A stretch of DNA of 64,000 nucleotides. Source: Thermoplasmatota archaeon (lineage in GTDB: Archaea > Thermoplasmatota > E2 > JACPAO01 > JAHFTW01). Position 1 is the stretch's first letter; each line of letters begins with the position of its first letter. The position numbers and the translations under genes are program-made. The notes beneath the pieces are model-generated. The model was not told the DNA's origin and did no database searches. It worked only from the letters and a program-made list of their open reading frames with translations. The stretch spans positions 187,780 through 251,779 of the forward strand of contig JBBSVQ010000001.1 in NCBI GenBank assembly GCA_038046725.1, given 5' to 3'. Shown here in pieces: positions 1-64,000 of the stretch.

Positions 1-92
1 AAATCGTCCTTCACGGTCTCGCTCACTTTGATGCCGGCTCGGTCGAGCTCGTGCTGCAGCGCATCCGGGATGCGGATGCTGATTACGCCCAC
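1..92 (-). CDS. Partial ribbon-helix-helix (CopG/antitoxin-like) protein; the N-terminus is in the window and the rest runs off the window start
   Basis: Minus-strand frame reads (GTG)GVISIRIPDALQHELDRAGIKVSETVKDD... with a beta-strand/helix pattern typical of RHH DNA-binding proteins. Start codon and extent are uncertain. Confidence 0.3.
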   Translation of the reverse strand, partial: MGVISIRIPDALQHELDRAGIKVSETVKDD

Positions 93-171
93 CAGTATAC
101 ATGGTGTGTTGACGACTTAAGGTTTGCGCCATCGGTTGGCGGGTGTGCCTTGCGCAGGACCTCGAGGCCCG

Positions 172-642
172 TCAGACCGTCTCGACCGGGTCCTGGCGCG
201 AGGCACGAATGATCTCCGCGATGCGTTTGGCCTTCTCCATCTTGGCCTTCTCGTCCGGGCTGTTGGCCACGACGCCGGGCACCAAGGTTGGCTTGTTGTT
301 GCGGTCGAGGGCGACGAACGTCATGTAGCAGCTGGCGGTGTGCCGGATTTCGCCGGTTGTCGGGTTCTCGGCTTCGACGCGGATGCCTACCAGCATGCTG
401 GTCCTGCCGACGTGGCGCACGGTGGCCTTGATGACGAGGATGTCGCCGATGTACACGGGTTCCTTGAAGTCCATGCGTTCGAGGGAGACGGTGACGACCT
501 TGGGGACGCGGGCGTGGCGCCAGGCGGCGACGGCGGCGGCTTCGTCGATGTACTTCAGGATGGCTCCGCCGTGCACGTTGCCGTACACGTTGGCCTCGTC
601 CGGCGTCATGAGCTTCGACATCGTGGTGGCCGATTGGCTCAT
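172..642 (-). CDS. Hotdog-fold acyl-CoA thioesterase
   Basis: MSKLMTPDEANVYGNVHGGAILKYIDEAAAVAA...TASCYMTFVALD is the 4HBT/acyl-CoA hydrolase signature. Start chosen at the internal ATG (MSQSATTMSKL) rather than the Arg-rich upstream extension of the ORF. Confidence 0.7.
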   Translation of the reverse strand: MSQSATTMSKLMTPDEANVYGNVHGGAILKYIDEAAAVAAWRHARVPKVVTVSLERMDFKEPVYIGDILVIKATVRHVGRTSMLVGIRVEAENPTTGEIRHTASCYMTFVALDRNNKPTLVPGVVANSPDEKAKMEKAKRIAEIIRASRQDPVETV

Positions 643-733
643 CGGGACCGGCGGGGGCGCGCCCATGCACGGACGACCGGGCGCCCCGATTTCAGGGTGG
701 TGCTTCGGCCGCACGAAAGGCCTTGAACGCCGG

Positions 734-1153
734 ATGCCATGGCTTGCCGTGGCTGACGTGGTGCAGGAGCTTGCGGCGTCCCCCGAGGTGCGCAGGCACC
801 TGGCCACCCCCAACACGGGCGTCTACATCATGCGCCAGGACGGCGACATCGTCTGGGCCAGTGAATCCATGCAGGCCGTCACGGGCCGGAGCCCCCAGGA
901 CCTCGTCGACCGCAATGCGTGGGAGGTCTTCGTGCCTCGGGAGGACCTGTCGCAGGTGACCGAGTTCAAAGTGCGCTTGACCGACGGTGATGGCGTCCTG
1001 TGGATGCGTGTTCTCGTGCCGAACGGATCGCCCGTGTGGTACCGCGCGACGGTCTGGGTGCGCAGCAACCACATCCTGTGCGCCTTCAAGGTGGAACTCG
1101 ACCAGGCCGAGTGGCGCCCGCACTTCATCGTGCGGCCGCGGCCCAAGGCATAG
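734..1153 (+). CDS. PAS-like sensor domain protein
   Basis: The C-terminal 139 aa of ORF 338..1153 (MPWLAVADVVQEL...IVWASESMQAVTGRSPQDLVDRNAWEVFVPREDL...GVLWMRVLVPNGSPVWYRATVWV) has a PAS fold pattern. The upstream part of the ORF is low-complexity. Confidence 0.4.
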   Translation: MPWLAVADVVQELAASPEVRRHLATPNTGVYIMRQDGDIVWASESMQAVTGRSPQDLVDRNAWEVFVPREDLSQVTEFKVRLTDGDGVLWMRVLVPNGSPVWYRATVWVRSNHILCAFKVELDQAEWRPHFIVRPRPKA

Positions 1154-1179
1154 AGCCGGCCGAAGCTTAGCGTGCGGCG

Positions 1180-2205
1180 TCAACCCAACGTGAGTTGCTT
1201 CTGCCCCTTCTGCTTCGGCTGCGGCGGCCCAGGGAACCACACGTCGCCGGGTTTGCGCGTGAGGCGCTTGGCGAGCTCGCCGTCCCCGAGCGCCGCCGCG
1301 ATGCGCGGCAGGGAATCGGCGGCGTTGCCCTCGAACGGGTTCGTCGAGATGACGAACGCCTCCTTCCACGGCGCGTGCTGCACGCGCTTGCGCACCTCGA
1401 GGATGTCGCTGAGGCGGTCGGCTTGCGTGATGTAGCGGCCGCGCACGTCGACGAGATTCCCCGTGAAGCGCACATAGCCGAACGACGACGTGGCCCACGG
1501 GGGCGCGAAGGCCTTCGGGTGCGTCCCCCACACCAACGCGGCATCGTGCGTCGTGAGAAGGTCCTGCGTCGCGTCCACGAACCAGGACGGGTTGCGCACC
1601 TCGAGCGCGAACGAGCCCGGCTCCTGCAGCGCAAGCAACTTCTCGATGAGTTCCCAGCCTTTCTCGCGCTTCATCGAGGGCGGGAGCTGGATGAGGACCG
1701 GACCGAGCTTGTCGGCGGCGCGCAGCGGTTCGAGCAGGTCGAGCCAAGTCTTGGCCTCCTCGACGCCGCCGCCTTCGTGCGTGACCTTCTTCCACATCTT
1801 CGGGAGGAACTTGAAGCCGGGCGGGGTCTGCTCGATCCAGGGTTCGAGCAGCTTGGCGCCGGGGAGCCGATGGTACAATTGGTCGGCCTCGGCCACGGAG
1901 AACACGCTGGAGTAACGCGGCAGGTACTCGTCGTGCGGCGTGCCAAGCGGAAAGAGGGCGTTGTCGAAGTGCGAGTTCGACCAAGCGGTGAGGCCGAAGC
2001 GCAGGCGCAGGTCCGTCCGCAGCGGCGGCAACGGGGGCTGGGCCTGCAACGTTGTCGGCGCACCCGCATCGGCGTCCGAGGCGACCTTGGCGTGGGCTCG
2101 TTCGGCGGCTTGGCGCAAAGCGGAAGGGACGGGGCCGGAAGCGGCCGCATCGGGAGAGGCGGGGTTCGCGAGCGGGTCCTTGGGGGCTTTGGCCTTGGGA
2201 CTCAT
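1180..2205 (-). CDS. DUF72 (UPF0759) family protein
   Basis: Family-typical blocks ...LPKMWKKVTHEGGG...GPVLIQLPPSMKRE...FALEVRNPSWF...FGYVRFTGN.... Start at the internal ATG (MSPKAKAPKD). Confidence 0.75.
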   Translation of the reverse strand: MSPKAKAPKDPLANPASPDAAASGPVPSALRQAAERAHAKVASDADAGAPTTLQAQPPLPPLRTDLRLRFGLTAWSNSHFDNALFPLGTPHDEYLPRYSSVFSVAEADQLYHRLPGAKLLEPWIEQTPPGFKFLPKMWKKVTHEGGGVEEAKTWLDLLEPLRAADKLGPVLIQLPPSMKREKGWELIEKLLALQEPGSFALEVRNPSWFVDATQDLLTTHDAALVWGTHPKAFAPPWATSSFGYVRFTGNLVDVRGRYITQADRLSDILEVRKRVQHAPWKEAFVISTNPFEGNAADSLPRIAAALGDGELAKRLTRKPGDVWFPGPPQPKQKGQKQLTLG

Positions 2206-2360
2206 CTCCGGGCGCCATCGGGGCCGCGGGTGATAATCTGCGCGCCAGCCGATGCGGGATCCAGCAAAGCGTGGCTGACCGGGCACAAGGACAAGGACAC
2301 AGCGTCCATGTCACACCCCGACCAATGGCTTTATTGGCTTTAGTCGCTAAAGCATCTTGC

Positions 2361-2588
2361 ATGCCGGTCGTGGACGAGGTCAAGATGGTCCAGGTGCACG
2401 CGTCCACCCACGAACGCCTCACAGCCCTGCGCCTTCCCGGGCTCACTTACGAGGACGTGATCAACTTCGCCTTGGACCACCTGTCCGAGGACGAGATCGC
2501 CAAGCACTACGCAGCCTGGCAGAAGGAAGCCATGGCGAAACTCTCCAAGGTTTCACGTCCCCTGCGCAAGGGCGACAGAATTCATTGA
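2361..2588 (+). CDS. Small hypothetical protein (75 aa)
   Basis: MPVVDEVKMVQVHASTHERLTALRLPGLTYEDVINFALDHLSEDEIAKHYAAWQKEAMAKLSKV is a compositionally normal segment of ORF 2052..2588. The upstream part of that ORF is Arg-rich junk. Confidence 0.3.
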   Translation: MPVVDEVKMVQVHASTHERLTALRLPGLTYEDVINFALDHLSEDEIAKHYAAWQKEAMAKLSKVSRPLRKGDRIH

Positions 2589-2687
2589 TGGATTCAAGGG
2601 ATTCCTGGACCGACAGCGATAGAGTTGGTTGTTGGCGCTAGTCGCCGTCGCCGACAGCGGTATAGCTGCACGACCCGGTTCCGCCGC

Positions 2688-3281
2688 ATGGCCGCGCCCG
2701 CGAAGCCGACCCGCAAACCAACGCTCACCTCGTTCCTGTGGTTCGCGGACAACCTCGAGGATGCAGCCAAGTTCTACACCAAGGTGTTCCCCGGCTCGAA
2801 GACCGGCAACGTGGCGCGCTACGGAGACGCGGGCCCCGGCACCAAGGGCACCGTCATGTCGATGGACTTCGAGATCGCGGGCCACCGCTTCGCCGGCGTC
2901 AATGGCGGTCCTATCTTCCAGTTCAACGAATCCGTCTCCTTCGTCATCGACTGCAAGGACCAGGCGGAAGTGGACTACTATTGGAACGCCCTCGCAGGCA
3001 ACGGCGGCACGGAGTCGCAGTGCGGCTGGCTGAAGGACAAGTTCGGCCTGTCGTGGCAAGTCGTGCCCGTGGAATTGACGGCGGCGCTCACGGACAAGGA
3101 CCCGAAGCGCGCGACACGGGCGATGCAGGCCATGCTCACCATGCGCAAGATCGACGTCAAGGCCATCCAGGACGCCGCCGACGGCAAGAAGCCGGCCCTG
3201 GTCGCGGCAGGTGCACGGGAGTCGAAGCGTGTGCGGGCCGACACCGAGGCGGCCACGGTCCAGTCGCGCAAGAAGCGCTGA
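2688..3281 (+). CDS. VOC/glyoxalase-fold protein (PhnB-like)
   Basis: LTSFLWFADNLEDAAKFYTKVFPGSK...MSMDFEIAGHRFAGVNGGP...SFVIDCKDQAEVDYYWNAL...CGWLKDKFGLSWQVVP is the PhnB/3-demethylubiquinone methyltransferase-like VOC signature. Confidence 0.7.
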   Translation: MAAPAKPTRKPTLTSFLWFADNLEDAAKFYTKVFPGSKTGNVARYGDAGPGTKGTVMSMDFEIAGHRFAGVNGGPIFQFNESVSFVIDCKDQAEVDYYWNALAGNGGTESQCGWLKDKFGLSWQVVPVELTAALTDKDPKRATRAMQAMLTMRKIDVKAIQDAADGKKPALVAAGARESKRVRADTEAATVQSRKKR

Positions 3282-3462
3282 ACGGGTTTGCCCTGGCGCA
3301 ACGTTTGGGCAAACACAGATGACACAGACAAATTGGGGCTTTCCGGGTCACCGCCCGTGCAGCTTCTTGCGAGAATCTGTGTTTGCCCATCCTGGACGCG
3401 GGACCATGCTCCTGGCAAGGCTGTCCACAGGGTTGATATCTGGCCTCAGGTGAGCGCGACCC

Positions 3463-4737
3463 GTGCCAAAGGCCTGGGCCCCGACCCCCCCGAAGGACGG
3501 CCAACCGATCGTGATGAAGGACGGCCACCTCGTCGTGCCGAACCACCCCATCATCCCCTTCATCGAGGGCGACGGCACGGGCCCGGACATTTGGCGTGCC
3601 GCCAAGCGCGTCCTCGACGCCGCCGTCGAGAAGGCGTACAAGGGCAAACGCAAGATTTCCTGGATGGAAGTCTTGGCTGGCCAGAAGTCCTTCACCCAGG
3701 TCGGCAACTGGCTGCCCGACGCCACCGTCGAGGCGTGCACGAAGTACCTTGTCTCCATCAAGGGGCCCCTCGAGACCCCCGTCGGCGGCGGCATCCGTTC
3801 CCTCAACGTCGCCCTGCGCCAGCAGATGGACCTCTACACCTGCCTGCGCCCCGTCAAGTGGTACAAGGGCGTCCCTTCGCCCGTCAAGGACCCGGGCAAG
3901 GTGGACATGGTCATCTTCCGCGAGAACACGGAGGACATCTACGCCGGCATCGAGTTCAAGGCCGGCACGGATGAGGCGAAGAAACTCCTGAAGTTCCTGC
4001 AGACGGAACTCGGCGTCAAGAAGGTCCGCTTCCCCGAGACGAGTTCCTTCGGCATCAAGCCCGTCAGCGAAGAGGGCACCAAGCGCCTCGTGCGCGCCGC
4101 CATCCAGTTCGCCATCGAGCACAACCGCAAGTCGGTCACCCTCGTGCACAAGGGCAACATCATGAAGTTCACCGAAGGCGGCTTCCGCGACTGGGGCTAC
4201 GAGGTCGCCACGCGTGAGTTCGGCGGCAAGGTCATCGGCGACGGCCCCTGGGTCGAGTTGCCCAACGGCCTGGTCGTGAAGGACGCCATCGCGGACGCCA
4301 TGTTGCAGCAGATTCTGTTGCGCCCGGCCGAGTACGACGTCATCGCGACGCTCAACCTCAACGGCGACTACATCTCGGACGCCCTCGCGGCCCAAGTCGG
4401 CGGCATCGGCATCGCCCCCGGCGGGAACATCAACTACCTGACCGGCCACGCCGTCTTCGAGGCCACGCACGGAACCGCGCCCAAGTACGCCAACCAGGAC
4501 AAAGTCAACCCGGGCTCCGTCATCCTGTCCGGCGTCATGATGCTCGAGTACATGGGCTGGCAGGAGGCCGCAGACCTCATCGAGGCCGCCCTCGAGAAGA
4601 CCATCGCCCAGAAACGCGTCACGTACGACTTCGAGCGCCTGATGACTGGCGCCACGCTGCTGAAGTGCAGCGAATTCGGCGACGCCATCATCGGCAACAT
4701 GGCCAGCTCGCACCAGACCGTCAAGGCGGCCGCCTAG
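3463..4737 (+). CDS. icd: NADP-dependent isocitrate dehydrogenase
   Basis: [18 protein letters not shown]..., ...[22 protein letters not shown]...DLY..., and the C-terminal ...[23 protein letters not shown]... motifs. At 424 aa it is the right size for prokaryotic IDH. Confidence 0.9.
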
Positions 4738-4804
4738 GTCTACGCTTCGACCATCCGTCCATTTGACGCCAAACCTCAAATCCTGTCGGAGCAGCGTGCA
4801 GGTG

Positions 4805-5377
4805 ATGCGCGCCGCCGTGGTGTGTTTGGTCGCTTTGCTTCTTGCCGGGTGCGCCCAGGACGAACCGCCCCAGCAAGAGGCGGCCGGGAACGACCCGTCG
4901 CCGTCGTCACCCAGCGACGACCTGCCGCGCACCAGCAGCGACACGGAGGCCAACGCGACGGCGCTCTCGAACTTCACGTTCGACCAGACCTTCCCGCTGC
5001 GCGTGATCACCGGCGCAACGGGCACCACAGGAGTGGGTGACAACGGCGGCAACTGCGTGATCTTCCCCACCGGCATCATCATCGGGCAAGGAAAGGCGAC
5101 GCTGTCCTGGCCGATGCAGGTGCCAACGGACCTCACCGTCGACATCCGCGTCGAGGGCGGCGGCTCGCCCCTCAGCACGACGGGTGCCAGCCCGGTCACC
5201 CTTGCCTTCGACTCGCTGCCGGAGGCAGGCTCCCATCCCTTCGACTGGGGCACCTTCTTCATGGTGCATGCCGGCACGGTCCCGGTCGCCGTCGCCGACG
5301 TCGAGCTGCACATCACGTTCGCCTACCAGGCGGAATCGCCCCTCGAGGTCCAGGCGGACAGCGCGGCCTGCGGCTGA
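4805..5377 (+). CDS. Secreted lipoprotein, hypothetical
   Basis: Signal peptide with lipobox (MRAAVVCLVALLLAGC) followed by an acidic, Ser/Thr-rich mature region. No recognisable domain. Confidence 0.45.
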   Translation: MRAAVVCLVALLLAGCAQDEPPQQEAAGNDPSPSSPSDDLPRTSSDTEANATALSNFTFDQTFPLRVITGATGTTGVGDNGGNCVIFPTGIIIGQGKATLSWPMQVPTDLTVDIRVEGGGSPLSTTGASPVTLAFDSLPEAGSHPFDWGTFFMVHAGTVPVAVADVELHITFAYQAESPLEVQADSAACG

Positions 5378-5579
5378 CCGGCTAAGCGGCCGCGATGGCT
5401 CGCATCCCAGGCGCGTCGAGGTCGATCCAGTCGCGTTCCACGTCGGGCTTCGGCCGGGCTGGCCGTTCGCTGGCATCCATCCGCGGCGCGACCGGGCGGG
5501 GGGTTGATGAAGTTGGCCACAAGAGGGTGCTTGGTTTCGTGTGGACGCCCCGCAACCGTGATGACCTCGACGCCCGCTC

Positions 5580-5903
5580 GTGCGCCCGTTGCCCACCGCG
5601 CGCGAGTTCCTGGCAAAGCACCGGCGCAACAACGCGCTCTTCGACATCTGGAGCCTCGTCCACCTCGTCACAGGCGTCGGCGCCGGCTGGCTCATGGATC
5701 CCTTCGTGGGCCTGCTCATCCTCGTGTTGTGGGAACCCCTGGAAATCCTCGTCTTGTCCCCGTTCCTTGCGCGCTTCGGCATCCTGTTCGGCCACGAGTC
5801 CCTGAAGAATTCCTTGTCCGACATCGCGTTCGACAGCCTTGGGGTCGCATTGGGGTACTGGGGCCTCAGGGCCCTTGCCACGCCGCCGTTCACGTTGATC
5901 TAG
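5580..5903 (+). CDS. Small integral membrane protein (2-3 TM)
   Basis: Hydrophobic helices LVHLVTGVGAGWLMDPFVGLLILVLWEPLEILVLSPFLARFGILFG. Normal composition in a GC-rich context. Confidence 0.4.
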   Translation: MRPLPTAREFLAKHRRNNALFDIWSLVHLVTGVGAGWLMDPFVGLLILVLWEPLEILVLSPFLARFGILFGHESLKNSLSDIAFDSLGVALGYWGLRALATPPFTLI

Positions 5904-5942
5904 CGCCGCAAGGCCCTTGACCGGGACCCTTGGTCGTGTGGC

Positions 5943-7211
5943 GTGCGCTTCGCTCCCATCGCCCTCGTGGTCCTCCTGGTCGCCGGCTGCCTCGAAGGCT
6001 CCGACGACGGCGACTCGGGCGCCGGGCCCGACTCCGACCAAGCCACCGACACCGTGCGCTTCCGTGAGCCAATCGACTTGAAATCCAAGGCCCGCCCCGG
6101 TGCGGCTGGCACGAACTGCCAGGATTCCGTCGTGGATGGCGACTGCGGACTCGGCGAACCCACGATGGAGGTGGACAGCCGGGGAACCATCTACATCTCC
6201 GGCGTGTGCTGCATCACGGTCGCGCCGCCGGTGTACGTCAGCCGCGACGGCGGCGCCACGTTCCAGGACTTGCCGACGCCCGCGGGCGTGCGTGAGGCCT
6301 TCGGCATCGAGGGCGACTTCGCCATCGACGACGTCGGCCGCGTGTACTTCGCCGACATCGAGTTCGCGGCCACTTTCCAGGTGAGCGTGTGGGACGCGGA
6401 CGGCACCTTCGTGCGCCACACCAAGTGGCCGGCGCCGCCGCTCGTGGACCGGGACTGGATCCGCGCCGAAGGCGACGGAACGGTGTACTACGTCTACAAC
6501 ACGGGCACGGCGACGAACGTGTACAAGTCGATGGATGCGGCCGAGACCTGGACTCCGACGGCCGTGTTCCAGGCGCCGTTCGGGCTTGGCAACGCGGCGT
6601 CGGGTTTGGCGGATGGCGAGTTGTGGATCCTCGGCGGCTCGAATTCAGGCAACGTGCTCGGCGAAGTCACGCGCGACGCCGGCCTGACGTGGAGCGAGGA
6701 GACCACGACGATTCCGTCCGGCGGCGGCTTCCCGGCCGGGGCCTTCGACGAAGGTGGCCGCCTGTACGGCGTCAGCGCCAGCGACGACACCATCACCGTG
6801 GCCGTGCGTTCGACGACTGGCGAGTGGGCCACCCCCGCAATCGTCTCCGGAGTCGGCCACCACCGCATGCCGTGGATCGCGGCGGGCGCCGATGGCGGCG
6901 TCGTGGCGTCGTGGTACGGCACGAACAGCACCGAGATTGGGCCCGGCAGCGAATGGTTCCTGCACGTCGCGCTCAGCCTCGATGCCGGCGTAACGTGGAC
7001 GACGCGCATCGCCGACCCCATTCCTGTCCTGACCGGCGACCTGCAACGGCAACTCCTCGACTTCTTCCAGGTCGAAGTCGGCCCGGACGGCGCCATCCAC
7101 GTCGCGTACAGCTCATTGCCCGTGGGGGAGTCGAACGAGGAGCAACTGCACTACGTGCGCAGCGAACCCATCCCGGCACTCGCGCCGATGAAGTACTTCA
7201 ACGGGCCGTAG
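5943..7211 (+). CDS. BNR/Asp-box repeat lipoprotein (sialidase-like beta-propeller)
   Basis: Lipobox LLVAGC, then four S-x-D-x-G-x-T-W Asp-box motifs (SRDGGATFQ, SMDAAETWT, TRDAGLTWS, SLDAGVTWT). Confidence 0.65.
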   Translation: MRFAPIALVVLLVAGCLEGSDDGDSGAGPDSDQATDTVRFREPIDLKSKARPGAAGTNCQDSVVDGDCGLGEPTMEVDSRGTIYISGVCCITVAPPVYVSRDGGATFQDLPTPAGVREAFGIEGDFAIDDVGRVYFADIEFAATFQVSVWDADGTFVRHTKWPAPPLVDRDWIRAEGDGTVYYVYNTGTATNVYKSMDAAETWTPTAVFQAPFGLGNAASGLADGELWILGGSNSGNVLGEVTRDAGLTWSEETTTIPSGGGFPAGAFDEGGRLYGVSASDDTITVAVRSTTGEWATPAIVSGVGHHRMPWIAAGADGGVVASWYGTNSTEIGPGSEWFLHVALSLDAGVTWTTRIADPIPVLTGDLQRQLLDFFQVEVGPDGAIHVAYSSLPVGESNEEQLHYVRSEPIPALAPMKYFNGP

Positions 7212-7223
7212 GACAGGGCTTCC

Positions 7224-8618
7224 CTATTTCCCCACACCCTCGTGACCCGCGAAGCGCACGACTTTCGTGGCCGGCGTGGGGAGGTCCGCCTGGTGGTACG
7301 CCTTCTCGCCGTGTTCGTACAAGTCGAGGCCAACCTGCTCCGCCTCGGCGGGGACGCGCAGCCCAATGAGTTTGTCCGTCAACCACAGCAAGCCGAGCGT
7401 CAGGACGAACGCGTATGCGGCCACGAGAGCCACGGCGATTGATTGGTCGGCAAGCAGGTCGAGGCCGCCCGCCGTGTAGCCGAGTCCGCCGTTGTCCGTG
7501 GCGAAGAGGCCGGTGCGCGCGAGGCCGTTGACGAAGGGGGTGGCGAGCAGCCCGGTGGCGATGGAGCCGAGCGCCCCGCCGACGCCGTGCACGCCGAAGG
7601 CGTCCAGCGAATCATCCAGTTTGAGGACGTTCTTCGTCAGGGCGACGGCGCCGTAGCAGACCGGGCCTGCGGCCAAGCCGATGAGAAGCGCGCCCATCGG
7701 CGTGACGAAGCCGGAGGCGGGCGTGATGGCGACGAGGCCCGCGACGAGGCCCGTGGCCGCGCCGAGGGCGCTGGGTTTGCCTTTGGCCATCCATTCGGCG
7801 CCGCACCAGGAGAGGCACGCGGCGGCGGCGCCCAGGTGCGTTGCGGCGAAGGCCGATGCCGCAAGCCCGCCGGCTGCGAGGGCGCTGCCGGCGTTGAAGC
7901 CGAACCAGCCGAACCAGAGCAGGCCCGCGCCCAGCATCGTGAAGGGAATGTTGTTGGGTGGCATCTGCACGGTGCCGAAGCCGCGGCGGCGCCCGACGTA
8001 CAGGGCGCAGGCGAGGGCAGCGACGCCGGCTGTGAGGTGCACGACGGTGCCGCCAGCGAAGTCGAGGGCGCCCATTTGGGCGAGAAGGCCGCCGCCCCAG
8101 ACGCTGTGCGCGACGGGGTCGTAGACGAGCGTGGCCCAGAGGACGGAGAAGAGCAGGACGGCCTTGAAGCTGAAGCGCTCGACAAAGGCGCCGACGATGA
8201 GGGCGGGCGTGATGGCGGCGAACATCATTTGGAACAGCACGAAGGCCAGGTGCGGAACCGTGGGCGCAAGAGGGGCTGCGTCACCGGAGCCGATGCCGTC
8301 GAGGAACGCGAAGTCGAGGTTGCCGATGATGCCGCCGACGTCAGGGCCGAAGGCGAGGGTGTAGCCCACGACGGCGAACTGCACGGACACGACGGCGAGG
8401 ATGAGGAAGCACTGCAGCAGCGTCGAGAGGATGTTCTTGTGGCGCACCATGCCGCCGTAGAACAGGGCGAGGCCGGGAACCATCAGCATGACGAGGGCTG
8501 CGCTCACCAGCACCCACGCCGTGTCGCCCGCAGAGATCGACGACTCGGCCGCCTGCGCACTTGCGGTCGGGAGGGCCAGGAGGAGCATCAGGAGGAGAAC
8601 GGTTCGGCCGACGTGCAT
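7224..8618 (-). CDS. amt: Ammonium transporter (Amt/MEP family)
   Basis: Signal peptide, then 11 TM helices with Amt hallmark blocks (...DFAGGTVVH..., ...FGWFGFNAGSA..., ...GALLIGL...HGVGG...G). Confidence 0.9.
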   Translation of the reverse strand: MHVGRTVLLLMLLLALPTASAQAAESSISAGDTAWVLVSAALVMLMVPGLALFYGGMVRHKNILSTLLQCFLILAVVSVQFAVVGYTLAFGPDVGGIIGNLDFAFLDGIGSGDAAPLAPTVPHLAFVLFQMMFAAITPALIVGAFVERFSFKAVLLFSVLWATLVYDPVAHSVWGGGLLAQMGALDFAGGTVVHLTAGVAALACALYVGRRRGFGTVQMPPNNIPFTMLGAGLLWFGWFGFNAGSALAAGGLAASAFAATHLGAAAACLSWCGAEWMAKGKPSALGAATGLVAGLVAITPASGFVTPMGALLIGLAAGPVCYGAVALTKNVLKLDDSLDAFGVHGVGGALGSIATGLLATPFVNGLARTGLFATDNGGLGYTAGGLDLLADQSIAVALVAAYAFVLTLGLLWLTDKLIGLRVPAEAEQVGLDLYEHGEKAYHQADLPTPATKVVRFAGHEGVGK

Positions 8619-8865
8619 CCTGCCAAGGAAAATCGGGACCCGCTTGATAATGGAATCGCTGGCAAAGTGAGACGAATCATGCCTTCTTTGGCTTGATTTG
8701 AGCTGAACGAGTCGAAATCGTTGGACTTGCGCTACCTACTAGGTCAAGGCAGCCTGCCGAAGTCCTGCGTTGCACGCGTGCGGCCATTGGCCCCACCAGC
8801 CACGGATTGACACGGAACGTAGGATCCGTGGTCATCCGTGCCAATCCGTGGCCCGTCGGGGCGGA

Positions 8866-9105
8866 CTACTCGCGGACTTCCAGCTCTTCCTCGCGGAACG
8901 CGGCGTCCGCCGTGTCGGGACGCAGGACGGTGAGGGGAACGGGCGCCAGGGCCACGAGGATGCCGAGGACCAGCAGGAGCAATCCCAGCAGGGGCTTGCC
9001 GTGGTCCACGATGACGATGGAGCCCGCGGCGAACGTGAAGATGCCCGCGATCTTGGTGAAAAGCGTGACCAGCTTGTAGTCGCGCTCCGACAGGACCAGG
9101 GCCAT
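8866..9105 (-). CDS. Small membrane protein
   Basis: Two hydrophobic helices with normal codon composition. Overlaps only antisense junk ORFs. Confidence 0.35.
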   Translation of the reverse strand: MALVLSERDYKLVTLFTKIAGIFTFAAGSIVIVDHGKPLLGLLLLVLGILVALAPVPLTVLRPDTADAAFREEELEVRE

Positions 9106-9126
9106 GGCGGCGCCGACGAAGGGGGG

Positions 9127-9630
9127 CTACTTGTCGGTTGTGGGCCGGGCCACGAGACGGGCGCCTCCCAGCAGGAGGGCAGCGGTCAGCGCGACCCACC
9201 AGCCAAGGCCCGGCATCGCGGTCTCGGTGACAGGCTCGCCGGCGGTGATGTTGCCTTCGTAGGTGCGGCCGCCCCAGAACGACGGGACGTCGGCTGGCCA
9301 CAGCATGCATGACGCGAGGGCCAAGGCAAGCAGGACCACAGCGACGCCGAGGTCGCGGCGCCAAGTCGTCGGCTCATGCCTGTCACTGCGGGCGGCGATG
9401 CGCACGAAGAGCAAGACGAGCGTGACGGCCACGACGGCGCCAGTCAGCCAGGGGCCCCACGCCGTCGTCAGGGGCTCCTCGGGCCGGAACAACCGCACGT
9501 CATCGCGCAGGGCGGAAGCGCCTGAGGACCAAGTCACACGCCACCAGGCAAGCAGGAGCGACGTCGCCGCGAGAAGGAAGGCCGCGATGGCGAGGCGGCG
9601 CGATGCAAGCAGGCGGGAGTCGTCGTCCAC
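9127..9630 (-). CDS. Integral membrane protein (4 TM), hypothetical
   Basis: Four clear TM segments. Co-directional with 8866..9105. Confidence 0.4.
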   Translation of the reverse strand: MDDDSRLLASRRLAIAAFLLAATSLLLAWWRVTWSSGASALRDDVRLFRPEEPLTTAWGPWLTGAVVAVTLVLLFVRIAARSDRHEPTTWRRDLGVAVVLLALALASCMLWPADVPSFWGGRTYEGNITAGEPVTETAMPGLGWWVALTAALLLGGARLVARPTTDK

Positions 9631-9706
9631 GCCGGCTCCAGGTGGCGCTGCGGCATGAGCCTAGTGGGTCCAGCCCCGCTATGAACCCCTGCGGCAGTGG
9701 CCCGTC

Positions 9707-10288
9707 GTGGGCAACGAGCTGACCGGCATCCTCTCGGGCACCGGGGCGAAGATGAAGGGCGAGGTCATGGACGACCACGTCGTCTTCCGCGGCGCCGTCA
9801 AGGCCGAGGTGCCGTTCGAGGACATCGTCGCCGAGGCGCGCGGGACCCTCCTCATCCTGTCCTTCGGCGGGCACACGGTCGAACTCGGGGCCGGCGCCCG
9901 CGCCAGCCAACTCGCGAGCAAGGTCCGCAGCCCACCCAGCCGCCTCGACCGCCTCGGCATCGAGTACGGCACGTCCGCCGCCACCGCAGGGCCCGTCGAT
10001 GCGCACTTCAAATCGGAGTTGGGCGCACGCGCAGTTGTGGCCCCCGGCGTGCCGAAGGAACCGGTCGACGCCCTGTTCTTCGCCGTGGCCGCCGCAGCAC
10101 AACTCGCCCCCTTGGCCAAGCTTGCGCCACTCGTCAAACCCGGGGGCACCCTGTGGCTGGTGGCCACGCGCGGCGCAATGCCGGACTCGCAGGTGGCAGC
10201 CGCCGCGAAGGCCGCCGGACTCAAGGTCGGCGCGTCGGTGCGCTTCTCGCCGACGCAAGTCGCGACGCGGTTGACGCACGCCGCCTAG
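9707..10288 (+). CDS. Hypothetical protein (GTG start)
   Basis: Compositionally normal 193-aa ORF (VGNELTGILSGTGAKMKGEVMDDHVVFRGAVKAEVPFEDIVA...). The competing long ORFs here are Arg-rich. Confidence 0.4.
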   Translation: MGNELTGILSGTGAKMKGEVMDDHVVFRGAVKAEVPFEDIVAEARGTLLILSFGGHTVELGAGARASQLASKVRSPPSRLDRLGIEYGTSAATAGPVDAHFKSELGARAVVAPGVPKEPVDALFFAVAAAAQLAPLAKLAPLVKPGGTLWLVATRGAMPDSQVAAAAKAAGLKVGASVRFSPTQVATRLTHAA

Positions 10289-11160
10289 GTCCGCAGGCTC
10301 GGCGACCAGGAGAGAATGGAATCCATTGCCGTCTCTTCGCCCGGCGTGAGCACGACGTTGGGCGCAAGCAAGTCCTGCGCCATGTGCTCGGCCGATGTCG
10401 TGCCCGTCAGCACGTGCAGCCCCCTGGCAAGGCAGTAGGCGAAGACGACTTGCGGCGGCGTCGCGGCGAGCCGGGCGGCGGCCTGCAACACGACGGGATG
10501 ACCCACGAGGCGGTGCCCGGTGAGCAAGGAAAATCCCTGATACAGAATCCCGTGGCGCGTACAGGATTCGCGCACGGCTGCGTCGGCGTGCGGCCGCGTG
10601 AAGCAGCGGTTCTGGACGATGGCTGGTGGAACCTTGGCGATGGCGACGAGTTCGTCGAGTTGGTCCGCCGAGACGTTGGATACCCCAAGCAACCGGGTTG
10701 AGCCTGCGCGGTGCAGGTCCTCCATCGCCGCCCACGCCTCGAGGTCGTCCTCCCCCCATCCAAGCGGGACCGACGGGCCATGCAGGAGGTATGCGTCAAG
10801 CGTCTCGACGCCAAGATGCTCGAGGGAGCTGGCGAAGGATTGCTCAACTTGCCTCGCCATTGGCGCCCCGGCGTCGTACGGCAGGCGGTGGTCCTGGCCT
10901 GCGGGGTGCGTGAACTTCGTCTGCAGGAACAGGTTGCCCCGGGCAAGGGCACCGCTGCGAATCTGCGCCTGAACAGCCTCGCCGACGGCGGCTTCGTGGT
11001 AGTGTTTGCGTTGGTTGGCCGTGTCGATGCCGCGGAATCCCGCCTGCAACGCAGCCGTGACCAGGCGAGCAGTCTGCGCCTCCTTCCAAGCCGTCCCGTA
11101 GAGGAGTCGGGGCACGGCGACGGGTCCACCGGCGACGTTCGGGGTTGCGGGCACGGTCAT
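10285..11160 (-). CDS. Aldo/keto reductase
   Basis: LLYGTAWKEAQTARLV...GFRGIDTANQRKHYHEAAVG...LFLQTKF...LDAYLLHGP... carries the AKR catalytic-tetrad context. Start at the internal ATG (MTVPATP). Confidence 0.8.
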   Translation of the reverse strand: MTVPATPNVAGGPVAVPRLLYGTAWKEAQTARLVTAALQAGFRGIDTANQRKHYHEAAVGEAVQAQIRSGALARGNLFLQTKFTHPAGQDHRLPYDAGAPMARQVEQSFASSLEHLGVETLDAYLLHGPSVPLGWGEDDLEAWAAMEDLHRAGSTRLLGVSNVSADQLDELVAIAKVPPAIVQNRCFTRPHADAAVRESCTRHGILYQGFSLLTGHRLVGHPVVLQAAARLAATPPQVVFAYCLARGLHVLTGTTSAEHMAQDLLAPNVVLTPGEETAMDSILSWSPSLRT

Positions 11161-11185
11161 GCATCCTGGAGCGGCTTGAAGACCC

Positions 11186-11560
11186 CTATCCAGGGCCGGG
11201 CCATTCATTGCGCAACGGGTCGCCCTCGTCCAGCGTGGGAATCTCGCGGGCGCCGCACAACCGGGCATGCCGGCGCCACGCCGGCCCATGGTCCTCGTCC
11301 TCGTCGAAGAGCAAGGCCGCGGCATGCGCGACCTCGTGCCGGATGGTCTCGATCAGCAAGTCGCCGCGCACGTGCCGCGACAACAGAAACGGCCGCAACT
11401 CGCGCCACGGCCCGGCCCCAATCGTGTTCGTTGCCGCGAACAAGTCATGGCGGTCAACGAGGTCCACGCCAGGAAACGGGGGGAGGGCGCCGGCATACAC
11501 CTCCCGGTTGATGCGGTCATACTCCGCCTGGAACGCAGGGACGGCGTCGGACACAGACAT
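11186..11560 (-). CDS. SprT-like zinc metallopeptidase domain protein
   Basis: The HExxH motif (IRHEVAHAAA) sits in a SprT-like context. Confidence 0.5.
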   Translation of the reverse strand: MSVSDAVPAFQAEYDRINREVYAGALPPFPGVDLVDRHDLFAATNTIGAGPWRELRPFLLSRHVRGDLLIETIRHEVAHAAALLFDEDEDHGPAWRRHARLCGAREIPTLDEGDPLRNEWPGPG

Positions 11561-11672
11561 TATTCCTGGGCCGCCAGAAGGTCGGCATCACGGGGAATCT
11601 GGCGCATGAGGTCGGGTAAGACGTGCGGGGCTTCTTGTTTTTGGTGGCCAGCGTGCCTGCCGGGCTCCCGAC

Positions 11673-12617
11673 ATGGACGGCAGCTTCACGACCCCCGCGG
11701 CAGCTCCCCGACCGTTGGGAATCGCCGCCCTCCGGAAGATTCTCCCGCCCGCACCATTCGACGTTGCGGCCCTGCGCGGCAAGACCGTCGCCGTGGATGC
11801 GGACAACCTCGTGTGGTCCTTCGTCACGGCGCTCGCGGGGGCCGGTGAACTCCCGAAGGCGCCGGACGGGCGTTCGAATGCGCACCTGCTGGGCCTCCTG
11901 TCACGGCTTTCGCTTTACACGAAGTGGGGGGCCAGGAGCGTCTGGGTCTTCGACGGCGTGCAGCCGGATCTGAAGGCGGCCACCCTCATCGAACGAGGAG
12001 AACGCATCGAAGCGGCCCGCGTGGCTGGGGACAACTACCAAGCCTCGGTGGCCGTCGACGAGGACGACCTCGAGGAATGCAAGCGACTTCTCACGCACCT
12101 CGGCATGCCGTGGATCGAGGCGCCTGGCGAATCCGACGCGCAATGCGCCCAACTCGTGCAAGCCAGGCATGCCTGGGCCGCCGTGACGCAAGACTGGGAC
12201 ATCGCGCTCTTCGGGGCGCCACGCGCGCTGCGCAATCTCACGCTCAGCAAGACGCGCCAGCCGGAGATTCTCGACCTCGGGGCCGCGCTTGCGACGGCGG
12301 GCCTGACGCGCGAGCAACTCGTGGACTGCGCCATCCTGATTGGCACCGACTACAATGAAGGCATCGCGGGCGTTGGACCCGTAAAGGCCGTGAAGCTCCT
12401 CAAGCAATGCGGCAATCTCGAGGGAGCCCTTGCCCGACTTGGCGCGAAGTTGCCGCAGGCATCCGAGATTCGCGCGCTCTATTTCGCGCACCCCGTGGAC
12501 AAGCGCTTCGTTCCGCAGTGGAAGTCGCCCGATGCAGAGGCCACGATGGACTTCCTTCGCAGCCGCGGCGTTCCCCAGCAACGCGGTCAGGACTTGCTCA
12601 ACGCACTCGATCCTTAA
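11673..12617 (+). CDS. fen: Flap endonuclease 1 (FEN-1)
   Basis: N-domain ...GKTVAVDADNLVWSF..., I-domain ...GMPWIEAPGESDAQCAQL..., H3TH ...LIGTDYNEGIAGVGPVKAVKLLK.... This is the archaeal/eukaryal type. Confidence 0.9.
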   Translation: MDGSFTTPAAAPRPLGIAALRKILPPAPFDVAALRGKTVAVDADNLVWSFVTALAGAGELPKAPDGRSNAHLLGLLSRLSLYTKWGARSVWVFDGVQPDLKAATLIERGERIEAARVAGDNYQASVAVDEDDLEECKRLLTHLGMPWIEAPGESDAQCAQLVQARHAWAAVTQDWDIALFGAPRALRNLTLSKTRQPEILDLGAALATAGLTREQLVDCAILIGTDYNEGIAGVGPVKAVKLLKQCGNLEGALARLGAKLPQASEIRALYFAHPVDKRFVPQWKSPDAEATMDFLRSRGVPQQRGQDLLNALDP

Positions 12618-12677
12618 GGCACAGCCAGGCCCGCCTCGAGGACCAAGCTTTACGGCACGCCGGCCAATGCCCTTCCC

Positions 12678-13814
12678 ATGGCCAAGGCCCTCGTCCTCGG
12701 CGCCGGATTCGGCGGCATCTCGGCAGCCCTGGAACTGCGGCGCCTCCTTCCCAACCTCGACGTCACTCTCATCGACGAGGGCAGCACGTTCCGCATGGGA
12801 TTGGGAAACCTGTGGGTCCTCGATGGCCGTCGCCAAGTCGGCGAGGGCCAACGCCCCCTGACGGCCCTTCGCGACCGCGGCATCCAAGTCAAGCGTGGCC
12901 GCGTCGAAGCCATCAACGCCGCCGAACGCACGGTGACCGTGGACGGTGCCCAACTAGGCGCCGACGGAATCATCCTCGCGTTGGGAGCTCGGCTAGCCCC
13001 GGAGGCAACGCCCGGATTCGCAGCCGCGCACAACCTGTACGACGAATCCGGCGCCGCCGCATTCAACAAGGCCCTGCAGGGCTTCGCGGGCGGACGCATC
13101 CTGATCCAGGTGTGCGCCCTTCCATTCAAGTGCCCCCCGGCGCCCTACGAGGCCGCCCTGCTTGTGGCCGACCTTCTGCGCAAACGCGGCATCAAGGCCG
13201 AAATCCATTTGGCAACCCCGGAACCCCATCCCTTGCCCGTCGCCCCACCCGAGGTCGGCGCGAGACTTCTGCCATTGCTCGAAGCAGCTGGAATCCGATA
13301 CCACCCTGGCTGCAAACCCGTGCGCTTCACCGATGGAACCGTCGAGTGGGAAAACGGGCAATCCCTCGCATTCGACCTCGCGGCCGGCGTTCCCACGCAT
13401 CAAGCCCCAGCCGTCATCGCCACAAGCGGACTGGCCGGACCCTCGGGATTCGTTCCAGTCGATGCCGCGAGCCTGCGCACCAAAGTGCCCCGCGTGTACG
13501 CCGTCGGCGACGTGGCGGCGGTTCCACTTCCCAACGGAAAGGCAGCACCAAAGGCCGGCGTCCTAGCCGAATCCCAAGGCCGCGCCGCAGCAACCCACCT
13601 CGCCCAAGACCTGCAAGCACGCGGCGACCCCATCGCCTTCGACGGGCGCGGCACGTGCTTCATCGAGCTCGGCAACGGACAAGCCATGCCCGCTGCGGGA
13701 GACTTCTTCGCAATGCCGCACCCCAAGTTTTCCTTCAAGCCGCCGTCGACGCAAGGGTTGCAAGACAAACAGCGGTTCGAATCCGACCGCCTGGCATCCT
13801 GGTTTCCCGCGTAG
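12678..13814 (+). CDS. FAD/NAD(P)-dependent pyridine nucleotide-disulfide oxidoreductase (SQR/NDH-2-like)
   Basis: N-terminal Rossmann MAKALVLGAGFGGISAALEL and a second dinucleotide fold ...RVYAVGDVAAV.... At 378 aa it is the SQR-like size. Confidence 0.75.
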   Translation: MAKALVLGAGFGGISAALELRRLLPNLDVTLIDEGSTFRMGLGNLWVLDGRRQVGEGQRPLTALRDRGIQVKRGRVEAINAAERTVTVDGAQLGADGIILALGARLAPEATPGFAAAHNLYDESGAAAFNKALQGFAGGRILIQVCALPFKCPPAPYEAALLVADLLRKRGIKAEIHLATPEPHPLPVAPPEVGARLLPLLEAAGIRYHPGCKPVRFTDGTVEWENGQSLAFDLAAGVPTHQAPAVIATSGLAGPSGFVPVDAASLRTKVPRVYAVGDVAAVPLPNGKAAPKAGVLAESQGRAAATHLAQDLQARGDPIAFDGRGTCFIELGNGQAMPAAGDFFAMPHPKFSFKPPSTQGLQDKQRFESDRLASWFPA

Positions 13815-13883
13815 AATCGGCGACGACCTTGTGCGCCGCGCGCGAGGTGCCGTCAGCAGTTCAACGGGAATTGCGTGGATGCC

Positions 13884-14333
13884 CTACTTGGCTCGCTTTG
13901 GCTTGGCCTCTGCGGCGGATGAATTGAGTGCGACCGCGGCCCGGATTAGCGCCTTGAAGGCCGCCGCGTCGACCGTCGCCCCCGCATGGACGTCGATTGC
14001 GCGCCTCGTGGCCCCGGTGTCGGCGGCGTTGAAGAGACGCGCCGGATCCTCGAGTGCCGCCCCTTGTGCGAACGTGAACTTCACCTTGTCCTTGTAGGTC
14101 TCCCCGGTGCAGAGGATGCCGTCATGCGACCACACCGGAACCCCCGCCATTGCATTCGACGGCTTCCTCCACTTGATTTCCTCGAGGACGTCCGGGTCCG
14201 CCTCATGAATCAGGTTGCGCATCCGCTGCAAGACGTCCACGCGCCAATCCCCCACGGTTGCGCTCCTTTTTCCGGACGCCTTCTTCGCGGCCGACGTCTT
14301 GGCAGATTTCTTCGCCGACTTGGCCGCAGCCAT
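13884..14333 (-). CDS. DUF1801 (YdhG-like) domain protein with K/A-rich N-tail
   Basis: ...WRVDVLQRMRNLIHEADPDVLEEIKWRKPSN...GILCTGETYKDKVKFTFAQGA... is a DUF1801 pattern. Confidence 0.5.
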   Translation of the reverse strand: MAAAKSAKKSAKTSAAKKASGKRSATVGDWRVDVLQRMRNLIHEADPDVLEEIKWRKPSNAMAGVPVWSHDGILCTGETYKDKVKFTFAQGAALEDPARLFNAADTGATRRAIDVHAGATVDAAAFKALIRAAVALNSSAAEAKPKRAK

Positions 14334-14771
14334 GCCGGAGCCATTCGGCACCGATGCTTAATCGGTTTCGTCCGTTGACCACCATCCCGGCCCCCGGGAT
14401 GCATCGCCTACGACTTGCCCCAGCCCGGCATCGCAGCCGCCTGCCGAATCCACGCCACCATCTGAGCCTCATCGAAGTCGTCCTCGTGCACGTCGAGCCA
14501 GCGCGCGTCCTTCCCCGACGACCATGCCGGCCATCGCAACAACCACTCGGCGCCGATCCTGGACCCGCAACAGCAGCGCCAGCGCAGGCAACTGCACGAC
14601 CTGTGCAAGGAACGGCATCGCCGCCAACAGGCCCAATTGCAGGTTGAATGCCCCAGTGAATACGGCCAGGCCAGCAAGGAAAGCACCTCCGGTCAAGCTG
14701 TCCATCAGGCGCGACAGGACCGCATCCCAATTCAGTGGACGGCGTGGATCGAGGGCCAGAGTCAACTCCAG

Positions 14772-16112
14772 CTAGTGGCTCCGATAGCCCTCGATGGCCT
14801 CGTCCAGGATGCCTCGAATGGTGGGATTGACTCGGCTTGCCGTGAAGTTGGGCAAGGTGATGCGGCCGGCTTCGCCCATGCGTTCGGCGGCCGTGCGGTC
14901 GGTGAGGATGACCCGCATGGCCTCCGCCAGGCTTTCCTCCTTCCCGGCCTCGAACAGGAGACCATTGTTTCCATGAACGACGATTTCCGCTGCCCCACAG
15001 CCCGTGGAGACGATGGGAACGCGGCCGTAGCGCCAAGCCTCCAACGGCGTCAGGCCGAAGCCTTCGATATCGCTGGTCAAAAGGACGGCTTCCGCTCGTG
15101 CATAGGCAGCCGCGAGCAGGCCGTCGGGAATCCAATGGGCGAAGCGGACCGCATTGGTGACCTCGAGTTCGGCGACAATCCATTGCAGTTTTTCGCGCCA
15201 TTCGGCCGACTTGCCTTTGCCTTGATGGCCACCGAGTTTCCCGGAGAATGATCCATTCCCGACGAGGACCAACCGCGTGTTGGGATCTTCTTTGTGGATG
15301 CGGGCGAAGGCGCGAATGGCTAGGTCCTGGCGTTTCATGGGATCCATGCGCGCCACGAGCAGGAAGACGCGCGTGTCCGGCTTCAGGTTCCACTCGGCTT
15401 CCAAAGCCGCAATCTTGGTCGGGCTGGTGTCTGGCCAATCGTCCGGGTTGATGTGCGGATACACTTGGCGGACTTTGCCGTGGAATCCGGCGTCGACGAA
15501 CCCCTGCAGGTCACGTCGCGTGCTGACCATGACGGCGTCGAAGTCCTCCATGACGCGCAGCATCCAGTGCCGCGTGTAGGCCGGGATGAGTTGCGGGTTG
15601 AAGGGGACGTGCCAGCGCATCACGCAAGGCGCTGCCAGGCCAAGCAAGGCGCCGACTTGCAGGAGCTGGAAGTCATGGATGTAGGCGACGTCCAGGTCGC
15701 CAGCGTGTTCCAGCAACGCATCGGCCGTGCGGGCGTTGTATCGCGTGTATTGGCGGAAGTCGTCGCCGCTGAAGCGTTGGCTGGGCAGGCCGTGGATGTC
15801 GTTCCACAATTTCTCTTTGCTTCTGCCGTACGCTTGCAGTTCCTCGCTGGGCATGTCGATGTGCCGCAACTGGATGCTGCCGCCGTCGAGGTCGACCTGG
15901 GCCGGCGCGCCGGGTTGGAGGCTGTACCAGTACGCCTGCTTCATCCAGCCCTGATTGCGCAGGTTCTGAAGGGTGGGCAGGACCATGCGGCAGACCCCGC
16001 CTGGGCTCAACCGATGATTCGGCAGGTCCGGGCCGGCAGGTCCCCCTTGGCCTTCGCCGTCGAAGCGGAAAAGGGGCGTCTGGGTGCTGACGAGAATCGT
16101 GTGCTGCCCCAT
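14772..16112 (-). CDS. GT4-family glycosyltransferase (sugar-phosphate/compatible-solute synthase-like)
   Basis: C-terminal GT-B motifs ...RLVLVGNG...LLTSDIEGFGLTPLEAWRYGRVPIVSTGCGAAEIV.... The N-domain ...VAYIHDFQLLQVG... resembles sucrose-phosphate/trehalose-P synthase-type enzymes. Confidence 0.75.
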   Translation of the reverse strand: MGQHTILVSTQTPLFRFDGEGQGGPAGPDLPNHRLSPGGVCRMVLPTLQNLRNQGWMKQAYWYSLQPGAPAQVDLDGGSIQLRHIDMPSEELQAYGRSKEKLWNDIHGLPSQRFSGDDFRQYTRYNARTADALLEHAGDLDVAYIHDFQLLQVGALLGLAAPCVMRWHVPFNPQLIPAYTRHWMLRVMEDFDAVMVSTRRDLQGFVDAGFHGKVRQVYPHINPDDWPDTSPTKIAALEAEWNLKPDTRVFLLVARMDPMKRQDLAIRAFARIHKEDPNTRLVLVGNGSFSGKLGGHQGKGKSAEWREKLQWIVAELEVTNAVRFAHWIPDGLLAAAYARAEAVLLTSDIEGFGLTPLEAWRYGRVPIVSTGCGAAEIVVHGNNGLLFEAGKEESLAEAMRVILTDRTAAERMGEAGRITLPNFTASRVNPTIRGILDEAIEGYRSH

Positions 16113-16116
16113 GGCT

Positions 16117-16830
16117 TCACGCAGCCGCTGCGGGAACGGGGTTTGGCGTTCGCCAGTCGCCTTTGAGCAACCGGCGGACCGCGTCGATCACCGCGCCAGG
16201 GCCAGGCGCCTCAAGGACCTCATCCGCGCATTCCTTGAGCGAAGGAACCGCATTGGCCACGGCGAGTGCCACGTGGGCGCGGTCGAACAAGGCGACGTCG
16301 TTCTCGCCGTCGCCGATGGCCACCACGTGTGCACCGCGAATCCCAAGGCTGCCCAAGGCCCCGTCGAGTCCAATGCCTTTGTCGAGACCGGGCGGCAGCA
16401 CGTCGACTCGGTCCACGTTGAGTTGGATGGAGCAGTCGCTTGCTTGCTGTCGAATGACGTCCAGGTCGTTGATGGAAGCGCTGAAGGAGGTCGAGCGGCG
16501 CTCGATGGCCACGCCCGCTTCCGCGACGCGTTCCGCCGCCTTCAGGACGATGTCCGCGTTGCTGGGCCGCAGCAGCGTCGACCAAGACCCCCAGACAGCG
16601 CCGCCCTCCAAGACGAAGGCATCAAACACCTCGGCCAGGGGGGAAAATCGTTCCAGGTCCGCTTTGGAGCGTCCAGTGACCAGGATGCACCTGAACCCAG
16701 CCTTGCGGAGCTCCCCAACGGCAAACAGCGCCTCTGGATCAGGAATGAAGTCATCGCCGGTCAAGGTGCGGTCGCAGTCGACGGCGAAGGCAATCATGTG
16801 GTTGGGTTTGGCCGCTGGTTCGTCTGTCAT
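16117..16830 (-). CDS. HAD-IIB (Cof-type) sugar-phosphate phosphatase
   Basis: Motif I AFAVDCDRTLT, motif II ...ILVTGRS..., motif III/IV ...VVAIGDGENDVALF.... It lies immediately downstream of the GT4 gene, 4 nt apart. Confidence 0.75.
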   Translation of the reverse strand: MTDEPAAKPNHMIAFAVDCDRTLTGDDFIPDPEALFAVGELRKAGFRCILVTGRSKADLERFSPLAEVFDAFVLEGGAVWGSWSTLLRPSNADIVLKAAERVAEAGVAIERRSTSFSASINDLDVIRQQASDCSIQLNVDRVDVLPPGLDKGIGLDGALGSLGIRGAHVVAIGDGENDVALFDRAHVALAVANAVPSLKECADEVLEAPGPGAVIDAVRRLLKGDWRTPNPVPAAAA

Positions 16831-16868
16831 GGTTTTCCTGGTGGGGGCGAGGGGAGTAAAGGGGGTGC

Positions 16869-17102
16869 TCAGAACTTGGTCCCGGTCAGCGTCTTCGCGT
16901 CGGTCACGCTGGGGACGGCCCGAATCTTTTCCTCGACAAGGCGCCCCAGCTTGTCGAATGAGTTTGCCTCGAGCTTGGCGATGAGGTCGAATTCCCCGAA
17001 GAGTGGCACCAGTTCCGTGATCTCGGGGACCTTCAGGAGTTGATTGTAGACCTCGCGGTCCTTTCCTGGTTCGGTGCTGATGAGGACGAAGCCGAGGGTC
17101 AC
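16869..17102 (-). CDS. Stand-alone Lrp/AsnC ligand-binding (RAM) domain protein
   Basis: (GTG)TLGFVLISTEPGKDREVYNQLLKVPEITELVPLFGEFDLIAKLEANSFDKLGRLVEEKIRAVPSVTDAKTL matches the RAM beta-alpha-beta-beta-alpha-beta pattern. No HTH precedes it. The start is uncertain by 1 nt (my reading of the sequence lines gives 17103). Confidence 0.55.
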   Translation of the reverse strand: MTLGFVLISTEPGKDREVYNQLLKVPEITELVPLFGEFDLIAKLEANSFDKLGRLVEEKIRAVPSVTDAKTLTGTKF

Positions 17103-17292
17103 GAGGGCACGCTCCTCTTCATGTTGTGTCGTGAGACCCAGGCCAAGCCGCCAAGGGCCAGGCAGGTTGCCGCGATGGCCAAGAGGTCGAATCGGGTGGT
17201 CCGGACGCCTTCGATGACGAGCAACAGGATGGCGGTGCTGAAGGACGCAAGGCCGGCAACGAGTCGCCAATGCACGTCTGCCCACATTCGGG

Positions 17293-18921
17293 TCAAGCCG
17301 ACGCCTGGGTGCGGGCCGATTCAACTTCGGGCCGGCGCTCAAGCAAGGGACCTGGGACGCCTTCGCGCATGAGGACCTGGTAGAGGTCCTTGCGCCGATC
17401 CTGCAGCTGCCGCACGCTCCCGGTACGTTGGTTGCGGCGCAGCACTTCGAGGTCGAGATCAGCCATGACGACGGTCTCGACGTTCGGGTTGGCTTCGGCC
17501 GCGATGCCATCGCGGGGGAAGGCGAAGTCGCTGGGCGTCAGAATGGCGCTTTGCGCGTACTGGACGTCCATGTTCTCCACCTCAGGTAGGTTTCCCACGG
17601 TGCCGGCGGTGACGACGTAGACCTGGTTCTCCACGGCTCGCGCCTGGGCGCAGTACCGAACACGCAGGTGCCCCTGCCGGTCTTCGGTGCAGTAAGGCAC
17701 AAAAAGGATCTTCGCGCCGCGTTCCACGGCGACGCGCGCCATCTCTGGGAATTCCACGTCGTAGCAGACCAGGATTGCGATCTTCCCTTCGTCGGTGTCC
17801 AGGATGCGGAGGCCGTCGCCGGGTTCGATGCCCCACCAGCGCCGCTCGTTTGGAGTGATGTGCAGCTTGGCTTGGCCGTCGATGGTGCCGTCTCGACGGA
17901 AGAGGAAGCTGATGTTGCGCAGGCGGCCCTGCTCTTCCACGACGTGGCTTCCGGCGATGATGTTGACGTTGTACTTCACGGCCAGGTCACGGAAATGCTC
18001 GAGGTATTGCGTCGTGTAGGTGGACAAGTGGCGGATGGCCTTGCCGGGGTCACGCTCAGGCGTGATGCTGAGCAGCTGCGTCGTCAGGAGTTCGGGGAAG
18101 ACCGCGAAGTCGGCCTTGTTGTCCGAGGCGACATCGACGAAATAGGCGGTCTGGCGGCGGAAGTCCTCGAAGGACTCCAGTTTGCGCATCTGGTACTGGA
18201 TGACGGCGATGCGCACCGGGTGGCTTGACTTGAGAGCCCTGCCGGGCGTGACACGGTAGTCGATGTTGCTCCACTCCATGAGCACGGCGTGACCCAGGGA
18301 GTCCTTGTCGCTTGGGAGGTAATTGTGCAGGACGTGCTGCGGCACGAAGCCGTTGCGGAGCTGGAACCAGAGGACCGGGTCGTCGACTTCATTGCGCGTG
18401 ACGGCCTCGACGTAATCCGCGGCATCCATCTTGTCGGCGTGCTTGTGGTAGCCGGGCATGCGGCCGGCGATGAGCATGCGTTTCAATCCCAGGCGCTGGC
18501 AGAGCTGCTTCCGTGCCTCGTAGAGGCGTGCCCCGATCTTCATGCTGCGATAGTCGGGGTGGACCATGACCTCGATGCCGTAGAGGTCCTTGCCGTCCGG
18601 GTCGTGGTTCCGGATGGTGCCCTCGCCGCTGATGTCCTTGAATGAATGGTTCTCCTCGTAGGCGTCGAAGTCCAGGATGAGGCTGCTGGCGCTTCCCACG
18701 ACCTTGCCGTCGACTTCGACGACCATCTGCCCTTCCGGGAAGTACGCGATGTGGCTTGCCAGTTGCGCCTTCGACCACGGCTTCATCCCTGGGAAACAGG
18801 CCTGCTGCATCGCGATGATCCGGTCAAAATCCGCTTCCACCATCTGGCGGACCGTGATGGGTTTCTCGAAGCTAGCGAGATCGAGGCCTGGCGGGGCTGT
18901 GCCCGCGTTTGCATCCGTCAT
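17293..18921 (-). CDS. Bifunctional GNAT acetyltransferase / carbon-nitrogen hydrolase (nitrilase superfamily) fusion
   Basis: N-terminal GNAT (...IEVMVHPDYRSMKIGARLYEA...). C-terminal CN-hydrolase with the E/K/C triad context (...AVFPEL..., ...RK..., ...IAILVCYDVEFPE...). Confidence 0.8.
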   Translation of the reverse strand: MTDANAGTAPPGLDLASFEKPITVRQMVEADFDRIIAMQQACFPGMKPWSKAQLASHIAYFPEGQMVVEVDGKVVGSASSLILDFDAYEENHSFKDISGEGTIRNHDPDGKDLYGIEVMVHPDYRSMKIGARLYEARKQLCQRLGLKRMLIAGRMPGYHKHADKMDAADYVEAVTRNEVDDPVLWFQLRNGFVPQHVLHNYLPSDKDSLGHAVLMEWSNIDYRVTPGRALKSSHPVRIAVIQYQMRKLESFEDFRRQTAYFVDVASDNKADFAVFPELLTTQLLSITPERDPGKAIRHLSTYTTQYLEHFRDLAVKYNVNIIAGSHVVEEQGRLRNISFLFRRDGTIDGQAKLHITPNERRWWGIEPGDGLRILDTDEGKIAILVCYDVEFPEMARVAVERGAKILFVPYCTEDRQGHLRVRYCAQARAVENQVYVVTAGTVGNLPEVENMDVQYAQSAILTPSDFAFPRDGIAAEANPNVETVVMADLDLEVLRRNQRTGSVRQLQDRRKDLYQVLMREGVPGPLLERRPEVESARTQASA

Positions 18922-19223
18922 CTGAGTGGCCACCTCGGGAACCATCATATCCGTAGCAGGTGGACATGTTCGACAATCCCCACGATTGCCGATGTACCCG
19001 ACGCCCATCGACGGTCGAATTGCGAGTGAACACGATTATTCCGGGTTGCTCGCCGCGCTCATGGTTAGGGTTTCGCTGCGGGCCGGGTGGGCTGCCGGAA
19101 CATCAAGCGCCCGAGGCGCATCCATAGGTTCCTCCGGAGGTCTGAGGCCGCATGGAACGGTGTTGGGCCCTCGCCGCGCTGAAAGACCGTCGCAAATGAA
19201 TACGGGCGCGCACTGGCCACTGC

Positions 19224-20525
19224 GTGAGCGCAGGTGTCGGCCCGGTCCTGCTCGACCTGGCCATCATTGTCTTGGCGGCCAAGTTCGCCGGCGAGCTCTT
19301 CGAGCGCATGCGCCAGCCGGCCGTCATCGGAGAATTGCTCGTCGGTGGCCTGCTCAGCGCCTCACTGCTCGGGCCCTACTTGGGACTCCCGGACCTCGCA
19401 GGCCATGAAGCGAGCGAGGCCGCGCCCATCATCGAGACGTTGGCAGGCCTCGGCGCAATTCTTCTCCTGTTCGAAGTGGGTTTGGAAAGCAACATCCGCC
19501 AGATGACGAAAGTCGGAGCCAGCAGCATCCTCGTTGCCCTCATCGGCGTCATCGCAAGCTTCGCCGTTGGTTACCTGGGCAGCGCCGCCCTCGCGGAAAT
19601 CTGGAGTTCCTGGCGGGCCGCCGACGCAGCCCTTCCACCCCATCTACTGCACGTCTTCGTGGGTGCCGCCATGACGGCCACCAGCGTCGGCATCACGGCT
19701 CGCGTCCTTGCCGACATGAACCGCCTGCAGACCGCAGAAGCCCGCACCATCCTTGGCGCCGCCGTCCTCGACGACGTCGCCGGCCTCATCATCCTCGCCG
19801 TCGTCGCCGCTCTCATTGAAGGTGCCCTCGGCGGCGCTTCCATCGGCCCTTGGGAAATCGCTCGCATCACTGGTTCCGCGGTCCTGTTCCTGGTCGTTGC
19901 CGTGGTCGTGGGCCTCCGCTTGGTGCCCAAGGCCTTCGACGCACTCGTTGACCGCTTCCGAATTGCCGGCTTCCCGGTAGCGCTCGCTTTTGGCTTCGCG
20001 CTCCTGATGTCCTATGCTGCCAGCCTCGCTGGCCTTGCCGATATTGTTGGCGCCTTTTCCGCGGGCTTGCTGTTGGCGCAGACGCGGCACGCCCACCAGA
20101 TCTTTGAGGCCATCAAACCCATTGGAGCCCTCCTCATTGGCTTCTTCTTCGTCACCATCGGCATGCGCATCGACTTCCACGCCTTCCAAACCGATGCCGC
20201 ACCGATTCTCGGCGCCGGCCTCGCCTTGACTGCCCTCGCGGTCGCGGCCAAGCTCGCGTGCGGTTTGGGTGTCGTCCGCAAGCAGGCGCAACGTCTGCCG
20301 GTTGGCGTCGGCATGGTTCCCCGCGGTGAAGTCGGCCTAATCTTCGCAAGCCTTGGGTTGGCCACCGGCTTGTTGGGGCCCGCGCTCTACGCGACCATCG
20401 TCCTGGTGATGCTGCTGACCACGTTCGTGACGCCCCTCTGGCTTGCGCGCCTGAAGGACCGCTTCACGCCGGACCTGGCGCCGGACGGCGATCATGCGAA
20501 TCTGGCGCGAACCCTGGAAGCCTAA
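19224..20525 (+). CDS. Cation:proton antiporter (CPA/Kef-type Na+/H+ exchanger family)
   Basis: 12-13 TM helices with the CPA signature ...AAVLDDVAGLIILAVV... and ...MVPRGEVGLIFASLG.... Confidence 0.85.
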   Translation: MSAGVGPVLLDLAIIVLAAKFAGELFERMRQPAVIGELLVGGLLSASLLGPYLGLPDLAGHEASEAAPIIETLAGLGAILLLFEVGLESNIRQMTKVGASSILVALIGVIASFAVGYLGSAALAEIWSSWRAADAALPPHLLHVFVGAAMTATSVGITARVLADMNRLQTAEARTILGAAVLDDVAGLIILAVVAALIEGALGGASIGPWEIARITGSAVLFLVVAVVVGLRLVPKAFDALVDRFRIAGFPVALAFGFALLMSYAASLAGLADIVGAFSAGLLLAQTRHAHQIFEAIKPIGALLIGFFFVTIGMRIDFHAFQTDAAPILGAGLALTALAVAAKLACGLGVVRKQAQRLPVGVGMVPRGEVGLIFASLGLATGLLGPALYATIVLVMLLTTFVTPLWLARLKDRFTPDLAPDGDHANLARTLEA

Positions 20526-20583
20526 CCGAGCAGCCGATTTGCGCGGAGCGACCGTGTTGGCCCCGAATCCTGCAGGATGCGGC

Positions 20584-21576
20584 TCAAGCCGGGAGGTCTG
20601 CCTTCCTTCGCCCGAGGTCAGCGGCGCCAATGGCGACGGCGCCAGGTCCCAGCCTCGTGCGTAGGACGCGCACGCGGCGCGCGGGCGCCAGGCTGGCTGC
20701 CCGCACGCTCCGCCGCACGTCGGCCACGAGCTGGGGGAACCCCTGCGCAAGACCCCCGCCGAGGATTAGCGCCTCGGGATTGAATGCGTTGACAATCCCG
20801 ACGCAAGCCACGCCGAGCATCCGCCCGGCCTCGGCAACGATGCCTTGCGACAACAGGTCTCCGGCGGCGCAGGAGCGCGCCAGCACACGAGCATCGATGC
20901 GCGCCGGCGAGCCCGCCAAGGCCAGCAGGGCGCGCCCGGCCCTGGGATGAGCACGCGCGGCGCGCCGGGCCTCCTGGGCAAGCGCCCAACCGCCCGCATA
21001 GGCCTCGAGGCAACCGCGGCCGCCGCAGTTGCACACCCTGCCGCCGGCGACGACTGGGACATGGCCGAGCTCGCCGGCAGAACCGGCGGCGCCTTCCAGC
21101 AGAACGCCTCCGCTGAGGATCCCGGCGCCGATGCCGGTGCCCAGGGCAAGGAAGACGACGTCGCGCAGGCCGCGGGCCTGTCCGTACCGGCTCTCCGCCC
21201 AGGCGGCGGCCCGGGCGTCGTTGGTGAGGGCCACCGGCACCTCCAGGCGCCGGCGCAGGCGCGTGGCGAGTGGCACGTCGTGCCAACCCGCCAGGTTGGG
21301 ACTGGAGCGCACGACCCCACCGGAGACCTGGCCTGCGAACCCGATGCCGACGGACGCGAGCGTGCCGTCCGGCCCCCCTTGGCATGCCGTGACGGCGTCC
21401 AACATCGCGCGCACGACGGCGTCGGGGCCGTCCGCCGCAGGCGTAGCGGCCTGCACGATGCGCAAGGCCTTGCCCTTGGCGTCGACGGCGGCCACCAGCA
21501 ACTTCGTCGCGCCCACGTCGATGCCGATGGCCAGAGGCCGGCCTGTGCGCGATGACCCGGATTGGGCGGCGGCCAT
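20584..21576 (-). CDS. ROK-family sugar kinase (glucokinase-like)
   Basis: IGIDVGATK..., ...LGTGIGAGIL..., and the ROK zinc motif ...GHVPV...CNCGGRGCLEAYAGG.... Start at the internal ATG (MAAAQSG). Confidence 0.8.
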   Translation of the reverse strand: MAAAQSGSSRTGRPLAIGIDVGATKLLVAAVDAKGKALRIVQAATPAADGPDAVVRAMLDAVTACQGGPDGTLASVGIGFAGQVSGGVVRSSPNLAGWHDVPLATRLRRRLEVPVALTNDARAAAWAESRYGQARGLRDVVFLALGTGIGAGILSGGVLLEGAAGSAGELGHVPVVAGGRVCNCGGRGCLEAYAGGWALAQEARRAARAHPRAGRALLALAGSPARIDARVLARSCAAGDLLSQGIVAEAGRMLGVACVGIVNAFNPEALILGGGLAQGFPQLVADVRRSVRAASLAPARRVRVLRTRLGPGAVAIGAADLGRRKADLPA

Positions 21577-21733
21577 GGCTGCCGAACGCCCGGCTTGGCC
21601 AAGAGGATTGCCTGGCCCGAGTCGACCGCATGCGCCCGGCCCGTTTGGCCGAAGCCGAAGCCCCAAGGATTACTTGCCGCAAAGGCTACCTGAAGTCGTG
21701 CCACGAGCCAATTCGCCTCGCCCCGATTCTTCC

Positions 21734-23581
21734 ATGCTTGACTACGGCATCATCGGGGACCTGCACTCCGCCGCCTTGGTCAGCAACCAGGGCTCCGTGG
21801 ATTGGCTGTGCTGGCCCCGGTTCGACAGCCCCAGCATTTTCGCCCGCCTGCTCGACCGGAAGAAAGGCGGCCACCTGAGCATCGCCCCCGTCGGCACGTT
21901 CCAGTCCTCGCAGGAATACGAGCCGCGCACCAACATCCTGCGCACACGTTTCGTTGCCAAGGGAGGCCTCGCGACGTTGGAGGCGTTCATGCCGGTCTCC
22001 GAGATCGACAACCACGAGTACGGTGAACACGAGGTCCAGTTGCTCTTCACGGTCCAGGAGGGGACCGTCACGAGCGCCATCGAGTTCGCCCCACGATTCC
22101 AATACGCCCTCGGCGACACCGCCCTCCAATCCTCGCCGCACGGCGTGCTTGCCATGCAAGGCGACGAGAGGGTCGCGCTCTCGACGCCGGCCTTGCTGAC
22201 CGTGCAAGGCGACCTGGCCACCGGGGAATGGACCGGCGGCAAGGGCGACCGGCTCGGATTGACCCTGCGTCATGACGAGAGAATTGTGCGCCCCTACGAC
22301 GAGGCCGACAGCGCAGCCAAACGCAACCGGACCGTGGCGTACTGGGAAGGTTGGTGCGCGCGCGGCCGCTACGAAGGGCCCTGGCAGGGTGCTGTGCTTC
22401 GCTCCGCCCTCACGTTACGGCTCCTGACGTACGCGCCAACTGGTGCCCTCGTGGCCGCCGCGACGACCAGCTTGCCGGAATCCCCGGGAGGTTCGCGCAA
22501 CTGGGACTACCGGTTCTCATGGGTCCGCGACTCCTCCTTCACGATGTCCGTCCTGCATGGGCTCGGCTACACGCGCGAAGCCCGGCGCTACGTCCGCTGG
22601 CTGCGGCGACTGCTTCGTGGCACCATCAACAACATCGGCCAGCTGCGCGTCTGCTACGGCCTGGAAGGGGAGACCGACCTGCCGGAGGTCGAGCTCGGCC
22701 ACCTCTGCGGCTACCTCGATTCCCGTCCCGTCCGCATCGGCAACGAGGCGGTCAAGCAGTTCCAGTTGGATATCTTCGGCAGCCTCGCTGACGCCATCCA
22801 TCGCGCCTACCAGACGGCGGAAGGCCATCCCGATGAGGCGTGGCGCAGCCTACAGGCCATCGCGGACCACGTCTGCAAGCACTGGAAGGAGCCCGACCAT
22901 GGCATCTGGGAGGTCCGCGCCCCCAAGGTCCGGTACACGCATTCCGCCCTCATGTCCTGGGTGGCCCTCGACCGGGCGACAAAGGTCGCCGTGGCGCGCG
23001 GGCAAGCGGAGCGGGCGGCGAGTTGGCAGGCGGACCTCAAGGGCATCCGCGAGGCCATTCTGCGGGACGGCTGGAGCGAGCCCAAACGATCGTTCGTGCA
23101 AAGTTTCGGTTCCCAGGCGATTGACGCGAGCCTCCTGCTGGTGCCGATTGTCGGGTTCCTGCCCGCCGGCGACCCACGCGTGCTCGACACGATCCAACGC
23201 ATCCGCGAGGAGTTGGGCTCGGGCCCGTTCATCCACCGCTACAAGGCGCCGGACGGCCTGCCCGGCCAAGAAGGAGCGTTCCTCATCTGCAGCTTCTGGA
23301 TGGTCGAGGCGCTGGCGATGGCTGGCGAGACCAAGGAGGCGCGCGACCGGTTCGACGCCTTGTGCCGGCTTGCAGGGCCACTTGGGCTGTTCGGCGAAGA
23401 GGTCGACCCCGCGACAAACGGCCCGCTGGGCAACTTCCCCCAGGCCCTGACCCACCTGAGCCAGATCCAAGCGGCGTTGGCCCTGGAGCGACAGCACGAG
23501 ACGCCAGCGACCAAGCCCCGCAACGCACCGACCGTGACGGCAAGGCGCGCCCCGGCCAACACCATCGGGACCAGCACCTGA
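21734..23581 (+). CDS. Glucoamylase / glucodextranase-like glycoside hydrolase family 15
   Basis: MLDYGIIGDLHSAALVSNQGSVDWLCWPRFDSPSIFARLLD... and ...SLPESPGGSRNWDYRFSWVRDSSFT... are GH15 hallmarks. The 705-nt upstream part of ORF 21029..23581 is Arg-rich antisense of the ROK gene. Confidence 0.8.
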   Translation: MLDYGIIGDLHSAALVSNQGSVDWLCWPRFDSPSIFARLLDRKKGGHLSIAPVGTFQSSQEYEPRTNILRTRFVAKGGLATLEAFMPVSEIDNHEYGEHEVQLLFTVQEGTVTSAIEFAPRFQYALGDTALQSSPHGVLAMQGDERVALSTPALLTVQGDLATGEWTGGKGDRLGLTLRHDERIVRPYDEADSAAKRNRTVAYWEGWCARGRYEGPWQGAVLRSALTLRLLTYAPTGALVAAATTSLPESPGGSRNWDYRFSWVRDSSFTMSVLHGLGYTREARRYVRWLRRLLRGTINNIGQLRVCYGLEGETDLPEVELGHLCGYLDSRPVRIGNEAVKQFQLDIFGSLADAIHRAYQTAEGHPDEAWRSLQAIADHVCKHWKEPDHGIWEVRAPKVRYTHSALMSWVALDRATKVAVARGQAERAASWQADLKGIREAILRDGWSEPKRSFVQSFGSQAIDASLLLVPIVGFLPAGDPRVLDTIQRIREELGSGPFIHRYKAPDGLPGQEGAFLICSFWMVEALAMAGETKEARDRFDALCRLAGPLGLFGEEVDPATNGPLGNFPQALTHLSQIQAALALERQHETPATKPRNAPTVTARRAPANTIGTST

Positions 23582-23638
23582 CGAAATGGCGCGCCCAAAC
23601 GTTGCCTACCAAGGAACGTGCAGCGAGGTTGGGCGAAT

Positions 23639-23744
23639 GGATACAACCCGGCTACAACCGCTACACTGGTCCGCGGCCGATTGGGTCGTGTTGGGGGCAA
23701 GGGTCAGTTAAGCTCGTGGAAAGTATAGGCGTGATGCCGTACAG
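23639..23744. repeat. Copy A of a ~106-bp dispersed repeat (64-nt conserved 5' block, 25-nt variable middle, 17-nt conserved 3' block)
   Basis: GGATACAACCCGGCTACAACCGCTACACTGGTCCGCGGCCGATTGGGTCGTGTTGGGGGCAAGG...GGCGTGATGCCGTACAG is near-identical to 29544..29649. It lies in a convergent intergenic region. Confidence 0.6.
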
Positions 23745-23776
23745 GTTCCGCACATAACGGGTTGGATTCAAGCGTC

Positions 23777-24751
23777 TTATTGGACCACAAAGTCGCCAAT
23801 CATGCCGTGCGTGCGGTGGTTGCCGACGTCACAGTAGAAGATGGTGGTCATTGCGCCGCCCACGGTGAATGTAATGGTGTCCGTCTGGCCTGCGTTAAGC
23901 GGCGCAGTCTTTGCAATGGAGGCTGATTCGCCGACCCAGATGTCGTGGCGGCGGTTCTCCGGGTCGAAGTTGCCGTAGTGCAGGCGAATCTCGTGGTTGG
24001 TTGGCACGATGATATCGGCTGGCGAGTACCCGTAACTTCCAGTCTGGTCGTTGGTCTCCACAAAGAGCTCCCAAATGGGCAGTCCGGCGGAGTTGGTCTG
24101 CCCGGTCTCCTGGCCGGTGTATCCAGATGGGGGCGGGCTCGATGAGGTGGTGGTCGAGGATGAACTGCTGGCTTGGCTTGCGGTGGTCGTCTGGCTTGAC
24201 GAGGCCGTTGTTGTCCCGGTTGCTGTGCTGCTGGATGTTGTCGTCGATGTCGAAGCGACCGTGCCGTTTGAGGGGTCGCTCGTTGGCTGCGTGGTCGTTG
24301 TTGGTCCGAATCCGCTACGGTCGAACTCAACGGGTTCCAACTCGTCCCACACGATGGAGCCGCCATACCAGCCTGTGCCCACGACGAGAGCGGCGGTGAC
24401 CCAGAGCGCGCCCAGCCAAGCCCAAGCGCCCTTCTGCAGGAAGGTGGCACGGAAGATCCAGGCGAGAATGGCAAGCAGGCAGGCGGCCACCGCCGTGGCA
24501 ATCCCTAGGATCTGATGGGTGGAGATCCAATCTTCTTTCTCGGTGCCTTCCCACTCCTCTTGGGCGCTGTCTTTCTCCAGCAGGCCCGTGCCGACGGCGA
24601 CGACTGCCGAAAGGGCCGCCGCGATGAGCAGTGGGGGAACGGCCTGCGTGACCCATGGCCACCACCGCTTCAGGCTCGCCGCCAAGGCCGCCAGCGGAAG
24701 CAGAATCAACGGGGCGTGGACGACCAGCGGATGGAAGACGGGCGGAATCAT
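23777..24751 (-). CDS. Membrane-anchored halocyanin/plastocyanin-like blue copper protein
   Basis: N-terminal TM helices, a long Ser/Thr-rich linker (TTTSSSTATGTTTASSSQTTTASQASSSSSTTTSSS), then a C-terminal cupredoxin domain with ...TIFYCDVGNHRTHGMIGDFVV (Cys/His/Met copper ligands). Confidence 0.7.
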   Translation of the reverse strand: MIPPVFHPLVVHAPLILLPLAALAASLKRWWPWVTQAVPPLLIAAALSAVVAVGTGLLEKDSAQEEWEGTEKEDWISTHQILGIATAVAACLLAILAWIFRATFLQKGAWAWLGALWVTAALVVGTGWYGGSIVWDELEPVEFDRSGFGPTTTTQPTSDPSNGTVASTSTTTSSSTATGTTTASSSQTTTASQASSSSSTTTSSSPPPSGYTGQETGQTNSAGLPIWELFVETNDQTGSYGYSPADIIVPTNHEIRLHYGNFDPENRRHDIWVGESASIAKTAPLNAGQTDTITFTVGGAMTTIFYCDVGNHRTHGMIGDFVVQ

Positions 24752-24895
24752 CGACGGCACGACAGCGACTGGCCGAAGGCACACTTAACGGATTTCAAAG
24801 GGTTCCGCGACTCGTTTCGCCGTAGTCGTGCCCGCATGGCCGTGGCCGGCCTCAATGGTTTTGAGGCCGGCAAGGCGTGCGTTGCTGGGTCCACT

Positions 24896-25396
24896 ATGAC
24901 CAAGCACCTTCTCGCTCCAGTCGCTCTCTTCCTGGCCCTCGCGCTCTCGGGGTGCTCGTCCAATGGCGAGGGGACGCTGCAGGTGCAGGTCACCGACTTG
25001 CCTGGCGACATCGCGGACTTCAGTGCCCTACCCGTGACCGTCTCCTCGATCGAGCTCACCATGAAGGATGGGGGGAAGGAAAGCTACGCTCCATCCGATG
25101 GGACCTTCGACCTGACGACGCTGGTCAACGGCAACACGACCACCCTCTTCAAGGACGACGTCAAGGCAGGCAACTACACTCGCCTCGCCCTCAAGGTTCG
25201 CGACGCTACGGGGACTCTCAAGTCGGGCGGCCAAGTCGCAGTGACCACCCCCGGCGGCACGCTGTTCTTGGAGCAGGCCTTCACGGTCAAGGAAGGCGAG
25301 GAAACCAATTTCCTGTTCGATGTCGTGGTCCACAAGGAGGGCAACGGCCAGTACATCTTCCAGCCCAACGCCAGCGGCAGCCGCGTCACCAATTAG
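24896..25396 (+). CDS. DUF4382-like secreted lipoprotein
   Basis: Lipobox LALALSGC, then ...LQVQVTDLPGDIADFSALPVTVSSIELTMKDG...FDLTTL.... Paralogous to 25551..26504. Confidence 0.55.
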   Translation: MTKHLLAPVALFLALALSGCSSNGEGTLQVQVTDLPGDIADFSALPVTVSSIELTMKDGGKESYAPSDGTFDLTTLVNGNTTTLFKDDVKAGNYTRLALKVRDATGTLKSGGQVAVTTPGGTLFLEQAFTVKEGEETNFLFDVVVHKEGNGQYIFQPNASGSRVTN

Positions 25397-25550
25397 CGGG
25401 GCAAGCCGAGCGGAAATTGGCCAGCGTTTGCAATGGCCTACGCAGTCCATGTCCCCGGGCGCACGGCAAACCATGGCGTCCTGCGTACCCATCCTTCAAT
25501 GGCCGCCAACATCCGTTCATATACTCCGGACGACCGGTAAGGGGTTGGCG

Positions 25551-26504
25551 ATGAACGTGAACCGCACGCCCACTCCGAAGCTTGCTGGCCTGCTGGCCAT
25601 GACCTCCCTTGCCCTCGTGGCCCTTGCCGGCTGCTCGTCCCAATCCTCGGATGAGGGCTCCCTGGCCCTCTACGTCAAGGACGCCCCCTTGGACCAGTAC
25701 GACCAGCTGCGCGTGACCATCACACGCGCCGAGGCCCTGCCGGACCAGGCCAGTGACTGGGTCACGGTCTACGATGGCGAGAAGACCGTCGACCTGCTTG
25801 CATTGCAGAGCCCGACCGCGAAGGAGAAGCTCGCCGAGCTCGGCGTCCCCGCCGGCCCCTACTCGGGCCTGCGCCTGGCCATCAGCGAGGCCGTCGGCAT
25901 CGACGCCAACGGCACCGAATACCAACTCGTCGTCGCCGGCAACGTCCTGACCGTCTTGGAGTCCTTCGAGATCGGCAAGGGCGCCGACCTGAGCCTCCTG
26001 CTCGACATCGACACGAACGCCAGCGCCTCCGAACCGGGCCTCTTCGCCCCGCAAGCCAAGGCCCTGCGCTCCAGCCACGCTGACCAGGACCAAGACGGCG
26101 TCGACGACGTCGAGGACGCCGACTACAACGCGACCGAATCGCCCCGCCAGGAGCGCAGCAACCTGTACGGCCTGTGCACCGCCTGGATGGCCAGCGAGAC
26201 GGCCCGCGAGCACGGCAACGCCACCGACAACAGCACCGCCTTCGCGCGCCTTGGCGAGAACGCCACGGACGCCGGCCAGTCGCTGGAGGATTTCTGCGAC
26301 GCCCAGCCCTTCCCGGGCAAGTCGGACGCCATCCCTGAGGACGCCCAGGAGGCCCGCCAGGCCGCCATGGAGCGCCGCGAACAGGCCGGCAACGGCACCG
26401 CGGGCCGCCCCACGTCGACCCCGAGCCCGAGCGCCCACCCGACGGGCGCCCCCGAAAACCAGACGCAATCGACCAGCCGCAGCGGAACCCACGGCCCCCC
26501 GTAG
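25551..26504 (+). CDS. DUF4382-like secreted lipoprotein with acidic low-complexity C-terminal extension
   Basis: Lipobox LVALAGC, then ...LALYVKDAPLDQYDQLRVTITRAEAL...VDLLALQ..., paralogous to the preceding gene. The C-terminus is rich in N-glycosylation-like N-x-T/S sequons. Confidence 0.55.
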   Translation: MNVNRTPTPKLAGLLAMTSLALVALAGCSSQSSDEGSLALYVKDAPLDQYDQLRVTITRAEALPDQASDWVTVYDGEKTVDLLALQSPTAKEKLAELGVPAGPYSGLRLAISEAVGIDANGTEYQLVVAGNVLTVLESFEIGKGADLSLLLDIDTNASASEPGLFAPQAKALRSSHADQDQDGVDDVEDADYNATESPRQERSNLYGLCTAWMASETAREHGNATDNSTAFARLGENATDAGQSLEDFCDAQPFPGKSDAIPEDAQEARQAAMERREQAGNGTAGRPTSTPSPSAHPTGAPENQTQSTSRSGTHGPP

Positions 26505-26580
26505 GCCCGCAAGCGCGTTCGACCGACGCACCCTTGACCCCCTCTCTCCCTTCCCATTCCAATCCTCAAGGTGAACCCCC

Positions 26581-27558
26581 ATGAAGACGACGGCCTGGTG
26601 CATCCTCCTGCTGCTGGCGCTCGTGCCGCTGGCCGTGGCGCAGGGCCCGCCGTCGAGCCACGGCCCCCCGACGTCCACTCCAAGCGGCAGCCCGCCCTCG
26701 GACGCGGGCAATGTCAGCTCCCAGGACCGCCCCAGCGAAACGCCCAGCGCGACGGGCCAGCCGACCTCGATGCCTTCGACCGGACCCCGCGAACCGGCCG
26801 TCGACATCCAGGACGCGCAAGGCGGATTCGGCGCCCGACCAAGCGACCCCGACAGCAGGCGCCCCTCGTTCAGCTACAACGCCAGCCGCGCCGAAATCGC
26901 CCTCGACCACGCGGACGCCCGCGTCCTCGACACCGTCATCGACGCCATCATCGAGTTCCAGGACGAGGACGGCGACGGCGCCTACGACCTCGGCGAGACC
27001 ATCCACCAACGCCTCGCCCTCAGCGACCTCCCCTCCAGCGTCCACGATGCCGGGGACTCAACCCGTGACGCTGTCTACGAGTTTCCCAATGGAGGCAACC
27101 TGACGCTGCGCTTCCACCTCGCGCCCACGGGTGATGGGGAGGCGACAAAGTTCGACGTCGCCATCCACGACTTCCCCGTCAACTCAACGACCAGCCGAAT
27201 CGCCGTCGGCCTGCGCGTCGAGGCCCTCGAAGGCCTGCGCGTCGCCACCGTGCACGGCGCCCCCGCACTCGTCGGCAACGGCACCGGCCAAGTCCCGTTC
27301 CTGTCCTGGGCCCAAGGTGCCCTGGTCGACGGCCAGCAAATCGCGGTCGCTTCGAGCATCCAGCTCGACGCCGGCGGCCCCGGCGCCGTCATCTACTGGG
27401 CCTACCCGCAGGGCGAGATCCTGCACGACCCTATCCTCGGAATGACAAGCTTCACGCTCCCCAGCCTCGGCGACCCAGTCGTCTTCGCGGTCGCCCTTGG
27501 GGCGGGAGTGGTTTTTCTGGCCGTCGGCTTCGAGGCGCGCCGGAGGTACAAGCCGTGA
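26581..27558 (+). CDS. Secreted Pro/Ser/Thr-rich protein with C-terminal membrane anchor
   Basis: Signal peptide MKTTAWCILLLLALVPLAVAQG and C-terminal TM helix PVVFAVALGAGVVFLAVGF followed by RRRYKP. No recognisable domain. Confidence 0.5.
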   Translation: MKTTAWCILLLLALVPLAVAQGPPSSHGPPTSTPSGSPPSDAGNVSSQDRPSETPSATGQPTSMPSTGPREPAVDIQDAQGGFGARPSDPDSRRPSFSYNASRAEIALDHADARVLDTVIDAIIEFQDEDGDGAYDLGETIHQRLALSDLPSSVHDAGDSTRDAVYEFPNGGNLTLRFHLAPTGDGEATKFDVAIHDFPVNSTTSRIAVGLRVEALEGLRVATVHGAPALVGNGTGQVPFLSWAQGALVDGQQIAVASSIQLDAGGPGAVIYWAYPQGEILHDPILGMTSFTLPSLGDPVVFAVALGAGVVFLAVGFEARRRYKP

Positions 27559-27818
27559 CCCTGCTGCTGAATGCCAGCGTCGCCCTCCTTGCCCTCGTCG
27601 CAACAGCCCTCGCCATCCTCGCGTTCATTGGTTGGACCAGGAACCGCACCGGCCGCCTCGCCATGCTGGCAATTGGCTTCGGCATCGTCGCCGCGGCGGG
27701 CATCATCACGGCCATCGGCATGTTCACCAGCCAAACACCGGTGGCCATGCTGACGTGGCAAAGCCTGCTCCTCGCCGCCGGCTTGTTCGTCGTCTACTTG
27801 GCAGCCGTGAAGCGTTGA
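27555..27818 (+). CDS. Small 3-TM membrane protein (GTG start), partner of the downstream wHTH regulator
   Basis: Three hydrophobic helices, with a 4-nt overlap onto the stop of the upstream gene. Same architecture as 30256..30528. Confidence 0.45.
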   Translation: MTLLLNASVALLALVATALAILAFIGWTRNRTGRLAMLAIGFGIVAAAGIITAIGMFTSQTPVAMLTWQSLLLAAGLFVVYLAAVKR

Positions 27819-27829
27819 CCCAACGAACC

Positions 27830-28420
27830 ATGCTTCTCCACCCGCCCAACCTCTTGCAGGCGGCCGTCCTCCTCGTCGCCGCGAAAGGCGAGGAAGGCGG
27901 CAACAGGCGCCGCGTCTACGCCATCGTGGCCGAATTCCCGGGCTTGCACCAGAACGACATCGCCCGCCGCCTTGGCATCAGCGGCAACGCCGCCGACCAC
28001 CACCTGCGCCAACTCGTCCGCGCCGGGCTCATCTCCCGGCAGGAGGAAGCCTCGTTCGTGCGGTTCTACGTCCGCGTGCAAGGCACCGTGGCGCCCGAGG
28101 GAGCCGTTGGGGAAGCCGACAAGCCCAAACTGGCACTCCTGCGAAAGGCCCGCCCCTTGGAGATTGTCGCCCAGCTTCTGGTCAACGGCCCCAGCACGAT
28201 GGGCGATGTCGCCAAAGCCCTCGGCGTCACGCCTGGAAACGTCACGCACCACGCGGCCAACCTGGAAGCCGCCGGCATCCTGACCCGGACCCAGCAAGGC
28301 CGGGAGCGGATCCTCGACCTCGCAAACCGTGACGACACCATCCGGCTGCTGCTAGCGTACGAACCTCCGGCGGACCTCGTCGCCGGCTTCGATGACCTCT
28401 GGCAGGAGGTCGGATTCTGA
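27830..28420 (+). CDS. ArsR-type transcriptional regulator with two winged-HTH domains
   Basis: Two HTH units (...RRRVYAIVAEFPGLHQNDIARRLGISGNAADHHLRQLVRAGLIS... and ...RPLEIVAQLLVNGPSTMGDVAKALGVTPGNVTHHAANLEAAGIL...). Confidence 0.65.
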   Translation: MLLHPPNLLQAAVLLVAAKGEEGGNRRRVYAIVAEFPGLHQNDIARRLGISGNAADHHLRQLVRAGLISRQEEASFVRFYVRVQGTVAPEGAVGEADKPKLALLRKARPLEIVAQLLVNGPSTMGDVAKALGVTPGNVTHHAANLEAAGILTRTQQGRERILDLANRDDTIRLLLAYEPPADLVAGFDDLWQEVGF

Positions 28421-29466
28421 TGCGCACAATTTCCCTGGTCCTAGTCGCTGCCATTGTCATGGCAGGTTGCCTCGCCGGCACCAAGTCCGACAATGGCGCG
28501 CAGCCGACCGGCACGACAGACACCACCAACGCCTTGACAGCCACCGAAAAACCGGTGGCCCCACAAGAGGACGCCCTTGCCCCGACAACAGGGGCCGGTC
28601 AACCGATCCAAGAAGGAAACTTCGGCGGCAGCCTGGTGCATGACGGCGTCGAACGCACGTACGAGCTCCACGTCCCACCAGGACTCTTGTCCAATCAATC
28701 GATTCCCTTGATGCTCGTCATCCATCCGGCCCTTGCCAATGCCGCCGCGGTGCACGGTGGCTTCGGATTCGACTCCTACGCCGACGAGCACGGATTCATC
28801 ATCGCCTATCCTGACGGCACCCGTGAAGAGGCGGGCAGCGACGAGCGGACCTGGAACGCCATGCACTGCTGCGGCGTCGGCCACTCGACCAACGTCGACG
28901 ACGTGGGCTTCCTCTTGGACCTCATCGCCAAGATGCGCCGCGACTATCCCCTCGACGCCGGCCACATCGGCTTGGTCGGCCACAGCAACGGCGCCATGCT
29001 AGCCCACCGCTTCGCCGCCACCCATAGCGAACTCGTCTCCTCCGTCACCGCCGTTGGTGGCACCATCGGAGGACAAGAGGACCGCTTCTCGCCGCAGCTG
29101 CAAGTCCCGGATCCCTCAAGCCCAGTCTCAGTCCAGATTATTCACGCCTACGACGACCCCATCGTCACCTATTACGGCGGCCCCAACCGCGGCTTCTACG
29201 AGCGCAACCGCCTCGACACACCCGTCCGTGATTCAGTGGACTTCTGGCGGGACTACGACGGCGCAACCGAGAAAACCGGAAGCTGGAGCGACAACGGCGT
29301 CGACTACGAGACCTACCGGGCCCCCGACGGGACCGAGGTCGACCTGGTCTCCACGAACGGGGGACACGGCTGGCCCGGCTCGGGACAGCCAATCCCGAAA
29401 ATCGTCAAGGTGCCGCCATTCCCTCACGCGACTCTGCTGGCCGTGGAATTTTTCCTGGCCCATTGA
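28420..29466 (+). CDS. Secreted alpha/beta-hydrolase esterase (PHB depolymerase/LpqC-like)
   Basis: Lipobox IVMAGC, ...VERTYELHVPPGL...PLMLVIHPALANAAA...GFIIAYPDGT..., and the nucleophile elbow ...LVGHSNGAMLA.... Confidence 0.75.
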   Translation: MRTISLVLVAAIVMAGCLAGTKSDNGAQPTGTTDTTNALTATEKPVAPQEDALAPTTGAGQPIQEGNFGGSLVHDGVERTYELHVPPGLLSNQSIPLMLVIHPALANAAAVHGGFGFDSYADEHGFIIAYPDGTREEAGSDERTWNAMHCCGVGHSTNVDDVGFLLDLIAKMRRDYPLDAGHIGLVGHSNGAMLAHRFAATHSELVSSVTAVGGTIGGQEDRFSPQLQVPDPSSPVSVQIIHAYDDPIVTYYGGPNRGFYERNRLDTPVRDSVDFWRDYDGATEKTGSWSDNGVDYETYRAPDGTEVDLVSTNGGHGWPGSGQPIPKIVKVPPFPHATLLAVEFFLAH

Positions 29467-29473
29467 GCACGCG

Positions 29474-29493
29474 GTTGTAGCCGTGTTGTAGCC
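29474..29493. promoter_or_regulatory. Tandem direct 9-mers GTTGTAGCC (x2, 11-bp register) facing inverted copies inside repeat copy B
   Basis: GGTTGTAGCCGTGTTGTAGCC here. GGCTACAACCCGGCTCCAACC at 29545..29565 is the inverted partner. The same word starts the three 35-bp motifs at 37435, 38999 and 40061. Confidence 0.35.
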
Positions 29494-29543
29494 ACGGCCT
29501 AACGGACATACTAACGTACCCTGTCGTGGTTGTGAGTGCGGAT

Positions 29544-29649
29544 GGCTACAACCCGGCTCCAACCGCTACACTGGTCCGCGGCCGATTGGGTCGTGTTGGG
29601 GGCAAGGACTAGCTAACCTCGCAGCAGGCTTGGGCGTAATGCCGTACAG
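29544..29649. repeat. Copy B of the ~106-bp dispersed repeat
   Basis: The 64-nt block is about 95% identical to copy A. The 25-nt middle differs, and the 17-nt 3' block GGCGTAATGCCGTACAG is conserved. Confidence 0.6.
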
Positions 29650-29735
29650 TTGAGCTCATTGGCGTCATTCCACCCGAAAAAGTCTGCTTTGCACAACCGA
29701 CCAGTTGACGCCCAAAGCCAGAACCCCCAAGTCGG

Positions 29736-30254
29736 CTAGGGTCCCCGCATGCCGTCCGCGCCTTCGACCAAACGGTCAATCATGCGGTCCATGATGCTGC
29801 TCTGATACGTGATCGCCAATCGCATGACCGCGTCGCCATCGATGACGCGATAGACGGCCTCGCGACCTTCGCGACTGGCTTCAATCAGGCCGGCTTCGAC
29901 GAGATGCTGGAGATGATAGTTGGCGGTGCTGGACGCCAAATCCAGCCCCGCGAGAATCGCAGCCTTGGATTGTTGGCCATGCTCGATGAGCCAAGCGAGG
30001 ATGCGGCGCGGGATGGTTTGGCGCAAGAATGCGACCCGACGCTTGTCTTCTGCGTCCATCCGGGCCGGGAAGAACCGCTTGTTCCCGTCTTGGACGACGG
30101 TGACCAAGTTCGCAGCGACCAGTTGTTCGAGATGGTACTCCAAGGTACCCATGGAGCCGAAGACGCGTTGGAGCTCGCGCAAGTATTGGCCGGGGTGGCG
30201 CAACAGGTGCTGGTAGAGGTCCCGTCGGGCCTCCAGCGCCAAAGCTTCGCGCAC
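29736..30254 (-). CDS. ArsR-type regulator with two wHTH domains (paralogous architecture to 27830..28420)
   Basis: ...LYQHLLRHPGQYLRELQRVFGSMGTLEYHLEQLVAANLV... and ...RRILAWLIEHGQQSKAAILAGLDLASSTANYHLQHLVEAGLI.... Confidence 0.65.
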   Translation of the reverse strand: MREALALEARRDLYQHLLRHPGQYLRELQRVFGSMGTLEYHLEQLVAANLVTVVQDGNKRFFPARMDAEDKRRVAFLRQTIPRRILAWLIEHGQQSKAAILAGLDLASSTANYHLQHLVEAGLIEASREGREAVYRVIDGDAVMRLAITYQSSIMDRMIDRLVEGADGMRGP

Positions 30255-30255
30255 G

Positions 30256-30528
30256 TCAATCCCGCGTCATGCTCAGGAAGAACAGCAACAGGATCAGGCA
30301 GTCGGCGATGATTCCGATGGTCTCGAACAAGTCGTTTTGCTCTGGGAAGATGAGTTCGGTGCCGATGAAGAGGCTCTTCAGGAAGAACACGGCGAAGGCT
30401 GCCATGAAGAACATCAGCCTCTTCGTTCGGGCGCGCCGGTACGCCTGCGCCGAGAAGTAAAGCATCACGGCGGCAAACAGCGGGACGAGCAGACGGAAGA
30501 TGTCGTGCAGTTCGATGGGTTCAGCCAT
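30256..30528 (-). CDS. Small 3-TM membrane protein, upstream partner of the regulator
   Basis: Three TM helices. Its stop is 1 nt from the start of 29736..30254. Confidence 0.5.
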   Translation of the reverse strand: MAEPIELHDIFRLLVPLFAAVMLYFSAQAYRRARTKRLMFFMAAFAVFFLKSLFIGTELIFPEQNDLFETIGIIADCLILLLFFLSMTRD

Positions 30529-30699
30529 GGGTCATCCGGGAGATGGTTTGGCACTTGAAAACCCGGTCGATGTCACAACCGGACAACAGCAGGGCGAGAG
30601 TTGAAGCAATGATGAGAGGGACTGGGCGCATGGTTGGGACTCCGGTTTCAAGGGCGGAATGGGGAATCGAAAGGGAAGAGGGGGGAAAATGGCGACGAA

Positions 30700-31026
30700 T
30701 TACTCGTCCTTGGCGTCGTCTTCGTCGTCCGAGGCGTCGTTTTCACCGCAGTCGCTGTCGTCCTTGTCGTCGGAGTCGTCAGCGTCTTGGTGTCCTGGCT
30801 CGTTGGGGTCGGCGTCAGGGCCCTGGTCGGGGCCGTCTTCGGCTCCTTCAGCGGTCTCGGCGGCGTCCCCGGACTCGTCAGCGTCCTGGTGGCCGGCTTC
30901 GTTCGGATCCGCATCGATGCAGGCCGTGCCGCTGTCGCCGGTTGTCTGGGCGAAGACGGCGTATCCGCCGCCAACGACCAAACCGACCAGCAACATCAGG
31001 GCCGGCCAAGTGGTTCGTAGATTCAT
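30700..31026 (-). CDS. Small secreted highly acidic protein
   Basis: Signal peptide MNLRTTWPALMLLVGLVVGGGYAVFA, then a D/E-rich region (..DADESGDAAETAEGAEDGPDQGPDADPNEPGHQDADDSDDKDDSD..). Possible cation-binding. Confidence 0.45.
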   Translation of the reverse strand: MNLRTTWPALMLLVGLVVGGGYAVFAQTTGDSGTACIDADPNEAGHQDADESGDAAETAEGAEDGPDQGPDADPNEPGHQDADDSDDKDDSDCGENDASDDEDDAKDE

Positions 31027-31106
31027 GGGGTCACATCCCCGGCATGCCGGGTTGAAGGGGAATCCGTGGCCGTTGTATACTCCGTTTTCAGGACAGGGTT
31101 CGCCGA

Positions 31107-31440
31107 TTAGGACATGGGTCGCCGCGAGAGCCACCCCATGACTCCCCCGCAGGTTGTTGTTTGGCGCTTCTTGCCTTGCCGGTGTCCCGTGACCAGACCG
31201 TACTCCATGAGGCATGCAACGTCTTCGCTGACGTTCTTGGCGTCCCGCTTGAGGGCGGCGGTGAGTTGCTTGACGTTGGCTTCTCCGAGTTCCCGCAGGA
31301 CTTCCAAGATGTGCAGCCTGGTTCACGTCAGTTTGCTGAGGTCTGCCTCATCCAGGAGCAAGACGTCCTGCAGGTTGAACTCCAGCTTGAGTCGCTTCGG
31401 GTCTTCCTCGAAGAGCTTGCAAGGCTGCCGTTGTCATCGG
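31107..31440 (-). pseudogene. Degenerate partial duplicate of the wHTH regulator gene 36675..37109
   Basis: About 85% nucleotide identity to 36721..37000 over roughly 280 bp. A frameshift and substitutions break the frame; only a 66-aa ORF (MEVLRELGEANVKQLTAALKRDAKNVSEDVACLMEYGLVTGH...) survives. Confidence 0.55.
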
Positions 31441-32086
31441 AGGCATGGTGGTCCATCGGGACCTCGGCGGACTCATGGTGCCCGGCGGCGCCCGCGCCCA
31501 GGCCCGGGAACACCTCGGCCGCGGCGAAACCGACGCCATACAAGGCCCCAGCCAAGGCCACGCCCAACAGGATGCTGACGACCATTCGCCCGACGGAAGG
31601 GCCGACTGCTCCCGTCCCTCGCGTGCTCAGGAGGGCACCTCCCAAGACAAGGGCCGTGACGAGCTCGGCGGCGTCCGTGATGAACCCGATGGCATCGATG
31701 CCTTCGGATTCACCGGTGAACGGGTTGCGGAAGCTTCGCGTCACCGCGTAGAGCGCGAGGGGGATGATGGCAAGGGCGATGCCGGATTCGCGGTACCAAC
31801 GGAAGGGCGTCCGCAAGGCCGCCACGGCCCACAAGGTCTGGGACGCGCCGATGGTCGCGAAGAACAGGCCGGTGCCCAGGGCCTCACTGAGATGCGACGG
31901 CGTCAGGACCAAGTGCAGGATGCCCGCCACGAGCTGGAACGCGATGGCAATCGTCAGCAGGACTGAAGGCCCCGTGGCGCGGGCGGTGGGTGCAGGGGCC
32001 GGCGGCTCCGGGGCAACCTTGGATGCGTCCAGGATGCGGCGCATGGAATCGGCCCGGGCCAGCGCTTTGTCAAGGTCGTCCGGCAA
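31328..32086 (-). CDS. Integral membrane protein (about 6 TM), C-terminus probably altered by the adjacent duplication
   Basis: TM-rich N-terminal 200 aa. The last ~35 codons (...DNGSLASSSRKTRSDSSWSSTCRTSCSWMRQTSAN) read through the pseudogene copy in a different frame. Confidence 0.5.
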   Translation of the reverse strand: MPDDLDKALARADSMRRILDASKVAPEPPAPAPTARATGPSVLLTIAIAFQLVAGILHLVLTPSHLSEALGTGLFFATIGASQTLWAVAALRTPFRWYRESGIALAIIPLALYAVTRSFRNPFTGESEGIDAIGFITDAAELVTALVLGGALLSTRGTGAVGPSVGRMVVSILLGVALAGALYGVGFAAAEVFPGLGAGAAGHHESAEVPMDHHASDDNGSLASSSRKTRSDSSWSSTCRTSCSWMRQTSAN

Positions 32087-32094
32087 GAGTCACC

Positions 32095-32202
32095 GTCAGT
32101 GCTTGTGGCCGTCGTCCGGGTGGTGCTTGTGAGCGTGCGCGTCCGCGGCCTTCTTGTCAGCGACTTTGGTCTTCTTGCCGAAGAGTTTGTCGAAAATGTC
32201 CA
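32095..32202 (-). CDS. His-rich micro-ORF (35 aa) 13 nt downstream of the ZIP transporter
   Basis: MDIFDKLFGKKTKVADKKAADAHAHKHHPDDGHKH. Not in the ORF track because it is under 60 aa. Same strand as the ZIP gene with a normal stop. Confidence 0.3.
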
Positions 32203-32214
32203 TGGTGTGACTCC

Positions 32215-33606
32215 CTAGACTTCAATGCCGACCATGGCCGGGATGAGGACGACGATCAAAGCGACGATGATGCCGACGCCGAAACCCAACCCGACTGGCA
32301 TGCGTTGCTCGCGGGCCCGCAGCTCCGGCAACAGTTCGGCCAGGGCGATGAAGATGAACGTGGCCGCAGCGAGGGCGACGAGGTGTCCCACCAGCTTCTC
32401 GCTGCCGACGAGGAAGATGCCGACCAGGCTGCCGACGGGCGTCAACGCGGCCATGATGGCGATGCCACCGAGGACCTTGCGGCGACGCCAGGCGGCGGCG
32501 AGGAAGACGCTGGCAGCTGCGATGCCATCGGGGAACTGGTGGATGAGCACGGCACTCGCCGCGGCGAAGCCGACCGCGCTGTCAAGCTCGAAGGCGGCCG
32601 GCAGGACGAGGCCGTCCACGAAGCGGTGGAAGCCGAGGGCGAAGAACGCGACCAAGGCCAAGCCGGCGGCATGGGTCGCGACGCGCTCGTGCCCGGCGGC
32701 GTCGTGCGCTTCCTCGTGGCCGTGCTCGTCCTCCGCGTCGTGCGCATCGTGCGGGTGGCCGGCATGGTCGTGGCCGTGGTCACCCGCGAAGTGACGCACC
32801 AGGAACAGGACGACTAGGCCGCCCACGATGGTGAACGGGGCAGCCTCATTGAGCTCGATGGCCTCCGGGATGAGGTCGAGGACCGCGATGGCCAGCAAGA
32901 GGCCCGCCGTGGCCCCGAGCAGGAAGTGGATGCGGCGCTGGGACACGGTCCGGCCGGCGATGGCCATGACGCCGGCCAGCAGCGTGATGGCGCCCGCCAA
33001 GACGGCGATGCCGAGGACCCAGGGCAGGCTGAGGCCGGACCCGGACGTCACGTCGCCGCCATCGTCGCCGCCAGGTCCGGGGGGCGCGGCAAGATTCGCT
33101 TGGATGGCGTGCAACCTGGTGGACGGCGAGCCGCACACGATGGAGACGGATTGCCCAAGCGGCGCAGGGCCCGTCTTGGTCAAGGTGACCGTGATCACGA
33201 CGGGGCCGGTCACGTTGTCCGCAGCCGGGACACTGAACGCCAGGGTGGCCGGGGAATCGACGGCCGTGCCGGCGCCGTACGCCTTGGAGGCCTGGGCCGG
33301 CGGCGCGGAGCCGATGGCCAGGGTCGCGGCCACGGTGAAACCCGTGCCCGGAGTGGCCCCTTGCGCGAAGGCGAGGCTGAGGAGCGCGGACTGCTCCGGC
33401 ACCGCGTACGTCCCGTTGAAGGGCGCGCCCTCGAACGTGCCCGTGACCGTGTTGGCTCCACCGGTCGCCAGGGTCAGGCAGTTGCTGGCCGAGCCAGGTT
33501 CAGCGGCCAGGCTTCCGTCGGCGCGCAGGTAGAGGTCTCCCGAACTGGCGGCGCTGGCCAGGGGCGCCAACAGCAGGAGCGCGAGCACGGCGGTTCGTCG
33601 GTTCAT
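32215..33606 (-). CDS. ZIP-family metal transporter fused to an N-terminal secreted domain
   Basis: Signal peptide MNRRTAVLALLLLAPLASAASS, then a ~200-aa Ala/Thr/Gly-rich extracytoplasmic domain. ZIP core with an intracellular His-rich loop (GDHGHDHAGHPHDAHDAEDEHGHEEAHDAAGHE) and ...HQFPDGIAAASV.... The upstream 238 codons of ORF 32215..34323 are Arg/His junk. Confidence 0.8.
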   Translation of the reverse strand: MNRRTAVLALLLLAPLASAASSGDLYLRADGSLAAEPGSASNCLTLATGGANTVTGTFEGAPFNGTYAVPEQSALLSLAFAQGATPGTGFTVAATLAIGSAPPAQASKAYGAGTAVDSPATLAFSVPAADNVTGPVVITVTLTKTGPAPLGQSVSIVCGSPSTRLHAIQANLAAPPGPGGDDGGDVTSGSGLSLPWVLGIAVLAGAITLLAGVMAIAGRTVSQRRIHFLLGATAGLLLAIAVLDLIPEAIELNEAAPFTIVGGLVVLFLVRHFAGDHGHDHAGHPHDAHDAEDEHGHEEAHDAAGHERVATHAAGLALVAFFALGFHRFVDGLVLPAAFELDSAVGFAAASAVLIHQFPDGIAAASVFLAAAWRRRKVLGGIAIMAALTPVGSLVGIFLVGSEKLVGHLVALAAATFIFIALAELLPELRAREQRMPVGLGFGVGIIVALIVVLIPAMVGIEV

Positions 33607-33611
33607 GGGGT

Positions 33612-34643
33612 TCACGTCGCCGGCCAACCGCAGCTTGCGGAGTCGCATTGGCCACTTGGGTCTTCCACTTGCACGGTGACGTGCCGGATCTTGTATGTGT
33701 CGCGCAAGTGGCGAGCGATGTTGATGCTGAGGTTGTCGTTCTCGCGGGGTCCCTTGAGGTTGATGTGGACCGTCAAGGCGTCGAGGCCGGTGCCGATGTG
33801 CCAGATGTGCAGGTCGTGGATGTCCCGCACGTTGGGCATGCCGCGCAGGTCGCGGGCAACCGCATCCGCGTCGACGCTGTCGGGCGTTCCCTGCATGAGG
33901 ATGTGAAGGGTCTCCCGCGTGAGCTTCCACGTGAACAGGAGGATGAGGATGGTGATGAAGATCGTCAGGATGGGGTCGGCGACGTGCCAGCCCTTGTAGT
34001 AGATGAGGACACCAGCGACCAAGGCAGCGGCGGAGCCAAGCACGTCCGACAGGATGTGCACGTACGCGGCGCGGACGTTGATGTTGTGGCCGGAGCCGGC
34101 ATGCAGGACGAAGGCCAACCCGATGTTCGTGACCAGCGTGAGTGCGCCGATGGCCATCACGACCGGACCATGGACCTCGGGAGGGTTGCTGATGCGGACG
34201 TAGGCTTCCCAGAGGAAATAGACGGAGATGCCCCACAGCACGAGGGCGTTGACGAAGGCCGCGATGACCTCGGCGCGTTGGTGCCCATAGGTCCGGCGCT
34301 TGTCGGCGGGTTTCAGGGCCCAAGACACGGCGAGGAACGCCAGGAGGACGGCGCCGACATCTGTGGCGTAATGGCCCGCGTCTGCCAGAAGGACCAAGGA
34401 ATTGGCCGCGAGGCCGCCGGCGATCTCGGCGACCATGACGAGTGTGCCGGCGAAGGCGACGAAGAGGAGGCGCTTGCGGTTCTTGACTGCCATCTCCTTC
34501 AATTCGGAGCCGTGGTCGTGTCCATCGTGGCCATGTCCGCCGCTTCCATGGTCGTGGCCCGAATGGTCGTGTCCGTCGTGGTCGTCGTGGTGCCCATGGT
34601 CCTCCGCATGCCCTTTGGCAGACGGCTGGGCCCCGCCTGCCAT
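33612..34643 (-). CDS. Cation diffusion facilitator (CzcD-like) with His-rich N-terminal tail
   Basis: N-tail ...HAEDHGHHDDHDGHDHSGHDHGSGGHGHDGHDHG.... Six TM with ...LLADAGHYATD... and ...HVHILSDVLGS..., plus the C-terminal cytoplasmic domain. Confidence 0.85.
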   Translation of the reverse strand: MAGGAQPSAKGHAEDHGHHDDHDGHDHSGHDHGSGGHGHDGHDHGSELKEMAVKNRKRLLFVAFAGTLVMVAEIAGGLAANSLVLLADAGHYATDVGAVLLAFLAVSWALKPADKRRTYGHQRAEVIAAFVNALVLWGISVYFLWEAYVRISNPPEVHGPVVMAIGALTLVTNIGLAFVLHAGSGHNINVRAAYVHILSDVLGSAAALVAGVLIYYKGWHVADPILTIFITILILLFTWKLTRETLHILMQGTPDSVDADAVARDLRGMPNVRDIHDLHIWHIGTGLDALTVHINLKGPRENDNLSINIARHLRDTYKIRHVTVQVEDPSGQCDSASCGWPAT

Positions 34644-34787
34644 CGGGAGCCCCGAGGCGCTGCGCGGGTTTGGCCGGGGGTTGCTACCGACGGTCTCTTC
34701 CACGTCTTCTGTCCAAGGCGCACAGGATATCAGGTGGCTGCTAAGCGGGCCGCCTTCTTTTCATAAGCCCTAGAGGCCGCCGTGGAA

Positions 34788-35162
34788 TCAGATGGGCGCT
34801 GGCGTGACGCGGACGCCGTCGATCTTGGTCAGAGCGTCCAGCAACTCGTGGATGCGCGGGCCGTCGCCGTGCAGGATCAGCGAGTCGACGCAGGTCCCTT
34901 CCAAGTGGTGGTGGAGACTGGTGCTGACGAGGTCGTCGAACTCGTGGGCCACGCGGTTGACCTCCTCTTGGCTGCGGTCGGCCTCGTACACCAAGGTGAG
35001 CGCCATGTGGACGTGGCCCTCGAATTTCATCTGGTGCATCGCGATGAAGTGCTGCAAGGCCGCGCGAACGGCGCTGGAGCGGCTGCCGAAGGCGAAGTGC
35101 TCGACGAGCTTGTCGAATTGCTTGAGTTCCTTGCCGGACAGCGAGACGGAGATGACGGTCAT
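34788..35162 (-). CDS. NikR-like metal-responsive regulator (RHH + ACT-like metal-binding domain)
   Basis: N-terminal RHH MTVISVSLSGKELKQFDKLVEHFAFGSRSSAVRAALQHF, C-terminal ...HVHMALTLVYEADRSQEEVNRVAHEFDDLVSTSLHHHLEGTCVDSLILHGDG.... The upstream part of the ORF is Arg-rich. Confidence 0.65.
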   Translation of the reverse strand: MTVISVSLSGKELKQFDKLVEHFAFGSRSSAVRAALQHFIAMHQMKFEGHVHMALTLVYEADRSQEEVNRVAHEFDDLVSTSLHHHLEGTCVDSLILHGDGPRIHELLDALTKIDGVRVTPAPI

Positions 35163-35221
35163 GGAGGTCGCGGGGCCGGCGTTTGCAGGGTCAAAGGAGT
35201 ACAGGGACTTGCCGGAGGCGG

Positions 35222-35638
35222 TCACCCCAACGGCTGGGGTGGGCCCTTGGCGAACCAGCGGGCGTAGTAGCGCTTCTTGCTCACCAGTTGCAGGATGCCC
35301 AGGATGACGATGGCGACGCCGATGCCGAGGTGGACGAGGACCGCGATTCCGGGCGGGAACAGGAAGTCGTGGATGGCGAGCAGGCTTCCGAGAAAGAAGG
35401 CGACGAAGCCAAAGACCAAAGGTGCCGAGCCTGACCGCCGGACCAAGGCCAACACTGCGACGACGATTCCGGCCACGGCCAGAATCGGTCCGCCGGCCCA
35501 TACGGCGATCTCCAGCGGATTGCTGACGGCGGCGAGGACGAAGGCGCCGAGCACGATGAGGACGACGCCGAAGCCGACCTCAATGGGCGCCATGGACCGG
35601 GTGGGCTTGGGCTGCTTGGAGCCTTTGGCGGTGGCCAT
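35222..35638 (-). CDS. Integral membrane protein (4 TM), hypothetical
   Basis: Four TM helices with normal composition. Confidence 0.45.
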   Translation of the reverse strand: MATAKGSKQPKPTRSMAPIEVGFGVVLIVLGAFVLAAVSNPLEIAVWAGGPILAVAGIVVAVLALVRRSGSAPLVFGFVAFFLGSLLAIHDFLFPPGIAVLVHLGIGVAIVILGILQLVSKKRYYARWFAKGPPQPLG

Positions 35639-35812
35639 CTGCGTGCTTCGAACTCCAGGCAACGCTTGAAGTGTGTCCTAAGAACGGGCTCGGTTCTTAG
35701 TAAGGTCAGCGGAACCCCGGGCTTCCAGGGCAAGGCAAGCCACCGCGGCGGCGAGGCCCACGATGGCCCAGAGCAGCGGACGCCAGTCCTTGCGGACATC
35801 TCGTGCTTGACG

Positions 35813-36460
35813 CTATTGGGATGGGCGCTCGTAGACGGCCACTTGCCAGAAGCCTGCGCGCTGGTGGTGCTGACGGATTAGTCCCGCCCGTTCGAGTTCC
35901 CCGTGGACCAGATTGTCAGGATGGATGCGCATGCGGAACGGGTTCCGGGTCACGACCAGGATGGAATTCATTCCGCGGGCCGCCAACCGAGTCCACCATC
36001 GGTCGCGCGGCCACACGAGACCCAAGCGGCCCTTCGCTCGCTCCGCGGCGCGGTGGAGCAACGCACTGGCGTCAGGATAGCAGCACACGACCCGGTCGAG
36101 CGTGACGAGGTCGGCGGACTCCACCTGGGAGGCCACGTCCACGAAATCGCCGTAGAGATACCGGGCCCGCTCCCCGTAGCCCCGGCGGTGTGCCTCCTTC
36201 TTGGCGACATCGAGGTAGGCTTGGCTGGCGTCGACGTCCGTGAGCCTCGTGGCCCCCCTTGTCGCGAGTTCGTGCTGCACGACGCCTACGCCGCCGCCAA
36301 TGTCGAGGACGGTTCTGGCAGCGAACCCTTCCGCGGTCACGGCGCCGACAAGTAGCCTCGTGGTCTTGATGGGGCCCCTCCGTTGGTAGCGCCGGAGTTC
36401 TCGGCGCGCCGTTCGCGAGGAGAAGATCTTCTCCGCGCCCTGACAGTGCGGGCAAACCAT
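35813..36460 (-). CDS. Class I SAM-dependent methyltransferase with N-terminal Cys-x2-Cys
   Basis: MVCPHCQG..., motif I ...VLDIGGGVGVV..., and the post-I acidic residue ...LTDVDAS.... Confidence 0.7.
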   Translation of the reverse strand: MVCPHCQGAEKIFSSRTARRELRRYQRRGPIKTTRLLVGAVTAEGFAARTVLDIGGGVGVVQHELATRGATRLTDVDASQAYLDVAKKEAHRRGYGERARYLYGDFVDVASQVESADLVTLDRVVCCYPDASALLHRAAERAKGRLGLVWPRDRWWTRLAARGMNSILVVTRNPFRMRIHPDNLVHGELERAGLIRQHHQRAGFWQVAVYERPSQ

Positions 36461-36674
36461 CGAGCGACATACACCGAGGCAGAGACATGAACGCGTCGGA
36501 CGCCCTACGTTCGGTCGACGCTCCACGTGCTTCGCATATGGATGCCCGAGTTGCGAGACCAAGGGCGTGGTCGTCCGGGGGCGGTGAGTGGCCCTGCTGC
36601 TCGGCCCGCCGGCATCCCCAACGTAACGGCACCTGCAGGGAGGTTCGATTTCGGGCGACCCCAGGGGAATGGCC

Positions 36675-37109
36675 TCAGACTGAGATTACGATCTGGTTGC
36701 CGGCGAGCTGGACGAGCTTCTCTTTGCCGTCCCGATGGCCGGTCACCAATCCGTACTCCATGAGGCAAGCGACGTCTTCGCTGACGTTCTTGGCGTCCCG
36801 TTTCAGGGCGGCCGTGAGTTGCTTGACGTTGACTTCGCCCAACTCGCGCAGAACCTCCAAGACATGGAGCCGGGTCCACGTCAGTTTGCTGAGGTCTGCC
36901 TCGTCGAGGAGCAAGACGTCCTGAAGGTGGAAGTCGAGCTTGAGGCGCTTCGGATCCTCCTCGAAGAGCTTGAGGTTGAACAAAGCGTCCTTGGCTTCCA
37001 TGTCGCCCTTCTTGGCAAGCTTCGCCACGGCCTCGCGGCTGCCGTACTTCGCCAGGATCTCGGTTCGCATCTCGAGTCCGGTCATTTGCCGCTTGATTCG
37101 GATTTCCAT
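36675..37109 (-). CDS. wHTH transcriptional regulator (intact parent of the 31107..31440 pseudogene)
   Basis: ...RLHVLEVLRELGEVNVKQLTAALKRDAKNVSEDVACLMEYGLVTGHRDGKEKLVQL.... The alternative start MTGLEM would remove the overlap with 37082..37360. Confidence 0.6.
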   Translation of the reverse strand: MEIRIKRQMTGLEMRTEILAKYGSREAVAKLAKKGDMEAKDALFNLKLFEEDPKRLKLDFHLQDVLLLDEADLSKLTWTRLHVLEVLRELGEVNVKQLTAALKRDAKNVSEDVACLMEYGLVTGHRDGKEKLVQLAGNQIVISV

Positions 37110-37360
37110 GTCTTGACCTCCTGTTTCAATTTCTCCAAGTTGAATGAGTTGTGCTTCGCGCGGTAGCGTCGCATGATGGCATCCGCCTCCGCTGCAGACC
37201 CGACACTAACATTGGGGCCGGCTCCGGGGTCACTTGGATGGTGCAGATGCGTGCCATGGTGATGCGCGTGATTGTAGCGGCAGATGCGGTAGTCAAAAGA
37301 AGGATCGAGGACGGACCATTCGCCGCCCTCGTTCTCCTGCCGCCGCAGCCGCCACTTCAC
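37082..37360 (-). CDS. Small K/R-rich-N-terminus protein, member of a three-gene paralogous family
   Basis: MKWRLRRQENEGG...SAAEADAIMRRYRAKHNSFNLEKLKQ aligns with ...GEATAEIRAWAKDYIARNKAMLDLM (39859..40011) and ...DEGAETRAWAKDHIERNRGRH (38809..38946). The 35-bp motif lies 75 bp upstream. Confidence 0.35.
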   Translation of the reverse strand: MKWRLRRQENEGGEWSVLDPSFDYRICRYNHAHHHGTHLHHPSDPGAGPNVSVGSAAEADAIMRRYRAKHNSFNLEKLKQEVKTWKSESSGK

Positions 37361-37434
37361 GATTGGTCGAATAGACCATGGGTTTTTGGGCTACTTAACG
37401 ATTGGTGTTAGACGCCAATTGATGCCGGAGCGGT

Positions 37435-37469
37435 GTTGTAGCCATCCGCTACCAGACCCCGCAGCAAGT
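37435..37469 (-). promoter_or_regulatory. Conserved 35-bp upstream motif, copy 1
   Basis: GTTGTAGCCATCCGCTACCAGACCCCGCAGCAAGT. It aligns without gaps with copies at 38999 and 40061. Confidence 0.4.
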
Positions 37470-37551
37470 CTGCTGGACCGGCCAACGGTGGAGAGTCGGC
37501 GTCGCGGCTAGAGCCGTTCCAGGGCCTTGTAGTTGGTCTGGAAGCTGGCGG

Positions 37552-38808
37552 CTACGCCGGTTCGCGTTCGACTTCGTCGCGCAGGTCCAAGGCCTGCATA
37601 GCGCTGATCCCAAGGGCCATGGCGACCTCGGCGAGGTGGCGCTCCTCGCGACGCGTGAGTGTCCCATCTCGCATCGCCGCGCGCAAGGCCGCCTTGTAGC
37701 CTGCGACCGCCGAAGTCGATGCTGCGGTGTCCGGTCTCGACCGGTCGGAGGAGCGCTCGATGGCGCGTTGGATTGGGCTCGCTGCGAACACGAAGGTGCC
37801 GGCCAGGATGCCGCCCATGAGCAGGCCGTATTCGGCGCTGAAGAAGTTCTGGGCCACTTGGGCGACGATGAAAAGGACGGCCAAAGCCCCACCTGCAAGG
37901 ACTCCGCTGCGGACCGCGACCCGTGTCCATGGGACCTTGAGGAGGTCGTGCTTCACGATGGCGAAGGCGAGCAGAGTGGCGCTGATGGTACGCAGAATGC
38001 CAAAGGCACCGTAGTCCTCGCTGCCGTCGCCGACGAGGACGACGACGAGCGCCAAGGCGCCGGCGGCCAGCAAGGCGATGAACGCCGACCGGGCCAGACG
38101 GGGCTCGCGGCCCGCTGAAGGGACAACGAACGCGGCGGCACCAATGGCGGCAGACGAGGCGTGCACGAAGAGGCCGGCGTAGGCCAACCACGCCTCCCAA
38201 CGGTCGACCGCGAGCGGCGCCGACGCGTTGAAGACACAAAGGAAAATCGTGAAGAGGCCGAAGGCCAGCGTCAGGCCGACCATCGCCCGACGATCATGGC
38301 TGGCCGTGACTGGCTCCGCGTGGAAGCGGGCGACGCACGCTGCAAGCAGCACGATGAACGCACTGATGTTAGCCGAAAGGACTGACCCCACGACAACGGC
38401 ATCGATTCCAGTCCCGAAGATGGCGATGGCCGCCCGCTCCTCGAAAGCCCCCCAAAAGGCAACCATAACGCCCACCCAGGCAAGTGCCTGCACCACGGCC
38501 ATCGACGCGACGAAACGTCGCCAAGAGGGCGTCACGCCCTTGGTCAGATGGATGGCCAACGCCACGGCCAGCAAGAACACGGGGAGTGTGAGGGCCGCGA
38601 CGATCCAAGGCTCTGGCCCGGCCGTTGCCCTGTCGTAATCGAGAAGGTTCTCGGAGATTAAGGCAAGGCCCCACGACCCTGACAGGCCCCCGATCAGGCG
38701 GCCGCGCTGCGTGCCGCGCCCCCTGACGAGGATCACGGCGCCGAGGGCGAGGAACAGGAACGCGCCGCCTGCGTTGATGAGGGCGGACAGCGAAAGGTCG
38801 TACTGCAC
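37552..38808 (-). CDS. Polytopic membrane protein (about 10 TM) with C-terminal soluble helical domain
   Basis: TM-rich throughout, GTG start. C-terminal ...GTLTRREERHLAEVAMALGISAMQALDLRDEV.... Confidence 0.55.
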   Translation of the reverse strand: MQYDLSLSALINAGGAFLFLALGAVILVRGRGTQRGRLIGGLSGSWGLALISENLLDYDRATAGPEPWIVAALTLPVFLLAVALAIHLTKGVTPSWRRFVASMAVVQALAWVGVMVAFWGAFEERAAIAIFGTGIDAVVVGSVLSANISAFIVLLAACVARFHAEPVTASHDRRAMVGLTLAFGLFTIFLCVFNASAPLAVDRWEAWLAYAGLFVHASSAAIGAAAFVVPSAGREPRLARSAFIALLAAGALALVVVLVGDGSEDYGAFGILRTISATLLAFAIVKHDLLKVPWTRVAVRSGVLAGGALAVLFIVAQVAQNFFSAEYGLLMGGILAGTFVFAASPIQRAIERSSDRSRPDTAASTSAVAGYKAALRAAMRDGTLTRREERHLAEVAMALGISAMQALDLRDEVEREPA

Positions 38809-38946
38809 TCAGTGCACTCTCCGCGTCGTCGCGACGTGACGACCGCGGTTGCGCTCGATGTGGTCCTTGGCCCACGCGCGCGTCTCGGCCCCTTCGTCGC
38901 CGTAGAGGGAATCGCTGACGCGCGACGCTGAGAGCTTGCCCTCCAC
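38809..38946 (-). CDS. Short or remnant paralog of the small K/R-protein family (GTG start, 45 aa)
   Basis: (V)EGKLSASRVSDSLYGDEGAETRAWAKDHIERNRGRHVATTRRVH. Its stop abuts the start of the membrane protein gene. The 35-bp motif is 53 bp upstream. Confidence 0.3.
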   Translation of the reverse strand: MEGKLSASRVSDSLYGDEGAETRAWAKDHIERNRGRHVATTRRVH

Positions 38947-38998
38947 GACGTCATCGAAACCCGAAGGAGGCCATGAGGCTTGCGCGGGTTGGCCAACT

Positions 38999-39033
38999 GT
39001 TGTAGCCGTCCGCCACCAAACCCCGTAGAAGGT
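38999..39033 (-). promoter_or_regulatory. Conserved 35-bp upstream motif, copy 2
   Basis: GTTGTAGCCGTCCGCCACCAAACCCCGTAGAAGGT. Confidence 0.4.
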
Positions 39034-39189
39034 TGCATTCAGGTCTTGCGCCCAATCTCCTTGAGCTTCGTCTCGAACCCGGCGTAGAACCGCCGCGCCG
39101 GGTGGTCGGGATTCCGCAAGGCGGCCACCGTTGATAGCGAGCGTAACCCATTGGGTTAAGCATATAACGTGTAACGTGCATAGTTACGC

Positions 39190-39516
39190 GTGGATGTGGA
39201 GCGCTTCCTGGTCCCAGTCGGCCAGGACCTCGTCATCCGCGTCGAGTTGCGCAAGAAGGCAGGCCGATTGGCAGGCTTCGTCTGTCAACTTGAGGCAGAC
39301 GATGGCGAGGACGTCGTTCCGGTCGTCCGGTACGACACCAGCCACGGCTACCTGCATGTGCACAAGTATTGGCTCTCCGAGGAACGGGAAGTGAAGGACA
39401 TGGAAGACCGCAACCATCCAGCCACCGACTACACGACCCAATTGGACGAAGCCCTCGACAATCTCGTCGAACACCACGTGGACTACGTCGCGCGCATGAA
39501 GCGCGCAGGAAAGTGA
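39190..39516 (+). CDS. Hypothetical protein (GTG start), tightly coupled to the downstream wHTH gene
   Basis: VDVERFLVPVGQDLVIRVELRKKAGRLAGFVCQLEADDGEDVVPVVRYDTSHGYLHVHKYWLSEEREVKDM.... There is a 5-nt gap to the next gene. Confidence 0.4.
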   Translation: MDVERFLVPVGQDLVIRVELRKKAGRLAGFVCQLEADDGEDVVPVVRYDTSHGYLHVHKYWLSEEREVKDMEDRNHPATDYTTQLDEALDNLVEHHVDYVARMKRAGK

Positions 39517-39521
39517 ACCCG

Positions 39522-39854
39522 ATGACCAAGACCGACATGCGCCGCGCCGCCGACTTCATCCGCAAGGTCGCCAAGGCCCCCGCGGGAGCCTACCCGGATT
39601 CCTTCATCGCTTTCGAGTGGGGGAGCCCGCTCCTCTTGCAGATCATGAGCGGCGAGAAGAGCCGCCTCATCGAGTACCTCAAGGAACACGGCCCCGTCGA
39701 AAGCGTCACGACGCTAAGCCAGGCCTTAGGCAGGTCCCGGGAAGCCGTGAGCCGCGACCTGCACGTCCTCGTCAAGACCGGAGTCATCCTTGCCGAGCAG
39801 CATGGAAAGACGAAGACGCTCTCGGCTAGCGAACGACCAATCCTAATTCGCTAG
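39522..39854 (+). CDS. wHTH transcriptional regulator
   Basis: ...IEYLKEHGPVESVTTLSQALGRSREAVSRDLHVLVKTGVILAEQHG.... Confidence 0.5.
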   Translation: MTKTDMRRAADFIRKVAKAPAGAYPDSFIAFEWGSPLLLQIMSGEKSRLIEYLKEHGPVESVTTLSQALGRSREAVSRDLHVLVKTGVILAEQHGKTKTLSASERPILIR

Positions 39855-39858
39855 TCAT

Positions 39859-40011
39859 TCACAGGCGCGCCATCAAGTCGAGCATGGCCTTGTTGCGCGC
39901 AATGTAGTCCTTCGCCCAGGCACGGATTTCGGCCGTCGCTTCCCCATACAGGGACTCGTCGCGCGGCTTGCGAGTCTTGCGCGGCTTGCGAGTCTTGCGC
40001 GGCTTGGGCAT
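39859..40011 (-). CDS. Small K/R-rich protein with tandem PRKTRK repeats (50 aa), family member 3
   Basis: MPKPRKTRKPRKTRKPRDESLYGEATAEIRAWAKDYIARNKAMLDLMARL. Not in the ORF track (under 60 aa). The 35-bp motif is 50 bp upstream. Coordinates may be off by 1 nt. Confidence 0.4.
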   Translation of the reverse strand: MPKPRKTRKPRKTRKPRDESLYGEATAEIRAWAKDYIARNKAMLDLMARL

Positions 40012-40060
40012 GCGTCTACGAGGCCGCCCATTCGCATGAGACTTGCGCGGCTACGAGCGT

Positions 40061-40095
40061 ATTGTAGGAATCCGCTATCGGACCTCGCAGAAGGT
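40061..40095 (-). promoter_or_regulatory. Conserved 35-bp upstream motif, copy 3
   Basis: ATTGTAGGAATCCGCTATCGGACCTCGCAGAAGGT. Confidence 0.4.
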
Positions 40096-40188
40096 CGCGT
40101 TAAAGCCTCCAACAGGAGAGAATTCGAGCCCGACTTATCGCGACTAACGCACCTTGTAGTAGGTCCAGGCGCGGATGCTGGCAATTCG

Positions 40189-40306
40189 CCTACAAATCTC
40201 CCCCAATCCTCTCACAGTTGGGGTAGAATTGTGGGCGAACGGTGGGCCATTTTGGGGGCAATCGCTACCGAACATCTTGCCACCTATAGGCCTCATGCCG
40301 TACCAG
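40189..40306. repeat. Divergent copy C of the ~106-bp repeat family
   Basis: CCTACAAATCTCCCCC...TTGGGGGCAATCG...GGCCTCATGCCGTACCAG shares the CTACAA start, the TTGGGGGCAA block and the ATGCCGTAC(C)AG 3' block with copies A and B. Confidence 0.4.
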
Positions 40307-40356
40307 TTCTTGCGGCATTCCAGATTCCAAGAAGGTCTTGTCCAGGCGAGCCGCCG

Positions 40357-42759
40357 TCACGGCGCCGCGGTTGGCGGAGGCGCCCCGGTGGGGGCGTCCA
40401 CCGTGGCCTTGGTCCACGTCACTGAGAAGGTCGTCCCTTTTCCGGGGCCTGGGCTGGTGGCGGACATCTGCCCGCCGTGCTGTTCCACGATGCCTTTGCT
40501 GATGTACATGCCCAAACCAGTGCCTTTGGCGACATTGGGGATGGCCTCATGCAATCGGACGAAGGGCTCAAACAGGTGTGCGAGTTGTTCGGCGGTCATC
40601 CCGAGCCCGGGGTCCTTGAAGGAAAGGATGACGCCGGATTCCAGGTTCTTGGCCGTCACCTCGATCACGCCTCCGTTCGGGGAATACTTGACTGCGTTGC
40701 TGGCCAGGTTCATGACGACCTGCATGACTTTGGCGGGGTCGCCGTCGATGGTGATGTCGGCATGGATGTCAAGCTGGAACGTGAGGCCGTTCTTCTCGGC
40801 GGCCTCACGGAACGAGTCCGCCGCTTCCTGGATCAAGGGGGCCAGCACGACGGCCTGCCGACGGAGTTTGAGGCGCCCGGCCTGCAAGCGGGCCGCGTCA
40901 AGCATGTCATCGATGAGGAGTTGGAACCGGCCGATGTTGCGTTCCATGAGTCCAATGCTGTCCAGTTGCTTGGGGGTCAGGTCCTTGCCAAGCTTGAGTG
41001 TGCCCAACTGGAGCTTGAGCGGCGTGAGCGGGGTCTTGAGGTCGTGGGCGGCGGTGTTGAGGAACTCGGCGCGGAGCTTGCTCAGTGCAGCCAACTGCTG
41101 GACTTGCGCTTCCTGTTCATGCAACGCGGCCTCAGCCAATTGTGCCTTGTGCGCGGCCGTGACGTCGACTACGATGCCATGCACGCGCACAACCCGGCCA
41201 TCCTTGGCTTCGGGTTTGCCGATGACTCGCTCCCGCAGTGCGTTGCCCGCATCGGACCTTGCATCCACCTCGAAATCATACTCCAAGCCGCGTTGGACAG
41301 CCTGCTCCACGGCGCTTGCGATGCGCTGCCGGTCAGGCACCGAGTAAAACCGCAGGGCCCCGTCCAGTCCCTGGGGTTCGAAGCCCCGCGGAACGCCGTG
41401 AAGATCACAGAGGGAATCGCTCCAACGAATCTTCCCCGTCTCCAAATCGAAGTCCCAGGACCCCATGCCGGCCACGATCTCCGCCTCGGCCAGCATGCGT
41501 TCGCTCTTGCGCAGTCCAGAAACCAGGCGCTCTTCTCGCTCCTCGGCCACCCTGTTCCTCACAACGCCAAACAAGTGGAAGCCGTCCGCGGACTCCGTCA
41601 ATTGGGCACGTAGACCAACGGGGATTTTGCTGCCGTCACGACGGAGCCATTCTGTCCGGAACTCGCTGAAATCGCCGCCCTTGACTTGCGCGATGAATCG
41701 ATTTCGCTCCTCCGGCGCCGCGTAGAAGGCGGAGGCCATGGGGCGCTCCATCTTCAGTTGCTCAAGTGAGTCATAACCAAGCATGGCGACGCCCGCCGGG
41801 TTCAGGTAGATCACGTCACCGCCAATCCTCGCGTCCAGAACCCCATCTGGTACACGCTCCACGATTCCCTTGAAGTCTCTCGCTGACTGATGCTCATGGG
41901 ACTGAGCTTCGGCGGTCCGCTTGTCCGCGGCCTCCAGGCGGTGCAAGCCGAACACAAGGACCCCGAGCAGCGTCAGATTGCCAACCGAGATCGCCAGCGG
42001 TGCAGCCGACAAGCCAAGGTCATAGTTGGCAAGGCCGCCGGCCAGGCGAGAAACCAGCGACAGCAGGAACGGCAAGGCCAGGGCCGCGGCCACGACGAAG
42101 AACGCCGGGCGACCTCGCTGATGGGCCTGCACGAAGAGCCGCGCCAAACCGCGGCCATCCATGGTCAAGATAGCCCCGGCCAGGAAGAGCAAACCCAACG
42201 CGGCTGGCGCAGCCATCGAGGACAGGTCCTCCAAGCCGTAGATTTCCGGGCCGAACGCGTAGCCGACCGCGGCGACATAGCTCACCACGCCAGCAGCCAC
42301 CGCCAACCCGTCCCTGATTCGCACAACCCCCCGGGAGCCAGCCCAAATGGCCGTGCCAACGAAGGTGAACGACAGCGCGGCCAACAGCGCCATGCGCCCA
42401 GGAAACGACGTCAAGGTCCCCGTATCATCACGTGCCAGCGCCTGATCGATGCCCAAATCGGTGCCGGTGAGGTACTCGCCCAAAGTCACCAAGCCGATCA
42501 GCAAGACCAGGGGGGCCAGCAGTCGGCCCAGGGCTTGGATGCCTCGCGACGACGAAGAAACCCCAAGAACGGCAACACCAGCCAACCCCAAGGCCAGCGC
42601 AGCGTTCGCCTTCATCGGAACGAAGTCCGTGAACAGCCCCATCAGAGGACGGAGGCCGAGAAGCCATCCCCCAAGGCAGGCAAAGCCAATCGCGGATGCA
42701 GTGAACGCCAGGACCCTACTGGCGTGGAGCATCCCTCGCGACGAGCCCGGGTCCGACAC
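40357..42759 (-). CDS. Multi-TM sensor histidine kinase with PAS domains
   Basis: About 10 N-terminal TM helices, PAS segments, HisKA (...AAHDLKTPLTPLKLQL...), and HATPase_c N/G1/G2 boxes (...NLASNAVKYSPNGG..., ...DPGLGM..., ...GTGLGMYISKGIV...). Confidence 0.85.
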   Translation of the reverse strand: MSDPGSSRGMLHASRVLAFTASAIGFACLGGWLLGLRPLMGLFTDFVPMKANAALALGLAGVAVLGVSSSSRGIQALGRLLAPLVLLIGLVTLGEYLTGTDLGIDQALARDDTGTLTSFPGRMALLAALSFTFVGTAIWAGSRGVVRIRDGLAVAAGVVSYVAAVGYAFGPEIYGLEDLSSMAAPAALGLLFLAGAILTMDGRGLARLFVQAHQRGRPAFFVVAAALALPFLLSLVSRLAGGLANYDLGLSAAPLAISVGNLTLLGVLVFGLHRLEAADKRTAEAQSHEHQSARDFKGIVERVPDGVLDARIGGDVIYLNPAGVAMLGYDSLEQLKMERPMASAFYAAPEERNRFIAQVKGGDFSEFRTEWLRRDGSKIPVGLRAQLTESADGFHLFGVVRNRVAEEREERLVSGLRKSERMLAEAEIVAGMGSWDFDLETGKIRWSDSLCDLHGVPRGFEPQGLDGALRFYSVPDRQRIASAVEQAVQRGLEYDFEVDARSDAGNALRERVIGKPEAKDGRVVRVHGIVVDVTAAHKAQLAEAALHEQEAQVQQLAALSKLRAEFLNTAAHDLKTPLTPLKLQLGTLKLGKDLTPKQLDSIGLMERNIGRFQLLIDDMLDAARLQAGRLKLRRQAVVLAPLIQEAADSFREAAEKNGLTFQLDIHADITIDGDPAKVMQVVMNLASNAVKYSPNGGVIEVTAKNLESGVILSFKDPGLGMTAEQLAHLFEPFVRLHEAIPNVAKGTGLGMYISKGIVEQHGGQMSATSPGPGKGTTFSVTWTKATVDAPTGAPPPTAAP

Positions 42760-43213
42760 ATCATCCGATGACCCTCGTGCCTATTAGGCCCTCACGAACA
42801 CCACGAAACAGGACGGTGACAGCCTAATGCGAAGGCGCAGAGCAGAAGGGCGTGGACCTTGCTGCTTTTGCCGGGGGCTCACGCGCGACCCGCAGGGCCG
42901 TGCATTTCTGAATGGGACCTCTAGGAAGGTGTGATTTGTCATTGCGGGAATCGAGCTTGCGGGAATAGGTAGGGAGGTGGACTCCGAAATTGGGCCCGGG
43001 GCGCTCCTAGGCGGCTGCCTCAACGGTTTTCGGGCCCTTGGACGGCTGTGGCTGCGAATGCGTAGAGCTGGGCAGCGTTGTGCACCTTGCCGTGCCCACT
43101 GGCGCTGTGGGTCCAGGCCTCGGCGATGATCCATCGTTGGCACAGGTCCATGCTGTCGGAATCCAAACGGTAACCAAATGAGAATCACCCCGAGCGGGGT
43201 GAAACCAGACCGA

Positions 43214-44232
43214 GGGATTGCACTGAAAATCGGAAGCCATATGTGTTTGAGCGGATTGGCGAATTCGGGGCTGCACGTTGGGCATCAATTGGCACGATTA
43301 CCACAAAAAACGGAAGCAGGAATTCCAGGTCCTTCTTGACGCGATGGACAAGGTCGCCAACTCTGTTGGGCCGCCGAAAGCAGAGCCGAAACCGGCGGGT
43401 TCTCGGGGGAAGGGGCGTCCGCCGTACAGTCCAACTTCAATGTTGAAGGTCAATTTGCTGCGGATCTATCTGAAGTTGAGCTACCGAGACATGGAAGCAC
43501 TCTTGGCCGCCGATGCCGGAATGCGCGACCGCCTCGGACTTGCCAAAACGCCGGGCCAGGACACGATTCACCGCCACGCCGAAACCCTGACGGAAGCCTA
43601 CCTCGTCAAAATCAATCGTGCTCTGTCGGAGCGCCTAAAAAAAACGAGTTTGACGTCTGCGTCGACGCCACCGGTCTTACGATCAACTGGCACGAGGCAC
43701 GTTGGAGCCTTACCCAACCCCAACAGCGGCAAGGCCGCAACTGGCTCAAACTCAACGCGTTAATCGAGGCTGAATCCAAGACGGTTCTCTCCTGGAAATT
43801 CTCCGGGCCGCACGAGCACGACACGAAATTCCTGCCCGGACTCGTTGCGGCCGTCGGTGCACCGATTCGCGAACTCTACGCCGACGCGGGCTATCTCAGC
43901 CAACGCAACTGCATTGCTGCCAGACAAGCCGGTGCCACACCCTTCATTCGGCCCAAGAAAAACACGCGGCAAGCGCCCCCAAAACCCACTGGCCATGACG
44001 TTCGTACCGCATTCCACCAAATGGTCGGCTCCGAGCAAACGGACCGCACCGCCTGGTACACTCGTTACGGCCGTCGCAATAGGATTGAGTCAACGTTTGG
44101 CGCCATCAAACGCCGCTTCGGCGGACGACTCCGCGCCGTCAACCAGGCTATGCGAATCGTCGAAGCCACCCTGAAAATCCTGGTATGGAACCTAACCAGG
44201 ATCAGGTATGGTGAATTTTAGTGCAATCACCC
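43214..44232 (+). mobile_element. IS5-family insertion sequence (about 1.02 kb) with imperfect 17-bp terminal IRs and 8-bp target-site duplication
   Basis: IRL GGGATTGCACTGAAAAT (43214..) versus the reverse complement of IRR, GGTGATTGCACTAAAAT (..44232). Direct repeat CAGACCGA at 43206..43213 and 44233..44240. Confidence 0.75.
43278..44221 (+). CDS. IS5-family DDE transposase, two frames joined by a -1 frameshift at an A8C run
   Basis: Frame A is MGINWHDYHKK...LKVNLLRIYLKLSYRDMEALLAADAGMRDRLGL...ERLKK. Frame B (-1) continues NEFDVCVDATGLTINWHE...YADAGYLSQ...RNRIESTFGAIKRRFG...ILVWNLTRI to 44221. The slippery heptamer A_AAA_AAC lies at about 43637..43645. Confidence 0.75.
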
Positions 44233-44460
44233 AGACCGACCGGGAGCATTTCACTGGGGCATTTGGACTTTATAAGGTGGTTTCGGAATGGAGTCGGACC
44301 TGATAAGAAGGGGATTCTCGTAGTGTGAACTACATGCAAACGACCGTCAAGGTTCAGCGCCGCGATCCCGCGGTGTCCGTGTACCGGGCCAAATTCCGAG
44401 AGGACGTACGCAACCTGCAACGCGTCCGCGAGTGGCTCCTTCGACGAAAGAGTAAGGCCG

Positions 44461-46248
44461 CTAAGAAGGACTAGGTTCCCCGGCTAGCAGCATGAAGTAA
44501 AGCATTGCCAGCGCCGCTACGGGCCAGGCGAATCTGAATGCCGTGATGGCCTTGGCGGCGCCTTGCAGCGATGAAAGGGATTGCGTCAACAATACGCCAG
44601 CGAAGGCTAGGAATCCAGCAATCAGAACTTGGTTGGAGTGTAACCGATCGACCGCACCTTGCCAGTCCGCGACGCTTAGCGTCCAGGCGGTGGCGGCTCC
44701 GATATAGAGTAGCCATGTCGGGTAAACTGAGGACGATATCGGAAGTCTAGTCCGAATGCGGATCCAAAATTTGCTGGTCATCGCGAGCGCTCTTTGCAGC
44801 GGGAACAAGTGCCACTTAGATCCAGCAACAAAGCCAAACATCCCACCTGCTGCGCGATTCCATCGTTCTCCAAAACCGCCGAGTTCCTTGAAGGAGAGTT
44901 TCATCCAGTCTTCGATTACGCGCTCCGGAAAAACGACCTCGAGGTGTTCGGCGTCGCGACGAATCAAGCTCTGGCCATCTGGCTTTTCCAGAATGACCGG
45001 GTCGAAACTTGGCATGCGAAGCTTAGGCCAGGCGCCAACTAGGTTGGGAAGCAGGGCGCGATCAAACCGCCAACCTTCATCGTGTGGTGTTCGTTTTGAA
45101 ATCGGTCGGGCAACACGATAGAGTCGAGGCCATCGTGGTTCTTCCATAATGAATCCGTGTGGCGCAGTGAAGCGGGCGTGATAGGTGCGCGCAGCAGCTG
45201 GTCGGTCCACCACGATGGTCTTTGGAAAAGTCATCGCTAGGAAGGCCCACCAAAATAGCGATATCAACAACCATACCGCCAACGCGAGCAGGTACGTCGT
45301 CCGATACACGAACCATCCTGCCCAGAATAGGAAGTTCAGAAGAGTGTTCAGCACGACTTGCGCTGCGGTTTTCATCCGCCCATTTGCGGCTGCAGCCTGG
45401 CGATTCTGGCCTGCCTCGGCGTTAGGAGTCCAACCGTCAAACCACGGCCTTGGGGTGGGGGTGGGAATATCCTCGGGCCATCGTGTGGTTTGCACATCGC
45501 TCGAGAAATGGTCTACGATGAAACGCGGATGTCTTACCTCCGCCCTGTCGCCCGTTCGGTATGGGCCGGCACTTACGGATGGACTAAATGAGGGTGTTAT
45601 CGCTTGCTGCGGCGGGAGGACTACGAGCAAAGGAGGTAGTCCCAAGCAGGCGTCTGTGATGAGCTGTTGAATGTTGTCCAAGTCATCGGCGAGCATCCCG
45701 GCGGTGTCATTTTCCTCTTCGACATTGTTCACCAGCAAGGTGGCCTGAAGGTCTTCCACGCCGGCCAGGCAGGTTAGTTGCAAATCTGGATGCGCCGAGC
45801 ATCCGTTCGTGTCGATTTCGTCGAAGACCTGGCGCACCAGGCTGGTCACATGGCGAATGTCATCCCCCAAATCAGGAAGAATTTGCTCGATTTGTTGCGC
45901 GACCAACCCGAATGCACGCGGAATTGCATCGAAAGCAAGCTCGGAAGTGAGCACGACCAGGGAGTCGCCGTTGGCGGCGATTACGCGCTTGCGGAACCGG
46001 AAAACTTCGAGACTTGGAGAATGAAGACGAACGACAAAAAGGAGCCTTGGCCCTTCATTGCGAATCAGGTACCTTGTCTTGATGTCCTTGGAACCGCGCC
46101 GGGCTAATCTTTGGGTCAAGAACGGTCGTTCCACTTCGATTTCTGCCACCACGCGGTCATATGCAGAGTATAGCAGGGCGTCTGCCGCCCAATCCACAAG
46201 ATCCTCGTCGGATGGCATCGAAGTCAAACCGGGCGTATTGTACGCCAA
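44461..46248 (-). CDS. Large hypothetical protein (595 aa) with central TM helices, in a lower-GC segment
   Basis: Intact ORF with normal amino-acid composition, GC about 50-55% against about 67% for the flanks, and two or three central TM segments. No domain recognised. Confidence 0.5.
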   Translation of the reverse strand: MAYNTPGLTSMPSDEDLVDWAADALLYSAYDRVVAEIEVERPFLTQRLARRGSKDIKTRYLIRNEGPRLLFVVRLHSPSLEVFRFRKRVIAANGDSLVVLTSELAFDAIPRAFGLVAQQIEQILPDLGDDIRHVTSLVRQVFDEIDTNGCSAHPDLQLTCLAGVEDLQATLLVNNVEEENDTAGMLADDLDNIQQLITDACLGLPPLLVVLPPQQAITPSFSPSVSAGPYRTGDRAEVRHPRFIVDHFSSDVQTTRWPEDIPTPTPRPWFDGWTPNAEAGQNRQAAAANGRMKTAAQVVLNTLLNFLFWAGWFVYRTTYLLALAVWLLISLFWWAFLAMTFPKTIVVDRPAAARTYHARFTAPHGFIMEEPRWPRLYRVARPISKRTPHDEGWRFDRALLPNLVGAWPKLRMPSFDPVILEKPDGQSLIRRDAEHLEVVFPERVIEDWMKLSFKELGGFGERWNRAAGGMFGFVAGSKWHLFPLQRALAMTSKFWIRIRTRLPISSSVYPTWLLYIGAATAWTLSVADWQGAVDRLHSNQVLIAGFLAFAGVLLTQSLSSLQGAAKAITAFRFAWPVAALAMLYFMLLAGEPSPS

Positions 46249-46730
46249 CCTGATCCATCAGGTACTACCAATTGGACGCGGCACAGGTATGCCCAGGCCT
46301 TGTCGATTTCTCCCCGAACATGCGGCTTGATCATTGCAATGTGGTCGAGCAATGCATTGCTGGGCATTCCAGGATTTTTCGACAGAACTTGCAGCATGCT
46401 AGTTGCGGCCTCCAATCCAAATGAGCCGAGCTCAATGCCCTGAACTGCGAGAGTAATGCGTGCATCGTTCGCTAATTCTGGTTGGAGTTCCGGTTCTAAT
46501 TCGGGCCAGGCGTAGTACTCGCGCGCAAGGGCAGGACTGTACACGCCGCGAAGATGAGACCCGTAGGAGAAATTGGCTTCCGGATAACCCAGCGCTTTCA
46601 GCAAGAAGGTGGCCTTTTGTGTTAGGAGACGGGATTCAAACGTCTGCTTCCCAAAGACCGCCTTGCTGGCGGCGGCAAGGTGACCCAATATCCCGTCAAG
46701 ATGCAGCGCCACGAGCGAAGGACCTGCCAA
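46224..46730 (-). CDS. Hypothetical protein (168 aa), overlaps the start of the downstream gene by 25 nt
   Basis: MAGPSLVALHLDGILGHLAAASKAVFGKQTFESRLLTQKATFLLKALGYPEANFSYGSHLRGVYSPALAREYYAWPELEPEL.... No domain recognised. Confidence 0.45.
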   Translation of the reverse strand: MAGPSLVALHLDGILGHLAAASKAVFGKQTFESRLLTQKATFLLKALGYPEANFSYGSHLRGVYSPALAREYYAWPELEPELQPELANDARITLAVQGIELGSFGLEAATSMLQVLSKNPGMPSNALLDHIAMIKPHVRGEIDKAWAYLCRVQLVVPDGSGWRTIRPV

Positions 46731-46837
46731 GGGGTTAGTAGAGTTGACGAAGGGATTGTAGCAAAGCCGGAGGCGAGCCGTTCAGACCCATTATCTCTGG
46801 ATGTCGCCGAGCCTACCACTAGATGGCTTGAGAACGT

Positions 46838-47188
46838 CTAGCGCTGCGCGATGCGCGCGGCATGATACTGGACGGTGGTTGATGATACCCCCAATTGGCG
46901 GGCAAGGGCCCGTCGACTCAGAGTCGGATTCGCAGCCAATGCTTCCCGAACCAGTTCACTCGTTTCTTCTACCGGCCTTCGAAGGACCTTGGTTCCCTTG
47001 GATGTCAGGATGGTGCGCACAAGGCGCCCATCGCGCCAGCGCATCGCCAACCCGTCGCGTTCCAAACGTCGCAGGGCCTGATGAGCGCCAGGTTGTGAGA
47101 TACACGCGAACTGGGCATAGTCCAAATCCAGCGCCCCGGGATGGTCTGATAGAAACGCGAGGGCCCTCCGCTGTGCGTCCCCAGCCAC
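46838..47188 (-). CDS. wHTH transcriptional regulator heading the three-gene module
   Basis: ...LRRLERDGLAMRWRDGRLVRTILTSKGTKVL... and a second HTH ...LSRRALARQLGVSSTTVQYHAARI.... Confidence 0.5.
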   Translation of the reverse strand: MAGDAQRRALAFLSDHPGALDLDYAQFACISQPGAHQALRRLERDGLAMRWRDGRLVRTILTSKGTKVLRRPVEETSELVREALAANPTLSRRALARQLGVSSTTVQYHAARIAQR

Positions 47189-47590
47189 AACGTTGACAGC
47201 GCGGACGGCTTCATAATCTGTCTAGCACACCCGCTGGTGTACGCCACCGGTAGCGCCTTTGCGTGGCACTGCGAGAAACCAGGCGCACGGTCATGAGTAG
47301 TTCGTGGGCTTGCTGGGCATCAGAAAGTGCCTCGCCGGTTAGTCCCAAAAACAGAAGGCAGCCGCATGACCGCGGTCTCGCTAGCGGGACCGGGCGCTGA
47401 TCCAGGCGCTGGCGACTTGGGCCAGAACACCGACCATGCCGATGGCGAACGCCTAGGCAATCTTGTTCACAGATTTCCTCCTCAAGGACTAGGCCAGCCA
47501 CCGTCGAGGCGGTCTCAAGTAGTTGGTCACGAACTGTTCAAAGCCACCATCGGACACTCGTTGGCCTTGAGTGCGTGGGCACGGTGCACG

Positions 47591-50500
47591 TCAGTCCGAG
47601 ACCACCGACCACCTGGCGGGGCTTGGTGCCTCGGGCGGCTTGGGGAACAGCGTCAGCCGCCCCGACGGCACCTGCCAAGGCGAGACCCCCCTAAGGGTCC
47701 GGCTATCGGGCGCGCCCTCCACGGCTGCCCCGGCGGGGACTGGAAGGTCGCCCACCCCCAAACGCCACGCGATGAGGTCGGGGACCTGGGCGGCGGCATA
47801 CAGCTTCCATTGCCCGTCCGCCCGGCCGACGGGCCACATGGGCACGTCCCCGCCGAACACGACGCCGAAAGCTGCCGGTGCCCGCCGTGGGCCGACTACG
47901 GAGAAGACCGCATGCTGGAACGTCAGCGATCCTCGCATTCCCGGAGCAGCGCTGCCCTGGAGCGTGTGGCCGTCCTTCTTTGCGACGAACTGGTCGCCAC
48001 TGGCCTGGACGGTCCACCCGGCTGAGCCGAGCGCACGGGCGATGTGCGGCAAGGAGGAAGTCCAAAGTTCTCGGCTGGCGGTGGTGCCGGGGCGGCGGTT
48101 GCTCCACACCTGGGAAAGCGCCCTTTCCTGGACGTTGCGCCGGGCTTCTTGGAGGGCCTGCCAGGGGTCCATGGTGGGCCCCGCATCCTCGCCTAGCCGG
48201 GTCCGCACCTCGTTCCGGATGGCGTCCGCTACAATCTGCGGGCATTCTCCGACGGCCAGCTCGTAGTCCTCGCGGCGGGCCATGAGCCGGCCGTACATCC
48301 GGGCCTCGACGCTGTTGGGATACCAGAGGTTGACAACGTCGACCTGGGGAGCCCTCTGGCCCAAGCGCGCCACACGCCCAATCCGTTGCTCGAGACGGGC
48401 AGGGTTCCAGGGCACGTCCACGTTGATGACGACGCGGGCAGCCTGTAGGTTCAGGCCTTCGCTGGCCGCGTCCGAGCAGAACACCACCTTCGCAAGCCCC
48501 TCTTCCAGAGCTGCGCGGACCGTCTCCTTCGAGGCACGAGTACGCTGGCCGGAGGACGCCACGAAGGCGTCCTGCCCAGTGTACTTGGCGAAGCCGACGT
48601 CGGGGAACCATTCCTCGAAGGCCTGGATGCACCTGTCGACTGTGTCGGTGTAGCGCGAGAAGACCAGCACTTGGTCACGTTCCAAGTACGACGCCAGCAG
48701 CTGGCGGAGCTCCCTCATCTTTGGGTCAGGTTCCTGCTCGTCCGCATGCAGCACGTCGAGGCGTTCAATCAGGTCCTTGATGTAGACGGCCTCGGCCTGC
48801 TTGGCGGTGGCCACTTCGGCAGGGTCGACCGCGGCGCTAGGGGCGGTGCCTTCGAGGCCTGGGTCCTCGTCGGTGTCGTCGTCCTCTTCGTCGAGCCCCG
48901 ACTCGACGCCAGCTGCGATGCTGTCGAGCCGTTGCATCCGCTTGAGCAGGCTGATGCGGGCCGCGTAGAGGCTCGATGCCAGCCTTTGCTGGTAGGAGCA
49001 TCTCGCGAAGCCGAGCGAAAGCGGCCGGTCCGGGTGCGCGGCCTGCTCGACGCGGCCGTAAGCACGAGACAGGTACTCGTCGACGCTGCGGTAGAACTCC
49101 ACGACTCCCGGGTCGACCTTGGCAATCGGAGCATGCAGGCGCCTTTCGGGGAACCGGTAACCGAACTTCTCGAGCACCTTCCTGGTGTTCCTGATCGTCA
49201 GTAGCGAAGCGGGGTGGGCATCGACCAGAAGAGGGTAAACCTCAGGCCAAGCAGCCCTTGCTTTGATCGTCGCCTGGGCATTGGCCGAATCCTGTGACGC
49301 AAGGGTCTTGGCTGTCGTGGTGGCACCGCTTGCCGGCTGCCAGCCGTAGTCCTTGCGCGCTTGGGCAAGCCACTTCAGGCTCCACTTGGCGTCCTCGAGC
49401 GTCGGCAGCGCGGCGCCGAGCGCCAGCACGCGGAGCGAACGTGCGTACTCGCCTTCACCCTTGACCGGGTCGGTCCAGGCCTGCGGAAGGCCAAGGAGGC
49501 GCAGCAGTGCGTGGAACTCGGCCGGTTCCAACTGGACCGGTGTCGCCGTGAGCAGCAGCAGGTGCGGCACCTTGGTCGCGACGGTGTCGAGCGTGCGCCA
49601 CAGCAAGGTCGGGCGCAACGTGCCGTCGAGGTCGCGTCGCACTCGCGCCGCATGGGCTTCGTCGACGACCATGAGGTCTGGCAGATGCGCCCCAGACAGG
49701 AGGTTCCCTCCGTCGCGGCTGCCGCGGACCAACTGCGCTGACACCAGGCGAAGCGCGGGCGAACCTTTGCCCAGCGGGTGGTCGCTCGGCGCCCGGTGGA
49801 AGCGCCCGTCGGGGTCCACGTAGGCCTTGGCCCCGGAATCGTACCGCCAGAAGCTGAGCCCGAAATGGTGCTGCATCTCTTCCTGCCACTGGCGCATCAC
49901 GTTCTTCGGGGCAAGAATCGTGACGCTCGAGACGGCCTTGGTTCGAAGGAGGTGGGCAATCGCAGCGCCGGCCTCCAAGGTCTTGCCGAGGCCGACCTCG
50001 TCTGCCAGCAGGGCGCGGACGGGCCATCTTCCTAAGCAGTCGAGGAAAGCGCGTTCCTGGTGGGGGAACAGGGCCGACGGGCCCAAGTTGAGAGAGCCAA
50101 GCAGCGGGCTCTCGCGGAAGAACCTGTCAAGCACGGAAGTCCTCGGCGAGGCCTTCGACTGGGCCACGGGCTGGTGCTCGGTCTCGCCGAGGGCGGCCAG
50201 CAGGTGGTTCGCAAACTCCTGGTCAAGGACTCGGACCGCAACGTCCTCGCGGCGACCTTGCCAGATCTGCTCGAAGCTGTCCACGCGCTCCCTCGTCTGG
50301 GCGGGTTCCTCCCAGGAACGGAAGACGTTGAGCTCCTCGTAGTTGGTGGCCATCCCTGGCACGGTCTCGTTGGCGCTGCCACTGGCGGCCACGATGTCGC
50401 CGCCGGCGTCGGTGAAGAGCAGCCGCTTGCTGTGGAAGATTCCGGTTCGTCCGTAAGGGACGGCCACACGTACCTGGAGCAGCCCTTCCTTCATCATCCA

Positions 50501-50902
50501 GGCAACGGTCGCGATGCGGTTCCGCGACAATTCGTCACGAAGGGTCGCCACGCTGTCAAGGAGGCGCTGCCCGACGGCCGCCATGATTTCCTCAGGCGGC
50601 GGCGAGCCAGCGGCTTTTGCCAGGTCAGCGGGCACGTCGTGGACGCCCAGGACGAGGCGCATCTTCCCGCGCCTGCGCCACAGCCCTTCGAGGCCATCGG
50701 CGATCGCGACCAGAGCGGTGACATTGAAGAAGCCGGTCAGCCGGTCGTAGGCGACGGCTTCGGCGAGCGCGGGTTGCACCAACCCTTGCAGGAGAACATC
50801 GGCGCGCCCTTCGTAGAAGGAACGGAGGCCCAGGCCGCGTAGCCCTGCCAATGTCTCACCGACCGAGCGCGTCCAGGACTGCGTCGCAGAACGCCTGGTC
50901 AC
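47591..50902 (-). CDS. PLD-family (HKD) nuclease fused to SNF2-family helicase
   Basis: N-terminal HKD motif ...GIFHSKRLLFTDAGGDIVAASGSANET.... SNF2 ATPase with ...LADEVGLGKT..., DEAH box ...LMVVDEAHAARV..., and helicase-C ...LNLQAARVVINVDVPWNPARLEQRIGRVARLGQ.... Confidence 0.85.
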   Translation of the reverse strand: MTRRSATQSWTRSVGETLAGLRGLGLRSFYEGRADVLLQGLVQPALAEAVAYDRLTGFFNVTALVAIADGLEGLWRRRGKMRLVLGVHDVPADLAKAAGSPPPEEIMAAVGQRLLDSVATLRDELSRNRIATVAWMMKEGLLQVRVAVPYGRTGIFHSKRLLFTDAGGDIVAASGSANETVPGMATNYEELNVFRSWEEPAQTRERVDSFEQIWQGRREDVAVRVLDQEFANHLLAALGETEHQPVAQSKASPRTSVLDRFFRESPLLGSLNLGPSALFPHQERAFLDCLGRWPVRALLADEVGLGKTLEAGAAIAHLLRTKAVSSVTILAPKNVMRQWQEEMQHHFGLSFWRYDSGAKAYVDPDGRFHRAPSDHPLGKGSPALRLVSAQLVRGSRDGGNLLSGAHLPDLMVVDEAHAARVRRDLDGTLRPTLLWRTLDTVATKVPHLLLLTATPVQLEPAEFHALLRLLGLPQAWTDPVKGEGEYARSLRVLALGAALPTLEDAKWSLKWLAQARKDYGWQPASGATTTAKTLASQDSANAQATIKARAAWPEVYPLLVDAHPASLLTIRNTRKVLEKFGYRFPERRLHAPIAKVDPGVVEFYRSVDEYLSRAYGRVEQAAHPDRPLSLGFARCSYQQRLASSLYAARISLLKRMQRLDSIAAGVESGLDEEDDDTDEDPGLEGTAPSAAVDPAEVATAKQAEAVYIKDLIERLDVLHADEQEPDPKMRELRQLLASYLERDQVLVFSRYTDTVDRCIQAFEEWFPDVGFAKYTGQDAFVASSGQRTRASKETVRAALEEGLAKVVFCSDAASEGLNLQAARVVINVDVPWNPARLEQRIGRVARLGQRAPQVDVVNLWYPNSVEARMYGRLMARREDYELAVGECPQIVADAIRNEVRTRLGEDAGPTMDPWQALQEARRNVQERALSQVWSNRRPGTTASRELWTSSLPHIARALGSAGWTVQASGDQFVAKKDGHTLQGSAAPGMRGSLTFQHAVFSVVGPRRAPAAFGVVFGGDVPMWPVGRADGQWKLYAAAQVPDLIAWRLGVGDLPVPAGAAVEGAPDSRTLRGVSPWQVPSGRLTLFPKPPEAPSPARWSVVSD

Positions 50903-51665
50903 CGTCCGGCGACTTCCGCTTCACGGCACCGGCGTCCGCGAGCTGCGACAGCAGGTCCGTGAGGAAGCCCAGCTGCGGACCAGAGAACGGCTTGCCCGTG
51001 TTGTTCTCCTGGTACCCGCGCTTCTTCGCGAAGTCGCCCAACGCTCCTCGTGCCTTCGGCGTTAGCACGTTGTACTGGGCGGCCTTCTTTGCCATGTGCC
51101 AGATGGCCTTCGACGGAAGGTTCGCGACGCGCTCCTCCTCGGAGGGACCTGTGATACCCCTGACTGCGGCCAAGGCCGTCAGATGCGGGCTGCGGCCGGC
51201 CGGCATGCCGTCGACAGCTGCCAGCACCTCGCGCAGCTGGGCGGGCTCAAGTCCGATGATGTCGAGCCAGGTCGTCTTCGGCGGTGGAGCGCGGTCCAGG
51301 ATGGCCAGGATCTCCTCGGGTTCGGCCCCCAGCTGCAGGACCGCGTAGACTTCGGCCTCGGTCGCGCCGACCCATTTGGCAGCCTGGTCGATGTCCAGGC
51401 CGGAGACGGTGTACGTCGCAGAAACCCGTTCGAGGTAGCCCTTGAACGGGTTGCTGGGCGACCGCCAGGCCTCGATGAACGCCTCGATGCGGCCACCGGA
51501 GCCAGACCCCGGAAGGGGCGGGAGCGCCGGTGGAGCCGCAAGGAGAGCAGGGGACGCTTTGGGAGGGGCGACCTTCGCTGCGTGCTTGGGCGTGGACCTG
51601 CTGGGCTTCTCCGATTCCCGCTTCGCCTTGGCGGGGGCCTTCTTCTTGCCGAACACGTCACTCAC
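50856..51665 (-). CDS. Hypothetical protein with Lys/Pro-rich N-terminal tail (269 aa)
   Basis: MSDVFGKKKAPAKAKRESEKPSRSTPKHAAKVAPPKA..., then a helical domain. Overlaps the GHKL gene stop by 8 nt and the PLD-SNF2 start by 47 nt, so the start is uncertain. Confidence 0.45.
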   Translation of the reverse strand: MSDVFGKKKAPAKAKRESEKPSRSTPKHAAKVAPPKASPALLAAPPALPPLPGSGSGGRIEAFIEAWRSPSNPFKGYLERVSATYTVSGLDIDQAAKWVGATEAEVYAVLQLGAEPEEILAILDRAPPPKTTWLDIIGLEPAQLREVLAAVDGMPAGRSPHLTALAAVRGITGPSEEERVANLPSKAIWHMAKKAAQYNVLTPKARGALGDFAKKRGYQENNTGKPFSGPQLGFLTDLLSQLADAGAVKRKSPDGDQAFCDAVLDALGR

Positions 51666-53103
51666 CTGCCGCCGCGTTGAGCCACAGGTTGCGGATGCGA
51701 CGGGCCTCGTCCGGAGGGTAGCCCTTTTCCCGTTCGAGGAAAAGCGCGAGCGAGTCGGACATCGCCAGGAACATTAGCAGCTTCTTGTCCTCGATGTACT
51801 TCACGAGCTTCGAGGAGCTGTTCACGACGGCCTGCAGTTCGCTGCCGCGCTCGGACTCGTACATGTAGGACCAGGGCGTGATGCTCTCGCCGAGGTCTTC
51901 CATCGTGTAGGTCAAGGTCAGCGGTCCGTCAGGGAGGTGGACCTTGTTCGCGTCGACGGTGACTTCCTTTCCCTGGTCGACCTGGACGGCAGGCCCCTTC
52001 CCGGCACCGGGCTCCGCAAAGGCCCCGTCGCCCTGCGCTGCCGTGCCGTCGGGCGCCTTGAACATGGAGGAGAGGACCTTGCCTGCGGCCAACGCCTGCT
52101 GCGCCCCTTGGATGGCGCGAGCGAAGCGGGTGCGGTCGCCCCGGCCACGGATCGTCGTGGCGCTGGCCTTCTCGAAGACCTTCATCTTCTCCTTCATGAC
52201 GTCCGTGGCCGCGCGCCACTCTGCGCTCTGCTTGGCGAAACCTTGCTTGTTGAAGTTCACCGGAACGAAGTCCACGTGCATCTCGCCGACGATGCGGGAG
52301 TTCATTGTATGGACGCGGAACCAGTCCTTGTTCCAGGGCTCCACCAGCTGGTTCAGCTTGTAGAGGTTGATCCCGAACTTGTCGTCGTTGTGGGTGATCT
52401 TGTCGAGGCCGACCCAGCCGTGCACCCTCCATTCGCCGCGCGGCCCGCACTTCTCGTCGATCTCGAAGCGTTTGTCCTCGATGAGGCTGTACGCCTTGGG
52501 AAGCACCACGTCGTTGCCCACGCGGAAGACGTCGCCCCGCTCGATGTGGGGCTTGTAGGCGTGGCCCAGCTGTTCCACGACCGCCCCGCGCATCGTGTCG
52601 GGTTGGCGTAGGTTCCGTACCACGATGGCCGTGCCATGCGCCCGGCCTTCGAGGGGACCGTCCTTGTCGGGCTTGCCCGCATGGATCACATGCTTCCACC
52701 GGACGCCGCTCTTCTGCTTGGCCCGCGCGCGCCACTCGTCAAGGTCGAAGGTCACCGAGTATTCGACGTCCTTGCCGTCGGGGCGAGTGTGGATCTCCCA
52801 GATGCGGCCTAGCGAAGCGCAGGCGGTCTTCATGCCAAGGCCGTAGACGCCCTTGCGCCCCTTCCGCGGAAGGAAGTCGTCCATGTTGACGCCGAGCCTG
52901 ACCGCTTCCGTCAGGATGTCCTGCTCCATGCCGGTGCCGTTGTCGACCACGACGATGCGGTCCCTGGCGAGGGTGACGTCCACCTCAATCGGCGTGTCGC
53001 CGACGCGCGCGTCGATGCTGTTGGCGACGAGCTCCACGATGGCCTCGGGGACCTTGAAGTTCGTAGCCCCAATCTTGTCGAGCATCGACTCGTCCGGAGT
53101 CAT
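51658..53103 (-). CDS. GHKL (Bergerat-fold, MORC/MutL/HSP90-like) ATPase
   Basis: N-box ...EAIVELVANSIDARV..., G1 ...IVVVDNGTGM..., G2/G3 ...GVYGLGMKTACASLG.... Start at the internal ATG (MTPDESML). The 103 upstream codons of the ORF are Arg/Cys-rich. Confidence 0.7.
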   Translation of the reverse strand: MTPDESMLDKIGATNFKVPEAIVELVANSIDARVGDTPIEVDVTLARDRIVVVDNGTGMEQDILTEAVRLGVNMDDFLPRKGRKGVYGLGMKTACASLGRIWEIHTRPDGKDVEYSVTFDLDEWRARAKQKSGVRWKHVIHAGKPDKDGPLEGRAHGTAIVVRNLRQPDTMRGAVVEQLGHAYKPHIERGDVFRVGNDVVLPKAYSLIEDKRFEIDEKCGPRGEWRVHGWVGLDKITHNDDKFGINLYKLNQLVEPWNKDWFRVHTMNSRIVGEMHVDFVPVNFNKQGFAKQSAEWRAATDVMKEKMKVFEKASATTIRGRGDRTRFARAIQGAQQALAAGKVLSSMFKAPDGTAAQGDGAFAEPGAGKGPAVQVDQGKEVTVDANKVHLPDGPLTLTYTMEDLGESITPWSYMYESERGSELQAVVNSSSKLVKYIEDKKLLMFLAMSDSLALFLEREKGYPPDEARRIRNLWLNAAAGE

Positions 53104-53243
53104 GTCGATGGAGATGTCCTTGGAATCACGCGGGATTGAAATCGACCACCATGCCCCAGTTACGGAAGCGCCAAGCACTGAACGGCCTTGCTTAAAAGGA
53201 AGCGGTGGGCCGCAATTATGGCAGGTGGGAGGCCGCCGACGGC

Positions 53244-54038
53244 TTACGCGGCAAGCGCCGCCACGTACTGCTCCCGTTGGCTCCAAGGGACCGGCGTGAT
53301 GGCATAGTTGCGCAGGGCCTGCAAGGCAGTGGGCGACGCCGGCTTCTCGATGTCGTTCACAAGAACGTAGGCGTCGGTCTCCTGGGACCGAGCTTCGCGC
53401 GTATCCTGCCAAGAGAAAATCGCCGCTTCGATTGTGTTCTTGTTCGTGCCGTTGAGCGCGCGCAAGGCGCGCTCTGGTGCCTTGGGCGACTTCGGGATGA
53501 TGAAGTCGAAGTGGTGCGTGTACCCGCTGCGGCCCGAAAGGCGCGAATTGTATACGTAGCGGATTTTGTGGCCATCGAGCCAGGCGGCGACGTCCTCGAC
53601 GAACATCTGCGCGACGTTCGGCTGGGCCATGTAGAACATGTCGCCGACGGCGAGCATAGCCTGCACGATGTCGTGCTTCTTCATGGGGAAATCCCCGGCG
53701 CCCGCGAAAACCTCGAGGCGGTGCTTGTCGCTGCGCTTGACCCCGAATCCATTGAGCACTTCATCGAGGACTGCAAGACGGTGCTTGCCGGCCATCTTGA
53801 AGCCAGACATGGCAAGGTCGTTCAGCACGTAGCCGTCGTCGTGGAGGAGGAATCCCTTGTCGACCTTCTGCACGTAGATCTGTAGCATGTCGTTGTGGCG
53901 GTCGAGGTACGGGGTGGTAATCTCCACGTTCGTGCCGATGTCGCGCAAGGCGGTGCTGTCGCGGAGCCATTTCCAGTGCGCGTCGAGCAGCTCCTTGATC
54001 TCCTCGCCCATGCTTGGCGGAGTGATGGGTTTGGCCAT
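53244..54038 (-). CDS. DUF1828/DUF1829-like protein
   Basis: ...WKWLRDSTALRDIGTNVEITTPYLDRHNDMLQIYVQKVDKGFLLHDDGYVLNDLAMSGF... matches my memory of the DUF1828 N-domain pattern. The family assignment is unverified. Confidence 0.45.
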   Translation of the reverse strand: MAKPITPPSMGEEIKELLDAHWKWLRDSTALRDIGTNVEITTPYLDRHNDMLQIYVQKVDKGFLLHDDGYVLNDLAMSGFKMAGKHRLAVLDEVLNGFGVKRSDKHRLEVFAGAGDFPMKKHDIVQAMLAVGDMFYMAQPNVAQMFVEDVAAWLDGHKIRYVYNSRLSGRSGYTHHFDFIIPKSPKAPERALRALNGTNKNTIEAAIFSWQDTREARSQETDAYVLVNDIEKPASPTALQALRNYAITPVPWSQREQYVAALAA

Positions 54039-54476
54039 TCAGACGAACCCCTGCTGGACCGGCAGCTTCCTGATGTTGCAGTAAGAAAGGAACTGCTCCA
54101 GGGTCTTCTGGACGTCGGTGGGGTGGGTGAACTCAGCGGGCAGCGGGTACGCCCATTTGTCGCCGAAGCCTTCGCGGTAGAGGTGCAGGTGCGGCGCGGG
54201 GACGACTTCGCCGTCGGGATTTCGGTGGGGTGCGCTGCCGAAGTCTAGGCGTGCGAGGATGACGGTCTGGCGGGCGCGGTTCTGGTAGGTGCCCTTGAGG
54301 TCGATGTTGGCGCGGCGGACGTCGAGCTGGAACTCCTCTTTCTCGCCCTCGGCGCGCAGGTCAATCTGCTGCAGGGTGCCGGGGTTGGGGAAGCTCAAGA
54401 CGTCCTTCTTGTCCACGGGGAACTTGGCCGCTTTCAGCAGGCGGTCTGCCCATTCCTGGTTCATCGGCGCCTCCAA
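54039..54476 (-). CDS. Hypothetical protein (145 aa), first gene of the minus-strand operon
   Basis: MEAPMNQEWADRLLKAAKFPVDKKDVLSFPNPGTLQQIDLRAEGEKEEFQLDVRRANIDLKGTYQNRARQ.... Its stop is 1 nt from the next gene. Confidence 0.45.
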   Translation of the reverse strand: MEAPMNQEWADRLLKAAKFPVDKKDVLSFPNPGTLQQIDLRAEGEKEEFQLDVRRANIDLKGTYQNRARQTVILARLDFGSAPHRNPDGEVVPAPHLHLYREGFGDKWAYPLPAEFTHPTDVQKTLEQFLSYCNIRKLPVQQGFV

Positions 54477-54645
54477 TGAGGCGCCTCCCCTCTGAAACCG
54501 TTTCGAGGTTGATCTAACCGGGCCAGCGCCTGTCCAGGCGTTTCATCCCTGTTGGGCGCTTGGGACGCCTTTATGCCCTTAGCGAGGCTCGCATCGTGAG
54601 CACTGGCCATCCTGTTTCGGGTTGGCTGATGCCGGAGCAGGACGC

Positions 54646-57246
54646 ATGGCCAAGTCGGACCGGAAAGACGTCGAGACCTACGAGCACAAGGCCGCCCAGC
54701 GCCCGAACAACCCACCGGTGGGCCTTGTGACGAAGGACACGGAGGCGCGAGAGAAGCGCCGCACCTACCAATACACCGATAACGTCCACGTCAAGCCCCA
54801 CGACAAACACCAGGACCCTGCCCTGGTCTGGGCGACGAAGGCCGAGCGCACTAGCTTCGAGGTCCCGACTGTCAACCTCCACGTCCATGAGCGCATCGAC
54901 CCGCAGACGATTCTGCGCGCGGTGCGCAAGAAGGGTGCGACCGTACAGCAATCCCTTTTCCAGTCCTCGGACCAGAACCTCCCCCTATCCAAGGCAGTCG
55001 AATTCTACGAGCACGCGCAAGGCTGGTCAAACCGGCTCGTCGCCGGCGACAGCCTGCTGGTGATGAACTCGCTCATCGAGAAAGAAGCGATGGCCGGCAA
55101 GGTCCAGATGGTCTACTTCGACCCGCCTTACGGCATCGAGTACAAGTCGAACGCCCAGCCATTCGTCGACAAGCGCAGCGTTGCCGAAGGCGACAAGGAC
55201 GCCGACTTGGACCAAACGCCGGAGCAGATCAAGGCGTTCCGTGACACCTGGGAGCTCGGGATTCACTCCTACCTCTCGTTCATCCGCGACCGGATGTTGC
55301 TGGCGCGTGAACTCCTGACACCAAGCGGCAGCGTGTTCATCCAGATTAGCGACCAAAACCTCCACCACATCCGCGAGGTGATGGACGAGGTGTTCGGCCC
55401 AGGTTGCTACGTCGTCACGATTCCTTTCAAGAAGAAGGGCAGCCAGCGCTCCGGCTTGCTCCGGCCCGTCAACGACTACTTGATCTGGTATACTCGCAGC
55501 CCCGTTGATTCCGGCGTGCCGAAGTTCCACGCGCTCTTCGAAAAGTGGGCCCTCGACCCGGAAACACTCTCGGAATTCCGTTACGTTGAGCTTCCGGGCG
55601 GCAAAGAAATGCTACTCGGGCACCTGAAACGACCTGACGGGTCGGACGTCGACTATGCAAGTCACCCCGAGCTCCTGATGGCGGACTACCCCAAGGCGCG
55701 CCTCTACCGAGCCAACCCTCTCAAGAGTGGCGGCGTTCGAGCCAACCAGAGCCTGCCGTTCACCTACAAGGGCAAGACGTACGAGCCCGGCCCGGGCAAC
55801 TGTTGGAAACACACAGCTCGAACCGATGATGGAAGCCCAAGCGGAATGGACCGCCTCGCCAAGGCCGGCCGGCTAATCGGAACGAAAACCGACTTGCGCT
55901 ACCGCAACTACCTGGATGACTTCGGTTACAAACCTGTGTCCAACTGGTGGGATGGACTCGGCGGGGCCTCCAACCCAATCTACGTCGTGCAGACCAACAC
56001 GGAAGTCGTGAAGCGCTGCATGCTGATGACGACAGACCCGGGCGACCTGGTAATTGACATCACTTGCGGCTCCGGAACGACGGCTTACGTCGCCGAAGAA
56101 TGGGGCCGTCGCTGGATGACATGCGACACGTCGCGCGTTGCGGTGACGCTTGCCAAGCAACGGTTGATGACTGCGGCTTTCCCGTTTTATCGACTTCGTC
56201 ATCCGGACGAAGGCGTTTCGTCCGGACTTCGCTACAAGCAGGTTGCGCACATCACGTCCTCGACGATTGCGAATGACGACAAACCCGTGATGGAAGACGT
56301 GTACGATGACCCCGAAGTCGACGGGTCCAAGGCGCGCGTTACCGGACCCTTCACTGTCGAAGCCGTGCCGGCGCCTGTCGTTCTGAGTTTGGACGGATCG
56401 CATCAAGGGCTGGCACCCTCGAATGGTCAGGACGTTGCCCGGAGTGGCGAAACGGCACGCGAGGATCAGTGGAGGACGCAGCTCATGCAAACCGGGATTC
56501 GAACGCTGAAGGGACAGGTGGTCCGTTTCACGCGTCTGGAACCCGCTGCGGCCAGTACCTACTTGCACGCGACTGGTGAGACCGCCGAGACACCATCTCG
56601 TCGTGTGGCGGTATCGTTCGGGCCCGAACATCACCCCATGGAACGCAAGCAGGTCGAGTTTGCATGGGAAGAAGCGCGCCAGATGGCCGACCGCCCTCAA
56701 CTCCTTGTCTTCGCGGCGTTCTCGTTTGATGCTGACACGGCGAAGGACATCGATAACGCCAAGCCAGACAAGATGGGCATGACGTTCTGGAAGGTCCAGA
56801 TGAACACGGACCTGCTCACCGAAGACCTCCGTAAGGGGGGCAAGTCCGACGACTCGTTCTTCCTCGTCGGCCAACCCGATGTGGCCTTGGAGCGCATCAA
56901 GGACGGCGAACACAAGGGAAAGGTCCGCGTCGTTGTCCGGGGCTTCGACTACTTCGACGTCCGCAGCAGCAAGCTGGAATCGGGCAACTCTTCACGCATC
57001 GCGGTATGGATGCTCGACCCCGACTACGACGGGCGCAGCGTGTTCCCGCAGCAGGTCTTCTTCCCCATGGCTGCCGACGACGAAGCGTGGGGTAGGCTTG
57101 CGAAGAACCTCAACGGCGAGATTGACTTGGACCGCATCAAGGCCTACTGGGGGAAGGAATCTCTCCCCTTCCAGCCCGGCAAGCGCGTCGCCGTCAAGGT
57201 CGTTGATGACCGTGGCATCGAGAGCATGAAGGTCTTGGACGTGTAG
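54646..57246 (+). CDS. mod: Type III-like R-M modification methyltransferase (N6A/N4C beta-class, DPPY)
   Basis: ...NRLVAGDSLLVMNSLIEKEAMAGKVQMVYFDPPYGIEYKSN... (motif IV), then motif I ...LVIDITCGSGTTAYVAEEWGRRWMTCD.... At 866 aa it carries a C-terminal extension. Confidence 0.8.
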   Translation: MAKSDRKDVETYEHKAAQRPNNPPVGLVTKDTEAREKRRTYQYTDNVHVKPHDKHQDPALVWATKAERTSFEVPTVNLHVHERIDPQTILRAVRKKGATVQQSLFQSSDQNLPLSKAVEFYEHAQGWSNRLVAGDSLLVMNSLIEKEAMAGKVQMVYFDPPYGIEYKSNAQPFVDKRSVAEGDKDADLDQTPEQIKAFRDTWELGIHSYLSFIRDRMLLARELLTPSGSVFIQISDQNLHHIREVMDEVFGPGCYVVTIPFKKKGSQRSGLLRPVNDYLIWYTRSPVDSGVPKFHALFEKWALDPETLSEFRYVELPGGKEMLLGHLKRPDGSDVDYASHPELLMADYPKARLYRANPLKSGGVRANQSLPFTYKGKTYEPGPGNCWKHTARTDDGSPSGMDRLAKAGRLIGTKTDLRYRNYLDDFGYKPVSNWWDGLGGASNPIYVVQTNTEVVKRCMLMTTDPGDLVIDITCGSGTTAYVAEEWGRRWMTCDTSRVAVTLAKQRLMTAAFPFYRLRHPDEGVSSGLRYKQVAHITSSTIANDDKPVMEDVYDDPEVDGSKARVTGPFTVEAVPAPVVLSLDGSHQGLAPSNGQDVARSGETAREDQWRTQLMQTGIRTLKGQVVRFTRLEPAAASTYLHATGETAETPSRRVAVSFGPEHHPMERKQVEFAWEEARQMADRPQLLVFAAFSFDADTAKDIDNAKPDKMGMTFWKVQMNTDLLTEDLRKGGKSDDSFFLVGQPDVALERIKDGEHKGKVRVVVRGFDYFDVRSSKLESGNSSRIAVWMLDPDYDGRSVFPQQVFFPMAADDEAWGRLAKNLNGEIDLDRIKAYWGKESLPFQPGKRVAVKVVDDRGIESMKVLDV

Positions 57247-57248
57247 CG

Positions 57249-57695
57249 ATGGCTCAGGCCATGGTCGAGAGACTAAACGCACAACATTGGTTGCTCATCA
57301 CGAGTCGGGCTTCGTGGGAGCGAATGGAGCAAGCTGGCGCGTGGGCATTCGCAGACAAGAGTCTGAAACGGGCGTCCATGCTTCACCGAGGCACGCAGGG
57401 CGTCGTGTACTGCACCGGCGAGAGCTCCTTCGCAGCGGTTATCGAGTTCACCGGTGAATTCCGCCAGCACGCCCGCTCAACGGTCTTCGGGGCCCTCTAC
57501 CCGCACGCCATGCCGTTCCGCGTCGTCGCCGCCCCTGGCTTCTCACTCCCGATGGCGGCCGTGGTTCAGACCCTCGACTTCATCGGCAAGAAGGATTACT
57601 GGTTCAGCTACCTTCAAGGGCAGGCTCTTCGCCCTTTGTCCCGTGAGGACTTCCACGTTCTGGCTTCTCGGTTGCAGACGAAGGGGGCTCGGTGA
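57249..57695 (+). CDS. EVE/PUA-like (modified-base reader fold) protein between mod and res
   Basis: ...AQHWLLITSRASWERMEQAGAWAFADKSLKRASMLHRGTQGVVYCTGESSFAAVIEFTGEF... matches my memory of EVE/ASCH-type PUA-like domains. Its stop overlaps the res start (TGATG). Confidence 0.45.
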   Translation: MAQAMVERLNAQHWLLITSRASWERMEQAGAWAFADKSLKRASMLHRGTQGVVYCTGESSFAAVIEFTGEFRQHARSTVFGALYPHAMPFRVVAAPGFSLPMAAVVQTLDFIGKKDYWFSYLQGQALRPLSREDFHVLASRLQTKGAR

Positions 57696-60523
57696 TGGTC
57701 GGAGTACCGAAGATTGATCGCCTCATCCAGAACAACCCGTACCGCGAGCCTGCGAGGTACTGGAAGTTCAACGCGACCAGCCGCACCTGGCGCTTGACCG
57801 AGGGACGGCGCGAGGCGGGTTACATGGTGCAGTCGGGCGACCCTGACGACCCCGGCGATTATCGGGCACTACGCCTGGCCAACCAGGTCCGTCCGCGCGT
57901 CAAGGAATGGCGGGCCGCCGGCTACCCAGGCATCACGGGAGTGACTCGGCGACTGCTGGAACACTGGACGGACCCCAACGCCCGGACGTTCCCGTTCTTC
58001 TTCTGCCAACTGGAAGCCATCGAGACGCTTGTCTGGCTCGCGGAAGCCCCGCCGTCCGCCAAGCAGGGCCTCGACTGGGAGACCGACGGCGGCGACTTCG
58101 TGCGCGAGTGCTGCAAGATGGCCACCGGCACGGGCAAGACTATCGTCATGGGCATGGTCATCGCGTGGCACGTACTCAACAAGGTCGCGTACCCCCAAGA
58201 CCCGCGTTTCAGCAAAAACATCCTTGTCGTTGCCCCCGGTCTAACGGTCAAGGAGCGCCTTCAGGTGCTGAAGCACCCCGACGGCATCTACCGGGAATTC
58301 AGCATGATTCCCGGCGCCATGCGCGACCAATTCGCCCAAGGCCGCGTCGTTGTCGAGAACTGGCACACCCTCGCCCGCCGCGAAGAGGTCGGCCCACGCG
58401 TCATGCGCAAGAAGATGGGCGCTGAGTCGGACGAAGCGTACTGCCGCCGCGTCCTGGTAGACATCGCGAAAGCCAGCAATCTCCTCGTCATCAACGACGA
58501 AGCCCACCACGCGTGGCGCGTCGACCCGAAACGCAAGGCCGAGTTCAAAGGGGAAGACAAGGACGAAGCCCAACGCGCCACGGTCTGGATCGACGGCCTC
58601 GACATCATCAACAAGGCCCGCGGCATCCTGAAGTGCTACGACTTCACCGCCACGCCCTTCGCATCAGCGGGCAAGGGAAACCAGGAGAACGTCATCTTCG
58701 AATGGGTCGTCAGCGACTTCGGCTTGAACGACGCAATCGAGAGCGGGCTCGTCAAGACGCCGCGCCTGCCAACTGTGGACAACAGCATCCCGGACGCCGA
58801 GACGTTCCGCAGCAGACTCCTGCACATCTACGGTGAGTCCGAAGTGCAGAAGGACTTGAGTCGGAAGGCCAAGCCAGAGGAACCGCTGCCCCAACTGGTT
58901 CGCAACGCCTACGAACTGATGACCAAGGACTGGGCCAGGACGCGCGACGACTGGGCCAAGGAAGGCCATCCCGTTCCCCCCGTGATGATTACTGTCGCCA
59001 ACACCACATTCACGGGAGCCCGCATTGAGCACGGATTCCGGACCCACGACCTGGGCGTCGAAGCTGCACACGACGAGAAGGGATTGCTCCGCATCGACAG
59101 CAAAATGCTCAAGGACGTCGAAGAGCGCGACGCGGGAGTCTCGCTCGCTTTGGACCTGGACGACGAAGCCGAGTTGACGGCGGATCAGCGCGCAGAGCTG
59201 CTCCGCCGTCAGGTCGACAGCGTGGGCAAGCCCGGCAAGCCCGGCGCCCACATTTTCAACCTCGTCAGCGTCATGATGCTGACCGAAGGCTGGGACTGCC
59301 GCACCGTGACCCACATCATGGGCCTGCGCGCGTTCACTTCCCAGCTGCTCTGCGAGCAGGTCATCGGCCGCGGCTTGCGCCGCACGTCGTACGAGACCGA
59401 GCAGGTCGAGTTCCCCGACGGCCGCAAAGAGCAACTCTTCGCCGCCGAGTACGTCAACGTGTTTGGCATCCCGTTCTCGTTCCTGCCACTCGAATCGGAC
59501 GAGACGGGGACATCCAAGAAGCCACGCCCCACCACGGACATCCACACACTAGACGAGCGAAAGGACCTGGCTATCAAGTGGCCGAACGTGCTCCGCATCG
59601 AGCACCGGTTGAGCCACCAGCTCCGCCTGGACACTGCCAAGGTTCGCCCGTTCAAAATCGACCCCTCGCTCGTGAGCACAGAAGCGCAACTGGCGCCCTT
59701 GATGGACAACCGACCAAACCCTGACCGCGCGACGCTCATTGAGCTGCAGGATTTGGCCGACACGCGCTACCGTCAGCAGGCCATTGTGTTCCGCCAAGCG
59801 AAGAGCCTCTTCGAGAACATGAAGGAAGACTGGAAGGGCAACCCCGCCACCCTCGCATCCCAGACGGTCCGCCTCGTGGAGGAATTCCTGGCCAGCGGCA
59901 AGGTGGACTTCGGCGGCGTCAAGTTCGGCGAAGACGACGTCCGCCGTCGCATCGTCTTGGCACTGAACACGCCCCGAATCGTTTACGCCCTGAAGGACGC
60001 CATCACGCAGCAGTCCAGCGAAGAGTCCCACATCGTCCTCGATGCGACACATCCGGTAGGTTCGACAGAAGACATGCTGCCGTGGGCCACGCGCAAGAAG
60101 TCGCGCGAAACGAAGAAGAGCCACGTCAACCGCGTCGTCCTCGACTCGGCATGGGAGGCTTCGGACGCCTACGTCATCGACCAGTCGAAGCACGTCGAGG
60201 CCTGGGCCAAGAACGACCACCTCGGGTTCGAGATCGCCTACATCGAGATGGGCCGGGTTGCCAGCTATCGCCCCGACTTCCTCGTCCGCCTGACCAACGG
60301 CGTCAACCTGGTACTAGAGACGAAGGGAAAGGAGCGCGACGCCGACCGGACCAAGTGGACGGCCATGGACGCTTGGATTGCGGCCGTCAACCAGCACGGC
60401 GGGTTCGGGCAGTGGGAATTCAGGACGTCGCGACTCCCCGGCGAGGCGAAGGAAATCCTTGCAGAGCTTGCCGCACGTGGTCCCGTCGGACCCGCTTCTG
60501 CAGGCAAGGCACAATCTAGTTAG
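57695..60523 (+). CDS. res: Type III restriction enzyme Res subunit (SF2 helicase + C-terminal endonuclease)
   Basis: Walker A ...KMATGTGKTIVMGMV..., DEAH ...LLVINDEAHHAW..., motif VI ...QVIGRGLRR..., and a C-terminal nuclease-like region ...VVLDSAWEASDAYVIDQSKHVEAWAKNDHLGFEIAY.... Confidence 0.85.
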   Translation: MVGVPKIDRLIQNNPYREPARYWKFNATSRTWRLTEGRREAGYMVQSGDPDDPGDYRALRLANQVRPRVKEWRAAGYPGITGVTRRLLEHWTDPNARTFPFFFCQLEAIETLVWLAEAPPSAKQGLDWETDGGDFVRECCKMATGTGKTIVMGMVIAWHVLNKVAYPQDPRFSKNILVVAPGLTVKERLQVLKHPDGIYREFSMIPGAMRDQFAQGRVVVENWHTLARREEVGPRVMRKKMGAESDEAYCRRVLVDIAKASNLLVINDEAHHAWRVDPKRKAEFKGEDKDEAQRATVWIDGLDIINKARGILKCYDFTATPFASAGKGNQENVIFEWVVSDFGLNDAIESGLVKTPRLPTVDNSIPDAETFRSRLLHIYGESEVQKDLSRKAKPEEPLPQLVRNAYELMTKDWARTRDDWAKEGHPVPPVMITVANTTFTGARIEHGFRTHDLGVEAAHDEKGLLRIDSKMLKDVEERDAGVSLALDLDDEAELTADQRAELLRRQVDSVGKPGKPGAHIFNLVSVMMLTEGWDCRTVTHIMGLRAFTSQLLCEQVIGRGLRRTSYETEQVEFPDGRKEQLFAAEYVNVFGIPFSFLPLESDETGTSKKPRPTTDIHTLDERKDLAIKWPNVLRIEHRLSHQLRLDTAKVRPFKIDPSLVSTEAQLAPLMDNRPNPDRATLIELQDLADTRYRQQAIVFRQAKSLFENMKEDWKGNPATLASQTVRLVEEFLASGKVDFGGVKFGEDDVRRRIVLALNTPRIVYALKDAITQQSSEESHIVLDATHPVGSTEDMLPWATRKKSRETKKSHVNRVVLDSAWEASDAYVIDQSKHVEAWAKNDHLGFEIAYIEMGRVASYRPDFLVRLTNGVNLVLETKGKERDADRTKWTAMDAWIAAVNQHGGFGQWEFRTSRLPGEAKEILAELAARGPVGPASAGKAQSS

Positions 60524-60546
60524 GCAGCCCTGAAGCTCGGCCCCTG

Positions 60547-62109
60547 GTGGCGAAGGTCGTCGGTGGGCGGGTGGTCGGGCTTTTCGGCCGCCTTTCGCTG
60601 TCCTGGACGTTCAACGAGCAAGGGCTGGCCGTCCTTCACGGCCCCAACGGCTCAGGGAAGTCGACGTTCCTCCGAATCCTCGAGGCCACGTTCAACCGCC
60701 AGATGGAGGCGCTTTCGATGCTGCCATTCAGGGCGGTCGAGGTGGACTTCGACGACGGGCGCCGCCTGCGCATCCTGGACCGTGCGTTCCTGAACGCTGA
60801 GGTCCGGATTGACGAGGAAGTCCGCGGCCGCTTCGAGGAGCTTGTCAGTGAGGCTATACAGAAAGACGGGAACATCTCGGATGCCGCTGCCGCAGAACTT
60901 TGGGAGGAGGCCGTTAGAGATGCCGACTGGTACTCCTGGGACGACGCGATGCGCGATCCCCCTCCCCACGGGGCCCGCAGGCCTCTGAAACTCGAGCTGA
61001 TGGGCGCCCCGGCCCGCCAGCGCACGACGATCGCCGGGACATACATCAACGAACCTGGAGAACGGCGGAAGCTACTTCGGCCGGGCATCGTCGAGGCGGC
61101 AAACCGGTACCATAGCCCGGTGCTGGACGAACTGAAGGACTTGGTCTGCACGCGGATCAGCGGACCGGTGGGTTCTGCGACCGACCTCGAGACGTTCCGA
61201 GGAAGCCCGGAGGCCCTTCTGCGGCGCATGAACGCAGAGCTGACCGCCATCAGGCGTTTGTTTGCGCCGCCCTATGGCGTGCAGGTACGGCTTCTCGGCG
61301 AGCAGGAGCGCGCCGACCCGGACGACTTCATTGCAGCCCTTCACGAGACCAAGCGGAATCCGCCGCCCGCGGGCGACGCGCAGATGCCCTGGTACAACAA
61401 ACGGGCAGAAGAGGCCGCAGCCAGGGAACGCGAGTGGGACGAGCTGCAGCGGACATTGGGTTCGAAGCGACAAAACGAATCTGGTGCGCCAAAGCCCTCT
61501 GACCGCCAGGCCTTGTCAAACTCGCCAGGGTTCCCCGACGTGGTCAGCTTCTTCGCGACAATCCCTCCCGGGCACTGGCTCGAACGGGAGCTTGCGGGGG
61601 AACTGGCCTATCGGCTGGCCCAAAGTGCTGAACCGAAGGAGCGCACGGCCTTGGCCGAGCGGCTTCGGGAACTGAGTTTGGTGGTAGACGCGCAGGTCAA
61701 GCCCTACGACCGGTTCGTCTACAGGATCAACGAGTTCCTGGACCAGCGGCGGACCGGCGCTTCAATCCACGTCTCCGGCTTCGACGGGCCGCCGGTCGTC
61801 GGGTTCTGGGCCGGCGAGAACGAGATTCCCGGCGACCGGCTGTCCTCCGGGGAGACATCACTGATCGCAATCGCCCACCGCGTCTCCACCTCGTGCGCAC
61901 GTGCGGCGGAAGGGAAGTACGTCCAGCACATCGTCCTGCTCGACGAGCCAGAGGCCAGTCTTCACCCGACCTGGCAGCGAGGCCTGCTCGACCTTGTCAT
62001 GGGTTTCTTCCACAAGGGCCGCGACTGCCTCGTTGTGGCGACGCACAGTCCGGACGTCGCATCGTCCCACCTCTCCGCCATGCAAGAGGTGCCCGACCCT
62101 GCGGCCTGA
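60547..62109 (+). CDS. ABC-type (AAA_15/21, OLD/AriA-like) ATPase
   Basis: Walker A ...LHGPNGSGKSTFLRILEAT..., a long helical insertion, and C-terminal Walker B/D-loop/H-loop ...IVLLDEPEASLHPTWQRGLLDLV...VVATHSPDV.... Confidence 0.7.
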   Translation: MAKVVGGRVVGLFGRLSLSWTFNEQGLAVLHGPNGSGKSTFLRILEATFNRQMEALSMLPFRAVEVDFDDGRRLRILDRAFLNAEVRIDEEVRGRFEELVSEAIQKDGNISDAAAAELWEEAVRDADWYSWDDAMRDPPPHGARRPLKLELMGAPARQRTTIAGTYINEPGERRKLLRPGIVEAANRYHSPVLDELKDLVCTRISGPVGSATDLETFRGSPEALLRRMNAELTAIRRLFAPPYGVQVRLLGEQERADPDDFIAALHETKRNPPPAGDAQMPWYNKRAEEAAAREREWDELQRTLGSKRQNESGAPKPSDRQALSNSPGFPDVVSFFATIPPGHWLERELAGELAYRLAQSAEPKERTALAERLRELSLVVDAQVKPYDRFVYRINEFLDQRRTGASIHVSGFDGPPVVGFWAGENEIPGDRLSSGETSLIAIAHRVSTSCARAAEGKYVQHIVLLDEPEASLHPTWQRGLLDLVMGFFHKGRDCLVVATHSPDVASSHLSAMQEVPDPAA

Positions 62110-62179
62110 GCAGCTTCTCGCAGACGCACGCGGGCGGGCTGCCGCACGCCAATACCTTGCCACTGGGTCGCGACCGGGC

Positions 62180-63190
62180 GTGCTCCTCATCGGCGAGAGC
62201 GACGCGGACGAGTCGAAGCTCATGAAACTGCTGGGGCGCGTCCCTCATCTCGGGCGCCGCGACGACGCCGCGCGCGCCATGGGCGTGACCCGTACGCCAG
62301 GGGGAAAGGACATCGCGGAGGCCGAGGCAAAGCTATGGGCCACGGGTGAGGCCCGGCACCAGTCCGTCAAGGGAGTGGTGATGACGAGGGACCTGGACAT
62401 GGACTACGCGCAGCATGTCGATGACAGGTCAATCCAAGTTGGAACGTTCCCGGGTACGCGTCTAGCAGCCGTTGTGGAAACCGCGCTCGCAAAGGGCCTT
62501 GGAAGCGGTGGTGTCCGGGTCGATGTGGTGGTCACGCCACGCAGCGACCTGGAGACAACCGTACTTGCCTACGCGCGCGGTGCTCCTCCCGGCCTGGGGC
62601 CCGCCGGCCAGGAGGACCTTTGGCGCCGGCTTGTCGCGCTCGCATGGCTCCAGCAAGCGATTGTATGGGAGCTCCAGACCGACGGGGCCGTGGTGAAGTC
62701 GAGTGTCTTCTACGACGACAAACCTGCTCCTTGGGAGAGCGATGCAGTGAGCGCGGCGCGAACCTGGAACGACGCCAACATACGCCGCGCTGCCGATGCA
62801 TTTGCAAAGGCGCTAGGCGCCGAATCCAAGGCTCCGGCCCAGTCCTTCCCAGGCCTCACTTTGGTTGACAAGCGGGGCAACCATGTCTCACGAGACCACC
62901 TGGCAGGGGCACTCGAGTTCCTTGAGCGGCACCGTGAGGCGTGCGAGGGAACGGATGGCGCGACTACGGGCCCTGCAGCAGCGCTTGACCGATTCGCCCG
63001 CTCGCCCTGCGGTTGCGTGTGGACCTTGGTCAACGGCCATGCCCTTTTCCGATTGACGGCTGCCCTCGTGGGCCAGGCCTCCCGGACCCTTGAGGGGCGG
63101 GTCGTCTGGGGAATGGTGGAGTCCAGGGAAATCCAAGCAGCTGCAAAGTCAGACCCGTCTTTCGGGGCGCGGCTGGACAAGCTCCTGTGA
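62180..63190 (+). CDS. Toprim/DUF4435-like (OLD-family nuclease, AriB-like) partner protein, GTG start
   Basis: (GTG)LLIGESDADESKLMKLLG... carries a Toprim-like conserved Glu plus acidic cluster, and a later DLDMDY resembles the DxD motif. The frame has no ATG before MKLLG. An upstream extension to 61901 would overlap the ATPase gene by 209 nt. Confidence 0.45.
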   Translation: MLLIGESDADESKLMKLLGRVPHLGRRDDAARAMGVTRTPGGKDIAEAEAKLWATGEARHQSVKGVVMTRDLDMDYAQHVDDRSIQVGTFPGTRLAAVVETALAKGLGSGGVRVDVVVTPRSDLETTVLAYARGAPPGLGPAGQEDLWRRLVALAWLQQAIVWELQTDGAVVKSSVFYDDKPAPWESDAVSAARTWNDANIRRAADAFAKALGAESKAPAQSFPGLTLVDKRGNHVSRDHLAGALEFLERHREACEGTDGATTGPAAALDRFARSPCGCVWTLVNGHALFRLTAALVGQASRTLEGRVVWGMVESREIQAAAKSDPSFGARLDKLL

Positions 63191-63254
63191 CCGGCACGTA
63201 CCTTCAGCTCTCTTACCCCAACCAATAAGATCCCACTCCTTACCAGGGCCTGGG

Positions 63255-64000
63255 ATGCCTGGTATCAGGGTGGTCGAGCTCTTCGCCGGCGTCGGCGGCT
63301 TCAGGCTTGGCCTCGACCGGACGAACGGCCCGTTCGAGACCGTCTGGTGGAACCAGTGGGAACCCGCAACCAAGGTCCAGCATGCGTGGGCCTGCTACGC
63401 CCGCCGGTTCCACGGCGACGTCTCCGCCGCGCCCCCCTTCAGCAACACCGACGTCACCAAGGTCCCCGTCGACGCCGTCCCGCAGCACGACCTCCTTGTC
63501 GGCGGGTTCCCCTGCCAAGACTACAGCGTGGCCACCACGCTCGACAAGGCCGGCGGACTCCAAGGAAAGAAGGGTGTGCTGTGGTGGGAGATCAAGCGCA
63601 TCCTCGACGCCCGCAAGCCTCGCTACGTCCTGCTTGAGAACGTGGACCGGCTGCTCAAGTCGCCTGCAAGCCAAAGAGGGCGGGACTTCGGCGTCCTGCT
63701 CGCATGCCTGCGGGACTTGGGTTACGTCGTGGAGTGGCGTGTTGTCAATGCAGCCGACTATGGCAACCCCCAGCGCCGCCGACGCGTGTTCATCTTCGCC
63801 GCCCGCGACAACAGTGGCCTAGGCAAGAGCATCGCCCGCAAGGCGCACCGCAGCAACTACCTCTTCACAGAAGGGCTGTTCGCCAAAGCCTTCCCCACGG
63901 ACTTCGAGCCCTTCGCCGTCGAGGAAGAAGAAGGGGAGCTTTTCGACAACGACGTCCGCGAAGTGAGCGCGTCGTTCCACCACCTGTTCCAGAACGCCGG
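63255..64000 (+). CDS. dcm: DNA (cytosine-5)-methyltransferase, partial (runs off window end)
   Basis: Motif I ...VVELFAGVGGFRLGL..., motif IV ...LLVGGFPCQDYSVA..., motif VI ...YVLLENVDRLL..., motif VIII ...QRRRRVFIFAAR.... Confidence 0.85.
   Translation, partial: MPGIRVVELFAGVGGFRLGLDRTNGPFETVWWNQWEPATKVQHAWACYARRFHGDVSAAPPFSNTDVTKVPVDAVPQHDLLVGGFPCQDYSVATTLDKAGGLQGKKGVLWWEIKRILDARKPRYVLLENVDRLLKSPASQRGRDFGVLLACLRDLGYVVEWRVVNAADYGNPQRRRRVFIFAARDNSGLGKSIARKAHRSNYLFTEGLFAKAFPTDFEPFAVEEEEGELFDNDVREVSASFHHLFQNA

Follow-up and report, generated by a model that had tools for sequence, protein, structure and literature searches.

A predicted HKD-SNF2 motor nuclease encoded in a MORC-containing, cytosine methylase-linked cassette of a Thermoplasmatota archaeon

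What is the role of a single polypeptide that joins an HKD nuclease domain to a SNF2 motor, and with which partners does it act? The question is raised by a gene on the minus strand of a 64,000-nucleotide stretch of DNA from a Thermoplasmatota archaeon (contig JBBSVQ010000001.1), referred to here as the window, whose coordinates are used throughout. The earlier note on this locus described the fusion itself and missed the gene context that defines its function: HKD-SNF2 is the third gene of a MORC/SP/HKD-SNF2 cassette linked to a C5 cytosine methylase. Taking this context into account, we consider, with a probability of about 0.6, that HKD-SNF2 carries out ATP-driven restriction within a defense system of the MORC type that is linked to methylation.

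Architecture of the HKD-SNF2 polypeptide

The open reading frame spans 47591..50902 (minus strand) and, read from a GTG, encodes 1103 aa, exactly as had been given before; residue numbers follow this translation unless stated otherwise. However, the N-termini of homologues align at L18, whose codon, TTG at 50851, comes after GGTGAG and lies 5 nt past the TGA (50856-50858) that ends the upstream gene. On this alignment, the true start is probably TTG 50851, giving a gene of 1086 aa at 47591..50851 (minus strand, stop at 47591-47593), and the longest-ORF extension, 50852-50902, is probably not translated. The 47-nt overlap with the upstream gene, which the earlier note had taken as a sign of translational coupling or an alternative start, would in that case be an artifact of choosing the longest ORF, while the tight operon coupling of the two genes stands. 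For the identical protein (P0001), NCBI annotates 1062 aa starting at V42, a version rejected as too short because it cuts off the nearly invariant Y30.

Regarding the nuclease, the N-terminal PLD/HKD domain (residues 18-235; 50198..50851, minus strand) was delimited from the AF2 model, Foldseek, and the PbeA profile. It carries one HKD catalytic motif, FHSKRLLFTDAGGDIVAASGSANET (F156-T180; 50363..50437, minus strand), and HSK at 157-159 is the sole H-x-K tripeptide of the entire protein. Among 23 homologues, which are 38-49% identical, H157, K159, G175, S176, N178, E179, and T180 show no variation and D165 is nearly constant. Every string that the earlier note quoted is present, but its literal pattern HxK(x4)D(x6)GSxN needs correction: the spacing is H-S-K-RLLFT-D (x5) with 9 residues to GSAN, i.e., HxK(x5)D(x9)GSxN. 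The H-to-G distance is thereby 4 residues above canonical, and WP_124875504, which is annotated as a member of the MtsD family, shows the same long form with an equal distance.

The AF2 model of residues 18-276 (pLDDT 87.1, pTM 0.80) has PLD nucleases as its top PDB matches in Foldseek, each at a probability of 1.00: SauUSI (E = 5.9e-6) ranks first and is followed by NgoAVII-R, Zucchini, and BfiI. At the sequence level, identity of the PLD domain to SauUSI is 13-15%, and Pfam PLDc_2 stays below its gathering score (17 bits vs 27). Judged from sequence and predicted structure together, the PLD/HKD fold of the domain is genuine and its catalytic residues are intact, and the resemblance goes far beyond chance, which disposes of the concern that the HKD similarity might be coincidental. 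A poorly conserved linker follows (residues 236-275; mean pairwise identity 0.22 vs 0.47 for the PLD domain). As the protein holds a single HKD, two chains would be needed to build an active site, and the dimerization proposed earlier is consistent with MtsD, a dimer with one PLD site by cryo-EM; by this analogy HKD-SNF2 would pair in the same manner.

The same polypeptide contains a complete SNF2 ATPase, as had been noted. This SNF2/RapA-like SF2 core (residues 276-900; 48203..50077, minus strand) includes, all on the minus strand, the Walker A sequence GLGKT (residues 304-308; 49979-49993), the DEAH box (residues 414-417; 49652-49663), motif III TATP (residues 452-455; 49538-49549), and motif VI QRIGRVARLGQ (residues 839-849; 48356-48388). 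The homologue alignment shows no variation in motifs I, II, III, and VI; in Pfam, Helicase_C scores 69.7 bits and SNF2-rel_dom 51.5 bits, both above the gathering score, ResIII also passes its cut-off, and the best solved sequence relative of the motor is RapA (E = 7e-30). The core is interrupted by two variable insertions, one at residues 481-560 and the other an acidic loop at about 661-715, whose acidic stretch covers residues 665-712 (48767-48910, minus strand).

Beyond the motor lies an alpha/beta C-terminal domain (residues 936-1103; 47594..48097, minus strand), delimited by the alignment and the AF2 model, which is highly variable, with a mean pairwise identity of 0.195 vs 0.47-0.56 in the catalytic domains. 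The alignment to WP_124875504 stops near residue 922 (1086-aa numbering), and that protein lacks the domain. Although residues 900-1103 are modeled with a pLDDT of 85.8, Foldseek found no PDB match for this fold, SauUSI included (best E = 0.07, TM 0.18), and Pfam gave no hit.

The MORC, SP, and HKD-SNF2 cassette and its linked methylase

Upstream of HKD-SNF2 are two genes on the same strand. The first gene of the cassette encodes a MORC-family GHKL ATPase of 481 aa (51658..53103, minus strand; ATG at 53103), with HATPase_c_3 (63.7 bits) and Morc6_S5 (32.2 bits) both above their Pfam cut-offs and the GHKL motifs ExxxNxxD, DxGxG, GxxGxG, and GT invariant among homologues. The N-termini of these homologues coincide with M104, and 53412, given as the start in the ORF list, is a longest-ORF artifact. 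The middle gene, SP (269 aa; 50856..51665, minus strand), lies between MORC and HKD-SNF2 at every locus. SP homologues have 216-243 aa and share the hallmarks PPxTTW and a C-terminal CDxVLDALG, and the SP of the window has a low-complexity extension of about 55 residues at its N-terminus. SP has no match in Pfam, PADLOC, or NCBIfam and no sequence relative in the PDB, and the family amounts to about 130-160 cluster representatives (161 in an exhaustive profile search) among 1.84 billion.

The order MORC, SP, HKD-SNF2, with overlapping or nearly abutting genes, was found at all 12 inspected loci, drawn from the Thermoplasmatota MAG, haloarchaea, Ca. Planktophila, and metagenomes. It was also kept, within the extent of each contig, in 31/31 metagenome loci that were seeded with SP. 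The locus counts are redundant in that many of the metagenome loci represent one freshwater actinobacterial lineage. The distribution is patchy and crosses domains, from an archaeal MAG and haloarchaeal plasmids to actinobacteria and deltaproteobacteria, and the neighbors at other loci are R-M, Abi, McrBC, GmrSD, and toxin-antitoxin genes. The region of the window is itself a defense island, where a PDC-M24B homologue and an AAA_15/21 ATPase accompany a type III-like R-M system. Taken as a whole, the three genes look like a rare predicted defense cassette; SP is not modeled in PADLOC v2, where MORC gives only a weak, MzaB-like match (E = 4.6e-7), and we found no experiments on the cassette in the searchable literature.

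About 10 kb from the cassette, with other defense genes in between, the window contains the 5' part of a C5 cytosine DNA methyltransferase (63255..64000, plus strand; at least 248 aa), which runs off the window end, so that its 3' end, like any Vsr gene, would be located beyond. The translation holds FAGVGG, GFPCQDYS, ENV, and QRRRRVF and matches Pfam DNA_methylase with E = 1.9e-49. It is 50-60% identical to the cassette-adjacent methylases of five other loci (L002, L087, L089, L096, and L097), and the six form one group with 45-61% identity, to be compared with 36-53% for the HKD-SNF2 proteins of the same loci. A C5 methylase is present within a few kb of the cassette at 8 of the 11 other loci and in 12/13 metagenome loci having at least 1.4 kb beyond the cassette, and six loci have Vsr beside the methylase. 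The methylase of the window is the probable modification partner of the cassette. At four loci (L088, L096, L097, and L087), the methylase also adjoins a BglII-like or MutH-like type II endonuclease; there it may primarily be part of an ordinary R-M pair, the linkage reflecting island structure. No C5 methylase was seen within the available sequence at the triad loci L004, L090, and L092, or at L126.

Likeness to known defense systems

The closest counterpart is found in MANTIS, formerly Gao_RL/Gao_29, which is made of an AAA+ ATPase, a small protein, a methylase, and an HKD-helicase, and which is methylation-gated. Its restriction is abolished by the H122A mutation in the PLD domain of MtsD and likewise by a Walker A mutation, and the MANTIS study describes BfiI and SauUSI as dimers that also form one PLD site. 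On the grounds of annotation, operon context, and architecture, we equate MtsD with NCBIfam NF042964 (PLD-domain anti-phage protein). The domain order is the same, a single-HKD PLD domain followed by an SF2 ATPase, and the proteins are collinear over about 870 residues: NF042964 aligns to residues 31-896 (E = 1.7e-98), with 331 bits against a cut-off of 1100, and WP_124875504 is 28% identical and collinear (E = 1e-61). The logic of the system is shared as well, with a second ATPase, a small protein, and a methylase, but the parts differ: MANTIS uses the DUF499 AAA+ protein MtsA, the DUF3870 protein MtsB, and the N6-adenine methylase MtsC, whereas the cassette has a MORC GHKL ATPase, an unrelated SP, and a C5 methylase. 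Moreover, the MtsD-family protein is without the extra C-terminal domain of about 165 aa, and the motor here scores as SNF2/RapA-like.

PbeA is likewise an HKD endoDNase fused to an SF2 helicase, partnered with an ATPase, a small protein, and sometimes cytosine methylases, in a system (PbeABCD) that is centered on a CxC ABC ATPase and shares haloarchaeal hosts with the cassette. Its PADLOC profiles match only the N-terminal half of HKD-SNF2 (residues 21-420, E = 1.3e-54), and the partner ATPase here is GHKL/MORC, not CxC ABC. In addition, the PADLOC PLD_Helicase profile matches with E = 3e-57. The fusion, presented earlier as unusual, is already the rule in MtsD, PbeA, and PADLOC's 'PLD_Helicase' and 'HKD+Snf2'. 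In HmaA of the Hma system, for which defense against phage T4 has been demonstrated, a Snf2 helicase is also fused to a nuclease, and the HmaA profile matches the motor (PADLOC, E = 1.9e-42), but that nuclease is a C-terminal PD-(D/E)xK nickase, whereas here it is an N-terminal HKD.

DISARM class 1, the frame chosen by the earlier note, has the same two activities (the SNF2 helicase DrmD and the PLD nuclease DrmC) in a methylation-linked defense, there as separate proteins and here fused. This frame does not fit: DrmD matches with E = 4.8e-61 and 207 bits, far under its cut-off of 610, and DrmA, DrmB (DUF1998), and the DUF1156 methylase were absent among the neighbors scanned. HKD-SNF2 is a relative of MtsD and PbeA, yet a member of neither system nor of DISARM.

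Another enzyme with the same plan is SauUSI (PDB 7clg), an ATP-dependent type IV dimer with a PLD nuclease, an SF2 motor, and a C-terminal domain, the last unrelated by Foldseek to that of HKD-SNF2. SauUSI is autonomous and cuts modified DNA, whereas HKD-SNF2 invariably comes with MORC and SP, beside a methylase.

The operon type had been anticipated by computation in 2008, and HKD-SNF2 fusions were already known. Iyer, Abhiman and Aravind (2008), in a purely computational study, predicted MORC, SWI2/SNF2, DCM, and VSR operons to be restriction-modification systems. These resemble the cassette in a MORC (GHKL plus S5) adjoining a SWI2/SNF2 helicase, in nearby cytosine methylases, Vsr, HNH, and type II endonucleases, and in a sporadic, laterally transferred distribution. 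In the text of that study, the SNF2 type is described with HNH or EcoRII-like nucleases and an N-terminal HKD only on Rad25-like helicases; the text describes neither a conserved SP gene nor an HKD-SNF2 fusion as the nuclease.

Proposed mechanism and competing readings

From the domain identities, conserved catalytic residues, operon, and link to a methylase that were observed here, a mechanism can be proposed in which the effector is a motor nuclease, i.e., a single-HKD PLD-fold endonuclease joined to a SNF2/RapA-like dsDNA translocase and a fast-evolving C-terminal domain. Two HKD-SNF2 chains would pair via their HKD domains, creating a single active site that needs no metal, and the SNF2 motors would travel along DNA or pull it through the complex. 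MORC, by analogy with other GHKL/MORC proteins, may act as an ATP-gated dimeric clamp that, together with SP, would set where and when the nuclease is licensed. The m5C laid down by the linked methylase would mark the host as self, and unmethylated incoming DNA would be cut. The logic would be that of MANTIS, with MORC standing in for the AAA+ ATPase and a C5 methylase for the N6-adenine one.

It is unlikely, in our view, that MORC and SP sense an infection cue instead, such as a phage protein or an unusual DNA structure, with methylation not read at all, the nuclease being freed on any DNA, the host's included, and the methylases being ordinary defense-island neighbors. That several methylases adjoin their own type II endonucleases, that some triad loci show no C5 methylase, and that the variable C-terminal domain and SP could be sensor surfaces under phage selection all agree with such a trigger-activated or abortive nuclease. 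However, an orthologous C5 methylase group, whose identity is at least as high as that of the nuclease, accompanies the cassette across distant hosts, nearly all loci with downstream sequence carry a C5 methylase (the 12 of 13 above), and the experimentally studied relative, MANTIS, is methylation-gated. The opposite polarity, a SauUSI-like, modification-dependent enzyme whose C-terminal domain reads modified bases so that modified foreign DNA is cut, is less probable still. SauUSI is the best structural match of the N-terminal domain, and the extra C-terminal domain could fill the place of its target-recognition domain. Nevertheless, HKD-SNF2 never stands alone, its C-terminal model matches neither SauUSI nor any other PDB chain, and the co-inherited C5 methylase and Vsr imply that host DNA is m5C-modified, so an m5C-dependent enzyme would be self-destructive.

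The two other readings are very improbable. The slimmest chance is given to a drifted component of a named system, whether DISARM class 1 with DrmD and DrmC fused, MANTIS MtsD, or PbeA, an idea largely refuted by membership tests. The profile E-values given above for DrmD, NF042964, and PbeA are strong, and on a Haladaptatus plasmid the triad is closely followed by genes for a DrmA-like helicase, a DUF1998 protein, and a PLD protein; the scores nonetheless fall far under the curated cut-offs, the invariable partners are MORC and SP, and, besides the DISARM genes, DUF499, DUF3870, CxC ABC ATPase, DndE, and phosphorothioation genes were absent among the neighbors scanned. Hardly more probable is a housekeeping role in chromatin, transcription, or repair, in which a RapA-like remodeler would work with a MORC DNA compactor, the HKD being either inactive or a module for DNA binding. 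In eukaryotes, MORCs compact chromatin and silence it, and among solved proteins RapA is nearest to the motor in sequence. On the other hand, the SP family is small, the neighbors are defense genes, the patchy, cross-domain distribution is as expected of horizontally moved defense genes, and every catalytic residue of the HKD is invariant.

Domain structure and gene starts

HKD-SNF2 is the third and last gene of a tightly packed minus-strand triad, a cassette formed in this order by MORC (a GHKL ATPase gene), SP (a small protein gene) and HKD-SNF2 itself, and this context was missed by the earlier note on this DNA. The longest ORF of HKD-SNF2, 47591–50902 on the minus strand, exists as that note described, with 1103 aa from a GTG, and every string quoted there (the HKD segment, GLGKT, DEAH and QRIGRVARLGQ) is found in the protein, whose residues are numbered here according to this longest version.

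The PLD/HKD nuclease domain covers residues 18–235 and is recognized by its conserved motif, by PbeA profiles, and by AlphaFold2 modeling combined with Foldseek. The HKD segment, FHSKRLLFTDAGGDIVAASGSANET, is read by translation at residues 156–180 (window positions 50363–50437, minus strand), and its HSK, at 157–159, is the sole H-x-K tripeptide in the whole protein, in agreement with the single HKD motif reported before. This motif had been written as HxK(x4)D(x6)GSxN; the motif is there, but the spacing is instead HxK(x5)D(x9)GSxN, with the Asp one position later and nine residues between it and GSAN, so that the His-to-GS hairpin is four residues above the canonical length. An equal H-to-G distance occurs in WP_124875504, a protein annotated to the family of MtsD, the PLD-helicase of the MANTIS system (MtsABCD, formerly Gao_RL/Gao_29). 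No variation is seen among 23 homologues at H157, K159, G175, S176, N178, E179 or T180, and D165 is nearly invariant. No second, degenerate HKD motif, for which a search had been suggested, was found in the protein, and the N-terminal YDRLTGFF/MRLVLG segment corresponds to what normally opens a single PLD domain, its first half.

Regarding the fold of this domain, Pfam PLDc_2 gives 17 bits (E = 0.0055), below its gathering cut-off of 27, and a precomputed PF13091 match is present in 6 of 120 homologues among those listed. The PbeA profiles of PADLOC match residues 21–420 with E = 1.3e-54. The AlphaFold2 model of residues 18–276 has a pLDDT of 87.1 and a pTM of 0.80, and its top 30 Foldseek matches belong to the PLD superfamily throughout, led by nucleases of the restriction type, SauUSI (E = 5.9e-6), NgoAVII-R, Zucchini and BfiI, with E values from 6e-6 to 1e-4 and a probability of 1.00. 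Thus, the HKD similarity, which the earlier note would have regarded as coincidental had no PLD fold been predicted, lies in a domain for which this fold is predicted.

The motor was described as a complete SNF2-type ATPase, and this holds: a SNF2/RapA-like SF2 ATPase occupies residues 276–900, with motifs I, II, III and VI present and invariant (GLGKT at 304–308, DEAH at 414–417, TATP at 452–455, and QRIGRVARLGQ at 839–849). Both Pfam cut-offs are passed, by SNF2-rel_dom with 51.5 bits against 24.9 and by Helicase_C with 69.7 against 23.5, and the best PDB relative of the motor is RapA (E = 7e-30). Two variable insertions interrupt it, one at residues 481–560 and the other an acidic loop at about 661–715. 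The motor is followed by a C-terminal domain that the MtsD-family protein WP_124875504 lacks, and that is much less conserved than any other part of HKD-SNF2, with a mean pairwise identity of 0.195 versus 0.47–0.56 for the catalytic domains. Its model is confident (pLDDT 85.8); in the PDB, neither SauUSI nor any other chain matched it (best E = 0.07), and a Pfam search of the domain returned no match.

The start of the gene calls for revision. Homologues at 38–49% identity have N-termini that align near residue 18 of HKD-SNF2, and the codon of this residue is a TTG at 50851, preceded by GGTGAG and located 5 nt past the upstream stop, TGA 50856–50858. Translation therefore probably begins at TTG 50851, giving 1086 aa. 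The overlap of 47 nt with the upstream gene, from which translational coupling or an alternative start had been suggested, is therefore a by-product of the longest-ORF rule, since this start lies past the upstream stop. The identical NCBI protein, P0001 (“helicase-related protein”, 1062 aa, from a Candidatus Thermoplasmatota archaeon MAG), starts at V42 and is probably too short, judging from the alignment, as it loses conserved N-terminal residues; the stretch shared by the homologues includes the nearly invariant Y30. The longest-ORF start adds 17 spurious residues to HKD-SNF2 and 103 to MORC (51658–53412, minus strand), whose start is most likely ATG 53103 (481 aa) rather than 53412. As a result, three of the four gene starts considered here are probably wrong, namely the NCBI start of HKD-SNF2 and the longest-ORF starts of HKD-SNF2 and MORC.

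The cassette and its C5 methylase

MORC (51658–53103, minus strand) matches HATPase_c_3 with 63.7 bits and Morc6_S5 with 32.2 bits, both above the cut-offs, and its GHKL motifs are invariant among homologues. SP (50856–51665, minus strand) is the small conserved gene between MORC and HKD-SNF2. The order of the triad is kept, with the genes overlapping or a few bases apart, in all 12 inspected loci, that is, the window and 11 others from Haloarchaeobius, Ca. Planktophila versatilis, a Haladaptatus plasmid, and eight metagenome or MAG contigs. The triad also appears, as far as each contig reaches, in 31/31 loci recovered by a metagenome scan that used SP alone. A contig scan seeded with the helicase alignment was dominated by RapA, with patterns resting on generic SNF2 motifs, and is uninformative for the distribution; its HKD-bearing loci were only L006, L007, L009 and L011–L013, and those that could be checked are without MORC and SP.

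The SP family is small, with 161 cluster representatives among 1.84 billion, and its archaeal and actinobacterial copies are about 35% identical. Pfam, PADLOC, NCBIfam and PHROGs all fail to assign it to a family, and a 20-sequence profile found no sequence relative in the PDB. The only signal is a weak DUF2316 match, shared by 12 of the 20 members with E = 0.0027 at best, and the impression of a ParB/HTH-like pattern is thus unproven. Scanning viral contigs with SP found no relative and the window holds no tRNA genes, hence there is no sign of a phage-borne or tRNA-integrated cassette. PADLOC v2 does not represent the cassette as a system: it is without a model for SP, gives MORC only a weak MzaB-like match, and places HKD-SNF2 under generic profiles only.

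In a large subclade, a fourth conserved gene of 182–196 aa overlaps the stop of HKD-SNF2; its product starts with MRVxL...WREA and has no Pfam family. It is found in Ca. Planktophila (L002, 13372–13920), in L089 (11366–11917), L096 (6599–7189) and L097 (11324–11893), and in 16 of the metagenome loci L098–L128, and is absent from the window. On the plasmid of Haladaptatus sp. DYSN1 (L092, 10714–16737), a DISARM-like core composed of a DrmA-like DEAD/DEAH helicase, DUF1998 and a separate PLD protein lies directly downstream of the triad.

At the window end, a partial C5 cytosine DNA methyltransferase gene (63255 to beyond 64000, plus strand; Pfam E = 1.9e-49) displays motifs I, IV, VI and VIII; being open at the window end, it was missed by the ORF listing. 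It lies about 10 kb from the cassette with other defence genes between them, and is 50–60% identical to methylases flanking the MORC cassette in five other loci. Of the 11 other inspected loci, 8 have a C5 methylase only a few kb away from the cassette, and among the 13 metagenome loci with 1.4 kb or more of sequence past it, 12 carry such a gene, both counts being without a matched control and the metagenome loci redundant, with many from one actinobacterial lineage. The methylases of the window, L002, L087, L089, L096 and L097 share 45–61% mutual identity, and the HKD-SNF2 proteins of the same six loci share 36–53%; that the methylases are at least as similar as the nucleases argues for co-inheritance rather than a chance neighborhood, and the C5 methylase thus appears to have been inherited together with the cassette.

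Vsr homologues stand beside the methylase in six loci, and none is seen within the window, which ends inside the methylase gene. Type II-like endonuclease genes of two different folds, BglII-like (L088, L096, L097) and MutH-like (L087), adjoin orthologous C5 methylases near the cassette, and the methylase might thus serve two restriction arms. A different, long C5 methylase of 641–668 aa (38% mutual identity) flanks the cassette in L001 (16451–19166) and L088 (2386–5047), where its partner is an HhH-GPD DNA glycosylase gene and not Vsr.

Kinship with known systems and proposed mechanism

The domain fusion itself is already known, as nucleases combining HKD and an SF2 motor are a recognized class that includes SauUSI, PbeA and MtsD, and HKD-SNF2 is a new member of this kind. 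It is set apart from its kin by the SNF2/RapA-like motor, the extra C-terminal domain, and the MORC and SP partners. The same effector module was found in further operon types on plasmids, and since MtsD, PbeA and these plasmid operons share it, the fusion represents an established modular effector architecture. Alone, it adds little and would not surprise a specialist; the genomic context is worth more.

The best family match of HKD-SNF2 is NF042964 (“phospholipase D-like domain-containing anti-phage protein”), collinear over residues 31–896 with E = 1.7e-98. We take this family as the MtsD family of MANTIS from its operon and matching architecture: a plasmid gene annotated NF042964 shares its operon with a gene for an “anti-phage-associated DUF1156” protein, and DUF1156 is the NCBI label of the gene in the MtsC position of an MtsD-family operon. 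According to the 2026 MANTIS preprint, MtsD acts downstream of its three partners, namely an AAA+ ATPase, a small protein and an N6-adenine methylase; it is dimeric, with two nuclease domains making one PLD active site, and both its PLD His and its Walker A Lys are needed for restriction.

That HKD-SNF2 is a displaced member of MANTIS, Pbe or DISARM is nonetheless extremely improbable, because the membership tests failed. For MANTIS, the score of 331 bits lies far from the NF042964 cut-off of 1100; the partners there are a DUF499 AAA+ protein (MtsA), DUF3870 (MtsB) and an N6-adenine methylase (MtsC), and no DUF499 or DUF1156 match was found among the eight neighbors scanned, which instead include MORC (HATPase_c_3 and Morc6_S5), SP (no family) and DUF1828/1829. 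PbeA, too, joins an HKD endoDNase to an SF2 helicase, with an ABC ATPase and a small protein as its partners, and its profiles are matched over positions 2–391 of 672; PbeABCD needs an adjacent CxC ABC ATPase (PbeC) and DndE (PbeD), whereas the operon partners here are MORC and SP. DISARM class 1, with which the earlier note compared the protein, is a more distant comparison than MtsD or PbeA, with nuclease and motor on separate proteins; it does not fit, as DrmD reaches only 207 of the 610 bits required and the ORFs scanned from 44 to 63 kb include neither DrmA nor DUF1998. A SauUSI-like, modification-dependent enzyme would account for the closest fold match and is improbable: it is hard to square with a resident C5 methylase plus Vsr, and the target-recognition domain by which SauUSI reads modified cytosine at its C-terminus has no match in the C-terminal domain of HKD-SNF2. 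A housekeeping remodeller is very improbable. A nuclease that is activated by a trigger, independently of methylation, is the likeliest of these rivals but still unlikely.

We favor a MORC-type, methylation-linked restriction arm, and assign this whole mechanistic chain a probability of roughly 0.6. Directly established, at the level of sequence, are the intact catalytic residues of a nuclease with one HKD motif, its fusion to an SNF2 motor that is intact as well, the obligatory genomic partnership of HKD-SNF2 with SP and a MORC ATPase whose motifs are intact, and the frequent presence of a C5 methylase that appears to be co-inherited. By analogy with MtsD, BfiI and SauUSI, HKD-SNF2 would dimerize via its HKD domains and form one metal-independent site; as in its homologues, this composite site would cut the two strands in turn, and ATP hydrolysis would drive the protein along DNA. 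The context suggests that target selection or licensing of the nuclease falls to MORC and SP, and that m5C marks self DNA. Other GHKL proteins act as a dimerizing, ATP-gated clamp, which offers a model for MORC.

A precedent is the set of MORC, SWI2/SNF2, DCM and VSR neighborhoods described by Iyer, Abhiman and Aravind (2008) as predicted R-M systems, and the MORC (GHKL and S5, with intact motifs) and SWI2/SNF2 helicase of that operon type are present in the cassette; as for its cytosine methylase and Vsr, the window offers the distant, truncated methylase, and their linkage is strong at other loci. In the literature, we found no experiments on these operons, no work on how prokaryotic MORCs function, nothing on “PLD_Helicase”, and, for bacterial MORC defence, nothing beyond VcSduA (paraMORC3-Shedu) and the 2008 analysis. 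More tentatively, the cassette and its co-inherited C5 methylase, with or without Vsr, may constitute a distinct methylation-gated restriction class in which MORC, as a clamp, senses or makes use of the m5C state and licenses an SNF2-driven PLD nuclease, with SP and the C-terminal domain as adaptor and specificity elements; it could be a prokaryotic counterpart, and possibly the source, of the eukaryotic silencing of transposons by MORC, SNF2 remodellers and cytosine methylation. A defence-system ancestry of this eukaryotic axis was proposed in 2008 (Iyer, Abhiman and Aravind), and the cassette could serve to test it. Compact, and rare yet phylogenetically widespread, it brings together a motor nuclease, a genuine MORC ATPase and a C5 methylase orthologous between loci, and is an entry point for asking if a MORC can gate a nuclease and if it senses cytosine methylation.

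Other defence genes around the cassette

Just upstream of MORC, a gene on the minus strand (53244–54038) encodes a DUF1828 and DUF1829 protein, with matches to the PADLOC candidate PDC-M24B at E = 3.5e-91 and to phrog_5059 at E = 1.8e-65. It was considered as a cassette member and rejected because it is not conserved beside the cassette elsewhere; it is probably an independent element.

Divergent from the cassette, the plus-strand genes from 54622 to 60523 form a separate type III-like R-M system: an N6/N4 methylase of 874 aa (54622–57246; PADLOC MTase_III, E = 5e-124), a 148-aa ORF without a family (57249–57695), and a BPTD_3080-family restriction endonuclease (57692–60523; NF046055, whose cut-off of 800 bits is exceeded with 994). 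This endonuclease is the methylase's own partner, which removes the methylase as the cognate one of the cassette. Next come an AAA_15/AAA_21 ABC-type ATPase (60547–62109, plus strand), with weak PtuA/AriA-like PADLOC matches, and an overlapping 429-aa ORF (61901–63190, plus strand) with no Pfam or NCBIfam family, and this pair may be a two-gene ATPase-effector defence unit inserted between the C5 methylase and the cassette.

Downstream of the cassette, a 595-aa ORF (44461–46248, minus strand) has no family in any library. The 42–48 kb region around it has the lowest GC of the window (0.565–0.615 versus about 0.65), which hints at horizontal acquisition of this end of the island.

What the first reader, a model, noticed from the sequence alone, without database searches (positions are those of the whole stretch)
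60547..63190. PARIS-like / split-OLD pair: ABC ATPase plus a Toprim-like protein that has no ATG start and overlaps annotation space of the ATPase
The 520-aa protein has an ABC-type Walker A (GPNGSGKST), a long helical insert, and the C-terminal Walker B/H-loop (LLDEPEASLHP...ATHSP) typical of AAA_15/21 OLD-family ATPases. Immediately downstream, in a frame with no ATG until residue 108, is a protein that must begin at GTG 62180 (LLIGESDADE...). Its conserved Glu, acidic cluster and later DxD-like DLDMDY resemble a Toprim/DUF4435 nuclease. That architecture matches AriA/AriB of PARIS, the anti-restriction-triggered abortive system, or a split class-1 OLD nuclease. Its placement directly after an R-M operon is what one would expect for a backup that fires when phage Ocr-like proteins inhibit the R-M. 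A gene caller restricted to ATG starts would miss or mis-start the Toprim gene.
Basis: partly seen in the sequence, partly recalled or inferred. Interest (0 to 1): 0.7.

Follow-up and report, generated by a model that had tools for sequence, protein, structure and literature searches.

The report
Divergent archaeal PARIS-like defence gene pair
An AriA-like ABC ATPase gene is followed by a protein with no detectable relatives that is most likely a very diverged AriB-type Toprim nuclease, so this is probably a PARIS-type anti-virus pair inside an archaeal defence island that standard detection tools would miss.

Summary
A 520-aa ABC ATPase (60547-62109) carries Walker A, the signature motif, Walker B and the H-loop. 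A 336-aa ORF follows it, starting at GTG 62180. NCBI already annotates exactly this protein in a Thermoplasmatota MAG, so gene callers do not miss it.

The ATPase is AriA-like. AriA is its best solved relative. Of 37 full-length relatives in GTDB genomes, 36 have a DUF4435/Toprim gene directly downstream.

The partner has no hit in Pfam, PADLOC, NCBIfam or PHROGs, and no homologue among 1.8 billion representative proteins. AlphaFold models were too poor to test the fold.

A collinear profile alignment to the relatives' partners is specific and significant (z≈6-7; controls reach at most 4; z≈0 against unrelated profiles). It aligns E6, D10, D71, D73 and D123 with the AriB metal-binding acids. 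The catalytic Glu lies 85 nt after the ATPase stop, against a median of 83 nt in relatives.

Differences from the family are a missing N-terminal helix, two Toprim insertions and GHD changed to GHA.

Verdict: a divergent PARIS-like variant of modest interest. The R-M "backup" idea is untested, and the R-M linkage is not conserved.

The parts
60547..62109 (+). AriA-like ABC ATPase gene (520 aa, GTG start)
   Evidence: Pfam AAA_15 56.3 bits and AAA_21 56.5 bits. PADLOC PtuA 4.7e-18 and AriA 2.4e-17. Best solved relative is AriA 8ux9 at 1.3e-11, against PtuA 5.6e-5 and OLD 8.6e-4. The 4-sequence profile gives AriA 3.4e-31 against 3.6e-16 for the next hit. The N-terminus aligns with relatives. Identical to the NCBI 520-aa 'AAA family ATPase' record.
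60640..60666 (+). Walker A / P-loop GPNGSGKST (aa 32-40; K38 corresponds to AriA K39)
   Evidence: The AriA K39A phenotype is reported in PMC11464382.
61840..61854 (+). ABC signature motif LSSGE (aa 432-436)
   Evidence: Invariant in the alignment with relatives. Coordinates.
61930..61968 (+). Walker B IVLLDEPE (aa 462-469) followed by the D-loop region SLHP (aa 471-474)
   Evidence: It aligns to the AriA segment VLIDEPEISLH.
62038..62052 (+). H-loop ATHSP (aa 498-502)
62110..62179 (+). 70-nt spacer between the ATPase stop and GTG 62180. It occupies the position where relatives encode the partner's N-terminal helix of about 25 aa. It is open in the partner's frame but has no ATG, GTG or TTG; only CTG 62099 lies upstream.
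   Evidence: Start-codon list. In 49 relatives the median gap is -4 nt, range -47 to +44. The 27 upstream codons show no significant similarity to the family N-terminus: 104/500 and 69/500 shuffles score as high.
62180..63190 (+). Partner gene (336 aa, GTG start): probable highly diverged DUF4435/AriB-type Toprim nuclease, with no detectable sequence relatives
   Evidence: No hit in Pfam, PADLOC, NCBIfam or PHROGs. No homologue in the indexed or the exhaustive search. Collinear profile similarity to relatives' partners gives z=6.3-6.8, with 0/2000 shuffles and 0/254 control ORFs as high. It is specific: z is about 0 against HNH and ATPase profiles. Synteny: 36 of 37 relatives.
62183..62209 (+). 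Strand beta1 plus the acidic motif LLIGESDAD. E6 and D10 are candidates for AriB E26 and D30.
   Evidence: MAFFT and the DP alignment both place E6 and D10 in the family's invariant E and D columns. The Glu codon lies 85 nt after the ATPase stop, against a median of 83 nt in 49 relatives. AriB residues are from PMC11464382.
62375..62407 (+). VVMTRDLDMDY: strand beta3 plus DxD (D71, D73), candidates for AriB D88 and E90
   Evidence: HMMER local hit to the family segment 'gvlaivDrD'. MAFFT places them in invariant columns.
62432..62512 (+). Insertion of about 27 aa (IQVGTF...GLGSGG; predicted strand plus helix) between the DxD strand and the next core strand. It is absent from all 18 family members. 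A second insertion of about 12 aa lies at 62243-62278.
   Evidence: Alignment A4, DP alignment, secondary structure of the low-confidence models.
62534..62566 (+). TPRSDLETTVL: matches the DUF4435-type motif TDxHDL(E/D)xxIL. D123 is the candidate for AriB E122.
   Evidence: Best local hhalign and BLAST match and a HMMER mini-hit. Invariant column.
63020..63049 (+). WTLVNGHALF: matches the family motif W..C.GHDL of the C-terminal helical domain, with the invariant Asp replaced by Ala288
   Evidence: HMMER and hhalign local hits. D223 column to A.
54622..60523 (+). Context: type III R-M operon (Mod, 148-aa unknown ORF, Res) on the same strand, ending 23 nt before the ATPase gene
   Evidence: Pfam N6_N4_Mtase and ResIII. 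PADLOC MTase_III 5e-124 and REase_III. Gene calls.
63255..64000 (+). Context: C5 cytosine methyltransferase gene starting 64 nt after the partner. The full gene is a 599-aa Dcm-Vsr fusion and is followed by a BglII-like endonuclease gene beyond the window.

Best explanation
This is a two-gene PARIS-type module (AriA-like plus AriB-like). It sits in the chromosome of a Thermoplasmatota archaeon, in a defence island between a type III R-M operon and a type II R-M.

Shown: the first gene encodes an ABC ATPase of the AAA_15/AAA_21 kind whose nearest characterised relative is AriA.

Inferred, with good but indirect support: the second gene encodes an extremely diverged DUF4435-type Toprim nuclease. 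It keeps the five metal-binding acidic positions (E6, D10, D71, D73, D123, corresponding to AriB E26, D30, D88, E90, E122). It has two insertions in the Toprim domain. As annotated it lacks the N-terminal helix, and the C-terminal GHD motif reads GHA.

By analogy only: the ATPase oligomer holds the nuclease inactive. Binding of a viral protein to the ATPase, dependent on ATP, releases the nuclease. The nuclease then cuts an essential RNA (tRNA in E. coli PARIS) and stops translation in the infected cell.
For: ATPase:
- Pfam AAA_15 and AAA_21 score above the PARIS detection thresholds.
- AriA is the best solved relative, both alone (1.3e-11; next PtuA 5.6e-5) and as a profile (3.4e-31 against 3.6e-16).
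- The nearest relatives P0003-P0005 score best on PADLOC AriA, 1e-25 to 1e-29.

Synteny:
- Of 37 GTDB loci whose ATPase matches the window ATPase end to end, 34 have a DUF4435-like ORF immediately downstream. Two more have a 350-aa Toprim-type variant.
- These include Thermoplasmata and Methanosarcinales MAGs.
- The L002 partner hits Pfam DUF4435 at 1.4e-6 and PADLOC AriB at 3.5e-10.

Partner:
- hhalign is exceeded by 2 of 300 shuffles.
- Gotoh local alignment with cheap gap extension scores 43.8 bits against 20.2±3.8 for shuffles, 0/2000 as high.
- The composition-normalised z is 6.8. For 254 control ORF segments the mean is 0.47, the SD 1.17 and the maximum 4.0.
- z is 5.7 with the independent 18-sequence profile, but -0.35 and -0.03 against HNH-partner and ATPase profiles.
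- MAFFT, hhalign -mact 0 and the DP alignment all give the same collinear motif order.
- The candidate catalytic Glu codon lies 85 nt after the ATPase stop, against a median of 83 nt (range 46-130) in 49 relatives.

Detection limits: Pfam DUF4435 misses 10 of 18 clear members of the relatives' partner family. The family profile does not retrieve E. coli AriB from the PDB. Failure to detect this partner is therefore expected for diverged members.

Mechanism: taken from PMC11464382, PMC12409363 and PMC9122126.
Against: - No curated model recognises the partner: Pfam DUF4435, Toprim and OLD-like_TOPRIM, PADLOC AriB, NCBIfam, PHROGs.
- BLASTP against relatives' partners is not significant.
- Standard hhalign gives only E=0.18 and 0.048 on 16-20 columns.
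- Matching 5 of 7 invariant columns is reached by 15 of 200 shuffles, so the residue matches alone are weak.
- Raw DP scores are matched by 2-12% of ORFs from lower-GC genomes.
- Two family-invariant positions are lost: R149 to Ser, and D223 to Ala.
- The N-terminal helix has no canonical start codon and no detectable similarity. In E. coli AriB, residues 1-53 sit over the AriA ATP sites.
- AlphaFold models were poor: pLDDT 36 and 51.
- The DP test was designed after the motifs had been seen.
Confidence: 0.72

Rival explanations
1. The module descends from PARIS but is decaying or inactive. The partner lost its original start codon and N-terminal helix, lost the GHD aspartate and the conserved Arg, and now drifts as a lineage-specific remnant beside an intact ATPase.
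For: - The gap from ATPase stop to partner start is 70 nt. In 49 relatives the median is -4 nt and the maximum +44.
- No canonical start exists where relatives start; only CTG 62099.
- R149 and D223 equivalents are lost.
- Third-position GC is about 0.7 in the partner and about 0.8 in the ATPase.
- No relative is known anywhere.
Against: - The frame stays open for 336 codons (429 counting the upstream extension). By my estimate from base composition, that has a chance of about 2e-5 in 65% GC DNA.
- All five Toprim acidic positions are kept.
- The ATPase motifs are all intact.
- The sequence is identical in independent assemblies.
Confidence: 0.13
2. The partner is not a Toprim protein at all. 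It is an unrelated, lineage-specific effector or adaptor that replaced AriB downstream of an AriA-like ATPase, and the motif matches are chance in an Asp/Glu-rich protein.
For: - No hit in any curated library.
- 7.5% of shuffles match at least 5 invariant columns.
- Fold searches do not single out Toprim.
- AAA_15/21 ATPases pair with many effector types. HNH-like partners occur at related loci.
Against: - The collinear profile score is far above shuffles and control ORFs, and it is specific to the DUF4435-like profiles.
- Independent tools pick the same motifs in the same order.
- The position of the Glu relative to the ATPase stop matches the relatives.
- 36 of 37 full-length ATPase relatives pair with a Toprim-type partner.
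Confidence: 0.1
3. The pair belongs to another ATPase-based system, or is an accessory of the adjacent type III R-M rather than an autonomous unit. Candidates are Septu (PtuA/PtuB), Gabija, class 1 OLD, and MADS-type or 'restriction-system-associated AAA' proteins.
For: - The best single PADLOC hit of the ATPase is a PtuA model, 4.7e-18. mad3 scores 1.6e-12 and GajA 8.5e-10.
- NCBIfam TIGR04435 'restriction system-associated AAA' scores 4.5e-6.
- The pair is on the same strand as Res and 23 nt downstream of it.
Against: - These hits cover only the shared ABC head.
- The partner scores z=-0.35 against the HNH/PtuB-like partner profile.
- No UvrD-like helicase is adjacent for Gabija. The nearest helicases are the Res subunit and a SNF2 gene on the other strand.
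- ATPase and partner are separate ORFs in different frames, and there is no OLD-like_TOPRIM hit.
- TIGR04435 scores 25.6 bits against a cutoff of 300.
- Only one of the 80 related loci has a homologue of this window's Mod, and none has its Res or Dcm.
Confidence: 0.05

Closest known systems
PARIS (AriA/AriB) of E. coli B185 and related P4-satellite systems (PDB 8ux9, 8v45-8v49)
   Same: - Two adjacent same-strand genes, ATPase first.
- The ATPase is of AAA_15/AAA_21 type, with AriA as its best solved relative.
- The partner is about 300-340 aa, with candidate Toprim acids in AriB order (E, D at +4, DxD, D) and a helical C-terminal part.
   Different: - The partner fails the Pfam DUF4435 and PADLOC AriB models.
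- It has two insertions in the Toprim domain and GHA instead of GHD.
- As annotated it has no N-terminal helix. In E. coli that region (residues 1-53) docks on AriA.
- The positions of AriB R28 and R31 are occupied by Asp8 and Glu11.
- The ATPase is 56 aa longer than AriA.
- The host is an archaeon, and the module is chromosomal, directly downstream of a type III R-M rather than in a satellite hotspot.
Unnamed metagenomic and GTDB family of DUF4435-like partners downstream of the window ATPase's nearest relatives (alignment A2; loci L001-L082)
   Same: - Same gene order, and the same distance from the ATPase stop to the catalytic Glu.
- Same motif order: EGxxD, G(K), DxD, TDxHDL(E/D), W..C.GHDL.
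- About half of its members also escape Pfam DUF4435.
   Different: - Family members are 280-295 aa and start at or overlapping the ATPase stop.
- They are mutually detectable at E<1e-40.
- The window protein is 336 aa, starts 70 nt downstream, and is not detectable by BLAST or standard HMMER thresholds.
Class 1 OLD nucleases (P2 Old; Thermus scotoductus OLD, PDB 6p74)
   Same: An ABC ATPase head combined with a Toprim nuclease. The ATPase gives a weak sequence match to 6p74 at 8.6e-4.
   Different: OLD is one polypeptide with an OLD-type Toprim (PF20469). Here there are two ORFs in different frames, with DUF4435-type motifs and no PF20469 hit.
Septu (PtuA/PtuB) and retron-associated PtuA
   Same: The ATPase head scores similarly on PtuA and AriA PADLOC models.
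   Different: The Septu partner is an HNH nuclease of about 200-225 aa with a CxxC motif. The window partner shows no similarity to that profile, z=-0.35.

Membership tests
PARIS (operational definition of Rousset et al. 2022, PMC9122126) | ATPase gene matching Pfam AAA_15 at 32 bits or more, or AAA_21 at 27 bits or more | tested here: met
   AAA_15 56.3 bits and AAA_21 56.5 bits. The rule is quoted.
PARIS (operational definition of Rousset et al. 2022, PMC9122126) | Neighbouring gene matching Pfam DUF4435 (PF14491) at 27 bits or more | tested here: not met
   No DUF4435 hit at E up to 10 for the 336-, 363-, 385- or 429-aa versions. No PADLOC AriB hit either. Pfam also misses 10 of 18 clear members of the relatives' partner family.
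PARIS | Two-gene cassette on one strand, ATPase followed by the nuclease gene (or a fusion) | tested here: met
   60547-62109 then 62180-63190, both on the + strand, 70-nt gap.
PARIS | ATPase nearer to AriA than to other ABC-type defence ATPases | tested here: met
   Against the PDB: AriA 1.3e-11, PtuA 5.6e-5, OLD 8.6e-4. As a profile: 3.4e-31 against 3.6e-16. Caveat: the top single PADLOC model is PtuA, 4.7e-18 against AriA 2.4e-17.
PARIS / DUF4435 | Toprim acidic residues equivalent to AriB E26, D30, D88, E90, E122 | tested here: inconclusive
   E6, D10, D71, D73 and D123 fall in the family's invariant columns in MAFFT and DP alignments. But 15 of 200 shuffles match at least 5 of the 7 invariant columns. 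The alignment as a whole is supported at z of about 6-7.
PARIS / DUF4435 | Toprim fold followed by a helical domain in the partner | tested here: inconclusive
PARIS | AriA hexamer sequestering AriB, release by a viral trigger such as Ocr, and tRNA cleavage | not testable with these tools
   Known only from experiments on E. coli PARIS (PMC11464382, PMC12409363).
Class 1 OLD nuclease | ATPase and Toprim in one polypeptide, with an OLD-type Toprim (PF20469) | tested here: not met
   The ATPase ends at a TGA in a different frame from the partner, at the same place as in two-gene relatives. No PF20469 hit.
Septu | PtuB HNH nuclease next to the ATPase | tested here: not met
   No HNH or PtuB hit. 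z=-0.35 against a profile of 15 HNH-like partners from related loci.
Gabija | GajA with fused Toprim, plus an adjacent GajB UvrD-like helicase | tested here: not met
   GajA matches only through the ATPase head, 8.5e-10. No UvrD-like gene is adjacent.
TIGR04435 restriction system-associated AAA ATPase | Score above the NCBIfam cutoff of 300 bits | tested here: not met
   25.6 bits.

The most novel reading that the evidence does not exclude
The partner is a remodelled Toprim effector. It no longer has the N-terminal AriA-docking helix, carries two insertions next to the active site, and has lost the GHD aspartate. It would then be regulated or targeted differently from E. coli AriB. The pair may also be co-transcribed with the type III R-M as a hard-wired 'restriction plus anti-anti-restriction' operon in an archaeon.
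Probability: 0.12. Interest if true: 0.55.

Novelty: new variant of a known kind. Interest (0 to 1): 0.3.

Why it matters
PARIS-type systems are counted by HMM hits to DUF4435. Here the ATPase is recognisable, but the effector is invisible to every curated model and to an exhaustive sequence search. Even among clear relatives, Pfam misses more than half of the partners. Censuses of PARIS-like defence are therefore probably underestimates, especially in archaea and other poorly sampled lineages. Synteny with AriA-like ATPases is the better handle. The insertions and the missing N-terminal helix mark this effector as a test case for which parts of AriB are needed for docking on AriA and for target choice. 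It does not change the current picture of how such systems work.

Tried and rejected
Searches and tests that gave nothing usable:
- Pfam, PADLOC, NCBIfam and PHROGs scans of the partner in four N-terminal versions: no hits.
- Word-indexed search of 5.8 billion proteins: the partner matched only itself.
- Exhaustive phmmer against 1.84 billion representatives: itself plus a spurious match to a repeat protein.
- phmmer of the partner against PDB sequences: nothing.
- BLASTP against the two nearest relatives' partners: not significant.
- hhalign -glob: meaningless.
- Single-sequence AlphaFold: pLDDT 36.
- AlphaFold with the family alignment: pLDDT 51. This input is partly circular.
- Counting matched invariant columns: shown by shuffling to be weak, p about 0.075.
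- The raw DP score against ORFs from lower-GC genomes was not exceptional, because composition drives it. It was replaced by per-sequence z-scores.
- The family profile against the PDB does not find E. coli AriB; it gives only weak Toprim and RNase M5 matches.

Ideas rejected:
- Upstream start at TTG 62033 or CTG 62099, or an ATPase-partner fusion by frameshift. The ATPase C-terminus ends where relatives end. The upstream 27 codons show no family similarity. Callers choose GTG 62180. A non-canonical start cannot be excluded.
- Conserved linkage to this R-M. Only one of the 80 related loci has a homologue of this window's Mod, and none has its Res or Dcm.
Full report
**1. What is in the sequence**

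The window has 64.7% G+C. At 60547-62109 (+) there is a 520-aa ORF with a GTG start. Its motifs are:
- Walker A, GPNGSGKST (aa 32-40)
- ABC signature, LSSGE (aa 432-436)
- Walker B, IVLLDEPE (aa 462-469), followed by SLHP
- H-loop, ATHSP (aa 498-502)

In a different frame a stop-free stretch runs 61901-63190. Its first ATG is codon 108 (62222). GTG 62180 is the only canonical start codon between the ATPase stop (62107-62109) and that ATG. Upstream in the same frame there are only TTG 62033, TTG 61994, GTG 61901 and a CTG at 62099.

Both proteins exist as public records. They are a 520-aa 'AAA family ATPase' and a 336-aa 'hypothetical protein AABY18_01190' of a Candidatus Thermoplasmatota archaeon MAG. 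Other assemblies carry the same gene calls, and their DNA is identical over more than 11 kb. The claim that gene callers would miss or mis-start the second gene is not.

**2. The ATPase**

Family and structure searches agree on the kind of ATPase:
- Pfam gives AAA_15 (56.3 bits) and AAA_21 (56.5 bits).
- PADLOC gives PtuA 4.7e-18, AriA 2.4e-17, mad3 1.6e-12 and GajA 8.5e-10. All of these match through the ABC head.
- Among solved structures AriA is clearly best: 1.3e-11, against PtuA 5.6e-5 and OLD 8.6e-4.

The protein has few close relatives. The best is at E 1e-13.

A profile of the ATPase and its three nearest relatives (A3) hits AriA at 3.4e-31 over both the N- and C-terminal halves. The next hit is a retron ATPase at 3.6e-16. 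Those three relatives also score best on PADLOC AriA models, 1e-25 to 1e-29. So the ATPase is AriA-like, not RecF- or SbcC-like.

**3. What relatives carry downstream**

The two nearest relatives with enough contig (L001, L002) have 290- and 284-aa ORFs at or overlapping the ATPase stop. These two ORFs are homologous to each other at 2e-15. The L002 ORF hits Pfam DUF4435 (1.4e-6, above the cutoff) and PADLOC AriB (3.5e-10).

A scan of GTDB genomes with A3 returned 80 loci. In 37 of them the ATPase match spans both ends of the window protein:
- 34 have a DUF4435-like ORF immediately downstream.
- 2 have a 350-aa Toprim-type variant.
- 1 has something else.

The set includes Thermoplasmata and Methanosarcinales MAGs. 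Loci that match only the C-terminal ABC region are mixed: DUF4435-like, HNH-like and others.

**4. The partner protein: negative results**

- No hit in Pfam, PADLOC, NCBIfam or PHROGs for any N-terminal version.
- No homologue in the indexed search of 5.8 billion proteins.
- The exhaustive search of 1.84 billion representatives returned only the protein itself and a spurious repeat protein.
- No PDB sequence match.
- BLASTP to relatives' partners is not significant.
- AlphaFold gave pLDDT 36 without an alignment and 51 with the family alignment.
- Foldseek found nothing.

It is also partly circular, because the second model used the family alignment.

**5. The partner protein: positive evidence**

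I aligned 18 partners of relatives (A2). The invariant residues are E29, D33, D77, D79, D100, R149 and D223. They correspond in order to the AriB acids E26, D30, D88, E90 and E122 described in PMC11464382.

Scores against A2, and against a 66-sequence profile that adds the GTDB partners:
- HMMER ranked the window protein 34th of 2000 shuffles against A2, and 9th of 5000 against the larger profile (E=0.0067 for one target). The mini-hits fell on the E...DxD, TDxHDLE and GHD regions.
- hhalign was exceeded by 2 of 300 shuffles.
- hhalign -mact 0, MAFFT and my own alignment gave the same collinear solution. LLIGESDAD aligns to lEGxxD, TPGGKD to pcxGkxN, VVMTRDLD to vlaIvDrD, VVVTPRSDLETTVL to nlxxTDxHDLExxIL, and WTLVNGHALF to WxxCxGHDL.

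Standard tools do not reward collinearity across long insertions, so I ran a Gotoh local alignment with cheap gap extension:
- The score was 43.8 bits, against 20.2±3.8 for shuffles. None of 2000 shuffles reached it. Across five gap settings z ranged from 2.9 to 6.3: none of 2000 shuffles reached the real score at three settings, 2 did at a fourth, and 28 did at the stiffest (open 10, extend 0.5).
- Raw scores of real ORFs from lower-GC genomes overlapped this value, which is a composition effect.
- I therefore normalised each control by its own shuffles. The partner has z=6.8. The 254 control ORF segments have mean 0.47, SD 1.17 and maximum 4.0.
- The signal is specific. z is 6.3 and 5.7 against the two DUF4435-like profiles, -0.35 against a profile of HNH-type partners, and -0.03 against the ATPase profile.

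One check cuts the other way. The count of matched invariant columns (5 of 7) is reached by 7.5% of shuffles, so the acidic residues alone prove little.

A positional argument is independent of all this. The candidate catalytic Glu codon lies 85 nt after the ATPase stop. In 49 relatives the median is 83 nt, range 46-130.

Finally, Pfam DUF4435 misses 10 of 18 clear A2 members. The A2 profile does not retrieve E. coli AriB from the PDB, and gives only weak Toprim and RNase M5 matches. Non-detection is therefore normal in this fast-evolving family.

**6. How the partner differs from the family**

- **Start and N-terminus.** In relatives the partner starts at or overlapping the ATPase stop (median gap -4 nt) and has about 25 residues before strand beta1. 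Here the gap is 70 nt and there is no canonical start in between. The 27 upstream codons show no similarity to the family N-terminus. In E. coli, residues 1-53 of AriB sit over the AriA ATP sites. So either docking differs, or a non-canonical start such as CTG 62099 is used, or the gene is truncated.
- **Insertions.** There are two: about 12 aa after the first helix, and about 27 aa (a predicted strand plus helix) between the DxD strand and the next core strand.
- **Lost invariant residues.** The invariant Arg of the GxLR motif and the Asp of the GHD motif are not conserved; the partner has S and A288 at those positions.

**7. Surroundings**

The pair lies in a defence island. In order:
- a SNF2 helicase resembling PbeA/DrmD/BrxH, a 269-aa unknown and a MORC-like GHKL ATPase, all on the minus strand
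- PDC-M24A/B (DUF6978 plus DUF1828/1829)
- on the plus strand, type III Mod, a 148-aa unknown and Res
- 23 nt later the ATPase, then the partner
- 64 nt later a Dcm-Vsr fusion, followed by a BglII-like endonuclease on the opposite strand

The rest of the window encodes ordinary chromosomal genes such as transporters, glycosyltransferases and a histidine kinase.

Only one of the 80 related loci has a homologue of this window's Mod, and none has its Res or Dcm. Published PARIS works without any R-M (PMC9122126). The idea that the pair backs up this R-M is plausible as defence-island layering, but nothing here shows it.

**8. Mechanism, comparison and verdict**

The most likely reading (about 0.7) is a PARIS-type module. 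An AriA-like ATPase would sense a viral protein and release a Toprim nuclease that arrests translation. That mechanism is taken by analogy from E. coli PARIS.

On membership, the ATPase criteria and the gene order are met. The defining DUF4435 HMM criterion was tested and not met, and the fold test is inconclusive. I therefore describe the pair as a divergent variant that works like PARIS, not as a certified member.

Rivals:
- a decaying remnant (0.13)
- a non-Toprim replacement effector (0.10)
- another ATPase-based system or an R-M accessory (0.05)

[quoted passage not shown] The find is therefore of modest interest. Its main value is to show how far the effector can diverge beyond current detection models.

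Noticed in passing
window 57249-57695 (+): A 148-aa ORF sits between the type III Mod and Res genes. It starts 2 nt after the Mod stop, and its stop overlaps the Res start. It has no Pfam or PADLOC hit. An extra small gene inside a type III R-M operon is unusual.
   Followed up: partly
window 53244-54476 (-): A DUF6978 protein (145 aa) and a DUF1828/DUF1829 protein (264 aa) match the PADLOC candidate defence system PDC-M24A/B strongly (1e-48 and 3.5e-91). They are divergently oriented from the type III R-M.
   Followed up: partly
window 47591-53412 (-): Three consecutive minus-strand genes: a SNF2-type helicase (1103 aa; PADLOC PLD_Helicase, PbeA, DrmD and BrxH models, 1e-47 to 3e-57), a 269-aa protein with no hits, and a MORC-like GHKL ATPase (HATPase_c_3 plus Morc6_S5). 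This may be an uncharacterised multi-gene defence system.
   Followed up: partly
L083 11076-13701 (just beyond the window end): The C5 methyltransferase that starts at window 63255 is a 599-aa Dcm-Vsr fusion. A convergently oriented BglII-like endonuclease gene follows it. After that comes a run of about 12 small or unknown minus-strand ORFs (L083 13754-20137) with no Pfam hits, possibly a mobile element.
   Followed up: no
alignment A2 (partners of ATPase relatives; loci L001, L002 and proteins P0012-P0031): Pfam DUF4435 recognises only 8 of 18 members of this clearly homologous partner family. The 'DRDW' clade is missed entirely. The family profile does not retrieve E. coli AriB from the PDB. 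PARIS-type systems are probably under-counted by HMM-based detection.
   Followed up: partly
L010 5277-6323 and L012 5456-6508: Two relatives, from a Betaproteobacteria MAG and a Crocosphaera MAG, carry a longer (about 350 aa) Toprim-type partner with variant motifs: GFVDREF, SKGHSLEN and CHGHIG in place of DxD, HDLE and GHD. This looks like a distinct subfamily.
   Followed up: no
window 62099-62179 (+): The stretch that corresponds in position to the partner's ancestral N-terminal helix is still open in frame, but it has no ATG, GTG or TTG. A CTG sits at 62099, 11 nt inside the ATPase gene. Three relatives have their start at exactly that -11 offset. It is unclear whether this is a lost start codon or a non-canonical one.
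   Followed up: partly
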